64,000 nt of DNA from Tubulanus polymorphus (GCF_964204645.1 NC_134032.1:3558175-3622174), one strand, 5' to 3'. Positions 1 through 64,000 are shown, numbered from the stretch's first letter. Numbers and translations are program-made. Notes: generated by a model not told the origin, from the letters alone.

Positions 1-26
1 TTAAATCTTTCATTTGTTTGGTTAAA

Positions 27-172
27 TGCCAGTAAATCGCCCCTTAGCCCGACCCTGCCAGTAAACAACCCCATAGCCCGACCCTGCCAGTCAATCGCCC
101 CATAGCCCGATCCTGCCAGTAAATCGCCCCATACCTCACCCTGACAGTAAATCGCCTCATAGCTCACCCTCG
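27..172. repeat. Tandem repeat, ~29-bp unit (tgccagtaaatcgccccatagcccgaccc), ~5 copies
   Basis: Unit read directly and repeated with a few substitutions. Confidence 0.85.
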
Positions 173-505
173 CAGGTACATCGTCGTCCAAAACAGTTCG
201 GTTCTACCAGTCGTACCCTCGGTTTTTGTTGTTAGTAGCCGTCATATTGGCTCCCTCACCGAAGACCATACTATTTTTTCTGACTTATTAATGTAATTTT
301 TCAGACTTCATAAAACGTACAAGTTTCCGATCCATACATTGCTACAGCTCCGGACAAATATTTACCACATGCAGTTTGTCTGAATTTGGCGTGCACATTT
401 TTATTACCGATCATCCGCCGCCCTAGCAATGAGGCTTGTGTGAGGTTGAAAATATTAATATTTTTGCAACAGAAAATAAGTCGGAACAAATTGTTAGATG
501 GAAAA

Positions 506-796
506 GGCCAAGCGCCCCAGCTGCTTGACGTTTATTTGAAAAATTATACCAAAACACGTGACAACCTAATTTGCTGTCACGTACAAAATTACAATATCAT
601 CAATCTAACAAAGAAATACAAAGTCATACAAAACTAACTAGGTCAACCGCCCCAGCTGATTGACCTAGTTTCTGATTTAAACAATTATCGGAAAAAATAC
701 TTCGCGGTCAAAAGCCCATGCTGTTTGACCTATTTATGAATACAAGTAACTACACCACTATTACTAAGAAGTCAAACGCCCCAGCTGTTTGACCTA
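506..796. repeat. Spaced array of ~25-30 bp hairpin motifs (ggtcaa-N13-ttgacc) at ~65-bp periodicity
   Basis: Copies at ~506-530, 638-668, 706-730 and 770-793. A different hairpin (acgtgaca...tgtcacgt) lies at 556-582. Confidence 0.7.
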
Positions 797-1897
797 GTTC
801 GGAGTAAAAAGTCCTCGATTAATCGTAAGTGGGCTAGAAAAATGGGCTAGAAAAGATTAATCGTAAGAGGGCCAACAAATGCCGTAGGCGCAGGTAGGGG
901 ATGGAGGGTGGTAAAATGTTAAACTTTACGCCTGAGTTCCGGAACTGAAAAGGACGTGTTTACTTCGCGTTGATTGGCTGGTTGGCTAATAGCCCGAGGG
1001 CGGCGCCACCGGCTGGTGCTATGTTGCCCGCCGGGAGAAGAACTTCATTTTCTGTCGCAAAAATGCTGATGGGCAACTGGTCATTCGCACATCTTTTGTT
1101 TTAGATTCACTGAATACACTTTTTCCTTAGACTTTTTAAACTTCCTGCAACGAAGCGACGGGCTTTAAGTCGAAAAGCGACTCGACGCCTACCAACGTAA
1201 TTCGCCGGATTATCGTCGATTAGCGGTACTACATAACCCCAGCGTATTCAAACTTCGAAGCATTTTCAAACTTCAAAAGGAAAGATGCCATTGATCGCAA
1301 TTTAAGAATGGCCAGTGACCTACCTGCGTTACCTTTTGAAATCATTCGCCGAAGCTTTTATTATCGGTGATGCAACCAATCACCGGCTACGAATTTGAAG
1401 GGGGTCAGTTAAAAACTAGTGGGTGTTCCTACAAGTCGTCAATACACTTGGGAATTCTACACAGTGTTGAAGTCTCTGTCGCTGGATATTGCACAGATAG
1501 GACACGTATTGGAAAAAGAGAATTTTCATTAGATTGTAACAAACGCAGCTGAGCTGATATGAACTATTTGTTGTAAATACAACTGGATTTTGGCAACAGG
1601 ACACGGAATTAAAAATGACTTCAAAATTGAATAAAAGAAGGATTAAATTGACCTCAGCCTCCATCGCGTTACAAGGTTGCTGTAAGGTAGGTGGAGCATT
1701 TATTTAACATTAGCGGTCGAAATTATGTTTTATAGGTTTAGATTTAGAAAAAAAATAGTTGCGCTTTAGGTTAGGGTTAAGGTTAGGTTTAATTAACAGG
1801 TACCTGTACCCAGTGTTACAGCTTCATGGAAGAACAGACACGCCTACTGATGAAAAACAAGAGCGGTCCGAATTGAATAAGGTAGGACATATTTCAG

Positions 1898-1931
1898 CGT
1901 GGACTTGTCAACTAGAGTTGATACGTCCATG
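1898..1931. mobile_element. 34-bp palindromic mini-element with 7-bp TSD (P-superfamily-like termini)
   Basis: cgtggacttgtcaactagagttgatacgtccatg is flanked on both sides by atttcag (1891-1897, 1932-1938). A related perfect palindrome lies at 38062-38093. Confidence 0.75.
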
Positions 1932-2383
1932 ATTTCAGTGAGAAGAAAAAGACCCCCGGGCCACAGAAGATCGAACCCGAAGTTGAATGATGATGACAGA
2001 GTGGCTTGAAAAATTCAGGTGCGACTTGTATGACATGTCTAATAATTCTCGTAGATAAATAGAATTAATAGAACTTAGTAATAGCTAGTTATGACCCCCA
2101 ATTAAAACATAATTTCAGCCGTTAATTCTTAGGTATTTTGAATATATTTCACAATCATCCACCACCAAACCCCACCCCTTAAAACGAAGCTTCGACAATT
2201 TTTGTGGGTTAAGCGTGACTTTGGTAGCATGATGAATTGACGATTTGGACTTGACAACTTTTTACAAAATACAAGCTACAAAAACGTTAACGCATGTAGA
2301 ACTAGGGAAAGATATAAAACCACGTGACTCTAAACGGGTCAATTATTGCGCGATTTGTTGAGATTCTTGTCGCTAACTCTGTT

Positions 2384-2512
2384 GAGCCATTTTATTTCGA
2401 AGTCTCAACTCGCGCCATTTTATTTCGAAGTCTCATCTCGCGCCATTTTATATAAAGTCTCATCTCGCGCCATTTTATTTTGAAGTCTTATCTCGCGCCA
2501 TTTTAGAAGTCT
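2384..2512. repeat. Tandem repeat, 28-bp unit (cgcgccattttatttcgaagtctcatct), ~4.5 copies
   Basis: Directly visible. Confidence 0.85.
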
Positions 2513-3063
2513 TTTAACGCATCCCAGATGACTCCCAGCATCACTCAAGGGCTGCATTTGATGTTGAATTTTGGGAATTTATTTTAATTTGATGCATTTT
2601 ATTTTGTTGTTGTAATATGTAATATGTATTGTAATATGTATTCTAATATGTATTGTATTATTGTATCATGTATTGTAATATATATTGTAATATGTATTGT
2701 ATTATTGTATCATGTGTGTATTGTATTATCTTGTATTTGTATAATTACCCTGCTCACTCAGATCTCTCTAATTAGAATCAGTTTACCTATAAATATTGTT
2801 GTTTGTACGTTGACTATATTCACTTAGATGTCAGCCTCTATAGTAGTGAAAGCTTGTGCGTCAAATAAACTAGTCACACCTATATTGTACTACTCGTCTT
2901 GTTACATTTATTCTAAACCCGGTTTACACCCCAGGCTCCGCTACGAATTCCTGATTCGGACCTGCTGTCACTGTCGCTGCCATCGTGGACACAGAGGAAA
3001 ACTGGCTGGTTTCGAACCCGTGAAAGCAGCAGGCCCATTTCTCATGGACATTGAGCAAAACTT

Positions 3064-3247
3064 GGTCGGTTGCACAGTCACGGCTTAGACTAAAGACCAG
3101 TCTTAGACCAACTTAGTTCTATAGCCAATCTAACAACTTAAGACCAGTCTAAACTCATTCTAGTTCTATAGCCAATCTGACAACTTAAAACCAGTCTTAT
3201 AGATTTAAGACCACTTTTGGTCTAAGTCACGACTGTGCAACTGGCCC
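3064..3247. mobile_element. MITE with ~33-bp imperfect TIRs (PIF/Harbinger-like GG(G/T)C termini)
   Basis: Left end ggtcggttgcacagtcacggcttagactaaag matches the reverse complement of the right end (gggccagttgcacagtcgtgacttagaccaaaag). Internal ~50-bp duplication. A related fragment lies near 27037-27075. Confidence 0.75.
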
Positions 3248-3547
3248 TGCTGAGAAGTTAACATTCGATTTTTAGCCTTCTTTGACGAAGAGAACTTCAG
3301 TGGGACAATACACAGAACCTGTTTTGGAATTTTCTGCGAAAGCTTCATTTTTCTAGAGGGAAATCAATCAATTTCATCATTTTCGGTAAATACGACGAGA
3401 AATTTTGCCGAAATTGAGAGTATTGAAACAAGCTACACGGCTGTCTAGAATCAGTTAGTTCGGGTTGAAAAATTCGCAGAAAATTCCAAAACATTTTATT
3501 TCTACATCACGAGGAGACTGATATTGACCAGTGACCACGTACGCTGA

Positions 3548-3839
3548 AGGATTCGATTGAACCCACTACGCTAAAGCTGTTCCAAGCGAGTTCGGGGAGC
3601 GATACCGGACCCTGGCAAGCGAGGATGGGCGTACTTCGGTTATCGGAGTTAGTCGACTATAATTGTCGATCTAAGTGAAACCGAATGTAAGTTTAGTCGG
3701 AACTATATTCAGGAACGGAAATTAACCGCTTTCGGTTATTAGTTCCGCCCTGAACACTCATCCTCGCTTGCCAGGGGTCCGGTATCACTCCGGAACTCGC
3801 TTCCAGGGAACAGCTTAAGCGTAGTGAGTTCGAATCCCT
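3548..3839. mobile_element. MITE/foldback element with ~80-bp TIRs
   Basis: Arm ...cactacgctaaagctgttcc...gataccggacccctggcaagcgaggatg is inverted at ~3755-3839 (catcctcgcttgccaggggtccggtatc...gaacagcttaagcgtagtg). Confidence 0.8.
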
Positions 3840-4992
3840 AGACAAGCCGTGCCGAAGATGTTAACATTTTGAGCACCCCATTAATTTGTTGGCAATCCAA
3901 AAAATGAGAACAATATATCAACAGTTTTTCAACTATATGGTGCTGGGGGTAGGGGCTTAAAACTTATACTTCATTGCCCATTCAAACATGTCTCGATTCA
4001 AAAGTTGTGCGAACATACCGGGAATAAAACAGCGGGTTCGTGTTTGTAATTGGAAATCGATAGGATATATCATAGTTGGTTGTTATGTCAAATTCTAATG
4101 GGTTTTTCATTAGACCAAACATATAATTGGCAACTTTCAGCGTAAACGTTCTCCAATGTAATTCAGTTCTGTGGATACATCGTAGGCTGTATTTACATTT
4201 ATTCATTTTTGGAAAAAAAAGATCCACCAGTTGATGACTGGTGAGTGGGTAGCTCGGTTCTGGGCAAAAATCTATTTCAAACAAGAATGAAATTTACCAT
4301 TAAGTTACTTATAAACAACACTGATTGAAAAACGCCCTAAATCTCTTGACCTATTTATTATCTTAACGTTACTCGTACGTACGGTCAAAGTGAGGAATCC
4401 AAAACGAAAGTGTTTGCGAAATAAAAATAAAAGATTAATTTTTTTCTTAAAGCAAAATTCCGCATTCGATTGACATCTTAAAGAGGAAACGAAATATCTT
4501 CTATTAGATATAAAGCAAAGATTTGGCTAAATGTTTCAAACGTGACGGCTTAGAATTTTAACAACTCTAATGATGCGCTGATTATTTACGAGGTCAATTC
4601 ATCTTTTATTTTCATGAACCTGAATGAGCAGGAAAAATAAAAAAATAACAGGTTCAACATCCCACGGTAATTTTGGGCAGTTTGATATTCGCACCACATT
4701 CTTATCCAATTCATAAGAATTTTTCGGTTCCATCATTTCCACGTGTCGTGAATACCCACGCCCGATTATATTTCAGAAATATTCTGATAACTTCGTTCGC
4801 TCAGGTTTTTAAGAAATCAATTTCATGTTTAAAATTCCAATATTTTCTATAGTTTTCAGACGCATCTTGCAGAGAGGGCATGATTTTGGGTGAAATGTGC
4901 GAACTTTAATTGCTCGAACTATTCCTGAGCTTAGATAGGACAACCCGATAATATTTGCCGGATCAAAACGTTTAGGCTGTTTAAAACATTTA

Positions 4993-7900
4993 TTAACGTA
5001 AGCGTTTAGTTTTTGCTCGTATGGATTTCATATCGATAGTCAGTATTGTGTAAAGTAGGGGATTGAGGGACGAGTTGATCGGTAGGAAAAGAACCGCCAG
5101 CCAAGCCGCCACCTGATTCGGTATTTCTACCCGTAATACCGCGCAAAACTGAACGATAATTAACGGCATCCAGCAAAATAAATTACAAAGATTTATCACC
5201 AAACTTCTACGTGCTAAAATCAGTTCGGTAGGGTCAATTCTACCCGATCCAGACCTGCTTCCAGAGACGAGTCTGTACATTTGCGCATAAGTCGTCATTA
5301 TCGTAGCGAGTATGAAGGTGTTGAATACGGCAAAAATTGCGAAGGAATATTGCCAGGCGTTGACGTCAATTGATATTAAATTCATAGGTAAACAAAATCC
5401 AGTTTTTCCGTAGAATTTAATACCAAAATAAGATAATTCTGACAACGGCAATATGGAGATTGTACTTATAGTAACCCAACACACGCCACAAATAATGGAC
5501 ACGTATCTCGGTGATGTAATCGGGCTCCCAGAAAATGGATTAACGATATTTGAAAATCTATGACGTGTTAGAAAGAATAGAAACGTCAACGAGCCTTCGC
5601 AAGAAATAGTGACCGTAACTCCAGCGAAACTGCACAATGAACTGTCCGTCCAAGTTTCAGAATTCAGGAAATAAACTCCTTTAAAAACGTAATCCGCGCC
5701 CGCGATCGAAAACAAATAAATCGACATGAGAAAATCACAAGCTGCGATGTTAATAATTAGGATGTCGGAAGATGTGTTGCGCTTTTCGGAGGACGAAAGT
5801 CGAATTGATCGAAGACGAAATAAAATGACAATTGTGTTTGCGAAGAAACTGAACGCGGCGATGACCCAGATGATAGCTCTGAGGACTGTGTTACCCATCA
5901 GATCAGAACAAGAGGAAAACTGATCGGCTTTAGGAAGGCACCGGTCGACATTCGGAGCCATGCAGCAAAATTTGTAAGCGTCAGACGATAGAGATACTAG
6001 CGATGTCAGATTGATGAAAACTTCTCTTTCTGTGGAAATGAATTGAGAATTGTTGGTTAAATCGAGAATTCTAAGTTTATTTAATCCTGAAAAAGCATAT
6101 CGTGAAATATGATGGATTCTGTTGCTGCTGATATTCAACGACTGTAATGTAGATAAACCTCTAAACACATTTCTACCAAGCAGCAATAACGAAAGCCCTT
6201 GAAGGTTCAGAATTTGTAATGACATTAAATCTCGAAAGGTATTGTCGTCTAAATGGCGTAGTGGATTTGCAGTTATCAATAACTCTTTTAAATTATACAA
6301 ACCGATGAATGTGTTTGTGGATAATGACGTTATGTTGTTGTATGTAAGATCTAATGTATGTAAATTATGCAGGTTTGTGAACGAGTTCGGTAAAATATGA
6401 GACAATTCGTTGGAAGAGATGTTGAGCATTCGAAGATAAACGAATGAAGAAAACGTCGATTCATTGAATCGAAATTCGTTTTTTGACAGAATTAAAACTC
6501 GAGTTGATTCCGAGAAAAGACCAGTAATATTTGTTAAACCGGCATTCGCGCAATCAATCAAATGACCTTGGCATCTACAGCCCATCTGACACGTGACGTT
6601 ACAGAAAGCCTCGTCATCAATTGTGAATTTACAATTTACGACACCATCACAAACTTCAGATTGTGGAATACATCGATTTTCGTGGCCACATTTAAACATT
6701 CCTGGACACGAAAATGTCTCACAGTTTTGTTCATCTTCTGAATTAGGACAATCTGATTGACCATCGCACACCTGTCTGATCGGTATACAGTACGATGCTG
6801 GACATTTTACAGTATCAGCTGGGCATTCAAATTCTTCACATCTCAATACGTGCTCAAGATTTCTACAAACTGGGAAACCATTCGTCATTCTTTCTAGAAT
6901 ACATCTGTGACGTCTTGAATAGCAGTGAGGAGAATTGAAAGAACATCTTTGTTCATCTGATTCCGTACAGAGATTTGTGAAGTTAGTCGTGCAGTAGTTT
7001 TCATTATTGCACTGAACAGTAGGATTCACTGTAATACTAGTTGTTGTTACTAATTCATCTTCTTCGAGGCTTCCACTACAATCCACGACACCATCCTGGT
7101 ACAACTGAGAACTGATACAGTCTCCACTGTTACACTGGAACCCCTGACACAATTCAGTAGTGCATCCCATTTCATCTGATCCGTCTTTACAATCAGTGAC
7201 TCCATCACATCTGTTAGCCATACTGATACATTGACCACTTTTACAGCGAAATCGTTCAGACAAACACGGGGGATGAAAAAAAGATTCCTCATCCGAACCA
7301 TCCACACAATCTTGTACGAAATCACAAAAACCACTTATTGATATCACCAGACCATCATCGCATTGAAACTGACTGTGTAGATTTATATCCGTACAATCGA
7401 TTTCATCTTCACCGTGTTGACAGTCGTGTCTGGTATCACATACGCGATGGTTGCTGATACATCTTTGATCGTTACATTTAAACTGCCGCGATTTACAACC
7501 GCTTATAGAAGCTGACTCGTCATCAGTTACATTGAATGAACACAAAACAGAATGCGCTGTATCTGTCGCATTATCAAAATATTTCATCATCCATTTAACT
7601 GATTGAATATAAGTTATTTCATCTCTAGTGATTATTGGGTTTATAACTTGCAGTCTGTCATTAGACGTTATCGTTAGTACAGAGCCATATTGATGTTGAT
7701 ATTGAAATGCTGTTATCAAATTTAAGATATCTTTTTCAGTATTACTGTTAATACTACCTACTTCGGCCCGGACGCCATTACACATCTCTGTCGCAGTTTT
7801 TATATCAAGACCTCGATGTTTGTTCCATTGCGTCAGTATTTGATAGCATTGTCTGCCTATGCTTACCAAACCAATCGTACAGCTCGATTCATTGAAATCA

Positions 7901-10900
7901 ATATCTTGAAATGTATTTTCCAGTATTAGAAATGTGTCGTTTTTGGTTATATTTAACATTGTTGCTGTTCTATTTTCGTTATCAATCCTTTCCGATTCGC
8001 AAATGAAACTCGTATGAACCTCTTCAATTTTGCAGGGGAATCGAACCCAGTTCGCTGATCCTCGTGGATTATTCAGTATCATCGCCGTGCACGGCATATT
8101 GACGTCATTTATCGGTTGTTTTTTGAGAGGAGATATCAATCCTTGAACAACTTCTGGTATCGTGTCGTTATTTGTAGGTTCATACCACTCTGTGTAGCTC
8201 AATGGTTTCCCATCAGTCCACGTGTAGTAACCAAAAGTAGGCTAAAAGTTTAAGTTGCAAATACATGATTAAAACATCAAAATGGTATATAAAATTCTTT
8301 TAACGAGATGGATTTTAGAAATTAAGAATTTTACCTGCATTTTTAATCCAATCATCATTATGAGCGCTTTCTGTGAATAGGCATTTAGAAGTTCTGTTGC
8401 GAATAATCTTTTGATGGAAATCATTTCCTGTTCTGAGTTGATACTGAGTAGATGTCCCGCATACTTCTGTCTACAGTATATTTCAGCGTTCTCCCAATTC
8501 AGACGTTCATCTCTTATGTATTTTACGCATGAAATTCCCGAATCTAGAAATCCCGATTTACAGACATTTTCAAACTGTTTAACCGGTAACGACTGTTCTA
8601 ATGTGTATTGTATTTGAAATGTAGGGATGAAATGTTTCACCTCAAACCACAGGTTGTCATCTCTTAAACTATAAAACACAAGTCCCGTTATCGCGTTATT
8701 GTCACATATTTTATGCTCATGTGTGATTCTTCTAGTATCCGATTCATATATCGATTGTTTGTAGATTATCGGATCATTGTCTCTTGCACCCGATTTCGTG
8801 CACAGTACCCTGCCTATGTATTTGATTAGAAACCGGTGGTAGGAAAATTTGCCCCGCCTGACCACTACAGGATAGTTATAATATAGCGGTTGATGTTGAT
8901 ACTCAGATGATCCCGGATAATTTGGTGACTGCAACAACCCGCATTCATCTTCGAATACGCTCCCATGCACATACGCTTCTATAACGGCAGATTTCAATTT
9001 TTGACATTTACTCCGAAGTTCAACCATCAAATAATAATTCCAGAATAAACTCGCGGTTCGCATTTTCACAGTGTTTAATACCAGGCTGTTATTGAGCGAC
9101 TGACTACTCAAGCTAACGTACGTACCACATGAACCGAATGGTATAGCACCCTGAAAACATCGGTCGATTTGATATTCGTGTTCTGATAATATGTAAATGT
9201 TTCTCAAAGGTAGGCGTCGGTTTTCGGGTGTTATCACGAGACAGTGTGACGTCATATCGACCTGCTGTTCTCCCTCCCGGAGGATGTACCCGTCACAGTC
9301 GGTAGGACGAAATCTGAGATATGATTCTTTTTCAACGGTCAACTGGTCATTCCACTTATACGCGTATGCTGCTACAGTTACCGACCGACCGGATGTAATC
9401 AGACTGACGACGTTACGGTCGTACGGGGCGTATAAACGAGGACAATACGGACCGTATCGTCTAGCCGTGAAATTACCACCGTCGAATATGTAAAATCCAG
9501 CTCGCTCGCAGTTCTCTGATAAAACTGTTAGTCCCATATTCTCTTCATAAATGTCAACTTTCCATTTAAACTCGTATCTAGTGATGCGATAATTTACCGA
9601 TACTTTTTTTTGTTTCGGAAACAGTGAGTTTGGCGTCAAAAACGGCAACTGGTTCACCTAGAGTTCGTCAATAATAAGTATATCAGACAGATTTTTGATA
9701 ATATATGTTATTTCGGTACGGGGTAACATAATTACAGAGGTTATACTCACCCGACGGTTGTTGACCTTGATATCGTCTATCGAAACAGATTCCATTTTAT
9801 AGCTTATTTCAAATCTTACATCATCGTGAACTGTTGTTTTTAAAACGCACAGTATGACGAGAAAGCCGTCAGATTTGACACTCAGTGATTGCAGGTAGTT
9901 GTGACCGAGTAAAACATCAGTTCCTACAACGCGTAACCCTTCTAGTTTATATACACCAATGACGTCACCGGATGTGACGAGATCACGTGTCCAGTTAAAG
10001 ACGACGTACTGTAACACCTGTCCTGTGATAGACCAGCAGTGTAAGTGTTTTGATCGAGTTGTTACGTGTAAACTGTTGTCATCGGGAATGAGCACCCCCG
10101 ACTCGTTGTTAGAGATTTGAATCAACCGATTAGCGACGTTCCAATCTGATATTTTATACAATTGGACTAAAAGCAGTGATTGCACAGTTGTCTTCCGTAA
10201 AACGAATACAGCTTTGTTTGTTTTAGAATAAAATGATGAAGGTGGATGTCCAGATTGTTGTGGTATTAAAGCGACAGGATCACTGCTGGTGTTCCATCCG
10301 TCGTGGAGTTTAATGGACACCGATGATGATTCCCCAAATCGGTAGAATGTGAAATCGATATCAATTAACGTAAGATTCATCGCATAACCTCGCGGCATCC
10401 CGCTCCACTCAACAAACAACTTGCAATTACGTAATTTATGAATCGCGAATTTATAACCCCGCTCAGCTTTTAGCCGCTCCAATTTTAAATCGAATCTTGA
10501 ACCGTCGTGGAAAATATTTATTTGACTTCGCCCATAACGATAAATGACATAAACGCGACTACCTCGCGCTCCAGCGACTTTACTCCTAAACATCAACGAG
10601 ATCGAATCGTCACGGCGGATTTCATGTTTTCCATCACCGCACAATCTGTTATCGGACTCACTGACGAGAAGGTAGTTATCACTACAGAATATCGACGGCT
10701 CGATATCATGGTAAACTTGGACGTGAAAAGTCCCCGGTAAAGAGCTGTTGATGAACCACCGACATTCAACACCGCGCGATAACGAAGGGTAATTCGGCGA
10801 AACGATGTAACCGGACGTAGAATCTAACGGGTACCACGTATTGTTACAAGACGAACTTACCGTCACAGACGATTCCTCGATAGAGTCTGCTGTGCGATCA

Positions 10901-10980
10901 GCGCGCGCGATGCGAACTTGACAGACGATCAGCGACGCTATAAACAGCGCTCTCAGTCGCCGCTCCATACCGAACAACAT
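4993..10980 (-). CDS. GRL101-like LDLa/LRR G protein-coupled receptor with N-terminal CUB-like and C-type lectin domains, ~1,933 aa; exons 10980-9751, 9657-8335, 8241-4993
   Basis: Three same-frame ORFs are joined by two phase-0 GT..AG introns (9750-9658 GTGAGT..CTCTAG; 8334-8242 GTAAAA..TTTTAG). Splicing restores the CTL motif IGLKMQ|PTFGYYTWTDG. Other motifs: signal peptide, CUB (SGYIVSPNYP..C.W.I), ~7 LDLa-type repeats (C..GSDE), LRRNT plus LRRs (L.LS.N.L), hinge KFCC..SSCSDLM, and 7TM ending NPLLY. Confidence 0.9.
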
Positions 10981-11200
10981 CGACACGATACGAATTATGC
11001 TCGGCTGTCCACAGATTTTGAAGTTCTGTTTATAACTGAACTTTAGATCACCTGTTTAGAACTTTACATGACTGCAGAAATAAAATGTTTGAACCACTCA
11101 GCAATTTAAGGATACGAATAAACTTTTCAGTCCATTATATTTTGCCAAAGGCGATTTTGGTATCATTTACTCGTGTAGTCATTATTTCACGTTTTCCCTG

Positions 11201-11447
11201 ACTCGATGGTATCTATTTCTCAGTAATTACCAGTAATGTGCAACAATTTTAGCTCGTGGATTTGCGCATCGTAGATATCCATGTCCAATTATATTTTGAA
11301 CCTTTCGTCGTTGTAGATACTCGAGGGTATCTATTTCCCAGTAATTACCATCAGTAAATATATGTGCAACAATTTCAGCTCGTGGTTTTACGCATCGTAG
11401 ATACGTATCGATGTCCAATTATTTATTTTGAACCTTTCGTCGTTGTA
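11201..11447. repeat. Two-copy tandem duplication (~120 bp) upstream of the GRL101-like start
   Basis: ctcga(t/g)ggtatctatt...gaacctttcgtcgttgta occurs twice. Confidence 0.8.
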
Positions 11448-11535
11448 CTGCGTGTATATCGAGCACACCAATCTGACTATATTCACGCCTGACAACTACG
11501 AAACTAGCAAACTTACTTAAATCTTATCGACGTCT

Positions 11536-11890
11536 TGGAAAAGTGGTTATAGCGTTCGACTGTGGTAGGCCAGGTCGTGGGGTCGAACCCCGTACATAAC
11601 CGTAGTGTCCGCGGGCGCTTAACACTTATCCGCATCGCCTCTCTCCACCCAGGGGTATGTGGGTACCTGGCCTGACATGACGTTTGAGCGTCTAGTAACT
11701 GCTTGGATGTTATGTTTTTTCCCCAGAGTATTTATGTCTTTAATGTCTTTTTTTACTCATAAATGGTTAGAGTTAAAGGCTGGGGGTAATAATACTGATT
11801 TAATAGCGAGCGCCATTGAACATTGCATCGCAGTGAAAAGGGCGCAATCGAAATTAAATTTTCATAAATTACTATGAAGTACTATTACTA
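11536..11890 (+). mobile_element. tRNA-derived SINE with conserved central domain
   Basis: A-box tggaaaagtgg and B-box gggtcgaaccc. Central ctctctccacccaggggtatgtgggtacc resembles conserved SINE cores (Nin/Deu type, from memory). AT-rich tail. Confidence 0.6.
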
Positions 11891-12946
11891 AATCGGTATT
11901 TTCGCGAGGTATACATTGAGGTAGATACTCTTCGCGAGTTAAATTGAGGAGGGCCCAGTCCGTACGAAAAAAAACTCGCAGATACAAATACAAACTGTTA
12001 TATTTTTGACCACGACTGCCAATGCGTTTGGGACGCATTGGCAGTCGAGTTTGATTAACAATCAATGTATAATCAAACTCGAATACGATTGGTTGCTTTT
12101 AGTGCTAGATACAAAACTTACTGTATGGAAGCCCTGAAACGACATTACGAATTACGTTTTACGTTTTACGAATTATGTTTTACGAATTACGTTTTGGGCA
12201 ACGATTTACCACTACATTTCGGTTCAATTTATGACAAGAGGTCAAGGTTGTAGTGCACTCTCCGTGAATAACAATTAAAAATTGCCACTTGGGTAGCTTA
12301 CAGGCAGGAGGCAGCGCTGTAGTGTGATCGGTTGTAATTTTTTGCCGAATGCTTCCTTAACTGATAACGATGATGGATGACTTTGCAGTCCAAACAATGT
12401 GCTTTCAAATTTAGATATAATTATTAAAAGCTAAGACTTGTTCTGGTCATTTGTTACAATCGCACAATTGTATCCACACCGATATGGAGTCCAATTAAGC
12501 TTTTTTTTATCTCCATGAACCCCGAATAATTTCCAGTTTTGCATCATCGTGTGCCCTTCCTTGCCAAACAGGACAGTGTCAGTGCTTGTAATTTATTAAT
12601 TAATGAATCCGGGACTTTGTATGCAGGCTGAATCTCTATACTTAAAATCATTTGAAATTATCATCAAGTCACTTTTTGACTTCCTAATTCCTCATTATTA
12701 CTCTGATACTAAAAGAATGCATTCGAAACTCCGTCAATTTTACTATTGATATAGTGTTATTTCGAAATGCAAAATAAATTCAGTCAGATTTATTCTATCA
12801 TTCGTCATGATTCGACTTCATTGCAAAGCCTGTGTTTTTCTGAAAACTCATGGAGAAATAGCCAAAAGCATGGAAGCCCTGAAACGACATTACGAATTAC
12901 GTTTTACCAAATACGTTTTACGTTTTACGAATTACAAATTACTAGT

Positions 12947-13665
12947 TACTTGTGTTCCGTGGTACCCAGTGACAATTAAACAACTTGTGTTCCGTGGTAC
13001 TCAGTGACAATTAAACAACTTGTGTTCCGTGGTACCCAGTGATAATTAAACAACTTGTGTTTCGTGGTACTCAGTGACAATTAAACAACTTGTGTTCCGT
13101 GGTACCCAGTGACAATTAAACAACTTGTGTTCCGTGGTACCCAGTGATAATTAAACAACTTGTGTTCTGTGGTACCCAGTGACAATTAAACAACTTGTGT
13201 TCTGTGGTACCCAGTGACAATTAAACAACTTGTGTTCTGTGGTACCCAGTGACAATTAAACAACTTGTGTTCTGTGGTACCCAGTGACAATTAAACAACT
13301 TGTGTTCCGTGGTACCCAGTGACAATTAAACAACTTGTGTTCCGTGGTACCCAGTGACAATTAAACAACTTGTGTTCCGTGGTACCCAGTGACAATTAAA
13401 CAACTTGTGTTCCGTGGTACCCAGTGACAATTAAACAACTTGTGTTCTGTGGTACCCAGTGACAATTAAACAACTTGTGTTCTGTGGTACCCAGTGATAA
13501 TTAAACAACTTGTGTTCTTTGGTACCCAGTGACAAGTGTTCTGTGGTACCCAGTGACAATTAAACAACTTGTGTTCTGTGGTACCCAGTGACAATTAAAC
13601 AACTTGTGTTCTGTGGTACCCAGTGACAATTAAACAACTTGTGTTCTGTGGTACCCAGTGATAAA
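12947..13665. repeat. Minisatellite, 35-bp unit (gttccgtggtacccagtgacaattaaacaacttgt), ~20 near-identical copies
   Basis: Exact 35-bp period, no unique spacers. Confidence 0.95.
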
Positions 13666-14056
13666 CTATTTATCCATGTATTTTTCTATTTTATTTGGTT
13701 TTAGAATTTATTGTAAATAGGATTTGTCTATAATAATGATAATAATGGTTACTGAAAAAAGGGATGTTCAAGGGTATAAATCGCAGTGGTCGATCGTGTT
13801 CGAATCCGCAATTTCTGCCACTCTCAGTCTACGGCCGCGGTGCCTACAACTTATTTCGCTTTCGAGGTCATGTGTTTTATCTTACATACCATAATACGGT
13901 TGATAACGATTCTTTTTCTAAATTTCTTTTTCGAATGATTATCACGTGATCGTGATCGTGATTATTATCACGTGATATTTTAACTACGAAAATCCAACCG
14001 AGCAGACGGCGTTTAATTAACCGTACTCTGCTAATACGGTGTGTTGACCACGATCG

Positions 14057-14070
14057 CCGCTAGGTGGCGC
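14057..14070 (+). promoter_or_regulatory. CTCF consensus-like motif
   Basis: ccgctaggtggcgc closely resembles the CCASYAGRKGGCRS consensus; motif match only. Confidence 0.35.
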
Positions 14071-14106
14071 TTGCGTGTGAAATAATCTTCGTTTTTCGAG
14101 CATTTC

Positions 14107-15168
14107 ATGAAATTAAATGATTTAGGCGAGACACAGGACAAGCACGATATTGTTGACAATCAGCTGCCTATCTATGATAATCATATTCTGAACCGCGAGA
14201 TAGATACTGATGAAGTAATAAAAGCGATCTCGCTACTTAAGAATAAAAAGGCATCTGGCATCGACGGGATAACAAATGAATTGCTAAAAGTCAACCGATA
14301 TCCCTATTTAGTTGATATTTTGCAAAACCTATTCAATCTTGTTCTAAGGACTGGCCATGTACCGGATACTTGGTCGATTGGGGTGATCAAACCGATCTAC
14401 AAGAACAAAGGTGATCCCGACGATCCCGATAATTACAGAGGCATCACTCTAGTGAGCTGCCTAGGAAAACTGTTTACGAGCATATTGAATCAGAGACTAT
14501 CTCTATTTTTAGATGCAAACAATATTATAAGTGAAGCCAAGGGTGGTTTCAGATCTAAATACTCGACAGTTGATCATATCTACACTCTTAAAACCATTGT
14601 TGAACTGTACCTTGGCCAGGGGAGAAGACTGTTCTGTGCGTTCGTAGATTTTAAAAAGGCATTTGATTCAATCTGTAGAGTAACTCTTTGGAAGAAACTA
14701 ATTAGTAATTGTATTACAGGAAACTTCCTGAACGTTATTAAAAGCATGTACGACTCTGTAAAATCGTGCGTAAAATATAATGGCAATACCTCACAATATT
14801 TCACTGCCGGCAGAGGTTTGAGACAGGGCGAAAATCTATCACCAATCCTATGTTCACTCTATTTAAATGATATAGAGGCATTTTTCGTGGGTAATGGTAA
14901 TCCAACTCTCTCATTTATAGAAAAGCTGAATTCGGACTGCGATCATGATCTTGACACCCTGTTAAATCTATTTATTATTTTGTATGCAGATGACACAGTT
15001 ATCTTAGCTGAGGATGAAAATTCACTGCAGTCGCAGCTGGATACTTTGTATGCATATTGTTTAGAAAACGATTTAACGGTTAATATCGATAAAACTAAAG
15101 TTTTAATTTTTGCAAGAAGTAAATGTAGGATCAAGATAGATACAAAGTTTATGTTTGGCACAGATGAG
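14107..15168 (+). mobile_element. 5'-truncated RTE-X-like LINE, reverse transcriptase (5' part, interrupted by BEL element)
   Basis: RT motifs PDNYRGITLVSCLGKLF, FVDFKKAFDS, GLRQGENLSP, LYADD. The frame resumes after the BEL element at 21147. Confidence 0.85.
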
Positions 15169-15381
15169 TGTTGAATATTGTAAGCAAGCTTATCTGTATA
15201 TCCTGTTGTTACGGTTTATGGTCGAGTTAGTTCACGGTTTATTACTCACATTATTTGTACCTTATATAAATACAGTATTGGGAATAAATTCTATGTCATT
15301 TTTGTATCTGCGATATACGTGGTGTGTTGTTGGTCTTTGGTGCGCCCGTTTAAGGGCCCGACTGTCGCAGAGTTTTCTACA
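15169..15381 (+). repeat. 5' LTR (213 bp)
   Basis: tgttgaatattg...gagttttctaca; matches the 3' LTR except for a 1-bp indel. Confidence 0.95.
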
Positions 15382-15416
15382 TTTTTGGTCCCTCGAGCCC
15401 TCGAGCCTGGCAGTAC

Positions 15417-18400
15417 GTGATGGCGGAAGACAGACGACAAAGCGAAGGCTACAAAGGCCTTGTGCGGAAGAGGACAGCCCAGCGGGGACAAGTCACGATG
15501 ATTTTGAATGACGCAGATTCGGTGGTCAATTCAAGAACAACTCAGGCGCCGGACATCGCGAAACTCGAACGATTAGTGCAGCGACTCGAGAGCAAGATCA
15601 CGCTTCTGACTGACATAAATGAAGAAATGTTGGTGATGATGAAAGATGACAGCGTCTACATGCAAGTTTCGAATGAAGCAGAAGAGGCCATTTCGAATGC
15701 CACTGATCGTAAGTTGTTTTATGAACAATATTTGAAGAATACGACGTTAACCGCTACTAAAGTTAGAACTGAAGGATTTCGGAAATCCACACTTCCGACG
15801 CTTAAATTGCCCACGTTTACTGGGAATCTGCTTGAATGGTCTACCTTTTGGGGGTTGTTTGAATCAACAGTGCATAATAATTCAGCGTTTTCTAACATTG
15901 AGAAATATAGTTATTTGCTCGGTCAAATTAGTGGTGACGCTGTATTGATGGTCTTCCTATGACTTCAGAAAACTATGATAGTGCCGTTGAATTATTACAA
16001 AATCGTTTTGGTCAGACGCACCGTTTGTCAAAAGCATATTTGCAGGCTTTAACTGAATTGAATCCGCCAACAACTGAAGTTTCGTCATTAAGGCGTTTTT
16101 ATGATAGTTCTGAAACGTATATTCGACATCTCGGTTCAATTGGTATTTCTACTGAATCCTACGGCGTGATGCTTGTTCCAGCTATGTTGGACAAGTTACC
16201 TTACGATGTTAAAATGTCTATGGCAATTATGTATAATAAACCTGATAGTGATTGGTGTTTATCTGAGCTCAGAGAAGCTTTACTTGTTCAAATTCAATTA
16301 AAGGAATCATGCATGTCACCAGAAACGAACGCGCCTATTCAATCGTTGCATTTAAATATCAATTCAAAACAATCTGTTAATTCGAAACCCGTCAGGAATG
16401 TTACTCGAAACTGCGTGTACTGTTGTAAATCTCATTTGCCATCAGATTGTTTTTATGTTACCGACGTTAGGAAGAGAAAGGACATCGTTCAAAAGGCAGG
16501 CTTATGTTTTAATTGCCTTGGAAAGCATAGAGTGAGTAATTGTCGGTCGGAAGTTTTATGTAAGTTTTGCAAAAAACGACACCACAGTAGTTTGTATTTT
16601 GCCGTATCCCGCATGTGGCCTGGTACCGGAAATCAGGCTGACATGAGCTTTAGTGAACCGGGTAGAGTTAAGCAAAGAAGATTAATCGTATCTAATTCAG
16701 CAACTCAAACTAATTCAGTGGTTGAAGGTGGAACCTGCCAATCAAACCAAAATATATCCTTGATAGAATTTGAAACCACAGCTGTAACGACTAATGCTAA
16801 GTTATTAGATACTGTTATGTTAAAAACTGCGGTGACGGAAGTTTCCGGTACTGATAAAACAATCATTGCTAATTTGCTTTTTGACGATGGGGCGCAACGG
16901 ACGTTTATTACGTCTCAATTAGCCAAAGATTTAGGGCTTCCAATCACTAGGAAAGAGACAGTAAGCATATCTGTTTTTGGTTCTGATAAACGTAGTGTAC
17001 ATCATTTGGATTTGGTTACATTGAATGTCCGTTGCAATGACAGCTGTGTAGTTGTAAAAGCATTGGTAGTACCCGAAATTACTCAGCCTATATCGGTGAA
17101 TACTGCATTCAGAGATATTCCAGAATTTAAATCGCTGCAGTTTGCGGACACTGTAAATTCTGACAAGATTAATGTTCAGGTGTTAATCGGGTCGGATTTT
17201 TATTATGATTTTGTGACCGGTCATATTGTTAAGTCGTCTGTTGGTCCTGTAGCAATTAGTTCGAAATTGGGCTATTTGGTTTGTGGTCCGGTTGGTATTT
17301 TTGCTGATCGTCCTGTAGCTGTAATGAGTGTATTAACAAGCGCAGGAAAAACGCCGGAATCAGTTGGTGATTTTTGGTCATTGGAGAACATTGGAATTAT
17401 GCCAAATTCATCGTTTGATAATGATAAAGAATTTGTTACATATTATTGCACGGATTATATTGAAAAGCATGACAATACATACTACGCTAAATTGCCATGG
17501 CGTGAAAATCATCCAGTTCTGCCGTCAAATTTTGACGTGATAGTGAATAGAACGCATTCAACTATTGATAGATTAAGGAAATCTCCTGAGATGTTGGGAA
17601 AGTATTCGGACATCATTGTTGATCAGATTTCAAAGAATTTCATCGAAAAGGTTTCCGAATCTGAATTAGATAATTCTAATGTTAAACACTACTTAGCTCA
17701 TCACCCAGTATTCAAACAGTCAGTGACGACGCCTGTGCGTATCGTATTCGACTGTAGTTTTAGTGTAGGCGATAATCCTAGTTTAAATGACTGTTTGAAT
17801 AGTGGCCCTTCGTTGTTCAATGAAATAATTCAAATACTCATGAGATTTCGCTTCGGTAAAATAGGTCTAGCTGCTGATATAGAAAAAGCTTTTCTACAGA
17901 TTGGGTTACACCCTCGGGATCGTGACGTGACTAGATTTTTTTGGCCTAAAGATCCAACCGATCCGAATTCACCCTTGGAGGTATACCGTTTTAAACGGGT
18001 TTTGTTTGGTGCGACATGCTCGCCTTTCATTTTAAACAGTACAGTTTTGTTCCATTTACAGAATAATTTGAATTCTGTTACCAACGATTTGATACACAAC
18101 ATTTACATGGATAATGTAGTTTCCTCCGTAGATTATGAGGAACAGGCCTTGGAATATTATTCACGATCGCGAGATGTGCTCGCTGAAGGTCATTTCAATT
18201 TACGTTCCTGGTCTTCGAACTGTTCTCTATTGAGGGAACACGCTCGAAGTGATGGCGTCTTAGAGAAGTCATTAACTGTAGACATTTTAGGTGTTACTTG
18301 GGATACAGAATCCGATTGTCTATCATTGAAATCTAGATCCATAAATACTCTAGAACCCGGTACACCTATCACGAAACGCACAGTAACGAGAGACATGAGT

Positions 18401-20774
18401 AAGATCTATGATCCATTAGGGTTTTTCACCCCAGTAACTGTTAAAATAAAGGTCTTTGTTCAGAGTCTTTGGAAGGATTCTTACGACTGGGACGATCCCC
18501 TGCCAGACGTTTTGTGTTCTCGGTGGAGAGAAATAGCTGGTGACCTAAGCAATCTTCCAGAAATCTCGTTACCTCGATGTTACTTTGCCGGTCGTGATCA
18601 AAATGCACAGCTAGAATTACATACGTTTGCTGATGCCAGTAAATCTGCGTATGGGGCTGTTTCATATTTGAAGTGTGGTGATGAATGTATCTTGATTTCT
18701 TCTAAATCACGGGTAGCTCCTAACAAAGAAACTACTATTCCAAGGTTAGAATTAATTGCAGCATTGATAGCGTCAAGGTTGACTGATTATATTTGTACCG
18801 CTTTAAAGGCAAATGCTCCAAATATCGATGTATATATGTACACAGACAGCCAGATCGTGTTATCATGGCTTAAGTCTAAAAAGAAATTAAGTGAATTCAT
18901 TAGGAATAGAGTGTATGGAATAAGATCTTTGGTTGAGAGTACACGCTGGTATTATTGTAGGTCTGATGAAAATCCTGCTGATTTGCTCACTCGAGGTGTT
19001 GATTGTTCTAAACTACGTGAGTTGTATCAATTCTGGTTCCATGGTCCAGACTGGCTTATTAGTAATATTAGGCCGGAGTACCTTTCGATGGCCATTGATG
19101 ATTCTGAAATCCATGTTATGTCCACTGATTCTGATGCCGATGTTTTCGATGCACCGTTACCGTTTGTTGATTAAAATTGTTTTTCTTCTATTGTTAGTTT
19201 GTTACGACTGTCTTCACTGGTGTTTCGATTCATCAACAACTGCAGAGCCGGAGTTACCCCGAGGCTTCACGGTAGAATTACAGCGGAAGAAATGCATTCC
19301 GCAGAATATTGGTGGATAAAATTCATTCAAGATTCTGAGTTTCCAAAGGTACGCGAACCATTGACGAAGGTTCAGGGTAACAAAGGTTCTTGCTTGGCCA
19401 TTGTCAATCAATTACAATTATATATAGGTAACGATAATTTGATAAGATGTAGAGGGAGATTGCAAAATGCTCCTATCATCGATTCTGCTAAGACTCCAAT
19501 ATTACTCCCAAAATATCATTACCTTACTCGTTTGATAGTGTACAGAGAGCATTGTTACAACTTCCATTCTGGAGTTAATTCTACTATCGCACAACTCAGA
19601 GAGGTCTATTGGATTCCGCAGATTCGACAACTTGTAAAGAATATACTTGAAAATGTGTTGTATGTCGCAAATTATCATGTAAACCTTACAGGCTCCCAGA
19701 TCCTCAACCCTTGCCTATATCTCGAATCACAGAAGTACCATGCTTTCATTTTACAGGCGTGGATTATCTGGGGCCTTTGTTCGTAAGATCGAAAAGTGGA
19801 GATTATGTGAAAACACACATTTGTTTGTTTACATGCGCGGTGAGCCGTGCAGTTCATTTGGAGCTTGTGTCAGATCTTACTACAGAACAATTCATATTAG
19901 CATTTAAGAGATTTGTGTCACGTAGGTCCGTACCTAGACAGCTCATTTCTGATAATGCATCTACGTTCACTTGTGCTAATGATATTCTGATCCGCATTTT
20001 TTCTGCAGTAGAATTTTCGACATATTCATCCCAACAAGGGATTATTTGGAAATTCATTCCAAAACGTGCGCCGTGGCACGGCGGATTTTATGAACGATTA
20101 GTATCTTTGGTGAAATCATCAATTTATAAGGTGCTAGGTAGAACCTCCGTGACATTTGATGAGTTGCATACTTTAGTTACGCAGATTGAAAGTCGATTAA
20201 ATCAATTACGTATATATCTGATGATGTACGCGACCCGGAACCTCTGACTCCGTCCATGCTCCTTTGTGGACACCGTCTTACTTCTGTTCCGGTTGCAGAT
20301 TTTGATAATACTGATCCAGACTTTCGTGTTGATAATGAGAAATTTGTGAAAAGATATAATTATTTGGATTCATTGATTACACAATTTTGGAATAGATGGA
20401 AGGGTGAATATGTGTTAAGTTTACGTGAGTTTCACCGTACTACGGGCCATAATTGTTGTGATATGAAGGTCGGTTCAGTAGTTCAAATTCACGATAGCGG
20501 TCCTCGTTTAAGGTGGCGTCTAGGTGTAGTTACTGAATTACATCGAGGAAACGATGGCCACGTGAGATCCGCATCTCTTAAAACATCAACCGGATTTACG
20601 AATAGAGCTATAAGTTGTTTGTATCCGTTAGAGGTTTGCGCTAAGGAACCCGTAATAAGTTCTTCAGTGAGTGATGCTCCAGTATCAACACGTCCGAAGA
20701 GAGCAGCGGCAGTTGCAGCAGAAGCAAAAATTCGTCAACTTTCGCGCCGGGCGGAGGAGTCGGATGATGATTAA
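15417..20774 (+). pseudogene. BEL/Pao gag-pol polyprotein, disrupted
   Basis: Gag LPTFTGNLLEW and zinc knuckles, protease LFDDGAQRTF, RT DIEKAF/YMDN, RNaseH FADAS..PRLEL..TDSQ..NPAD, integrase GVDYLGP/SDNA/GGFYERLV. Lesions: frameshift ~15945, in-frame TAA 19172-19174, frameshifts ~19650 and ~20200. Confidence 0.9.
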
Positions 20775-20927
20775 TTGCGCTCTTGAAATATTTATAATAC
20801 TTGCTGTTAAAATCGAATTTAATTATTGTATGTATATCTGTATTTTTTATTTGAGGTAAACTAGAATGGTGTAAGAAAATGAAATTGTAATATCAAATTT
20901 GAGATTTATATTTTGCGGCGGGAGAAA

Positions 20928-21141
20928 TGTTGAATATTGTAAGCAAGCTTATCTGTATATCCTGTTGTTACGGTTTATGGTCGAGTTAGTTCACGGTTTA
21001 TTACTCACATTATTTGTACCTTATATAAATACAGTATTGGGAATAAATTCTATGTCATTTTTGTATCTGCGATATACGTGTGTGTGTTGTTGGTCTTTGG
21101 TGCGCCCGTTTAAGGGCCCGACTGTCGCAGAGTTTTCTACA
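20928..21141 (+). repeat. 3' LTR (214 bp)
   Basis: Preceded by the PPT and followed by the TSD atgag. Confidence 0.95.
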
Positions 21142-22361
21142 ATGAGATTGAGATCGTTGAGGACTATCTATACCTGGGAGTTAAGTTCAATTGGAATGGC
21201 AGCTTCGCCAAAGCAAAAAAATAACTATATGACAAGGCAATGAGAGCAATGTTCTCGGTAATACAAAAAGGCAGACGCTTGAAGCTCCCGATAGATGTTA
21301 TGCTGAAACTATTCGATATGTGCGTCGCACCCGTTGCGTTATATGGTTGTGAGATATGGGGCTTTGAAAGCCTCGATTTATTAGAGAGTCTGCACTGTAC
21401 GTTTTGCAAAATTATTATGAAAGTGTCAAAATATTCGCACAACCTGCAGGTATTAGCTGAACTTGGGCGGTACCCCATGAGTATCGAGGTAAAACGGAGG
21501 ATGGTAAACTTTTGGCTTAAAACTGTTACCGGCAAAGAATCAAAACTTAATGCAATCCTGTACCGTATATCCCTCAATCTGTATGTACGCGAAAAACACA
21601 AGTCCCCTTGGTTATTGTATATAAAGAAAATATTTGACGACATTGGCTTATCTTACATATGGTTACAGCAATACATGGAAAATTATAAAACGCTCTCCAA
21701 GTACGTGAAACAAGTCCTCCGTGACCAACACGTACAAGAAATGCTTCAAAAAGTGAATGACGATCAGCAGTATGTTAATTTCAAACTATATAAGAACGAT
21801 GTTAGGCTTGAAAAATATATAACTCAACTTGATGGAAGTCTTGTGCATAGCTTATTCGAATTCAGAATTGGTTCCTATTTATTACCGGTAAATAATCGAT
21901 CGAACGCTCATATAGACCGAAGTGAAAGACTGTGCCCTGCCTGTAACACCGTAGGAGATGAGCTTCACTTCATTTATGACTGCACTTTGCTAAGTGATCT
22001 GCGTGATAATTCCATCCATTTAAGTATGTCCAGAAACTTGGAAATATTAAGGAATCCTACCCCACAATTAGCTAGATTTATCCAGTTAGGTTTAAGTTTA
22101 TACAGATCCCTCCAGTGAATTGTGTATATACGTGTGATATATCTTGCTGTATATAATTCAATCTCTGTACTTGCTTAGTTTGTAAATAGTTTTATTACTG
22201 AAAGTTTGATATTAAATTTTGTTAATTCCTATTTTGTTTTGTATATATGTATATAATTCTGTTCATGTTTTGTAAATTTTTATATTCCATATTTTGTATT
22301 CAATCTTGCCTCCACGTACCATCTTATGGTTGGAGTGAAATAAATATCTTATCTTATCTTA
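21142..22361 (+). mobile_element. RTE-X-like LINE, 3' part, with 3' UTR and (ATCTT)n tail
   Basis: Removing the BEL element and one TSD gives KFMFGTDE|IEIVEDYLYLG. Further motifs LYGCEIWG, ELGRYP and C-terminal RLCPAC..DELHFIYDC. One TAA at 21222. Ends aaataaatatcttatcttatctta. Confidence 0.85.
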
Positions 22362-23309
22362 ACTCGCTCGAGTTTGACCCAGGCCGTACTATCACTGAGA
22401 ACCGAAGTGACACCACGTTCTATTGTAGAAATCGAGGCTTCCGATTGTGGCAAGCCGGGATCCAACCGGTTACACATGTTTTGTGATATTATAATTCCAT
22501 TTGTGGCAAGTGAGGATGCACCGTGTCGCTAGTTTGCATTAGGAACAGATGCCCACAAAAAATATTTCAACTTTATTTAATGAATGATTGATTTTTAGGC
22601 TTCGGTAATACATTTTCTGAGATAGTGTAACATGCTGTGATAGAGGCCGTCCACACATCTGAATTCGTCTGCCCGTCGGTGTTGGAGACACGCAGTACAA
22701 CACAACAAAATGTAACGGGGGCTTTAAAAACTTCGATTGTCCGTCGTGTAAATTACTTGTTTGCGAACAGTATATGTGCTTGTTACCAATCTTATAAAAT
22801 GGCAATTACATTCCAGACTTCTCGCAGAAGTGTTTATACCATCATGACGACGACGTCTATAATCGTAAACCAATTGATTAAAAGATGATCAATTTTCGAT
22901 GGGACGATGGTGTAGTGCGAGCCTAATTTGCATACACAGATGAATGGTGGAGACATAACAATTGAAAATGAAACATTGAAATCGCATTCTCCTTCCATCT
23001 TTCTAACCAGGGCAGCTCGATAGCGATAAGTCAATATCCGATATTTTCAGAGTTCGCGAGAGATAGATTATTCCAAACCCAGCCCACTGCAGGCTTTCGA
23101 AAAATATGAATGATTCGGATGTGACAAATGGAGCTACAAGGCCGAACGACATCCTCAATGCGCGTGCGGTAACTCTAACGTGTTGGCAGCGTGTTTGACT
23201 CTAACGTGTTTGATTCTTTTTGATTAACGACCTTTACCAATTCGTGAACATTTAATCGCAATCAATGCCAAAATTAAGATAGCGTTTACACTGACAAGCG
23301 TGAATGATA

Positions 23310-23812
23310 CAAAACAGGTTCTGGGACCTTGACCTTCGACCTACAGGACCCGAAATGTAATAAGTTAGTGACCCTACTCTTAGTCTTTAGGATAACCCAT
23401 CCAAAAAATGGCACCAAATTATCTTCAATCCATGAGATAGAGCCCGGAAATGAAAAATACATAACAGCTTCTAGTAACCTCATAGTAACCTTGACTTTGA
23501 CCAATACGACCAGGAATCTTATCAGTTACCCACGGTCCCTAGGACAACCCATCCATAGAATTTCAGTTAGTTATCCTATACCGTTTATGAGTTAGAGCCC
23601 GTAAATGAAATTCGCAAAATGGCTTCCTGTGACGTTGACCTTGGATGTAACAGGACCCAAAATCTAATCAGTTACTAACCACATATAGTACAACACAACT
23701 GTTGAATTTGAAGAAATTTTGTCGTTTAGCTGCTATGACACGGAAACCACTGCGTACAGGCGGACGACGAATTTAATACAGTATGCCTCCCCCCCCGCAA
23801 CGCGAGGAATAA
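23310..23812. mobile_element. Non-autonomous interspersed element with tgacctt motifs (Helentron/HINE-like)
   Basis: Repeated gaccttgacc motifs, cggacg stretch and terminal C/G hairpin followed by ataa. Family assignment is by resemblance only. Confidence 0.4.
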
Positions 23813-23989
23813 CCCGCGGGAGGCTTTCACCCAATCCCCTTCCGAGGGTTATTCTGATTTAAATAGCTATCGAAATTTTGAGATGCTCCCTTATTGCTAT
23901 GTCTTTATCCTGACCCAAGCATAACTGTATTTCTTTTTTCAGCTTTACAACTGATTCCACTTAATTTAATAATTCCATTTTGGTGTGAG

Positions 23990-24760
23990 TACTGGATTGT
24001 TGTTGACACCAATATTAGCCAGACGTGTTATCCATGAGTGCGTCACCTGTCGACGTTAACGAGTGAAGCCACTACAGCAACGAATGGCCGACCTATCAAA
24101 CTTTCGGCTGACGCCATTCAGCCGACCGTTCAAGACAACGATTGTTAATAACCTTGGACCAGTCCTCGTGACGTTGAACCGTAATACGACAACCAAGGAC
24201 AATTGTGCGGTATTCGTTTGGGCTTGCTACGAGCTGTACATTTAATCTCTGTCCGAGACTTGTCGACGTCAGCATTTATGCCAGCTTTCGAACGATTCGC
24301 TAGCACACGTGGTGCCCCCGCTATTATCGTTCGTGACGGCGCAACTTGTTTAGGAGGAGCAGATAACGAATTCCGTTAGTTGCAGTTTAGCCTAGATCGG
24401 GAAAAACTTCAAACTTACACGCGGAAGTACGATGTCCAGTGGAAGCTTGGTCCACCCACAGGACCACGTCATCAGGGTCTGGTTAAACGCATGGTGCAAG
24501 AAGTGAAGAAATCCGTGAGACATATCGTCAAAGCCGACAACCTAACATTTGAATGGGAGAAGTCTTCTCGATTATTGCCGGGCTACTGAATAGTCGCCAA
24601 ATCGCCACTGTATCGCCTTCGCCTCTAGATGAGCCATCGATTACTTCCAAGCATTTTCTCGTTGGGCGAGGTTATTAACATAGTGTGCAAACGCCGTTTG
24701 AAGACTACGTTAGTAATACCCAAGCAAAGAAAAGAACTTTGCAAGATGATGGTGGACGGT
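23990..24760 (+). mobile_element. Degenerate BEL/Pao integrase relic
   Basis: CVTCRR..KPLQQRMADL..RLTPFSRPF..LGP and W...PP..P.H.G..KRMV motifs, with stops and frameshifts. Confidence 0.7.
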
Positions 24761-26030
24761 TCCTGGTGAATGGTGTTTCGGTTTTTGGAACTGAACATAG
24801 TGTCATATTAAACCAACACAGTGCACACGATGACGAGGAACAGCCTAGGTTCGGACTTGATGCTGACGCTGAATTCATAAATAACAGGGATGCAAATCCC
24901 AGAATTGATTTCGATTGGTCCCAATACTTCATTGAGGTTGATCAGGGGATTAACAGGTTCAGACCTGAATAAAGCTACAGCAACAACATACCATAACATA
25001 ATATGAATGTATCATTAAGTTATACCGATATGATAAATAAACGAACAGCTGCAACGCGATTTAAAACGTTATAAACTATTTGCATATGAAAACCATAACA
25101 AATCATATTCTATCATATATTCGTAAATCCTGATCTGAATATACACACGTGTCCCCGAGCTTTCACTGGCCATTTTACATGGTATAATACGAAGGTGATT
25201 TTGGGTGAAACTAGTGTCTCCAGTTAACTTAAGCATTACTTAGGAGCTACTGAACCTATATAAACAAACTATACACCAAATTTGAGATACGAAATGGGGA
25301 TTAATTTCAGAGTTCCTGGGTTCAGATTGGTGCGTTGAGGTCATGTGACCTAAGTCAGCAATCTTGGATTCGAAATTACCATGCACAATTTCTGGAATAG
25401 AAGCCTGGAAAAATAGTAATCCTCAAAATAGAGCAAATTTCCACACAGATATAGATAACTACACTTCTTTTCTTTGATACGATGATAAAAGAAATCTATT
25501 TTAACAAAATATTTCATAGAAATATGGTACGGAAATATGGAACTCAACGGTGAACAATATCGTATTGATGGGGTTATGTTTGATCTGAGTGACCCCTGGG
25601 CACCGTCATTATTGTTCTCCACTTCTTTAGAATCAGTCTATAAAAAGATTTAGAAACAATTTTTGCGTTATTTGCTTGAGATAAAATCCTAATTTCTAAT
25701 CATATATGTATCTAGGTCACCAGGTCTGTATGTTGCTTGCACAGTGTATGGCAAACAATTTATTTGTATGATAAGTTCATTATTCAAAGATATGATGGAT
25801 ATATTTCCAGCGCAAATGAAATTGCAAAATCCCTCGATTGATCATTCTGTCAGAACAATGACCTCTGAACAGCATCAATCGACAGATTACTGCACGTATT
25901 TTGAATAAAATTTATATTCGAATCCGCATTTAAATAGGTTTAGATTATATTAGATTTTTGATTGTAGTTTTATCAGTAGTTTAGTTCTGGCAGTTGCAGT
26001 TATCGTGTGCTCCAAGACTGACGTAGAAAA

Positions 26031-28363
26031 ATGTGAGTTTTACAGGAAGTCTTTTTGCATAGTTTCAACAGATAATTGGATATATTGAAAAAAACACCAA
26101 AATTTCATTTACAATGATAATACTAAAAACGTTCGTGCAATGTTCTTGTAGATTTCTTCTTTACTTTCAGGAAGTAACTATAGTTGAATACTACTTTTTG
26201 TTTTACAGGAATTTCATATTCTATCGTTTGTTTTACATTTGTTTGTTGTGCTCATTGTGGAAATTTGGTAAGTCTTCTCAGGTTTTGCTTTACTGTACGT
26301 CTTTTGGAGCTTCGTTCACGCAGATTTTCAACCTATCTGATCGTTGTTGTTTTAACCTAACGGGACCGCAGTCTCTGAAGTGTTGTCCGTGCACTGTTAG
26401 CCGCAAGCAGGACTCCATCCCGTTTGCCACTCACGAGTTTTATCGAATGTTCGTTTATTTAAATACGATCGAAAACTGAATTACATTGCACAGGTTATAA
26501 TACAGTGATGCAATTACAGATTGAACTTTTATTACAGATACCGTAATTTCTATCAGCGTTGAGGAAAGAAGCTTAGACCAGTTTGGCCATATGATGAAAG
26601 AATTGACAAAACGACCGGTATCAGATTTCAACGAATACGGCAACTATTGCGGGAAGGGAGGTAGTGGGCGCGTCCTTGATCAGATTGACAGGTATATAGC
26701 ACCCAACAGTGACGATGAAATTACGTTCTATGCGATGATAATACCTTGCAACAAACCTACACCAAATTTCATTCAAATGCATTTAAAGCCATTGCAATGT
26801 AAGAGACAAATACGTATATTTCGATCTATAACTTCAAAAGACAATCTTCAATGTTTAACCGGAGTTAATTACTTTTTTTGACCTTTTTACTTAACTGGAA
26901 ATTAAATTCAATATCCTTAGATCAGTTAAAGTACCAACTTAGATTTTACAGGTCCTATATTGTAAACGGTTATAGAACCAAAGCATAATTCCGCTGGCCT
27001 AATGCTGTTGGAATGCTGTAGAACCTGAATGAATTAAGACTGGTCTCAAGTTGTTAGGTTTGGTTATGGAGCCAACATTTCCTTTATTGGGTTTTAAGTT
27101 ATTAACTGGTAAAAGTACCAACGCATCTCATTAATTGTCGGTTTGTTTTATTCAATACATATATATATCATTTTATTCACAGGTAAATTGTCACATGAAA
27201 TTCAAGCTTAAAATCCCGTACTATTTTTCTAAAGGTGCTGTAAAGTGCACGATGATTGTTACGGTCGTATTAGCAACAACGAATGTAAAAGCAAGAGTTT
27301 TTGGGACATTCTGTTTACTTCAGTTTATCTGAATAGATACGCGTGGAAAATGCAAAATGGCGCGATCATTTGCGGTACGTATATCCAACCAGAGATATCT
27401 TAACGTCGATAGTGCCGATCACTTAAACCCGAATGTTGCACTTAGCGTTTTGAAATTACGTACTTTACTCAAATTCAATGTAAGATAAGTGACGACGTTT
27501 ACTCGGTACATTTGAGGAGAACATTGACACTACAATCTGCGTCCGTGTTGCAAAGATGGTACAAAATCCAACATTGAAAATAAAAGCAGCCTGAACCCTT
27601 TCGCTGGGTACTATTTGAATAATCTACGAGCAATAAATCTGTGTTTATGTTGATTTTGATTTCAAAATGAATTCATACGGTTTTTTAATGAAGAAAGACT
27701 CATCAAACTAGTATCGGTTATGATGCTAGTTGTAAGAGCTTTAAACGACGATAAAATGTTTGGTACACAAAGTTTGAACATCAAGGTAACCAGTGACTTA
27801 GATCTCGATGTTAATTTTAGTTCACGTCTTTGTTTACATAAATTAGTTTTATTATAATAGAAAACATTCTAAGCACTTTCTATGAGATAGAGCATTTCAA
27901 CGACTGTAAGACATCCGTAAAGCATACTGATGACGTTTTAGCAGCCAGGTGGCTAGTTTGTCATCTAGTCGAAATTAGGTTAATAGGTCAAGTGTCACGT
28001 GTCAGGGGACATCGCCGTTATCTATCGGATTACATCGTCACAACCCAAATGATATCGCCAGTGAAAGGGCGAAGCAGATGATATGAAATTCGACACGTCA
28101 AAAAGTGCATTGTATCGTTGAGCTAATAGATTATTCGGCGTTTGTAATTAAGCTCACGAGATCTTATGATTAATTCCATATTTAGTGCATTTTGTTTTTT
28201 ACGAAGATTCTTTTGAAGATTCTCATTTTTTCTACTAGAATCAAGAAATAACAGATGTGATATGGTACTGTGCCAATGCGACAAGAAAAAAAAATTCCAG
28301 AAAACAACAAAAAACGTATATGCGAAGAGATGCGTAATAAGACTGATCAATCAAAGGGGATGA
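26031..28363 (+). CDS. Secreted phospholipase A2 (group I/II-like), ~159 aa; coding exons 26031-26032, 26209-26267, 26538-26691, 27235-27374, 28239-28363
   Basis: GT-AG junctions with compatible phases give M|NFIFYRLFYICLLCSLWKF|DTVIS..RSLDQFGHMM..YGNYCGKGGSG..DQID|RCCKVHDDCY..IIC|ESRNNRCDMVLCQCDK. Calcium loop, His-Asp and second Asp are present. aataaa at ~28441. Confidence 0.85.
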
Positions 28364-28508
28364 CTACACTACTACATTTATGATATGACTTGCGGATGAT
28401 ATCGAAACTACAAAATAGAAAATAGAGAGGTAACCACCAAATAAATAAGATCATTTCAGCGCTCCCCGGTCCGTACCACAAATGTATAGCACGCGGTTAT
28501 CTAAATGG

Positions 28509-28817
28509 TATGGTGGCTGATTCGGGCCATACAAAAAAAAGATTTCTGTACGGCTAAAGCAACGATAAAAAAATTTTCACATTGGCCCGTTTTTTGGTTT
28601 TCTCGCGCGAGAATTCGGGAACTTTGGTTTTTATCCAGCTTCTAGCCAGTCAGAAAAAATTTCCAAACAGAAATGTTTAGTTTTCTCGTGCGAGAAAACC
28701 AAAAGTTTTGAATTCTCGCGCGAGAAAACCAAAAAACGGGCCATTGTGGAAATGTTTTTATTGTTTGCTCTAGCCGTAAAGAAAAATTTTTTAGTATGGC
28801 CCGAATCAGCCACCATA
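28509..28817. mobile_element. IS3EU-like MITE with long TIRs and 6-bp TSD
   Basis: Termini tatggtggctgattcgggccatac...gtatggcccgaatcagccaccata, ~110-bp imperfect arms, TSD aaatgg on both sides. Confidence 0.85.
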
Positions 28818-30639
28818 AAATGGCGAGACAAATTATTGCGATTTATATCAGAACTATATCATTATATTTGCGATGGTCGCGCGTCAAACTATACGCATAA
28901 GCAGGTATATATCTTTTTTCACTTGACAAATTCTTGAAAAACATTGAAAAAAAAATTTAGTATATAAGTTACGACCTATGATCTGTCTGATAGAAAAAAG
29001 GTATCTCTTATTAGCCGTAAATTAGTCAGTCATTCATTTATCCTTCACATTGTGCGTATAGTTCACATACCACCCGCGGTGGCTCTATTTATGATGTTAT
29101 CTTTGACGATCAACACAAGCACATGCGCGCGCTAGTTCGCGTAGCCTATGTGCGTAGCCTATGAAATAAACATCGTTTGTCACTGACCGACAGCACCACT
29201 CACTAATATACGTTTATCGTGTCATATATAAGAGTAGCAACAATATCAGGAGTTCGAAAACGATGTAATGCCCCTATGAAATGCCTAGTGAAATGACTGG
29301 AAGCCGTTAGCGTTTGGCAGAGATGACGTCAGAACGCGCACCTACTAAACAAAAGCAATGACAGTGACCACGTGCTGAAAAATTGCCGATTTAAAAGTCT
29401 AATTTTTCGGTAATAGCTTGACTAAAACTCAAAAGTCGCATATTTGATATATTTTACATTTGAAAATAACTTTTCCACAATATTCTATTTTGATGGCAGT
29501 TGATTTTAAACCCGTTAAACATGTTTATGGATTGGAATACGAATTTTGGAAATGGTAACCCAACCAAAAATGTGTAGGTCCGAACCTACATTAGGTGCTC
29601 GCCCTCTTTGAGTCCAGGTATCATATTATTTACAATACAGATGGTAATTAGCTGAATTTATAGTATTAACTGAATTTATAGTATTAACTGATATTCCGTA
29701 GAATGAGCGTATATGCAATACGTATACAGCGTTTTGTGCACAAAATTGATTTGCAATTCAATTGTTTACTGAAATCTATCGTTCTACATACTTTCAATGT
29801 GATTGAACTGTGAGATCTAATAAAAACCATGTCACTATAACAATTTATATCTAATCTGGACCGAATTCCACGTTCTTGAAATATATATGTAACTGCATAT
29901 TGAAACAGATCTCTATAGAATATAATCAAGAGTTGTGTAACCAGGAGAACTTTTCAATCATATCAGCTTATTTACTTACAAGAACAACCGTGCAAACATA
30001 AAACACAGGTTCAAATCTCAAACAATGAGAACAAATCTGCTTCAAAATCACGAGGAAATCAAATAAACAGAAAACCCGTGATCCTATTCATTTTCAATTT
30101 CTAGTTTTTTATACAGCGCGATCTGAATCTAGCTACATTTAAAACCTCGATATTATTTTGGGTTTATTGAATTAAACATTTTTAAAACTTCATTTTTCAA
30201 AAGTCGACCTATAAAATGTGGCCATCTGAAAATAAACATCACCGCCTTTGAAAGAAATGCCTTGTTCAGGGGGGTCCACCTCCGATTCGTGACTTTGGAA
30301 TATAACGTGATTGAGCGTCATTTTGGGCTGTGCTCTCGCTTATCTTACTTTTGGAACAATTTCGTTTGAGGTAAGTGTGTTACTAGAACGCGTGTTGAAG
30401 ATAACTTTTTTAAACAAAAACTTTTTGATGTTACTTCAATCGCGTGGACCGAAACAACAGCCGACGTGGTTATATCAATATATCACGTGACAGACGCGTG
30501 GTTGAATATTGGTCCGTGAAAATTCAATTTTACCACATTTCAGTGTCTTAGTAGAAGACACGGAGCAGTAGTGTCCGTACATTTTTCACACAGTTTTGTC
30601 ATATCAAGAGGTATGTTGTTTAGATATTTTCAATGTCGA

Positions 30640-31160
30640 GAGCTGTGAACTGTCCAATAGTGGGTGAACTGCCCGATAACGGCTGACGGCTTGCGGGCTG
30701 TTTGACAGCTATCAGCTGTCTGACAGCTAGTGGACTGTCTGATAGTTAGTCAACTGTCTGGTAGCTAGTAAAATGTTTGACAGCTGTCTGGCAGCCAGGG
30801 AGTTGTCTGATAATTAGGGAACTGTCCGATAGCTAGTGAGCTCTTTGATAGCTAACATGTACTGTATGATATCGCGCGAACTGTGTGATAGCTAGCGAGC
30901 TGTATGGTAGCTAATAGGCTGTCAGACAGCTGGTGGCCTGTCTGACAGCTAGTGAACTGTCTGACGGGTTGTGTCCTGTCTGATAGCTAGCGAGCTGTAT
31001 GGCAGCTAATGGGCTGTCAGATAGCTGGTGACCTGTCTGACAGCTAGTGAACTGTCTGACGGGTTGTGTCCTGTCTGATAGCTAGTGAGCTGTTCGACAG
31101 CTGTTAGCTGTCCGATAACTAGTGTGCTGTCTCATTGCTAGTCAACTGTCTGACAACTAG
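30640..31160. repeat. Degenerate ~20-bp minisatellite (ctgtctgacagctag-type) with a 95-bp higher-order duplication
   Basis: Repeated ctgtc/gatagctag motifs; the block at 30887 recurs at 30982. Confidence 0.8.
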
Positions 31161-31224
31161 TAGCTAGATACTAGATGTTGAGTAGATATTAACTCAGGTT
31201 TTGATTCGAATTCTGTAACGCCGA

Positions 31225-31495
31225 CAGAAGCGACCGATAGAGAAGTTCTATCAGTAAACCTGATAGAAGCGACCGGTAGAGGGTTTGTAATCTGTATACC
31301 TGATAGAAGCGGCCGGTAGAGAATTTGTAATCTGTAAACCTGATAGAAGCTGTCGGTAGAGAGTTTGTAATCTGCAAACCTGATTGAAGCGGTCGGTAGA
31401 GAGTTTGTATTCTGTAAACCGAATAGAAGCGGCCGGTAGACAGTTTGCAATCTGCAAACCTGATATAGAAGAGGCCGGTAGAGAGTTTGCAATCC
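31225..31495. repeat. ~40-bp minisatellite, ~7 copies (copy 1 of a duplicated intron-exon unit)
   Basis: Unit tctgtaaacctgatagaagcggtcggtagagagtttgtaa. Confidence 0.9.
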
Positions 31496-31729
31496 GGAAT
31501 TTCTATTCCTAAACCGCAAAACGTTCAATCGAAATCTGCCTCACGTGTGAATAATACACACGAATTGTTTCAGTATTTAATGATCAGCAACATGGGAAAC
31601 TTGAGTCTGAATATGAGTAGAGGTTAATTGTGAAAATACTGGACAAAACAATTGATAGGTCAGTAGAATGTCTGCACTGTTAGAGATAGAATGACGTAAT
31701 TCTAAATTCAGTTTTTCAGTGCAAGTACG

Positions 31730-31850
31730 ATGGCGGAGAGAAATCCAGAAATAAATGTAGACAATTCCAAAATAAGGATAGACGGTGAAAATAATAAGAC
31801 GACAATATCGTCAAGTTTCGAAGGCATCAGCAGACCTGCTGAGAATCTAG
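31730..31850 (+). CDS. Exon encoding a degenerate RHIM-like repeat (MAERNPEINVDNSKIRIDGENNKTTI..)
   Basis: Acceptor ttttcag|31720, ATG at 31730, donor ag|gtaatt at 31851. Paralogous to the exon at 37684-37875. Confidence 0.55.
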
Positions 31851-31864
31851 GTAATTATAGATTT

Positions 31865-34800
31865 ATGAATGAATGAATTTATTTGCAAAATAAATTGTTA
31901 CAAAAAATATCGACACAATATACATTATATTCAGAGTAACAATATATAGTGCGAGGAGTAAGGAGAAGTCAAAAGTTGACTTATACGAGTCCTTACCCCT
32001 CGGTCAACAATCACACTCGCAAACACTCATCACTTACACACACACGCACATTCGTTACAAGGATCACCCTTTACATATCTAAACAGATAAAATGGCGGCC
32101 ATGTTGCGGGCATCAGTATTTTGCGACCAAGTAATTGGTAAAGCATTTCTTAAAGTTAGGGCGTGATATCGAAGATTTGAGTTTTCTGGGAAGGGAGTTC
32201 CAGGATCTTGTACCTTGAATTTTTAATGATTTCATTCTAAAGTTAGATTTCGCATATTCCATTTTAAATTTAGTGGGCGACGAGAAGGTCGCCCTGTCAT
32301 GGAGTTTTGAAAACAGTAAAATTCATTGAAAATTGATGGTAAGTTTTGATTAATTTGACTAAAGAGAAAATTGCACAACTGAAATTGGTATATGTCGTAT
32401 AGCTTTAAGATTTCTAATTTCTTGAAAATTGGAGATGTATGCGCTAGCCAAAAAGAATGTGTTATTATCCGAATTGCTTTCTTTTGGAGACGAAATAAGG
32501 GTTCCAAGTAAATATTACATGAATAACCCCAGATTAAAGTTGCATATGCAAGATGTGGATTGACAAAACAATAATATAAATTTTTAAGAACACCAAAAGG
32601 AAGAACATGTTTAAGCCTATTAATGATTCCAATTCCCCGGGAAACCTTTCGAGAGATGTATTGAATATGGTCCCGCCATGTCAGTCTCTGGTCAAAAATT
32701 ACACCTAAAAATTTTATACTATCTACACGCGAAACTCTTTGTCCATCGAAGAAAAGATTAATTTGACCTAGACACTTATAACCAAAGACAATAAAATGAG
32801 TTTTAATAGTGTTCACAGAGAGCCTATTTGCTCGAAACCACTGAATAAGTTTCTTCAGCTGAGAATCTAAAACTTGCTCTAGTTTCTTGGGGTCCTTATC
32901 GCTGATGAAAAAATTACTATCATCAGCGAAAAGAATTGACTCTAGGAGTTTACAAGAAGAGGGGCAATCATTGATGTATAATAGAAAAAGCAGAGGACCT
33001 AGGATTGAGCCTCGAGGAACTCCGAAAGTTATATTTCTAGTTGGAGATAAGGAGTTATTATATTTAACACATTGTTTACGGTCTTCTAGGTAATTTCGAA
33101 ATTATTGTAGAGGTGGTTCACGAATTCCATAATTTTCCAATTTTGAAATTAAAATATTTTGATTGATTGTGTCAAAAGCCTTTGACAAATCAACGAAGAC
33201 ACCAATTGTGACTTTGCCATTTTCAAGATAATCAGTTATCTTATCAATGATAAATGCTAAGGCTGAGGCAGTGGATCTATTTTTCCTGAAACCAAATTGA
33301 CGATCTGATAAAATATTGAAATTTTCAAGGAATGCCTGGAGTCTATTATATACGAGTTTCTCTATTATCTTAGATATAGCGGGAAGGACAGAAATAGGTC
33401 GATAGTTAGTGAACTGTGATTTATCGCCACTTTTAAAAATAGGTGTTACGTGAGCGATCTTAAATATGCTAGGAACAATACCCGTAAGAAAGCTATTATT
33501 TAAAAATATGACAAAGGGGTTGTGAAATAACTTGAATTATTGATTTCAATAGTTTAGTGCTGATTTGATTACAACCACTGGATAGTTTATTTTTAAAGCC
33601 ATGCACAATCAATTCAATTTCATTGGCTGTCGTCGGTGACAGAAAAAAGTTTATATGATTTCGTTCCTCTAAATAATCTTTAAAATGTTTATCGGAGGGC
33701 GGTATTTTTGATTCTAAGGAGTCGGCAATATTAACAAAATAGTCGTTAAAACCACTGGCTATATCATAATCTGTTGAAATTACTTTGTCTTTATGTACAA
33801 ATTGAGAATGGGGTTTCTGTTTATTGAGTAAGTTATTAACCTGTTTCCACGTTTCTTTAGTATCTGATTTACAGGAAGCGAATACATTCTGATAATACAC
33901 TTGCCTACATTTCTTTAAAATCGAATTGAGCTTATTTCGATAAGTACAATATTTATCCTTACATTCCTGGGATTTTTTACGTAAATATTCTTTATACAGT
34001 TTTTCTTTCTGTTTGATAGAACGTCGAATACCACAGGTTAACCACGGTTTACTATTTTTCTCCACGCCAGGAGTTACATACTTAAAAGGGAAACAGATTT
34101 CAAAATAATTATCAACAATGTTATAGTACTCCTTACATGAGACTTCTGGGTCATTGCTATTGTACATCTTTTGCCAGTCGCATGATAATAAACAGCGCGT
34201 GAAGCGTTCCGTGGTCCGAGGATTAATATCTCGGATTTTGATCCGCGGTGGTTTAGTATCATGAGACTCGTACAAACCGTGAACAAAAGTATAAATAGGA
34301 TAATGGTCAGTTATTTCCGCCAAAAATACACCGCTAGTAAAACTGTAATTATCAAAAAAGTTTACTAAAATATTGTCAATTACGGTTGACGAGTGGTCAG
34401 TGACACGAGTAGGGATATTAATTAATGGCATAAATGAATTAGAAATAGCCTCATCCATAAAAAAAGCGTCACACTGACCATTCGCACCGTAATTTCCAAA
34501 ATCAATGTTATAGTCACCCAAAATTAAGACATCTAATTTCTCTCTATTAACGCGTTCAGTAAATGACTGAAATTCTTTGATGAAATTAGCTATATCACTA
34601 TCAGGAGCACGATGAATAACTCCGACGATAATGCTTATCGGTTTAAGAGGGACTTCTATAAACAAAGATTCTGCCACCTCCTTTATCGTATCTACTGCGG
34701 AATAAACTTGAATAATTCGGCAAATGATAATGAATCGTTTTGACAATTGTCATCAGTCCATGTTTCTGACAGACTGACAATTGAAAAATTATAATTCAAA

Positions 34801-36800
34801 GTTTGGAGATAATCGGAAAATGAATCAAAATTTTTATTTGCACTTCGCATGAAAAAAACTGAGAGGTGAATCTTTGCCATCATGATTTAGTAAATTCACA
34901 TCAAATCATAGGAGCATTTGTATTCACAGTTAAGTATAACGCCATCCATTTTCACAAAAGTGTGAATGAATATAAAGAACACAAATATCTAAGTCACGTA
35001 TTATTTCATTTGGATGTTTGCGCATTGAAATTTCAATGAATAAAGACCCAAATGTAGTAGACATATATAATACTACGCTATAGTTTTTAAATTGTGTACA
35101 GGTTTTAGTTAAACCTATAATTGAAGACTGACTTCCATAGACATTGAGACAATCATAATTATTTTTTATATTTCTCACAGTGTGAGAAAGAAAAGAGAAA
35201 TTCACCACGTCGAGGAGCAAAACGATCGAAATGACATAAACACAAGTATTGACTATGTCCGGTATATTCAAGTCACTCATCCTACTCTACGTTTACGTTT
35301 GGTTTTTTTTAACGTTTTTTCAGCCGAAGGAGGCGTTGATGTTAAAGATCGCTCTTTGCGTTTGAGTTTATTTCCAGAACCTGGAGTTTGAAAAACATCA
35401 AGATCATGATCGTGATCTCCAGTGCCGTCAATCGCTTCGCAAAAGTTTTTAATCAGCGCCAGTTTTCCAGTCTCGTTCAGATGAACACCACTTTTATCTG
35501 GTGGCGAGTAAAAACGCTCCTGCGCCTTTTGCCGAAGCAAGGTGAAATTGTTAATGAAACAAATGTTTCGTTTTGTGCATAGTTTTTCCATATAACTGTT
35601 AACCCCCTTTGCAGCGTTATTGAATGCCTTTACAGCTGTTGTCGCCTCCCTTTTTGGTATTATACTGGATAAATAAACATTTGGGTAATGTTCTGTAGTC
35701 TTAGCTAGAGCTAAAGACAAATTCATTTTAACTGTGTCAGTGTCATTCTTGTTGTTATTTACATCGTTGCAACCCAAGTGTAAAATAACGTCACTAATTG
35801 ACGCCGTATCCGGAACCGCGGAATCAGCTTTAGTCAGTAGTGACGATATTTTATCGCTGGTTGCGCCTGGTTGGTAAATAACAACACCTGTTGGGATATC
35901 ACATTCCCGAAGGTTTGAGTCCCCGATTACGACAATTTTGGTTGTAGGTGCCTCTCTTCGGGCTTCTTCGCATCATTGGTTTCGGCTTTTCCAGGTTCAA
36001 TATCACGCTGCATGACTAGCGGACAATCACACCTTATATGATCCGCTGATTTACATTCATGGCACAATCGGTTATTAAAACGGTTTGGACAGTCAAACGA
36101 TTTATGATCACTGTTCATGCCCATAGACATACAACGCCGGCAGTAACTATCACAGAACAAGCGCACTGAAAAATCCCCAATTTTCGTGTAGTTGGGCATC
36201 ACGGTTTTAATATTATTTAACTGCAAATATCTAGTTCCAGTGAATATAGAAGTTCCTTTGATGACACCCTTTTTATAGAACCGCTAACATAGTCTCCGAA
36301 CTGAGATATTCAAGTTACGATTGTTCTATCATCCATTTCGATAGGAGCGTCTACGACTTTAATATTAATCACATTCACATCAACGTCCGTAAATCTAACG
36401 TTAGTTTTCAGCACCTGGAAGGTCTCGTCGGACAGTGTAGATTTCGTATCATTATCTGTAGCAGTCACTATACAATAAGAGTTAGTAAGTTGAACTGAAA
36501 GAATCTTACTCACATCGACATTCGACTTGAGACCATCTACAACATCCAAATGAGACAATTTTCCTTTACCAAACTGTCTCAAATCAACCAGTGTTCAGTT
36601 GTACAGGTGTGACTTGAGTCCAAATGTGATCTGAAATAATTAACTAGGCAATAAAAAGGAACGTCGTCTCTGTAGATTCTGAAGTAAAGAATGGACCCCC
36701 TCACCGGATTGTTTTTAATTCTTGAATGAATATTAAACGACTAATGGTCCAGTGGCCCACCAAACTGTGCTAGGTAAAAATCTGCTACGCTGTCTCAACA
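31865..36800 (-). mobile_element. Near full-length L2/Crack-like LINE, degraded: ORF1 (RRM-like + CCHC + SGNH esterase) and ORF2 (APE endonuclease + RT)
   Basis: ORF2 motifs LSETW, ILGDYNID, PTRVT..IDNI, TDHYP, PRGSILGPLLF, LFADD, HTSPIFKKL. ORF1 motifs CHECKSADHIRCDC, IGDSN, LHLGCND, DKSGVHL. 3' tail aataaa(ttca)n at ~31865-31880. The 5' end is approximate. Confidence 0.85.
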
Positions 36801-37179
36801 ATTCATAGAAGAAAAATGTTTGTTTGTTTATGTGAATTTTAGATGCAACAAATGTTCGCAATTTTTATTGAACCCGAGAGAGAGTGACATGAAATAACTA
36901 AAACTACCAGGATACGTGCGTACAGTCTTTACATCGATTTGTTATTTAATATGTAAGCTTGAGTCACATTGTTTTTAAGACTGTAATCTCAGCGGACTAT
37001 TGTGTTCACTTATCGTCCGTCTTCCATGGACGGAATCCTCGATGGATATGATATTTGGTTTGTACAATATAAGTGCATCTTCCCGGGATGAATCGAAGGA
37101 ACATCCCTCTATTTGTATTATTTGTGTTTTGAGCTAGTTTAGGTTTACGGAATTATTGATTAGTTTTTAGGTTTTCATA

Positions 37180-37465
37180 TCTGTAAACCTGATAGAAGCG
37201 GCAGGCAGAGAGAGTTTGTTATCTGTAAACCTGATAGAAGAGGTCAGTAGAGAGTTTTTAATCTGTAAACCTGATAGAAGCGGTAGGTAGAAAGTTTGTT
37301 ATGTGTAAACCAGATAGAAGCAGTCGGTAGAGAGTTTGCAATCTGTAAACCCTATAGAAGCGGTCGGTAGAGAGTTTGCAATCTGTAAACCTGATAGAAT
37401 CGGTCGGTAGATAGTTTGCAATCTGTGAACCTGATACAAGCGGTCGGTAGATAATTTGTTATCCG
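37180..37465. repeat. ~40-bp minisatellite, ~7 copies (copy 2 of the duplicated unit)
   Basis: Same unit as 31225-31495 and followed by the same flanking intron sequence. Confidence 0.9.
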
Positions 37466-37683
37466 AAACTTCTATTCCTAAACCGCAATCCATTCAACCG
37501 AAATCTGCCCAATAGGTAAATGATAAACCACACGAATTGTTTCAACATGGAAAACCTGAGTGATTATGAATAGAGGCTAATTGTGAAAATACTCTGGACA
37601 TAACTGGTCAGGGCAATACCTTACTATAAGATGATTAAGACTTATTGCGATGAAATGACTGCATTCTAAATTCGGCTTTTCAG

Positions 37684-37875
37684 TACATGGGACCATGGCA
37701 CAGAGAAATCCAGAAATAAATGTAGAACATTCTGAAAATGTTCAAATCGGTGACAATGTGGCGGAGAGAAATCCACGGATAAATGTAGACCATTCTGAAA
37801 TGAGTGTAGGCGGTTCCTATAATGAGACGAACATATCTTCAACTTTCGGAGGCGTCGGCACCTCTGAGAACTCAG
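37684..37875 (+). CDS. Exon encoding a RHIM-like motif (INVEHSENVQIGDN) plus a second degenerate repeat
   Basis: Acceptor ttttcag|37684, ATG at 37695, donor cag|gtagaa at 37876. VQIG core in an N/S-rich context matches the RHIM consensus (I/V)Q(I/V)G. Confidence 0.6.
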
Positions 37876-38061
37876 GTAGAATTATAGATTGTAACCACCA
37901 GGGCTATCAGGGGTTGATTGTATTTGGACTCTTTTGTAATTCTTATTGTGAGCATGGTCGCAAATCTGGCCCATCGACTGTTGCTACCTTGTTGTAAATT
38001 GACGAGAGACTAGGTAGGGTCTAACCATCGGTTTTCGGGCCCTAAAAGCGGGTGCTTGGAT

Positions 38062-38093
38062 CATGGACGTATAAACTAGTTTATACGTCCATG
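38062..38093. mobile_element. Perfect 32-bp palindrome, same mini-element family as 1898-1931
   Basis: catggacgtataaactagtttatacgtccatg; flanks cttggat/ctgagat match at 5 of 7 positions (possible decayed TSD). Confidence 0.7.
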
Positions 38094-39270
38094 CTGAGAT
38101 CAACTTTCAGATCTTGAAAACAACTAATACCTATAAACATTGGTCTGAGTAAAATATTCGAGAGAAACATCCTAGTTGATTCAATCAAATCATATCACAA
38201 GTAATTTAAAATCGTGAATGGGGATGAATCTAGGAGCTATAGGTTGCGAGCCTTGTGGCAAAGGACAATAGCACTTTATTGAAAAGGTACTTCCAAAGGG
38301 TTGATATTTTACTACATTTAATTAACTAAGACAATCTCCAATGAACTGCAAAACCATTGAACTGCAAAAAGTTTTGATCCCCAGAAATAATTTCTTGACA
38401 GATTCTTAGGAGAAAAACAACTCGTCTGTATCTTTCATTGGCGATGAGTAGCACATTTTGAAAAGTATAAAAGAGCCTTTGTTACAAATTCATTTTCATA
38501 ACGGAATTCTATGAAGAGCAGCCATTTACAGTGCTCGTGAACCTTCTTCAACGTTTAGGCTAATTTGTAGTTACTTTTTCCATTTTTCAAATGAACCGAT
38601 ACCTATCCCCGCCTTTTTTCAAATTGCTCCAACTTTCCAGTTGCATTAGCATTAATTCGGTATCATATTTCACTGATATCCCTGAAATTCCACCCGTTAC
38701 TGGAATGCTCAGCAGATGAAAAGTGAAAAGGGAAATTCAGAATATGAGGGTCTTGTTCAGGATATCCCTTGGGACAAAAGTTGTTTTTCCGTCCAAAGTT
38801 GAATTCAATTACAATTACAATTGGTTAATCTAGTCCAGAATTATGCAATTGCACAAAGCAGAAAATTATTTTACAACATACCTCGCAGCATTCAATTAAC
38901 ATTAAATTTGAATTTAAAAAATTGTGCAACTTATTGGGGAATCTCCAATAGCGTTCCGGGATGTATCTAGCTCTGAATTCCGGGAAGGACGGGCAGACGG
39001 GTAAAACGTGATATTCATTCCCTACCGCCTCTAAATCACACTTTTGGCACAGCCTATCGACACGGGCGATTCCCGCCTCTACCAGAATTCCACCGGTAGC
39101 CTTTGATTGAGCATCTAAATCTACATAAAGTGGGTGCTAAAATCAAGCTGTTTTCAGCGATGCCTCAACAAATATTTTTTTATTGTACAACCTTTCTTTT
39201 AAACAATAGGAAAAACTGTGACCGAATCAGCCATCATAGAAAACATCCGAAACTGATTTCATTATTTCAG

Positions 39271-42200
39271 ATGTCACTCAAGTTAAGAAACGTATAAACA
39301 AAATGATCGACGTTGAAAATGACTAACAAAAAGGTTTGGTGGAGCGACGAATTACTCGATTTCAACAACTTATTCACCGATGAACACTCGGAAATTCGAC
39401 CCCAAAACGAAACCCGTTGATAAATGAAGAAAGCGAGGAGCAAAGAGTGATTTTAACCGGTAATTTCAAGAAGCTTTTCACATATGACTAGCGTGCTATA
39501 AAGCGTATTATGACAATGATTTTTATAAATGTTTTATATCTTTTTGGACATTTTTGCAACTCGCTACAAAAAAGACGTCCAGAAATTCTAACAGAATATT
39601 GTGTTTTGATGGTCCTCTAATCCAGCAATGCGAAATTCCTGTTTCTTGTTGGATATGAGCGTATATCTATATTCCTCTGGTAATGCTGGATAAAATAATT
39701 TGGCAATTGTAAGTTATTAAATTTGAACATGAATAGTAGGAATTTCGTAATATGTTTCAATTTTAGGATATTCAATTTCTTGAAAATAGGATCAGTGTGT
39801 TCTAGAAAGAAGGACATATGTTTATTATCATTAAATAATAAGTTATATATAATAATAAGTTCGAAACTTATGAAGTGGAGGAAACACTGCAGTAACCTAC
39901 GATATTATCAAGTGAGGGAGAAAACAGACCATTTTGTCAAATAGTTCGTGGGTTAGAATATTTTCACTGAAATATTTGAAGAGTCGTATTGATTGTACCG
40001 GTACATCTAGTAAAATTTTGGTTTTCTTAATCTATATTCATTTTTCACCATGGTTGTAGGAATGTTTGCAATAGGTTAAACTGGCCGAGGAAGGATAATA
40101 TGCAATTTACAATGTTTTTATAATGTTTCAATATTTTATCCTAGTTTATTTCTCTGTTTTCGTGTAACATGATGAGATCATTAAAGCAGGACTCTGTGCT
40201 CCACTGGCTAAGAATTGTATTGTAAATTGATGACTGCTTCTCACATAAAATTTCAATAAACGCTATATATCTTAATAGAAATAAACCTGTTTCTCTTCGA
40301 TAGATGGGAGCCTTCAACTTGACCTTATATTTATTGGCCATATCAAATATCCTATTATATTTTATACGTGTCGAGTTAAGAATAAATGCTTCCACCTAGA
40401 ACTGTTTTCAACAGATTCCACTTTTTTCTTCATGTCATTTCCAGCAGCAAGGATTTTAAAATTTTAAAAATTTGAAATTAAGAAAAAAAAGTCTTGTCAC
40501 TATAGAGGCGCTGGATTTAACGAGATAACACAAATACAGTTTATATCTACTCTGTACCGAATTCCACATACTTGAAATATTCATGTGACTGTATAGTCAA
40601 ACAGTATTAACTCTATAAGGTGTTTATGCTTTCATTTGTTTTCCTAAACCAAAATCTCAACTGGAACTGGGAAGTGAGGACGTCGATGGATAAAGCAATA
40701 TACAGGGAGAAACCGGCGATAACAACGAAAAACAAGAGGTTCACGGACCTTGAGACTTCATCGAGATAATCGGAAGTTCCAGTTTAGGAAAAGGAACAGG
40801 TCCCGCCTTGCTGTGCAGGCTGGATCAATGTATCTAAACGTATCAATTACATTACAGCATGTCACCACTTGTGCTGAAATGTAATTTATAATTCAATACT
40901 GTCTTAATTGTAAAAGTTATGCTTGTTTTCTGGGCTTATTTTCTCAAAGATCCGCATGAATTTTCGTAGTACTGATATCCGCGAACAAAAAAAAAATATT
41001 ATTATAGAATGTTTAAAAGGAACTGCTTTTTCATAATAGTATGAATAAGCTTATTTCACAAACAAGGTGACGAAACAAAGTGGAAAATATGTTACAATAA
41101 TAATCAGCGGGAATACAATAGGGTTTATGCGAAGGCAGCAGACACCCTAATAAAGAATGATAAGAACGCTTTACTAGATAACGACTGTCAGACACCCCTA
41201 CTATATAACAAATACTCTTCAATTAGAATTCCCTATGAATAAGCTCATTTCAACTCATTTCCAGGAAAACGTTATGACATAATCTAGGATATGTCAAAAA
41301 TGATAAATATCCATTGACATACATTTCCCAGCGCTCTAATCAATGTATCATGTATACTTCCGCGTAATGGAAAAAGTACTGAGCTACGTATCTATCAATG
41401 ACACTTCCTTCAGCAAGATCAGGAACTATCTTCGAAAACTCTGTGACAGTGAACATCATTAGAATTATATACGTAGATATTGACTTGGTACTTAAACCGA
41501 ATTTTTCTGTAACTCAACCGTTATTTGCTTCAACTGATAGAACAGGAATTCCAATTGGAATCGATAGTGCCAAATAACTCACACAAGTCTTTCTTCGCGC
41601 ATTGGCATCGCATAAGAACAAAACCAAGGCATCGCCATCCGGTATCAGCCCAATTGCTCATTTGGCCAAAAAGGATAACATTTCAGTTCCGGATGATTTA
41701 CCAATAGCATCAGTCTAAATAAATGCTACGTATTTATGATTATTGCGTACTCTATACTGTCTTATTCATCATCGAGATCTTAAATCATTACTCAGTGATT
41801 TGATGAAAACTCTTCTGTAGAGGTTGATAAGTATAATATCTCAATCTATGCTTTCAACGTTCGTAGTTGTAACGTGAATTTTGAACCATTTTCATATCTT
41901 TTGAACAATTTGAAAGCAGACTTTTCTATTTTGAGGCTTTCAAAAACCTGGACAAACGAACTGCATGATAATCAGAGGTTTTACAGATTCCAAGGCATGA
42001 AAAGCGTTATAAGTTTTTAAGAAAATTTTAAGATTTTAAAAAATTGTCAGGGGGTAGGATTTTTAGATACATTTTTTACGTAAAATTTAGACCAAATCAT
42101 TTGGGAACGTGTTCTATATGAAGACAAAAATATTTTTAAATGCCTCTTTATATATAAATATATCGATTTTGAAAAAGAAAGAAATAGTTAATTGGTTTGA

Positions 42201-42601
42201 TCTACCAACCACCAACACAAAACAAAGCAGCGATGGCTTAAACAATTAATCATTTCATTCCACTTTTAGAGAAACTCAATACAGAAAACGAAGTAGGCAT
42301 TCTAATGGGCTATTTCAGTTAGTAGAGTATCATATCATAAAAAGATGGATATATATGGGAAATGATAAGGATGCACAGGGAAATGATCTACTGAACATTA
42401 TAACAAGGGCAACGTATTAGGTGGGCCTACGTTAGAAGCAATGTGTACGTATTTAGAATATGGAAGATATTCATTTGAAAATAGCGCAGCTGAAATTGTT
42501 GAAGTATTTAAATCGATGAAAATGGATTCAAATTCCGTTCATTTGTTTGAACTGAACAGACTGTCTAATTTACGTTGTAATATTCGGTTACTACTGCTGT
42601 G
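39271..42601 (+). pseudogene. Decayed downstream exons of the RHIM-repeat gene: linker exon (39271-39459), SGNH-like region (~40650-41641), death-fold-like region (~41900-42600)
   Basis: Splice-site-bounded segments with coding-like translation but multiple stops and frameshifts. Motifs IEIIGSS, KYVTIIISGN, FPSALINVSCILPR, DRTGIP and GGPTLEAMCTYLE..AAEIVEVF. Confidence 0.45.
39617..39817 (-). mobile_element. L2/Crack-like LINE 3' fragment
   Basis: HTDPIFKKLNILKL..YPTRN resembles the ORF2 C-terminus of the LINE at 32.2-32.5 kb. Confidence 0.6.
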
Positions 42602-45060
42602 AAAACACTTGTCTCGCTAGTCCACGTATATAATAGCACCCAGCGGAAATAGAATCACAACTGAATTCAGTTAGTTCCACGAAATACGTGAGTTAAACGA
42701 TTTGTTATCATTCTAAAGTGGCAGTTCCTAGTTTTGTGCTCTGACGTCTCCCTTTTAAACCCTATAATTTAAAACACCTTTTCCAGGTTTTAATACATTG
42801 TCAACGATGATCAGTAAGTCAAATATCATAAATCAATTCATTCTAAACATATATTCATTCGAATGTTTTCTAATTCATTAAGTAGCGACTCAATACGTTT
42901 CATACAGATAAGACTAGGTTTACGGTTTATTAATGAACATGTATTTCTAGGTGAGTTATTAAAGCTTATTCTTCCACTTTGTGGGATTTTTGCGTCAGTG
43001 TGCGCCATGGCTGCAGGCGAAGGAGAACGAAAATTGACGACCAGAGGATTCGTGTTCGACTGCTTTGTTGATCAAAGTACTGAGTGTTCATATCTTCTTT
43101 GAAATAATGATGTATGATCATGTAAAAGATTCTGCAGTTGTAGAGACTGACTAGGGCTGTATATTTCAGTTCATACAACGGTAGTTTATTTCTCTCTCTT
43201 TATATTGCATGTCAGCCAAGTACACAGAAAATTGGACCTATTTATTGAGGCACTGTGACTGAGATTAGTCACGGGATTTTAACCGCTACGTGTACTCAAA
43301 ACTCAATACCGAACGAATAAACCTGCTTACAATGCTTAGAATGCATACAAAAAGAATACAAAACGTAACCACGTACTCCCGCCCCAAAATTTCGTGAATA
43401 TAATTATCCCCTATATAATATTAATATTTCAATATCATTTACATTTATATCTGACATATATTTTCACTAAGTGAAATTAACGTTGGTAAAGAACCTGATT
43501 GATAACTAATGAATGCAAATTACGAGAGTCTCGTGTTCAGAAAACAGAATTCACATACACATTTTGTCGTTTCGCTCGGCGGTTACGAACAGCCGTGATT
43601 CTTTGATCAGCAGCAACGGCAGATGCGCGGATTGGACGTTTTCCAACCACAGATCCGTCTACGTTTTCGGTAGGATTCGCCTCGCCTAGCGATCCCGGAT
43701 CTGCGCATGTTGTACCATTGGTGAATCCAATGGATGTCCTCAAAGTAGCGTTTCGAACTTTCCAGTCTTTTTCACGACGCAACGCGGTGTCGTCCCCTAG
43801 ACGCCATAGGTTTCTGGGTCGTCATGAATTTGAAAGACGGAGCCTAAATTAACATTTTCCTGATCTCTCCGTTTCCTGATCTTTCCTGATGCCGTTCGCG
43901 TAAGCTCAACAAATATTCACATTTTGCAGCGACGACAAAATTAACTGAACAATAACCAAATATAATTCATACGACGAGTAATCAAATCTCGATGGACACG
44001 GAATTCAGGATCACTAAATTCCGTCTCGCACACGTAGGCTTGAGGAAACCCTGCAATACGGCGTCCATACTTGAGCATGGACGGCGTGAGCGGCTGAATG
44101 TCGGACGCATTGAAGATTGATGTCAAAGGCCTATCATTCAGTTGACTTTCAATTTCTATTAATAGTACAATGTAACTAAATTCAAATGTGAGTTTCGATC
44201 GACATAAAATCTTTTTGATCATGCCTTTAACCAAGCCCACTAGCCGCTCATAAAAACCCCTTGCCAGGAACTACGTTTGGCTATAAACTCCGGTTGAACT
44301 CGATCTATTTTCAGCCAAATAACTAGCAACCTTATTCGACGAAATTATCTCATTCAAGACTTCATTGGCCGATGTAAAAGTAGATGCATTGTCGGATATG
44401 CATTTTCTAGGAACTGACCGATACTACTCGACTGCTAGGCAAATGCAGATGTACGTAGTGGAAGAAAGCATGGTTTACCCTAAATACACTGGCATTTAAA
44501 ACTTTAATAGCAATTTAACGCGCTGTCTGAGATCAGGAATCCAATAAGAGACCATTCAATTAGTACGTACACGCTGAGGGGAGTGGGTGAGTAGTTAACG
44601 TAGAATGCGTATTTGTGTATGGTGGAGGGAGTAGGATTTTAGGTACATTTTTGTTCCGTTTATTTCTGACATCCGACAATAGTGGTTCCGGGACTCAAGG
44701 TCACTAGTCTCGCCGCGTAGTTTGATAGATCTCAACACGTGGCGCACGGAAAACTGAAGATGTCGCAACATAAACTCGAAATCACCAAATCCACAAATGT
44801 GTGATACTTTGGCAACGAAATAGGATAGGTCTCTTTGCCAAATCAGAAATGTCAGCATCGTCGATTCTGCCGTTTGAATGTATTATTCCATCGTCACCGA
44901 TACATAACTGTAAGTTTTCAATCAATCTATTAGTAACTGGAGCTCAATTATGTAAGAAAACTATTATACCAATATCCGAGTAAAAGATCGAAAGTATTGT
45001 ATTTGATGATGCTGTGATAATATATGGATTGGGGAGTAAAAAAAATCCAGTTCAAAATTC
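42600..45060 (-). mobile_element. Degenerate BEL/Pao element: integrase relic, PPT and probable 3' LTR (~42600-43373)
   Basis: IESQLNDRPLT..LTPSML, ISDNASTF, LQL.IGDDGII..GRI and C-terminal RPIRASAVAA motifs. PPT ggggcgggagta on the minus strand at ~43374-43385. The far LTR boundary is uncertain. Confidence 0.7.
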
Positions 45061-45089
45061 ATTGTAAATGAACTAATTTTGACAACGGA

Positions 45090-46280
45090 CTACCTATCGG
45101 TATTGTAGTAGAACAGTTTTATAAATTGTCTTCTAAAAATTTGTAACGTACCGAAATATATGAAAAAGTTTACGCAGAACAAGACGTTTCGAAATCCGTA
45201 AAATATTCCTTCTAATTCACGCCACAAAAGTATTAGGTAAAACGTTCTAGTAGGGGATCCGTAAAGATTAATACGATGGTTTATCCAGATCACATACATG
45301 AGAAATTCGTTGAAGTTATGCATTAATTTAGTGACAGTGTTGGGTAGAACACAAATTATATAGACTAAAATGACAACTAGAAGTGTTTTACTAGTCGATG
45401 ACCGAAAGCGTTCTGCTCCTGTTCTATTCAACATGCTAGATTTCTGAGAACGTGATAAACCAGTTAGAATTGATGCTATGATGATCGCAATGGCCGGAAA
45501 TATCTCCTGAAAGAATACTCTTGCCATTGTTATAATAACATAAAGAAATTGATTCATCCCATAAGACTGCTTGCAACTGAATTGAGTGAAGGTTTCGTTA
45601 TATCTACGAACCGCATTGCGATAAATGTAGATACTTTTACTCAAAGAATCGAGGTTTATGATGCAGGAAAACACTATGACACCACATACTATGACGACAC
45701 GCCGCTTGTAGGTGAAATATCTCATATGAAAGAATGGTAAACGTATAGAAACAAATCTTTCAACAGCAATTGCTAAGACTATGTAGTGTGATACTGCTAT
45801 TGCTTGGTTGTAAGATATGTTAACCAACAAACATTTTGGAATTAATTTGTTAGGAATGTACTGAAAATAATAATAGAAATGGTACAATGATGATGAACAC
45901 AGTTTGCCATGTTTTGACAATGTCATATAGTTATCTCCACATATTTTCGGGTAAAATTGGATTTTTACCAGGATGTATTTCAAATAATATGGAAAGTTGC
46001 TCAGCTTGATAAATAAAACGATTTGTTCTGAAAACGCGAGAGTTATGAGATAGGGGAACGTGTAACGAACAGTCTGGTATCTGCGACATTTAATCAGTAG
46101 AATTATTGTCAGAAAGTTGAACACACTTCCGAGTGGAAACACTAACAAAGTAAATGTGTAGAAGTTGAGAAGATAAGCGCGTCTAGTGAAACTTCTAAAG
46201 GCTGTAATAAAAGCTGGTGTCCTGGAAGCGTATGACAGTCGCTGGGTTGTAGTAACGGCGATGATAGTAACATTATTCAT
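45090..46280 (-). CDS. Intronless class A GPCR, FMRFamide/peptide-receptor-like orphan, 396 aa
   Basis: Seven hydrophobic segments: TM1 G..FN, TM2 YL..LAFSE, TM3 IAVERF..I..PF, TM5 FP, TM6 CVLP, TM7 NFFIY. N-glycosylation site at the N-terminus. Confidence 0.85.
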   Translation of the reverse strand: MNNVTIIAVTTTQRLSYASRTPAFITAFRSFTRRAYLLNFYTFTLLVFPLGSVFNFLTIILLIKCRRYQTVRYTFPYLITLAFSEQIVLFIKLSNFPYYLKYILVKIQFYPKICGDNYMTLSKHGKLCSSSLYHFYYYFQYIPNKLIPKCLLVNISYNQAIAVSHYIVLAIAVERFVSIRLPFFHMRYFTYKRRVVIVCGVIVFSCIINLDSLSKSIYIYRNAVRRYNETFTQFSCKQSYGMNQFLYVIITMARVFFQEIFPAIAIIIASILTGLSRSQKSSMLNRTGAERFRSSTSKTLLVVILVYIICVLPNTVTKLMHNFNEFLMYVIWINHRINLYGSPTRTFYLILLWRELEGIFYGFRNVLFCVNFFIYFGTLQIFRRQFIKLFYYNTDR

Positions 46281-47219
46281 TGATGATACCAGCCGTTTAG
46301 AATCCGAATGCTACTCGGTGAACTGCGCAGAAACGCACACGATGCTCCCGTCTCTCAACTGTTATCATTTCTCAACAATCGATATGAAATTACAGTTGAA
46401 ATGCTCGACATCAAACTCACCGTAGATAATTATGGAGATACAACGGTACTTCTAATATTACTCATTCTGATCGCTCTGTCGATCTCATACAAAGGTTTCA
46501 GTCCTCATAATAAACTCCTTCTAAAATTTGTCAGTACGCTAGGACCCAAAACCTAACTATGCGCAGTGATTCGTGTTATATTTTATATCAATGTATATTT
46601 ATTTATATTATATGTGTATTTATTTGACGTATATAACATTTTAGACAGAACCACCAAAAATATTTCTAGTATTTTATATTAACTTTTTACTCTTTTTACT
46701 CTCAACTATTGTGGGATTTTACATTTATTGTTTCCTTTCCAGTTATCCATGGTTTCAAGTAAGCCTAATTGACTGTTTGTTGAGCTTCGTTGTATAAAAC
46801 CGTGTTGACCGTTGAACAGGATTCTATTAAATTCCCTTCATTTTCTTAAGCATGGTGTAGCTGCTTCGGCATACATGCGATCGTGGTCGACACAGTATCC
46901 AGACAAGATCAAGAAGTTTTCTCCGATCGAAAACAGGTGGCCGAAATTAACGGAACTGTCTCATCTTGGAAATAAGTTGATCTAACTAGTGGAGTCACGC
47001 AAGGTAGTATCCTCAGTCGTCTTCTCTTCACTGTCCTGAGAGGCAGAGTAATCGCAAAGGTACAGGACCGAGTAAATTTCCAAAACGACCTAATCAAGTT
47101 GTGTCCCGTACATGGTCAGAAACACGTATGATAAGCATCATCCTGAAAAGGCATAATATGGATATCGGATACAAAGAAAATCCAGGTTCGTATTATACCT
47201 ATTGTGTTCGGGTGTGAAG

Positions 47220-47712
47220 ATTACTTTGTTCGAAAAAAGTTTACTCCGTAATGAAAAGACTATTTAGTTCCACGAAAATCTTTTTCTTTGGAATGAAAAA
47301 CTTTCAATGGATCAATATACTTGTTTAAACGAAAAACTTAATGTTCCGACAAGAAAATTTTGTTCGAATGAAAACAATTTTGCTCAATCGAACAATATAC
47401 TTTCTATACAAATGAAAAGTTGTTCGAATAAAAAGCTATGTTATTGTTTGGACGAAAAATTGTTTGTCCCGACAAAAAAAAATTGGTGAACGAAAACAAT
47501 TTTGTTCGAATAATAGTTTGAATAAAAAGAATTCTGTTCGATCGAACATTTTCGAATTTTTATTTAAAGTTTTGTTCGAACGAAATCAATTTTGTTCGAT
47601 CGAAAAAAACATTTTCGGTTCGAACAAAATCATTTTGTTCTGACAAAAAAATTATTTTGAACGAAAAGATTCTCAGACGAAAAAAAGATCTTATCATCCG
47701 GGGCTCCGTCGT
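47220..47712. repeat. Degenerate A/T-rich repeat (ttttgttcgaacgaaa-type), probably the interior of a non-autonomous DNA element
   Basis: Many gttcga/cgaaa motifs, ending in ggggctccgt. Confidence 0.5.
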
Positions 47713-49033
47713 AACTCATCGGGAATTAATAAAATACAAGTTTCATTAATGATGAAAAACTCAAATGAAACCCATGTTTATAAAGCTGCCTGCTCAGACG
47801 AATGATAACAGCTTATCAAAAAAATCTTCATATTAGCTGATGCAGGCCTAAGTATATGCACGTAGGTCTAGCTTCCAGACAAATGAGGCTTAGACCGATT
47901 GCGGTTTAACCCTCGTAAACATCGTATTACTACACCTCTATTTAACAGGGTTAGATTTCATGGTGTATTCCATTTGTAATATCAATTTCATTTTCGGACG
48001 AAGAAACAAATCACTTGCGCTACGTGTCATAGCAATGTTGTCGGATTTTCTATTGCAAATTTTGTTTGAATTTCAATCCATGTGTCCGTAAATAAACACA
48101 ACAATTATATTGTGTTTGTTTGAAACAGTAAAGCACGTAGGCCTCAAAGTAGCACAACTCAATAAACACTTCAAGCGGCCAAACGGTCTCAGATCACCAG
48201 CGGTATCGGAAATACTGAATCCGAATAACAAGCGTGATTTCAGCTTACGGATAATCATGTGTTATATACAGTTATTTATCAAATATCCTGTCGATTTGGT
48301 AAAGATCGGTGTATACTGAAAACGATACATGGTTGAAGCCCGTGGCCGAATCACTGGTAGTAATAAATTCATTTATTTTGGTACCTCGTCAACACTACAG
48401 CTTTTCTCTGCTGCATCTTTCCGGCGTGTTTAGTTTAGGCCTGCGACTCGCCGGTACTTTAATGGTACTTAAATGATATATCGTACTAAATATCCGAAAC
48501 CATTTTGTAAAGGAAAATAGAATATTGTTAAACTAACTGCCTGAAGCCCGTAGCCAAATCACTGGGAGTAATACATTTATTTGTACTTGATTTGATTTTC
48601 ATGGCGAGGAGAATGCACAGCGGATCCGCGGAACGACGATGTAAAGACACACGTAGATTCATCGATCTTTACAGCTACAGCTCGACAGTGCTTATAATAT
48701 TTAGAGCAGTAAATATCCCGTGGATGATGAAGTGTACAGATGAAGAAGATGGGTAATTGTTAAAATCATTCTTTGAAGACCGCGGCTGAGTGTGAAGTCA
48801 TGCGGCAATAAATTTGTTTATCTATACTTGAATTGATAATCGCAGTGACGAGCAGCCTGTGGTGGATTTCGGGATGACGACTCAGAAAACATGTACAGTT
48901 AGATCGAAAGTCATTTTCATTGCTCGAAATGCCAATCAATACACACTAACCAGGTGGGGTACGTTTACCTTTTGGCTGCTTACTATAACAGAACCAGAAC
49001 GAACCATCTAATTGAAGATGCGCTTTCGGAACA

Positions 49034-49246
49034 TTATATTAGCGTAAGGTTGTAATCATCGATTAGTTTTTTCTCGATTTGGACGTCGCTTATTTTAAAT
49101 GGAGTTTTATTTTCCCATGCACAAAAGCATCTTGCGACCAATTCAGCTTTCGTGCCCGTCGTCCTTAAACCGCGAGCGCATAAATACGATTTTAATTTGT
49201 CTACAGTCAATTTGACAAAATCATCGTATCCCTGGATCTCAGCCAT
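49034..49246 (-). pseudogene. SAP-domain N-terminus of an ISL2EU accessory gene (truncated)
   Basis: LTVDKLKSYLCARGLRTTGTKAELVAR is a SAP signature and lies head-to-head with the THAP/DDE gene. The expected downstream nuclease was not recognisable. Confidence 0.65.
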
Positions 49247-49322
49247 TCTGAAATGAAAATAAAATCAATTTTTCAAATTAAGAAGCTTTCATAACTAACA
49301 TGTGTATTACGTTTATTTACAG

Positions 49323-50643
49323 ATGGGGAAATATGACAATTGCTGTTTTTGTGAAAACGCAAGAAATTATCCGTTCTCAGAGATAAAAAAACCTCATGTA
49401 GATGGAAAATTGATATATTACGACATTGTTCGACGCAATGATCCAACATTTGTGAATCACTGTAAAACCGCACTAGAAAAAATGGGTAAGCAGCTAACAG
49501 TGACGTCGAAGGTCTGCTCAAATCATTTCATCGATGGGAGGCCGACCGATATCAACCCTTATCCATACGTTACAAACGAGGAACAAAATATGCCAAAGAA
49601 GCGAAAAAATAGAGATTGTTCACGTTCGGTGATTAGTAAGACGACGACAACGCAGCCGATATATACGGGTGTTGCGGTAGACGGTTCAGGTGATGGGAAC
49701 ACGATGAGCCTGACATCGTGCGTCGCATTTGACGCAGATGACGCGGGATGTTGACGTAAAGTTTTTTACCGGTTTCGATAATCGGGCAACTTTGAAAACT
49801 ATTTTTAATTTCTTGTCTGAAAAAGCTGCCTGTATGGTTTATTGGAAAGGTGGTCAAACAAGAGAAACTCTGTCGAACAATAAGATGGGTAGAAGGAGAA
49901 AACTAATCCTCGAAGATGAATATTTCATGGTTTTGATGCGTTTACGTCTGGGGTTATTGGTTCGTGATTTATCGCACCGCTTCAACGTATCAATTTCTGC
50001 CGTTAGCTCGATATTTTCAACGTGGATACGTCTAATGAGGCTTGAATTATCATGTATCATTATCTGGCCTTCAAAGAATCAAACCAAAGCTCTTCTACCA
50101 GCTGCATTTGTTCAGTTTTATCCGCATACAAGGTGTATCGTGGACCGCACTGAAATTTCTATTGAAACGCCAACAGCGCTCGACCTACAAGCAGCTACTT
50201 GGAGCGACTACAAACATTCTAATACGATACAGTTTTTGATTGCCATTACTCCAAATGGATTGATATCGTACGTTTCGCCTTGCTACGGAGGTCGTGCTAG
50301 TGATAAATATATATTCACTGATTGCGGTATTCTCGACTTCATTGAACCACACAACGAAATAATGGCCGACCGAGGTTTCAAAGTTCAGGAAATTTTAATG
50401 TCAAGACACGCAACGTTAGCAATCCCCCCGAGCGTTTATCATAATGCACAGATGACCAACGATTCAGTGAAAACTACATCCCGAATTGCAAACGTCCGGA
50501 TATATGTTGAGCAAGCTATAGGGCGGATGAAGAATTTCAGAATTTTAAAGAATACGCTGGAGGTCAAAACCGTTCCTTTAATGGATGATGTAGTTATTGT
50601 TTGCGCGGCAATATCAAATCTCAAGCGCGCACTTTGCTCTTAA
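49323..50643 (+). mobile_element. ISL2EU/Harbinger-type transposase: THAP + HTH + DDE_Tnp_4, with a frame break near 49730
   Basis: THAP KVCSNHFIDG; HTH MRLRLGLLVRDLSHRFNVSISAVSSIF; catalytic VDRTE, MADRGF, RIYVEQAIGR. Confidence 0.88.
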
Positions 50644-51566
50644 ATTAAGGATCATGTTGTTATTAATTAATTTTTGAAACAATATCTGTTTGTACTAATT
50701 CAATAATTACTATGAATAATTTTATGATAAACTGTGTTAATTTAATTCTACCTAAAAATAAAGTTATTTAATAATAAATAATAACTTTATTTCGAATAGG
50801 CTTATTAATTAGGCCTGGCCTATTAACTGTTAGGCCCTACTGTAAATATTTATTAGCTGTGAATTGTATATCGAATTATAAATTTTAGCGTTGAAATTGG
50901 TTTTCAAAGGATTTGGTTTCCTTAACCTTAATTAAATAATAAAACATTTTTATTTTCAACACATTTGTTTGGTTTTATGGCCATAAAAAATCCCATGTTT
51001 GATACATGTACCGTACACGTATGTCTATCCCGGATCCGGCTCGTATTGCCTTGCTCCAACTATAAGTTCAGATTAATCTAAAATCAGTCATGATTCAAAA
51101 GTTCCTAATTCTCTCTCTTGGAAATGGCTGGTTGAATACCCAGTGACGGCATCGTAAAATAGAACTGTGGTACCGGTACCCGGCAGTTAAAACTGACCCC
51201 GCTGGGACGTTAGATTTAGCTAAATGAAATAGACATTCGGGCCAGCGGTGCACTTAGATCACTCATAACACTAAAGTTAAATTGAATTGAATATATTTTG
51301 GCCTTTACGGCTTCCCATAGTCACTCTCCTAGGAGCGCCACTGCATTTGAACTTTGAACTAAAATGGTTGGCAGCCGCTCGAAATATACGCACATTTCGC
51401 GAAACAATAGGATATTTCTCAGGCCTACGGATGCGATAAGGTAAGTCTATAGCACCCTAAGAATGATAATAACACACTGATTATAAATCAGTTGCTCGAT
51501 ACTTACCTCAAATGATCATTAAGTCGTAGATGAAGATTCAATCGTCTTTTACTAGGTGATTGTTAA

Positions 51567-51583
51567 GCGCCATCTAGTGGTCA
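51567..51583 (-). promoter_or_regulatory. CTCF consensus-like motif
   Basis: Reverse strand reads tgaccactagatggcgc. A second match gcactagatggcgct lies at 53136-53150 (+). Confidence 0.4.
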
Positions 51584-53199
51584 TTGGCAACCCCGAGAAA
51601 AATGGCGTTAGAGATAACGAAATTCTCTATTATGCTCGTGTATTTTCTAAGTGTAAAACAGGGTGGTCTACTTTTTCGCCCGGGAGGCTGAATCGGTGAT
51701 GATTTAGTTGGAAATGGGTTCGTATTGAGAGTTTTCATTTGTTAGTTTTTGGTTCGAAGAATGAGAACCTAAGCTATCGTCAAGTTTCTGTCATGAAGTC
51801 ACGTGACAAGATTTTTTTTCAGATTGAGTGATACGCCATAATGAAATAGGTCCACATATGTAATTCGCTTGTCTAAAGAATATTATAATTATCATGATTG
51901 ATATATTCAAATACACTTACTCTGAATAATATCATTTTCTAAAGAGGGTGGCTGAATATTGGTTATACAGCCACCCAGCCATCATTACATCTACTCGCGC
52001 ATAAATACACCATCAATGGCGAGCCTGTTAAAAAGCGCCAGTACCCGTACGTTCAGCCATACACACGTTGATGCCGACACCGGCTTCCACTTCAAAAGTT
52101 AAGAACAAAAATATTAGAAATATTTGTGATCCGATTTACACCAAATAAACCTTTAAAGTAAGGTACTTAGCATCGGATATTGTGCCGAAAATTCTAGATT
52201 GATACACTACGTAGTTTTTCAAGTAAGCGCATTTTTAGTGTAAACCAATTATGTTGATTGACAGGCAGCCTCAGCTGCGCGCCTCATTTTATCGTCGACA
52301 TCAGATGTAAACAATAACATTGCAACATTACCACGTGCGCAATGCAACGGAAAACAAATTGAATTTCTCTAATGGAATATCAATTTCTTTTCATATTTTG
52401 CCTTTCTTTTATGTGATTTATAATTTGTACATCGGACTTTGCTTCTTCGAACCCCAGGACTTTGAAGTCCTCTTGTTTGTGTGAAGGTTTAACTTTCATT
52501 TACCTCGTCACTTACCTCATTTCATTTACAAATCTTATATGGCCGATGGGTAAAACACAAAAATGAGCAAACGTGTTGTAACAATTATATAATGTTATAA
52601 TCCTACAGCTATGTTATAATCCTTTAGCTACGTACAGGGAGGTTCAATGTGCTCTAAATCTTTATATAGGCTCTTTATCTTTGTATATTTGGTAAAAAGT
52701 TGATTAGACATGTTTAGCTCGGTTATTAGGAATGTGTTTAATTGTGAAATACAAATTTAAAAAATTAATTTGCCAATGACCTTTAATTAAACATGACTGC
52801 ACGATGGCTGCAGTATCGGGAGATGCTGCAGTAATAGAGGGGCAGTATCATGCTACCAGTTCAATGAGGACTCTACGTTCAACTGTGGCAAGGATTCCAC
52901 TTTTGGCAACCGAAGACCCACCAGGTTCGCTAGTGCGCATTCAGACAAAATCTCCGGGAATTCTTCTCAGATTCACCTAAAATCTATCCAATTTCTAAAA
53001 TTTGTCCTAAAAGATGATAGGATGACCGTCAAATCAGGTAACCGTAAGTCACTGTCTTGGCGAAAACAGCCAAGTCTGAAAATCTAGGACACTTAGTTTT
53101 AGTAACCAATACGTTTTTCAGCAGCTATTTTCAATGCACTAGATGGCGCTATCTGAGGGGCCATAGGACAAATTAGCTAAATTCATTAAGACCGGCTTA

Positions 53200-53402
53200 G
53201 ATGTATATAGATCCCTCCAATAGTATTTATAGTATTGTAAATAGTCGATCTACATATATTTTCTTATCCTTCATTCTCTAAATTCTAATCACTTCAGCGT
53301 TGTTTTGTAAATATTCGTATACACATGTGTAATAGTTTTTACTCAAAATACCATGGAAATGGTTGGAGTGTAAATAGAATCGTAATCGTAATCGTAATCG
53401 TA
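53200..53402 (+). mobile_element. RTE-X-like LINE 3' UTR fragment with (AATCGT)n tail; similar fragment at ~54850-54942
   Basis: ccatggaaatggttggagtgtaaata resembles the 3' end at 22319-22345 and is followed by a microsatellite tail. Confidence 0.5.
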
Positions 53403-53490
53403 GGAACCTTGATATAACCCCTATGACGAGGCCAGTTATTGCACTGAGACTAGTTGACCCACAAATCTTCTCTTATGTTAAAAATTCAAT

Positions 53491-53592
53491 GGCCGGTTTT
53501 ATAAATAAGCATTTTCTTTTACCCGGGAAATTGAAAATAAATAGAGTTACCCCCCGGGTTAGAGTTACCTGATACCAGTCTATAAAACCGGT
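53491..53592. mobile_element. Short MITE with ccggttttata TIRs
   Basis: ggccggttttata...tataaaaccggt. Confidence 0.5.
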
Positions 53593-55043
53593 ATTATGTG
53601 TACGAGTAAGCAGGGGACTGCGTACATGCTGTTTCCACGCTATGTTTGTGATATTCTAGGCCTGACTTTGGCAAAATATGATCTCTAGAAATCACAAAAC
53701 CTACGACAACATGTTTAAAGATGCTGGGTAAAGAGACTTGTGCTCGGTATTTGACACGATGTTTACACCAAAACCAAACTGCACAAACGCTTATTTCAAC
53801 TACGATCAAATCTCTTGATTTTATTTTGACATTGACGCGAATACAAAATGACACATCACATATATCATTTTGTTTAAAATCTTCATCTTTTATATGTGTG
53901 CATGTACAACGCTCTTTTGAAGGGTCTATCTACTTGTATTTACACAGACAATTGCTGAAATTAGATATTTGACAAACTAGTTATTTAGGTCTATTATCTT
54001 TAGGTCATACTTTCAAATGAAATCCATTTTCAATAAACCCGAATATATTCAACAGGCAATAACTATGATAACCGTTTTTGAATAGACTATTATTCTTCTA
54101 ATGTAGGACAACAATTCTATTAAAACAGATAATGATAAGTCTGATAGATCTCGTTTTTGCATATTTTAGGAATTTGATAGTTCAAATAAGTTCATTTTCG
54201 ATAAAAAAAACCAGGACGATCACAGTTTAAATGACGGATCTAAAAAACGTATTATGGGTACAAGGTATCTATCAATATAATTTTCAAGGAACCGCGGTAC
54301 ATGTTTGGTCGTAGCACATTTCAGATTTTCAGCCATCTGATACTACGGCTCAACCTAGAGCGACTGTGCTCAAATCTAGTACTAAGATCGCTAAAAGTCG
54401 ATTAACTGCGATAACCGATGTTTGCCCTGGTGCCGATCTCTTTGCCCGACTATATATACATTCTGACTGCTGTTGCTGCTGGTAACTGGCAGCCAGTTAA
54501 CGGTGACATAAAATAATGTCAGATAAAATCGCGTACTTATAGTGTGATTCGAAGCTAACTCAGTGCATCGATTGGTCTGGTGCCTTGTCCGAAACCGGGT
54601 ATCCCAACTGGAAAACCCAGTTACTATTTATAGTGAAAGTGAATAAATTCCATGTTTTTAAAAAATTCCGCGATATCGTCATTCCGAGATATGACAACAC
54701 TGCGATCTCGGGCCTCCTACAGCGCAGAAACTTCGTAGATAAGGACGCATGAAAAGAAAATCCTTCCCTTCTTCCACGTTCGGATAATTCTACATGTAAT
54801 CGGAATTTAACCAATACACGCATGAAAACTCACACAAAACTGATCGAAAGGAAACCATTTTTGTAAATATGTATGTGTAATATTTTTTCCTCCATATGTA
54901 TGAAGTGTAGATAAAATCATAACTGTAATCGTAATCGTAATCCTAAGGGTAATTTATTGTAGAACCTTTCCCTTGTCGACGATAAGGAAATCCTATAGTT
55001 CAGAAAAATTCCGATAGATGGCGAGCCCCAGAAACACAATATC

Positions 55044-55265
55044 GCGGTAGTTCAGTGAGATAAGGCGTGATGCTGTTGTATCAATTATCAGTGCTGATTG
55101 ACAAGTGAGTTCGAGTCCTGTTGGTTGCTTACAGTTTGCGGACAACACTTCAAAGGTCATGGTCGCATCGTGAGGTTAAATGAGTAATCCAATAAAGGGT
55201 TAGTCTTAAGAAACCAAGATCCAAGCGACGTAAACTCAAAACAAAAAAACAAACAAACAAACAAA
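55044..55265 (+). mobile_element. tRNA-derived SINE with (CAAA)n tail
   Basis: A-box tagttcagtga, B-box gagttcgagtcc, 3' gcgacgtaaac followed by (aaac)n. Confidence 0.65.
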
Positions 55266-56869
55266 TGTTTAGCTCATCATCTCTGTCAGTACTGTTGACG
55301 ACATTCAAAATACTTTCGAGGAAGTCAAAACTCGAGGAAGGGGATCTAACTTACCGTAGACATATCCAAACGCACCACGATAACTTGGCGGCATCGAAAG
55401 GAGAAAAGTGAAAGTACCTACCTTATCATTTTTATAAATATTAAAACGTCGAAATCGCCTGGATTCCATTCTTAAATTTATGCTAATCTTGTTTTCTACT
55501 AATTTTCAAATATCATTTGATTTGTGAATACAAAAAGATATTTATGATAATAGTCGATATCATGTCATGACGGACAATATTTCTAAAATGGAGTTTCGAC
55601 ACTACCCATGAAAAATCTTTGGTTCGATGATGTCATTTTTGAAGACAGTTGCTTATAGTCAGTTGATTTAATGTTGTTCCCAATCACGCCTAACCACACC
55701 GGGTTCGGTTCTACATATGGTTGAGATTGAGTCAAAAACATCGAAAATGGATTAACGCTCGATTCAAACTCAACTGACTCGCTGTGGAACTGGATCGTGA
55801 TGACAAACTTTGGAACTCTTTCCAATGAAAACTGTGGAACTAGATGCGTTGACAATCATCGAAACTGAGTCCACTGACAAAGTGTGGAACTCCGTCCAAT
55901 GACAAACTGTGGAGCTTGATCGCTTTCACCAACGTTTGTGCTACTGGACCGGTGGAGACACCTACCGTCAGGTTTAGAGCTGCTACTGTGAGTTTTATAC
56001 TGTAAGAAGTGAACAGTCACTGGTTGAGCTGAACCATCACAATCACGCCTTTCACTAACAGTACTGAGCAGAGCTCTTGAACACATCAGATCTTTATTGT
56101 CAGCCCATATAACATGCGTGTCATGGAGATTTCGCACTTCTTGGAGACACTGTTTAGGTACCTTCTTTCCTCCTGGTTGTTTTGATAAGGCGTCCAGATC
56201 ATCGGGACAAACGGTTTTCGTACGATGCTGGATGTGGCTGTCACCTACAATGTACAGAGTGCAGACACCAGGCTTTAGAGTAAGCAATATAGCAACGTGA
56301 ATACGACCTTCGAACAGGGTCGCCTGAAACATCCAGCAGACGAAACTGTGAACATTACGAATGATGGATTTAAGGGGTGTGGTCTAGGAGGTCCGGGAAG
56401 CGATCGTTCAAACCTGTATCCTCTCGGATATTTCAACCTTTCAGGTGTATTTCATCAAAACTATGTTCGTTACACTGAGCGCTGAACCACGCGGAGCTCC
56501 GATAGAGGCCTTCGACACGGCTGTTTCAGCCGAGAAATCTCCGTCTTTTCTCTTCTCTAACCTTGCTTCGCGATTTTTCTACAATCCCCCCATCCCCGAG
56601 CCGGAGGAGAACAGACCAAATGATTTATGTATGTGGATTAATATATGACGGTATGTGGCGCCACCTACATAAGCGGCGGCAGAAGTAAAATCTATCCATC
56701 AAAATTGTCGAAATGCAGAAGAACCGCTCAAAATATCAACGTAAATAATATGATATGCTGACCGTCAAATGCCGACACCATCTCGGAACGTTAAAAATCG
56801 CTGTATGTTACTGAATTGAATCTGCAATCTGTGATCAAAGGAAGGATATAACTTCCTAACAAAAAAAAA

Positions 56870-59703
56870 CAAGATGGCGGCGCCCAGTAAGTGCAATACG
56901 AAAGACCTGCGTGAACTATTCCTATTATTGTTTCGATGGCGTTTGTCCATTTTCGTTTTGTATCGCTTGCTCGAACTACATTTTGTAGCTTTTCGATCCC
57001 AGTTCGAAATTAACACGCGAATGTTCCCTGGATAGTTACGATCGATATTATTATTGCCGTCCGAAAACCAACTGCGAATCAGATCGCTACAATCGAAACA
57101 ACTATCGCGGGAACGCAAAACATCGTAGTCGTGTGATAATCGTCGGCGACTCAAATCTGAAATACATTAACGAGGAGCGATTCGTAAGGGATAGTGCCGT
57201 CGTGGATAAAGTTACTGCCTTCACTATAAATGAAGCAAACGGAACAATAGACAACATACGTGTATACCCGGAATGTATAATTCTACATATCGGAACCAAT
57301 GGCATCAGGAATACAGGCAACGCCGACCGATGTGTGGCCGCAATGATAAGACTGGTGAATATTATCAAGAGTAAATTTAGTAACTCGAAATAGGTGCTAT
57401 CCCTCATACCGCCCCGCTTTGATAACCGTCATCTGAATATGCAATGTCATCTCTTCAATGCCACCATTAAATCAATTGCATCTCACGACGCGGGAGTAAC
57501 CATCTGTAGACCCAACAATTTTAAAGTATATACATATCCCATACTAGACCCGGAGCCTTTTTTGATCATTTTAAGAATATCTATTCCGATAAAAACTGCC
57601 CCATCCAAAACGATCTAGTAAACGACGATAGCCCTTCGTTATAGCGTGTTTACTGAATTAGTGAGGATGAAATAACTAAGGCAGCCCTGAAATAAAAAAA
57701 ATAACAAGTCTCCGGGCCTTGAAATTCTGTAGTATGGTATTAAATATCTAATCGGCCCTGTAACTAAGCTATTCAATCTTATCTCCTCAGGCGGCCATTT
57801 CCAGGAAAAGTGGGCAAAAGGAATAATTTTCCCAATTCATAAAAATTGAGATAAAAACAACCCAGATAATTTCAGTGGCAAAACGTTAAATAGATGTTTA
57901 AGCAGACTATTCTCTGCAGTTCTCAATGCAAGGATACTTGCATTCCTACAACATTGGAACATAATTGCAAACAATCAGATTTATGCCAAAAGGTCGGAGG
58001 AAAGGTCACCTGTTCACTCTTAAAAGACTAATAGAAATGAAATTGTCAACATTGAAAAATGTGTATGTATGCATTTGATTCTGTGTGGCATGAAGGACTA
58101 ATGAACAAGATAAAAGATCTACAATTCGGAGAAAGGTTGACTGGGATAATCGATAACATGTACTCGAAACTATCTTCCTGTGTTAAGATAAATCATTCCC
58201 AGATATCCACCGCCTTCAAATGCTCCACAGGGGTACAACAAGGGACTATTTTGAGCCCTCTTCTATTTAAAATATATGTCAATGACATAACATCATTCCG
58301 ATGAAAGTTGTGATCCAGTCTCACTCGGGGATACCTTCCTAAATATCTTCTGTATGCCAATGACCTAGTCATTGTGTCAAACAGCAAAGAAGGTTTGCAG
58401 AAATGCTTAGACAAGTTCGGTAACTACTGTAAAAAATGGAAGCTGCGTGTCAACAAAAAAAAAGAGCGAAGCAATCGTCTTTAACAAAAAAGGCCAGGTA
58501 CCATTTAATGTTGACTTCTATAAAGATGGCCGGACTGTTGGGATCGTTAGGAAATTTAAATATCTCGATTTAATTATTACTGCATCAGGCTCATATCAAA
58601 GAGCAAAAGAAGAAATTTTTCAATTCTGCCAATAGAGCCATGTCTGCTTTATTAAAATTGACCGGAACTCAAAATTGTGCACCGGATGTGGCCCTCAGGC
58701 TATTTGATAATTTAGTGACACCAATTTTACTGTACGGATGTGAAGTCTGGCTACAAACCACACAGCGGCTAAAAAGATAACTAGAACAGGAATATTTAAA
58801 GAAATCAATGAAAAGGCGAAACAGCTGATCACTTAAATAAACAAATTCTGTAAATTTATACTTCATGTAAATAGGAGGGCCACTAATTTGGCCGTAGCTG
58901 GGGTGTTAGGCAGGTACCCACTGTATATAAATGCCTGTGTCATAATCATACATTTTTGGAATCACATGTAAATGTAGCGAAACCAGCACTTTAATATTAC
59001 TCTTAAAGATATTCATTCAGGTAGAAGTGACTGGAACGCTTTCCTCAAAGCTATCCTTACAGTTACGCAATTAAATATCAGTGTAAATGTAAATAAGGTT
59101 CCGGATGAACTCTCATCATCGGTCAAGCATATCCTGAGAGAGAGATTTGAAGTATTTTGGAAAGAGAAAATCAACAAATTCAATAAATTGGAATGTTACC
59201 GTAAAATCAAAATAAATTTCTGCATGGAGCATACCTTTTATTAAATATATGCCCAGTAAAAAATTAGCTATTTCAAAATTACGAATTAGTGCACACCGCT
59301 TAAAAGTTGAAACGGGCAGGTATACAGGAATGCCTAGGGAAGAACGTCTGTGCACTATATGTCAAACAATCGACGATGAATTTCATCTCATTATCAACTG
59401 TACCAAACACAGTACGATCGGAACAATTAATGGAAAACCTAGATCATTTCAGAATATAAATATGCAACGAACGAAATAAAATTCATCATGATTATGACAT
59501 GAAAAAATGGCTCAGAGTCTAGGAAAGTTTATTCACGAAACTACCTAAATATAGAACACCTGACAATTTATATAATATTAACTGTTTTTGTATGATACAT
59601 TTCATATTATATTTTGATAATGTTGTTTTCTTTTCTTTATTGTATAGTAGTGTATATAAAACGTTACGGCACAATAAAAATGTTATTGAATTGAATTGAA
59701 TTG
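56870..59703 (+). mobile_element. Degenerate, internally deleted RTE-X-like LINE (ORF1 SGNH esterase + RT)
   Basis: ORF1 IIVGDSN..ILHIGTN..LSLIPPR; RT AFDSVW, GVQQG..LSP, LYGCEVW, KLRISAHRLKVETGRY..ERLCTIC..DEFH. Tail aataaa..(ttgaa)n. Confidence 0.8.
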
Positions 59704-61479
59704 TATTACTTACCGCCTGTAGTTATGCGGGTGTATGTATTCGCGGCTGACTCAGAATGTTTCAATGTGGCGCACTGATGCTGGCGATGGTAACACTTCC
59801 GATATATTGTATTGTAGCTAAATTGACCACAATTATCGGCCGTTTCATCTTAGCATCTATGCGCGCAGTTTTCTAATGACATCGTTCCTTTCAGATCACC
59901 ACCGCAGTGACCACCTTTTCTCAACACAGATTCCTCAACTTCGACCGCGCTTGAGCCACCTGCGAAAATCCAATGTATACGCTAAATATTTATGTAATTG
60001 TTGGCCTGGTAGCAAGTCCCACGTGCGCGGAATTGGCGGTTCGAGTCCTTGATTATCACCATTTATTGTTAAATGTCCCGATAGATTTTGACGATGGAGG
60101 TGGCAGGCAGGTAAATAATAGACATTTCATTATAGAAGGCAAGCAGTTTAACTAGAGTGGTATAAGAGGTTTACACTAATGAAACTCGGCTTTAGTTTAC
60201 ATTAATGAAACTCGAATCGTTTTTTGACGACATAAACTTGGTGAATTGATTCATATACAAATGCAAATTGAGACTAAAAAATAAAGATGACTTCAGTGAG
60301 GTGACTAATCCAAATGGCGATTTACCTAGGCCAAGTCGTTTTAGTTGAGATGAACATTTTTGACAATTTATAGCGAATTACACTTGGAGAATTGCATTAC
60401 AAATACAAATTGGGACTCAAAAATAGAGATGGCTTCAGTAATGTGACGACTTATAAAAATGACAACTGACACTTGGTAAAGTGAATATTCAAACAATTTT
60501 AACAACGATTAAAGCTATTTGTGATGCATTTTTACTACATTTCGTTCGACCATGAATGCATTTTGACAGTTTATGGCAACATTTTAACCGTATGAATGTC
60601 TAGTTTCCAGGTTTGTTAAATTAATTTCTCAAATTTACAACAATGCGAAATGGGAGCGATATATAACAAACAAAAAACTGTGGTCAGTTTTTGCCTGTAT
60701 AAGATTCAGGGTACCCAACTTCGAAGTTCGTTATTTTCAAGAAATAGTTTTCGAAAAAAATTCACAAACATTTCAGAAACTGCATGTATGCCCCTTTCAT
60801 TGAAATTATTGAAATTAAAAGATATCTCGCCTATTCCCCATTTTATTGCTGCATAACTGCTACGAGTCATTGCGAGTTTCGGTAAGTCGTTTATATATGT
60901 CTTAAGAGTTGTATACATGAACTACAAGAAAGTTATAGCGCCATAGAAACCATTATTTTTCAAGTGTTGTATTGTATCTTACCAATAGAAACTAACCTTC
61001 GAGAATCAGTTGAAGAACCAGCAGAACATGTTTCAATCTCAACCACATGAAACCGCTGTCGAGCATTTTCAACCGTGGATATAGTGCGGGCAGACGCTCC
61101 ACTCACGTCTTGAGATCACAAACAGTTCAAACTACACCATATAGGATATCATAGGAGAATAGATCCTTTCGCCGAGTAGGAAATGAATCTAGAAACCAAC
61201 AAAGAGGCGACCTACTTTCAGACTCGCTTCAGACAGTAAATCAGGGGTCAGTTGCTCAAAACTTGGTTAAAGATAACGTCAAACGACGCTTCAAATTCAC
61301 TTGATTCAAAATCAAATCATTTCTCATAATACGGTCATCCGTGTGCACTAATTCGAGAGCACATGAGAAGATAATTGCAACACAACTCTCAAGCCGCGGC
61401 TCGACAATATTTAAGAAAATAAGAAATACATGCTCGGAACTTCGAGGGGGACCCTGGTCTCTCGGGATCCACCGTCCCC

Positions 61480-62505
61480 ATCCCCCGGCAGGGATTCGAA
61501 CCTGATGGCATCGAGATTGCCACGGCACGAAGCCCTGCCATAATCGACCGTGTGCGCAGATACATGCGCAGTTCAGTTGATGTGTTTTTTTAGCCAATCA
61601 GAAATCCCGTTTTATTTTAGCCCGGGTTTTCCCATTTATAGTTCTTCCTTGAAATTTGCCTCAACGATTATACAACGAGCAATCTGATTGGTGCCGCCAG
61701 TTTTCGTTCAGAAAGCTGCGCATGTACCTGCGCACCCGGTCTACTGATGCAGGGGTTCGTGCCGTGGCTGAGTGTAGCGATGCCATCAGGTCCGAGTCCC
61801 TGCAGAGGCAGGATGCACCGTCCCTAGACCCGCCGCTGCTCCGAAAGCTCTTCGTTTCGCGGCAGCAGTTAGAATTCAATGTATTGTTGCTACATAACAT
61901 ACAATACAGACTGGTGGCCGCTTTGTAGCAGCAACCTGTTCAAAGGAACCTTGGGCAATAATAGACCATTGAAGGGTTTATGTTGGCGGTAGGGAATCGA
62001 ACCCTTGCAAGGAAAGGATGAAAGTCTCTGAATTCAGGCATGAATTACACCGCTAACCTTAGTTTCTGATAAGGATCATAGAGCGAAAAGGTGAAGCCAA
62101 AATCAGTCGACCTTTTTAGGAACGAAAAAGGTAACACACAGTGGACTCAGTTTTCGGCTGACCCATTTCGTAAGCTGAAAGGCACTTGGTAGATACACAT
62201 ATAAGAATGACTGATTGATCAAAGCATGTCAAAATTTGTAAAAATGTGTAAAAAGTGCTGATTTTGGCAGTCAGCCATATTCATTCAAACCGGTCAGTTT
62301 TTGGGTAAAGGATCACTGACGGGGCATTATTCCTGTTATATATGGGCGCTATTTTGCCCATAGTAATTGGCTCGGATTAGAATCCCACACTAATCCCACG
62401 ACTCAAAAAATCTGTAGAGAAAATACAACAGAGAGAGAAGAACAGTATTCGAACTCTGGCCTGCAAGCACTAGCACAGCGACACTGCTTGACCGAGGCAG
62501 CCAAA
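61480..62505 (-). mobile_element. Three tRNA-derived SINE heads
   Basis: Minus-strand B-boxes ggttcgaatcc (~61491-61502), ggttcgattcc (~61993-62003) and agttcgaata (~62446-62455), each with an upstream A-box-like sequence. No full cloverleaf. Confidence 0.5.
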
Positions 62506-63554
62506 TAAAGTTGGAATGTTTTACCTACACGTAGCCCTCAATCTAACCTTAACTCAACCCTCTGGACCATATAGATCTTTATTAAATGCATTATGATTAA
62601 ATGCATGATTTTTTTTTCATTTGAAAATGTGATAAAATTGTGAATAAAGTGAATTTGACGCGTCGATTGACGCGTCAAAAATGCTATTTTAATTCTGACA
62701 GTATTTCCATGCCATACTATTTCGACTACGCACTAGTTAACTTTAAATAACTTTTGTACAACTGCGGCCCCTGCACAGTCGTCCTTTTAATTCAATAAAC
62801 AAACATTGTTGTTTAATTAGCTGCGGTGCTGAGGATGGGATGGGTGGTCACTTAATATCCATATTCTCACTGACAAATTGGATATATTTATGTTTCGAAT
62901 ACACTTAGCTTAAGTCATCGTAGCTGTGATGATCATGTTGACGACTTGTCAAAATGACGACTAACACTTTAGAGTAAATTGAATTGGAAATATAGATTGA
63001 GACCAAAGAATTGAGATGACTTCTGAAATGAAATGACTTTCCCAAATGATTTCTTAGAGCCAATAAATTGAAATGTTTGTTTAGTTAGTTATTTAGTTAT
63101 ATTTCGGGAATAGGGAAGTTTCCAGTTACCGGTTGTCTCAACCGGTGTCCACGCGCGTTTCTAAGATGATATTTTTACGCAGTATCAAAAATATCCTCAG
63201 ATAAAACTTCATCTTCAGTGAAAAATTCTAAATTGTATCTCAAAAAATGAAAAGAGATACTGCCAATGATACAAAATCACCAATTTATTTGAGTCGCCTA
63301 CCTAAAAGTGACGTATCTTTTTAACATGTAACTGTGTTCGATTGTTGCAGCCGAGAATAATGAAATAAACACCATCAGAAAATAGAAATTGTCACCTTTC
63401 TAACGATTCGTATGTTTGAACTTTGTGCCAAAAGAGGGATGGACGACAATTAGGTTTTAGTTTAAAATATGTTAAAATCTGTCCGACCTTTGGGACCGCC
63501 TCAAAATGGCACCTGGTTACTGGAAACATCCCTATTGGAAATACTGATTAGAAG

Positions 63555-64000
63555 GACTTAAAAATAGAAATGATTTCAGTGGTGTGAAGTCTTATATCCA
63601 GATAATGGCTTACATTAGTAAACTGAATTATGAAATATGAATCTAGACTCAGAAATAAAGACGACTTCAGTTAAGTGACGACTATTCCAATTAATATGAC
63701 TTACATTCATAATAAAATTGTTACACTTAGTAAATTGTATTATACAAATCGGGACTAAAAATATCGAGACGACTTCAGTAATGTGACGACTCAAAATATC
63801 CAAATAATGAATGATATTAGTAATAGAATTATGGATATGAATTTAGGATCAGAAATCCAGACTTCAAATGAAGACTAACACTTGATAAATTGAATTAAAA
63901 TGCAAATTGGGATTCAAAATAGAGATGACTTCAGTAATGTGACTACTAATCTAAATTCGTATAACGTACACTTAGTAAATTGAATTGGAAGAAGTTGTGA
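63555..64000. repeat. Degenerate ~100-bp repeat family (aaatagagatgacttcagtaatgtgacgact..acacttagtaaattgaatt); also at ~60230-60490 and ~62930-63080
   Basis: Core recurs at ~60278, 60421, 63010, 63562, 63654, 63760 and 63917. Confidence 0.7.

Follow-up and report, generated by a model that had tools for sequence, protein, structure and literature searches.

Does the nemertean Tubulanus polymorphus have a single gene that puts RHIM repeats, SGNH and a death fold into one protein? An earlier note on the 64,000-nucleotide stretch of DNA analysed here (the window) had read a chain of plus-strand segments at 30340-42601 in this way, as an IMD/RIPK1-like adaptor with an integrated transposable-element-like domain; had this been right, the architecture would be new to immunity. 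We consider such a gene extremely improbable: the RHIM-SGNH-death layout is artefactual, produced by LINE debris next to a gene relic, and its dismissal clears a false lead, together with the idea of a domesticated SGNH domain. The locus at 30277-40280 is very probably the RefSeq gene LOC141909698, an NLR-derived, RHIM-only and transcribed gene, with the SGNH and death pieces lying downstream, outside it, as LINE debris.

Gene structure and transcript

A 1200-nt contig from run X4, more than 99% identical to the window, carries the junctions 30610/31712, exon A directly to exon B, and 37875/39271 (GT..AG). Run X4 is not recorded as RNA, and its RNA nature is deduced from the splicing and the patchy coverage; the spliced contig has a high word depth. 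A further run, X5, presumed to be RNA, gave no matching sequence, a negative that does not prove absence. The X4 contig and the RefSeq protein bear out the multi-exon locus of the earlier note, with its RHIM-type coding exons followed by a linker exon. All exons lie on the plus strand. The first 5' UTR exon (30277-30370, start approximate) closes with a consensus donor (GAG/gtaagt) whose GT begins at 30371, as had been predicted. The X4 contig has 181 loose letters, to which 19 nt, 67 nt and about 95 nt add up; an exon end at 30370 would fit, by arithmetic only, the junction itself not being displayed. The second 5' UTR exon was rightly placed at 30544-30610: it has AG/GT borders, and its junction with 31712 is seen in the loose end of the contig, where CATATCAAGAG is directly followed by TTTTTCAGTGCAAGTACGA.

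Exon A, at 31712-31850, had been given as 31720-31850; the exon is real, but the acceptor used lies 8 nt further upstream. It is supported by the sequence, by the X4 contig, by residues 1-40 of the RefSeq protein and by alignment with sister cassettes. From a start codon at 31730 it provides 40 codons plus a phase-1 G, and it consists of an RHIM cassette whose core, IRIDG, is degenerate. Exon B (37684-37875, phase 1-1) has the borders expected, and is supported by X4 junctions, a sub-threshold Pfam RHIM score and cassette alignments. It contains half an RHIM unit, whose core (NVQIGDN) is intact, and a full unit, whose core (MSVGG) is degenerate. At the end of both exons stands a phase-1 G, after which the sequence reads gtaattataga, and each exon is preceded by a 40-bp tandem array of 7.1 copies (TRF; 31212-31494 and 37171-37458, respectively). 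This array is part of the duplicated cassette unit, being found ahead of the cassettes on contig C9 as well.

The terminal exon, exon C (39271-40280, 3' end approximate), is delimited by X4 contigs and AATAAA signals. The proposed exon 39271-39459 was correct as to its acceptor, but its donor at 39459 is unused: the X4 contig is colinear with the window over 39267-39977 without a splice there, and a second contig covers 39979-40137. AATAAA occurs at about 40255 and about 40281, X4 depth drops after 40281, and the transcript ends near 40140-40280. The coding part of exon C stops at a TAA (39324-39326), the remainder being 3' UTR. The RefSeq coding end is thus located exactly where decay of this copy had been noticed, from 39324 onward.

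The RefSeq product, XP_074656374 (P0022 below; 122 aa), matches exon A, exon B and exon C up to this TAA exactly. Its three RHIM-derived units, of which one keeps the VQIG core intact and two are degenerate, are followed by 18 residues of pre-NACHT linker. A second product, RefSeq isoform X2 (119 aa), uses an alternative acceptor and ends its coding part within 39210-39256 on the plus strand, where its tail fits the frame.

LINE debris downstream of the gene

The idea of one gene spanning the three modules draws on two true observations: the segments share their orientation within 12 kb, and SGNH-like residues are present, at 41288-41715 only. Against it, X4 depth is 0 across 41078-42650, past the transcript end, and the intervals 40650-41641 and 41900-42600, taken as exons by the earlier note, have broken frames. 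The former includes a short dispersed repeat (40728-40959) with more than 25 copies at 79-89% identity in a DNA search of the species' own genome.

The SGNH-like residues themselves correspond to the decayed last 144 aa of a LINE ORF1 (second half of the SGNH esterase plus tail, plus strand). In tblastn against an intact copy of this LINE, L035, they show 66-69% identity (E 5e-42) to ORF1. A domesticated host hydrolase would have a full SGNH domain, open in frame and joined by splicing to exons of the host, but only ORF1 residues 360-503 were found, in three frames with stops. They are followed at 41793-42319, on the same strand, by a decayed N-terminal part (aa 20-182) of the APE endonuclease of the same LINE's ORF2 (51-52% identity, E 1e-35, tblastn against L035). 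In the intact copy, ORF1 comprises two zf-CCHC (35 bits) and Lipase_GDSL_2 (39.3 bits), and ORF2 matches Exo_endo_phos (32.7 bits). At least 12 other dispersed copies of the LINE piece, at 74% identity, were found by own-genome DNA search. The interval 41288-42319 is evidently a dead fragment of a dispersed LINE, with the ORF1 esterase end and then the ORF2 endonuclease start in canonical order. It belongs to a different LINE family from the window's own minus-strand element, whose ORF1 gave no tblastn match at 40-43 kb.

The supposed death-like C-terminus gave no Pfam death-domain signal. It is made up of the endonuclease N-terminus, outside the transcript, and of unassigned sequence at 42320-42601, which has neither a domain signal (Pfam: nothing for the ORF 42441-42599) nor X4 depth. 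RHIM and death domain are thus not joined in one polypeptide at this locus. No transcript or paralog links the three modules, and they are best described as unrelated fragments lying side by side. The only trait shared with IMD and RIPK1 is the RHIM-type motif; a death domain and a kinase are both lacking here, where the partners of RHIM are NACHT, NYN or nothing.

The order of pieces in 41288-42319 is that of LINEs of CR1/L2 type with an SGNH/GDSL esterase ORF1, i.e., a Zn-knuckle plus SGNH ORF1 and then an APE/RT ORF2; the window piece is a broken member that does not differ from them in this respect. The same order occurs in L035 and in the window's own intronic LINE insertion (31863-36585, about 4.7 kb, minus strand), identified from its ORFs and from Pfam Lipase_GDSL_2 and Exo_endo_phos_2. 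This insertion begins 13 nt past the exon A donor, has a Zn-knuckle plus SGNH ORF1 and an APE/RT ORF2, and is missing from both paralogous segments, where the site is empty (parA and parB).

RHIM identity of the cassettes

Are the N-terminal units RHIMs? Exon B has the core tetrad [IV]-Q-[IVLC]-G between N-rich positions (NVQIGDN). Against Pfam RHIM (PF12721, gathering cut-off 20 bits), exon B scores 13.2-14.8 bits, below the cut-off, and exon A has no match. A six-frame scan of the genome gave five matches above the cut-off, three of which are sister cassettes upstream of NACHT genes. Two of these score 22.1 (L045) and 20.9 bits (L048) in hmmscan, and the translation of the third (L046) is identical to that of L045; by contig, the scores are 22.1-22.3 bits on C6 and 20.9-21.9 bits on C56. 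All three can be aligned with the window exons. Because these homologous cassettes pass the cut-off, the family is RHIM by descent, with the window units as diverged members.

Alternatively, the units could form a lineage-specific repeat, an ordinary beta-solenoid with another role, whose likeness to RHIM is incidental. We regard this as improbable. In its favor, the ten-unit array of a C9 paralog was modelled by AF2 as a regular solenoid with two strands per 21 residues (pLDDT 79.5, pTM 0.75). Most N-termini of family members gave no Pfam RHIM match, only one of 14 units touching the profile. The cassette profile A1, run against all PDB chains, matched neither RIPK1, RIPK3 nor HET-s and gave chance rows only (E ~1), and among 1.84 billion representatives the cassette profile found no protein outside T. 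polymorphus. On the other hand, AF2 given near-perfect repeats from a single sequence tends toward solenoids. The short protein P0022 was modelled as disordered (ESM Atlas, pLDDT 0.36), with look-alikes at scores of 0.75-0.76 that are uninformative. The AF2 and ESM models carry no weight as amyloid evidence; in Foldseek, the AF2 solenoid had no PDB match at E <= 0.001, only generic solenoids. An incidental likeness is at odds with sister cassettes that pass a curated cut-off and make up three of the five such matches in the genome, and with the place of the cassettes in the proteins, which is that of the NLR death fold, as in the amphioxus RHIM-NACHT proteins discussed below. RHIM descent is the reading retained in what follows.

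Origin from an NLR gene and other contexts of the cassette

Intact paralogs, anticipated by the earlier note, do exist, but in the layout RHIM plus NACHT, none with an SGNH module or a death fold. They were found on contigs C9, C6, C56, C32 and at the start of C8, and combine RHIM cassettes, NACHT (56-58 bits) and a C-terminal region in which the LRR signal is weak. In the C9 relatives, one exon of 2-10 RHIM-like units is followed by an exon of 900-969 aa with NACHT (58 bits). The family has 13 named members in T. polymorphus and numbers about 18 intact and about six other broken copies. The direction of innate immunity taken earlier was sound in this sense, the cassettes being those of an NLR family.

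The window copy is recognisably the 5' part of such an NLR gene, with everything from the P-loop onward lost. Indeed, no NACHT or Walker A P-loop was found in the 64-kb window, only a broken 68-aa pre-NACHT linker. Its remnant at 39328-39520 (plus strand) is frameshifted, covers roughly residues 8-68 of the large NACHT exon, shows 50-69% identity in two frames to the C9 NACHT exons (tblastn), and breaks off just ahead of the P-loop. A genome search likewise matches the window at 39357-39512, with stop codons in the matched stretch. Just 3' of the truncation point, the 3' UTR contains a LINE RT C-terminal fragment on the minus strand (39552-39832; 46% identical in tblastn to the end of the RT encoded by the window's own LINE), also present in the paralogous segments.

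[quoted passage not shown] In the RHIM-NACHT-repeat proteins of Branchiostoma floridae (e.g., BF82280), RHIM stands N-terminal to NACHT, in the usual place of the death fold, as in the T. polymorphus paralogs. By contrast, each T. polymorphus cassette is a phase-1 exon of its own, the 21-aa half-units form arrays of up to ten, and the window copy is without NACHT altogether. We thus describe a spiralian NLR family whose sole N-terminal signalling module is an RHIM cassette.

The cassette is found outside this family as well. It heads a protein with NYN and RRM_MARF1 domains (P0023), encoded at an orphan cassette locus (C9:4.83 Mb), with canonical phase-1 splice sites, and has by all appearances been shuffled as an exon onto this NYN RNase gene. 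A cassette triplet at C1:19.74 Mb has no evident downstream domain.

Triplication, constraint and possible function

A segment of at least 20 kb is triplicated on contig C8, giving three copies of a truncated, expressed RHIM-only NLR derivative, all of them called protein-coding in RefSeq. Since all three share an insertion of 1 nt in exon C as well as the in-line TAA, the break is common to the copies, and the truncation and early stop predate the triplication. Owing to a 13-nt deletion in the window, each copy reads a different stop, within 20 codons of entering exon C, and the C-terminal tails vary between copies and isoforms. No indel event was counted in 313 exonic nt, versus 20 in 1690 intronic nt (P = 0.025), and substitutions amount to 3.8% in exons versus 6.8% in introns (P = 0.057). 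Exons A and B differ from parA by about eight non-synonymous and four synonymous changes, a dN/dS of roughly 0.7, counted by eye on very few sites and compatible with neutrality.

We tentatively suggest, at somewhat short of an even chance, that the 122-aa protein competes with or buffers assembly driven by RHIMs; otherwise it would be an expressed relic without a role. The product retains RHIM units, with no effector or NTPase domain. It might co-assemble with the RHIM cassettes of the approximately 18 intact NLRs, of the RHIM-NYN RNase and of other RHIM proteins of the genome, and would thereby compete with or buffer the assembly that these drive, as Pirk does. In Drosophila, the RHIM-like protein Pirk/Rudra restrains the IMD pathway: it binds receptors bearing an RHIM and damps signalling. 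Like P0022 it is small, has RHIM-like units and lacks a catalytic or death-fold domain, but the two have no sequence relationship, the window gene was born by NLR truncation and its regulatory role would be an analogy. Counting against the proposal, the window units fall below the RHIM cut-off (13-15 bits), two of the three cores are degenerate, and three copies could persist through passive segmental duplication.

The same anatomy could indeed belong to an inert product, i.e., an expressed NLR pseudogene relic copied passively in a large segmental duplication. We view this as a serious possibility, while leaning against it. The shared insertion and TAA, with all three copies ending at different stops so soon in exon C, would be expected of a relic, as would the two degenerate cores, the excess of non-synonymous over synonymous changes (counted from the parA alignment), a duplicated block (>20 kb) of mostly non-coding DNA, and the broken copies elsewhere in the family. 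However, indels are absent from the exons and substitutions rarer there than in the introns, the spliced contig stands at high word depth, and all three copies are annotated as coding. In addition, nonsense-mediated decay would not be expected of a stop situated in the last exon.

Beyond the proposed buffering role, the RHIM cassette, as a mobile phase-1 exon, could wire a signalling network specific to nemerteans, although we find this rather unlikely. About 18 RHIM-NACHT sensors would template the RHIM-NYN RNase and possibly a TIR-like RHIM adaptor, and the NLR-derived RHIM-only proteins would serve as decoys or buffers. If the cassettes do template each other, they would offer a system for studying the wiring and restraint of amyloid-type signalling in animals beyond vertebrates and insects; the network, if real, would parallel in an animal the pairing of NLR and effector through amyloid motifs in fungi and bacteria, the executioner being an RNase. 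In the fungal NWD2/HET-S and bacterial NLR-associated (BASS) amyloid motifs, a short motif at the NLR N-terminus recurs on a separate effector, as does the cassette here. Unlike in those systems, the candidate effector of T. polymorphus is an NYN RNase and not a pore-former. HET-s repeats share the 21-residue length of the half-units (PMC4518210).

Transcript structure

LOC141909698 proved to be a RHIM-only gene derived from an NLR; it is spliced and annotated, and LINE debris lies downstream of it. On the plus strand, its chain comprises a consensus donor starting at 30371, an exon with AG/GT borders at 30544-30610, exon A (31712-31850, ATG at 31730) and exon B (37684-37875). Exons A and B, each seen both in the sequence and at contig junctions, are related: both close on a phase-1 G followed by gtaattataga, and a 7-copy 40-bp tandem array lies upstream of each. 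Four public runs were compared with region 36700-42650. All bins were covered in runs X2 and X3, the pattern expected of genomic DNA, while coverage by X4, taken as RNA from its splicing and patchiness, reached 16 of 30 bins. A 1200-nt X4 contig, more than 99% identical to the window, splices 37875 directly onto 39271, removing a GT..AG intron, carries exon A immediately ahead of exon B, and displays the 30610|31712 junction at its loose end. As the paralogs are just 85-97% identical to the window over this region, the contig must derive from the window locus. A retrocopy, sought in the assembly with exon B, was not found: the only three close genomic matches all bear introns. The independent RefSeq product XP_074656374 (P0022, isoform X1, 122 aa) consists of exon A, exon B and 18 residues of terminal exon C, and stops with the TAA of 39324-39326; in isoform X2 (P0020) the acceptor lies at 39210. 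Together, contig and product thus confirm the first five elements of the exon chain claimed in the earlier note, with one amendment: exon A is real, but its acceptor lies 8 nt upstream of the proposed 31720. The donor proposed at 39459 is unused, the X4 contig being colinear over 39267-39977. A second X4 contig extends to 40137, and depth drops past 40281, with two AATAAA signals at ~40255 and ~40281.

Downstream LINE debris

The SGNH-like blocks and death-domain-like C-terminus, previously read as modules of the same gene, have another origin. In a DNA search of the species' own genome, 41281-42317 was a dispersed repeat (at least 12 copies, 74% identity, six contigs) and 40728-40959 a separate one (more than 25 copies). 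In L035, an intact LINE copy, the 503-aa ORF1 contains a pair of CCHC knuckles together with a GDSL/SGNH esterase (39.3 bits); ORF2 comes next and opens with an Exo_endo_phos endonuclease. Positions 41288-41715 match ORF1 residues 360-503 (66-69% identity, in three frames with stops), and 41793-42319 match ORF2 residues 20-182 (51-52% identity); the "SGNH blocks" thus represent the end of a LINE's esterase and the "death fold" the start of that LINE's endonuclease. No domain signal was found in 42320-42600. With these pieces being LINE debris and X4 depth zero across 41078-42650, the RHIM-SGNH-death architecture is rejected. Domestication of the SGNH domain was also considered, and is contradicted by the three-frame, stop-bearing state of the ORF1 remnant.

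RHIM identity of the cassettes

The RHIM content of the window amounts to a single half-unit whose core is intact, plus two units that have diverged. These window units scored 13.2-14.8 bits on Pfam RHIM, below the cut-off of 20; exon A gave no match, and a 30-column profile of 14 units retrieved no RIPK chain from the PDB. A six-frame whole-genome scan with PF12721 yielded five matches above cut-off, three of which are sister cassettes (RHIM-like repeat exons) upstream of NACHT genes on contigs C6 and C56, reading ..SKMVQIGDNNTMN... By hmmscan, the C56 cassette reached 20.9 bits and one C6 cassette 22.1 bits, the second C6 cassette having an identical translation. Since these sisters pass the cut-off and align end to end with the window exons, the family is RHIM by the curated criterion; the window's own units stay sub-threshold. 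Searched against 1.84 billion representatives, the cassette profile matched T. polymorphus proteins only, so this RHIM form is lineage-specific in present data. For the ten-unit array of the C9 paralog, AF2 gave a regular solenoid with a 21-residue repeat (pLDDT 79.5) that had no relative in the PDB, a fold that is suggestive only; the short P0022 was modelled as disordered.

Origin from a RHIM-NACHT family

A genome search with exon B recovered two near-identical copies on C8 and intact relatives on C9, where cassettes are joined to NACHT, bearing out the expectation of intact paralogs elsewhere. At C9:3.605 Mb, a single exon holds 9.9 tandem 63-nt units (consensus MAESNPGINAENAEIVQIGDK), and the following exon is a 969-aa open frame; a two-unit version lies at C9:3.48 Mb. 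The large C9 exon encodes NACHT (58 bits) with weak NLRC4_HD2 and LRR_14 signals. The family includes 13 named T. polymorphus proteins, most of which open with 1-7 units across cassette exons ending ..RPAENL, and others with Ig and TM or a coiled coil; genome-wide there are ~18 intact NACHT copies, ~6 broken ones and 57 matches to the cassette. In two members on a 23-Mb contig (P0008 and P0011), a signal peptide, Ig-like ectodomains and a TM helix replace the cassettes; these are apparently membrane-anchored NLRs. In the window, the NACHT exon remnant covers residues 8-68 only (39328-39520), is frameshifted, ends just before the P-loop and adjoins a LINE RT fragment (39552-39832) on the opposite strand; the 64 kb hold no further NACHT sequence.

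RHIM-NACHT has already been described in amphioxus (PMC4262963). An exhaustive profile search added XP_074658355 (P0023, RefSeq 'MARF1-like'; L041, G000:C9:4828010-4849954), in which two cassette exons precede, in phase, an NYN RNase (64 bits) and RRM_MARF1, with canonical, phase-compatible splice sites. This is a candidate RHIM-linked effector. One exon thus stands at the head of NLR sensors, of a putative RNase effector and of three RHIM-only genes, the same pattern as the NLR-associated amyloid motifs of fungi and bacteria. A Polinton-like insertion lies within the 18.7-kb intron of the P0023 gene.

RHIM matches also occur in other open frames. A 434-aa frame at L044 (G000:C3:26754333-26757389, ORF 1087-2388, minus strand) scores above the Pfam cut-off (21.7-26.2 bits), and by language-model features its N-terminal part resembles TICAM2-like TIR adaptors (score 0.91), Pfam finding no TIR in it; this would be a TRIF-like TIR plus RHIM layout in a nemertean. 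Outside the cassette family, the six-frame scan also gave RHIM-scoring frames at L047 (G000:C8:4550888-4553932, 22.2 bits) and L049 (G000:C7:3976244-3979297, 17.9 bits).

Duplication history and possible function

On C8, a segment of more than 20 kb is present three times at 85-99% identity, as a segmental triplication: positions 25869-49036 are one copy, and the others are G000:C8:3800001-3820160 and C8:2379001-2394400. Parts of 41582-43000 recur further at C8:2.43 and 2.61 Mb. A 1-nt insertion and the in-line TAA of exon C are common to all three copies; the truncation is therefore older than the duplication. Unique to the window copy is a 13-nt deletion, after which the frame is regained for a few codons. 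A 4.7-kb near-intact LINE (31863-36585, minus strand; ORF1 with Zn knuckle and SGNH esterase, ORF2 with APE/RT), 13 nt past the exon A donor, is missing from both paralogous segments and is thus a recent insertion, despite which the host intron is still spliced.

Since duplication, exons A and B have gained no indel in 313 nt, vs 20 events in 1690 nt of intron (P = 0.025), and 3.8% substitutions vs 6.8% (P = 0.057). Selective constraint is no more than suggested, because non-synonymous changes are not rare (~8 vs 4 synonymous, counted by hand from the copy alignment). The product may, with a probability approaching one half, modulate RHIM assembly as a domain-less competitor, a role modelled on Pirk. 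The main rival, that it is an inert expressed relic, is somewhat less probable than that; the truncation shared by all three copies and the non-synonymous changes favour a relic, and the indel-free exons count against one.

A 40-bp minisatellite of ~7 copies accompanies each RHIM cassette exon (31212-31494, 37171-37458, and loci L028 and L041) and is a possible marker of the unit in which these exons duplicated; its very high word depth in X3 and X4 makes it a common repeat. The assembly measures 268 Mb, and the window (G+C 34-42%) is transposon-rich throughout, with a BEL/Pao LTR retrotransposon (14107-22118, plus) and a Harbinger-type THAP and DDE_Tnp_4 transposase (49302-50643, plus). Its minus strand carries a single-exon LGR-type receptor (4996-8202; four LDLa, LRR, 7tm_1) and a rhodopsin-family GPCR (45093-46280).
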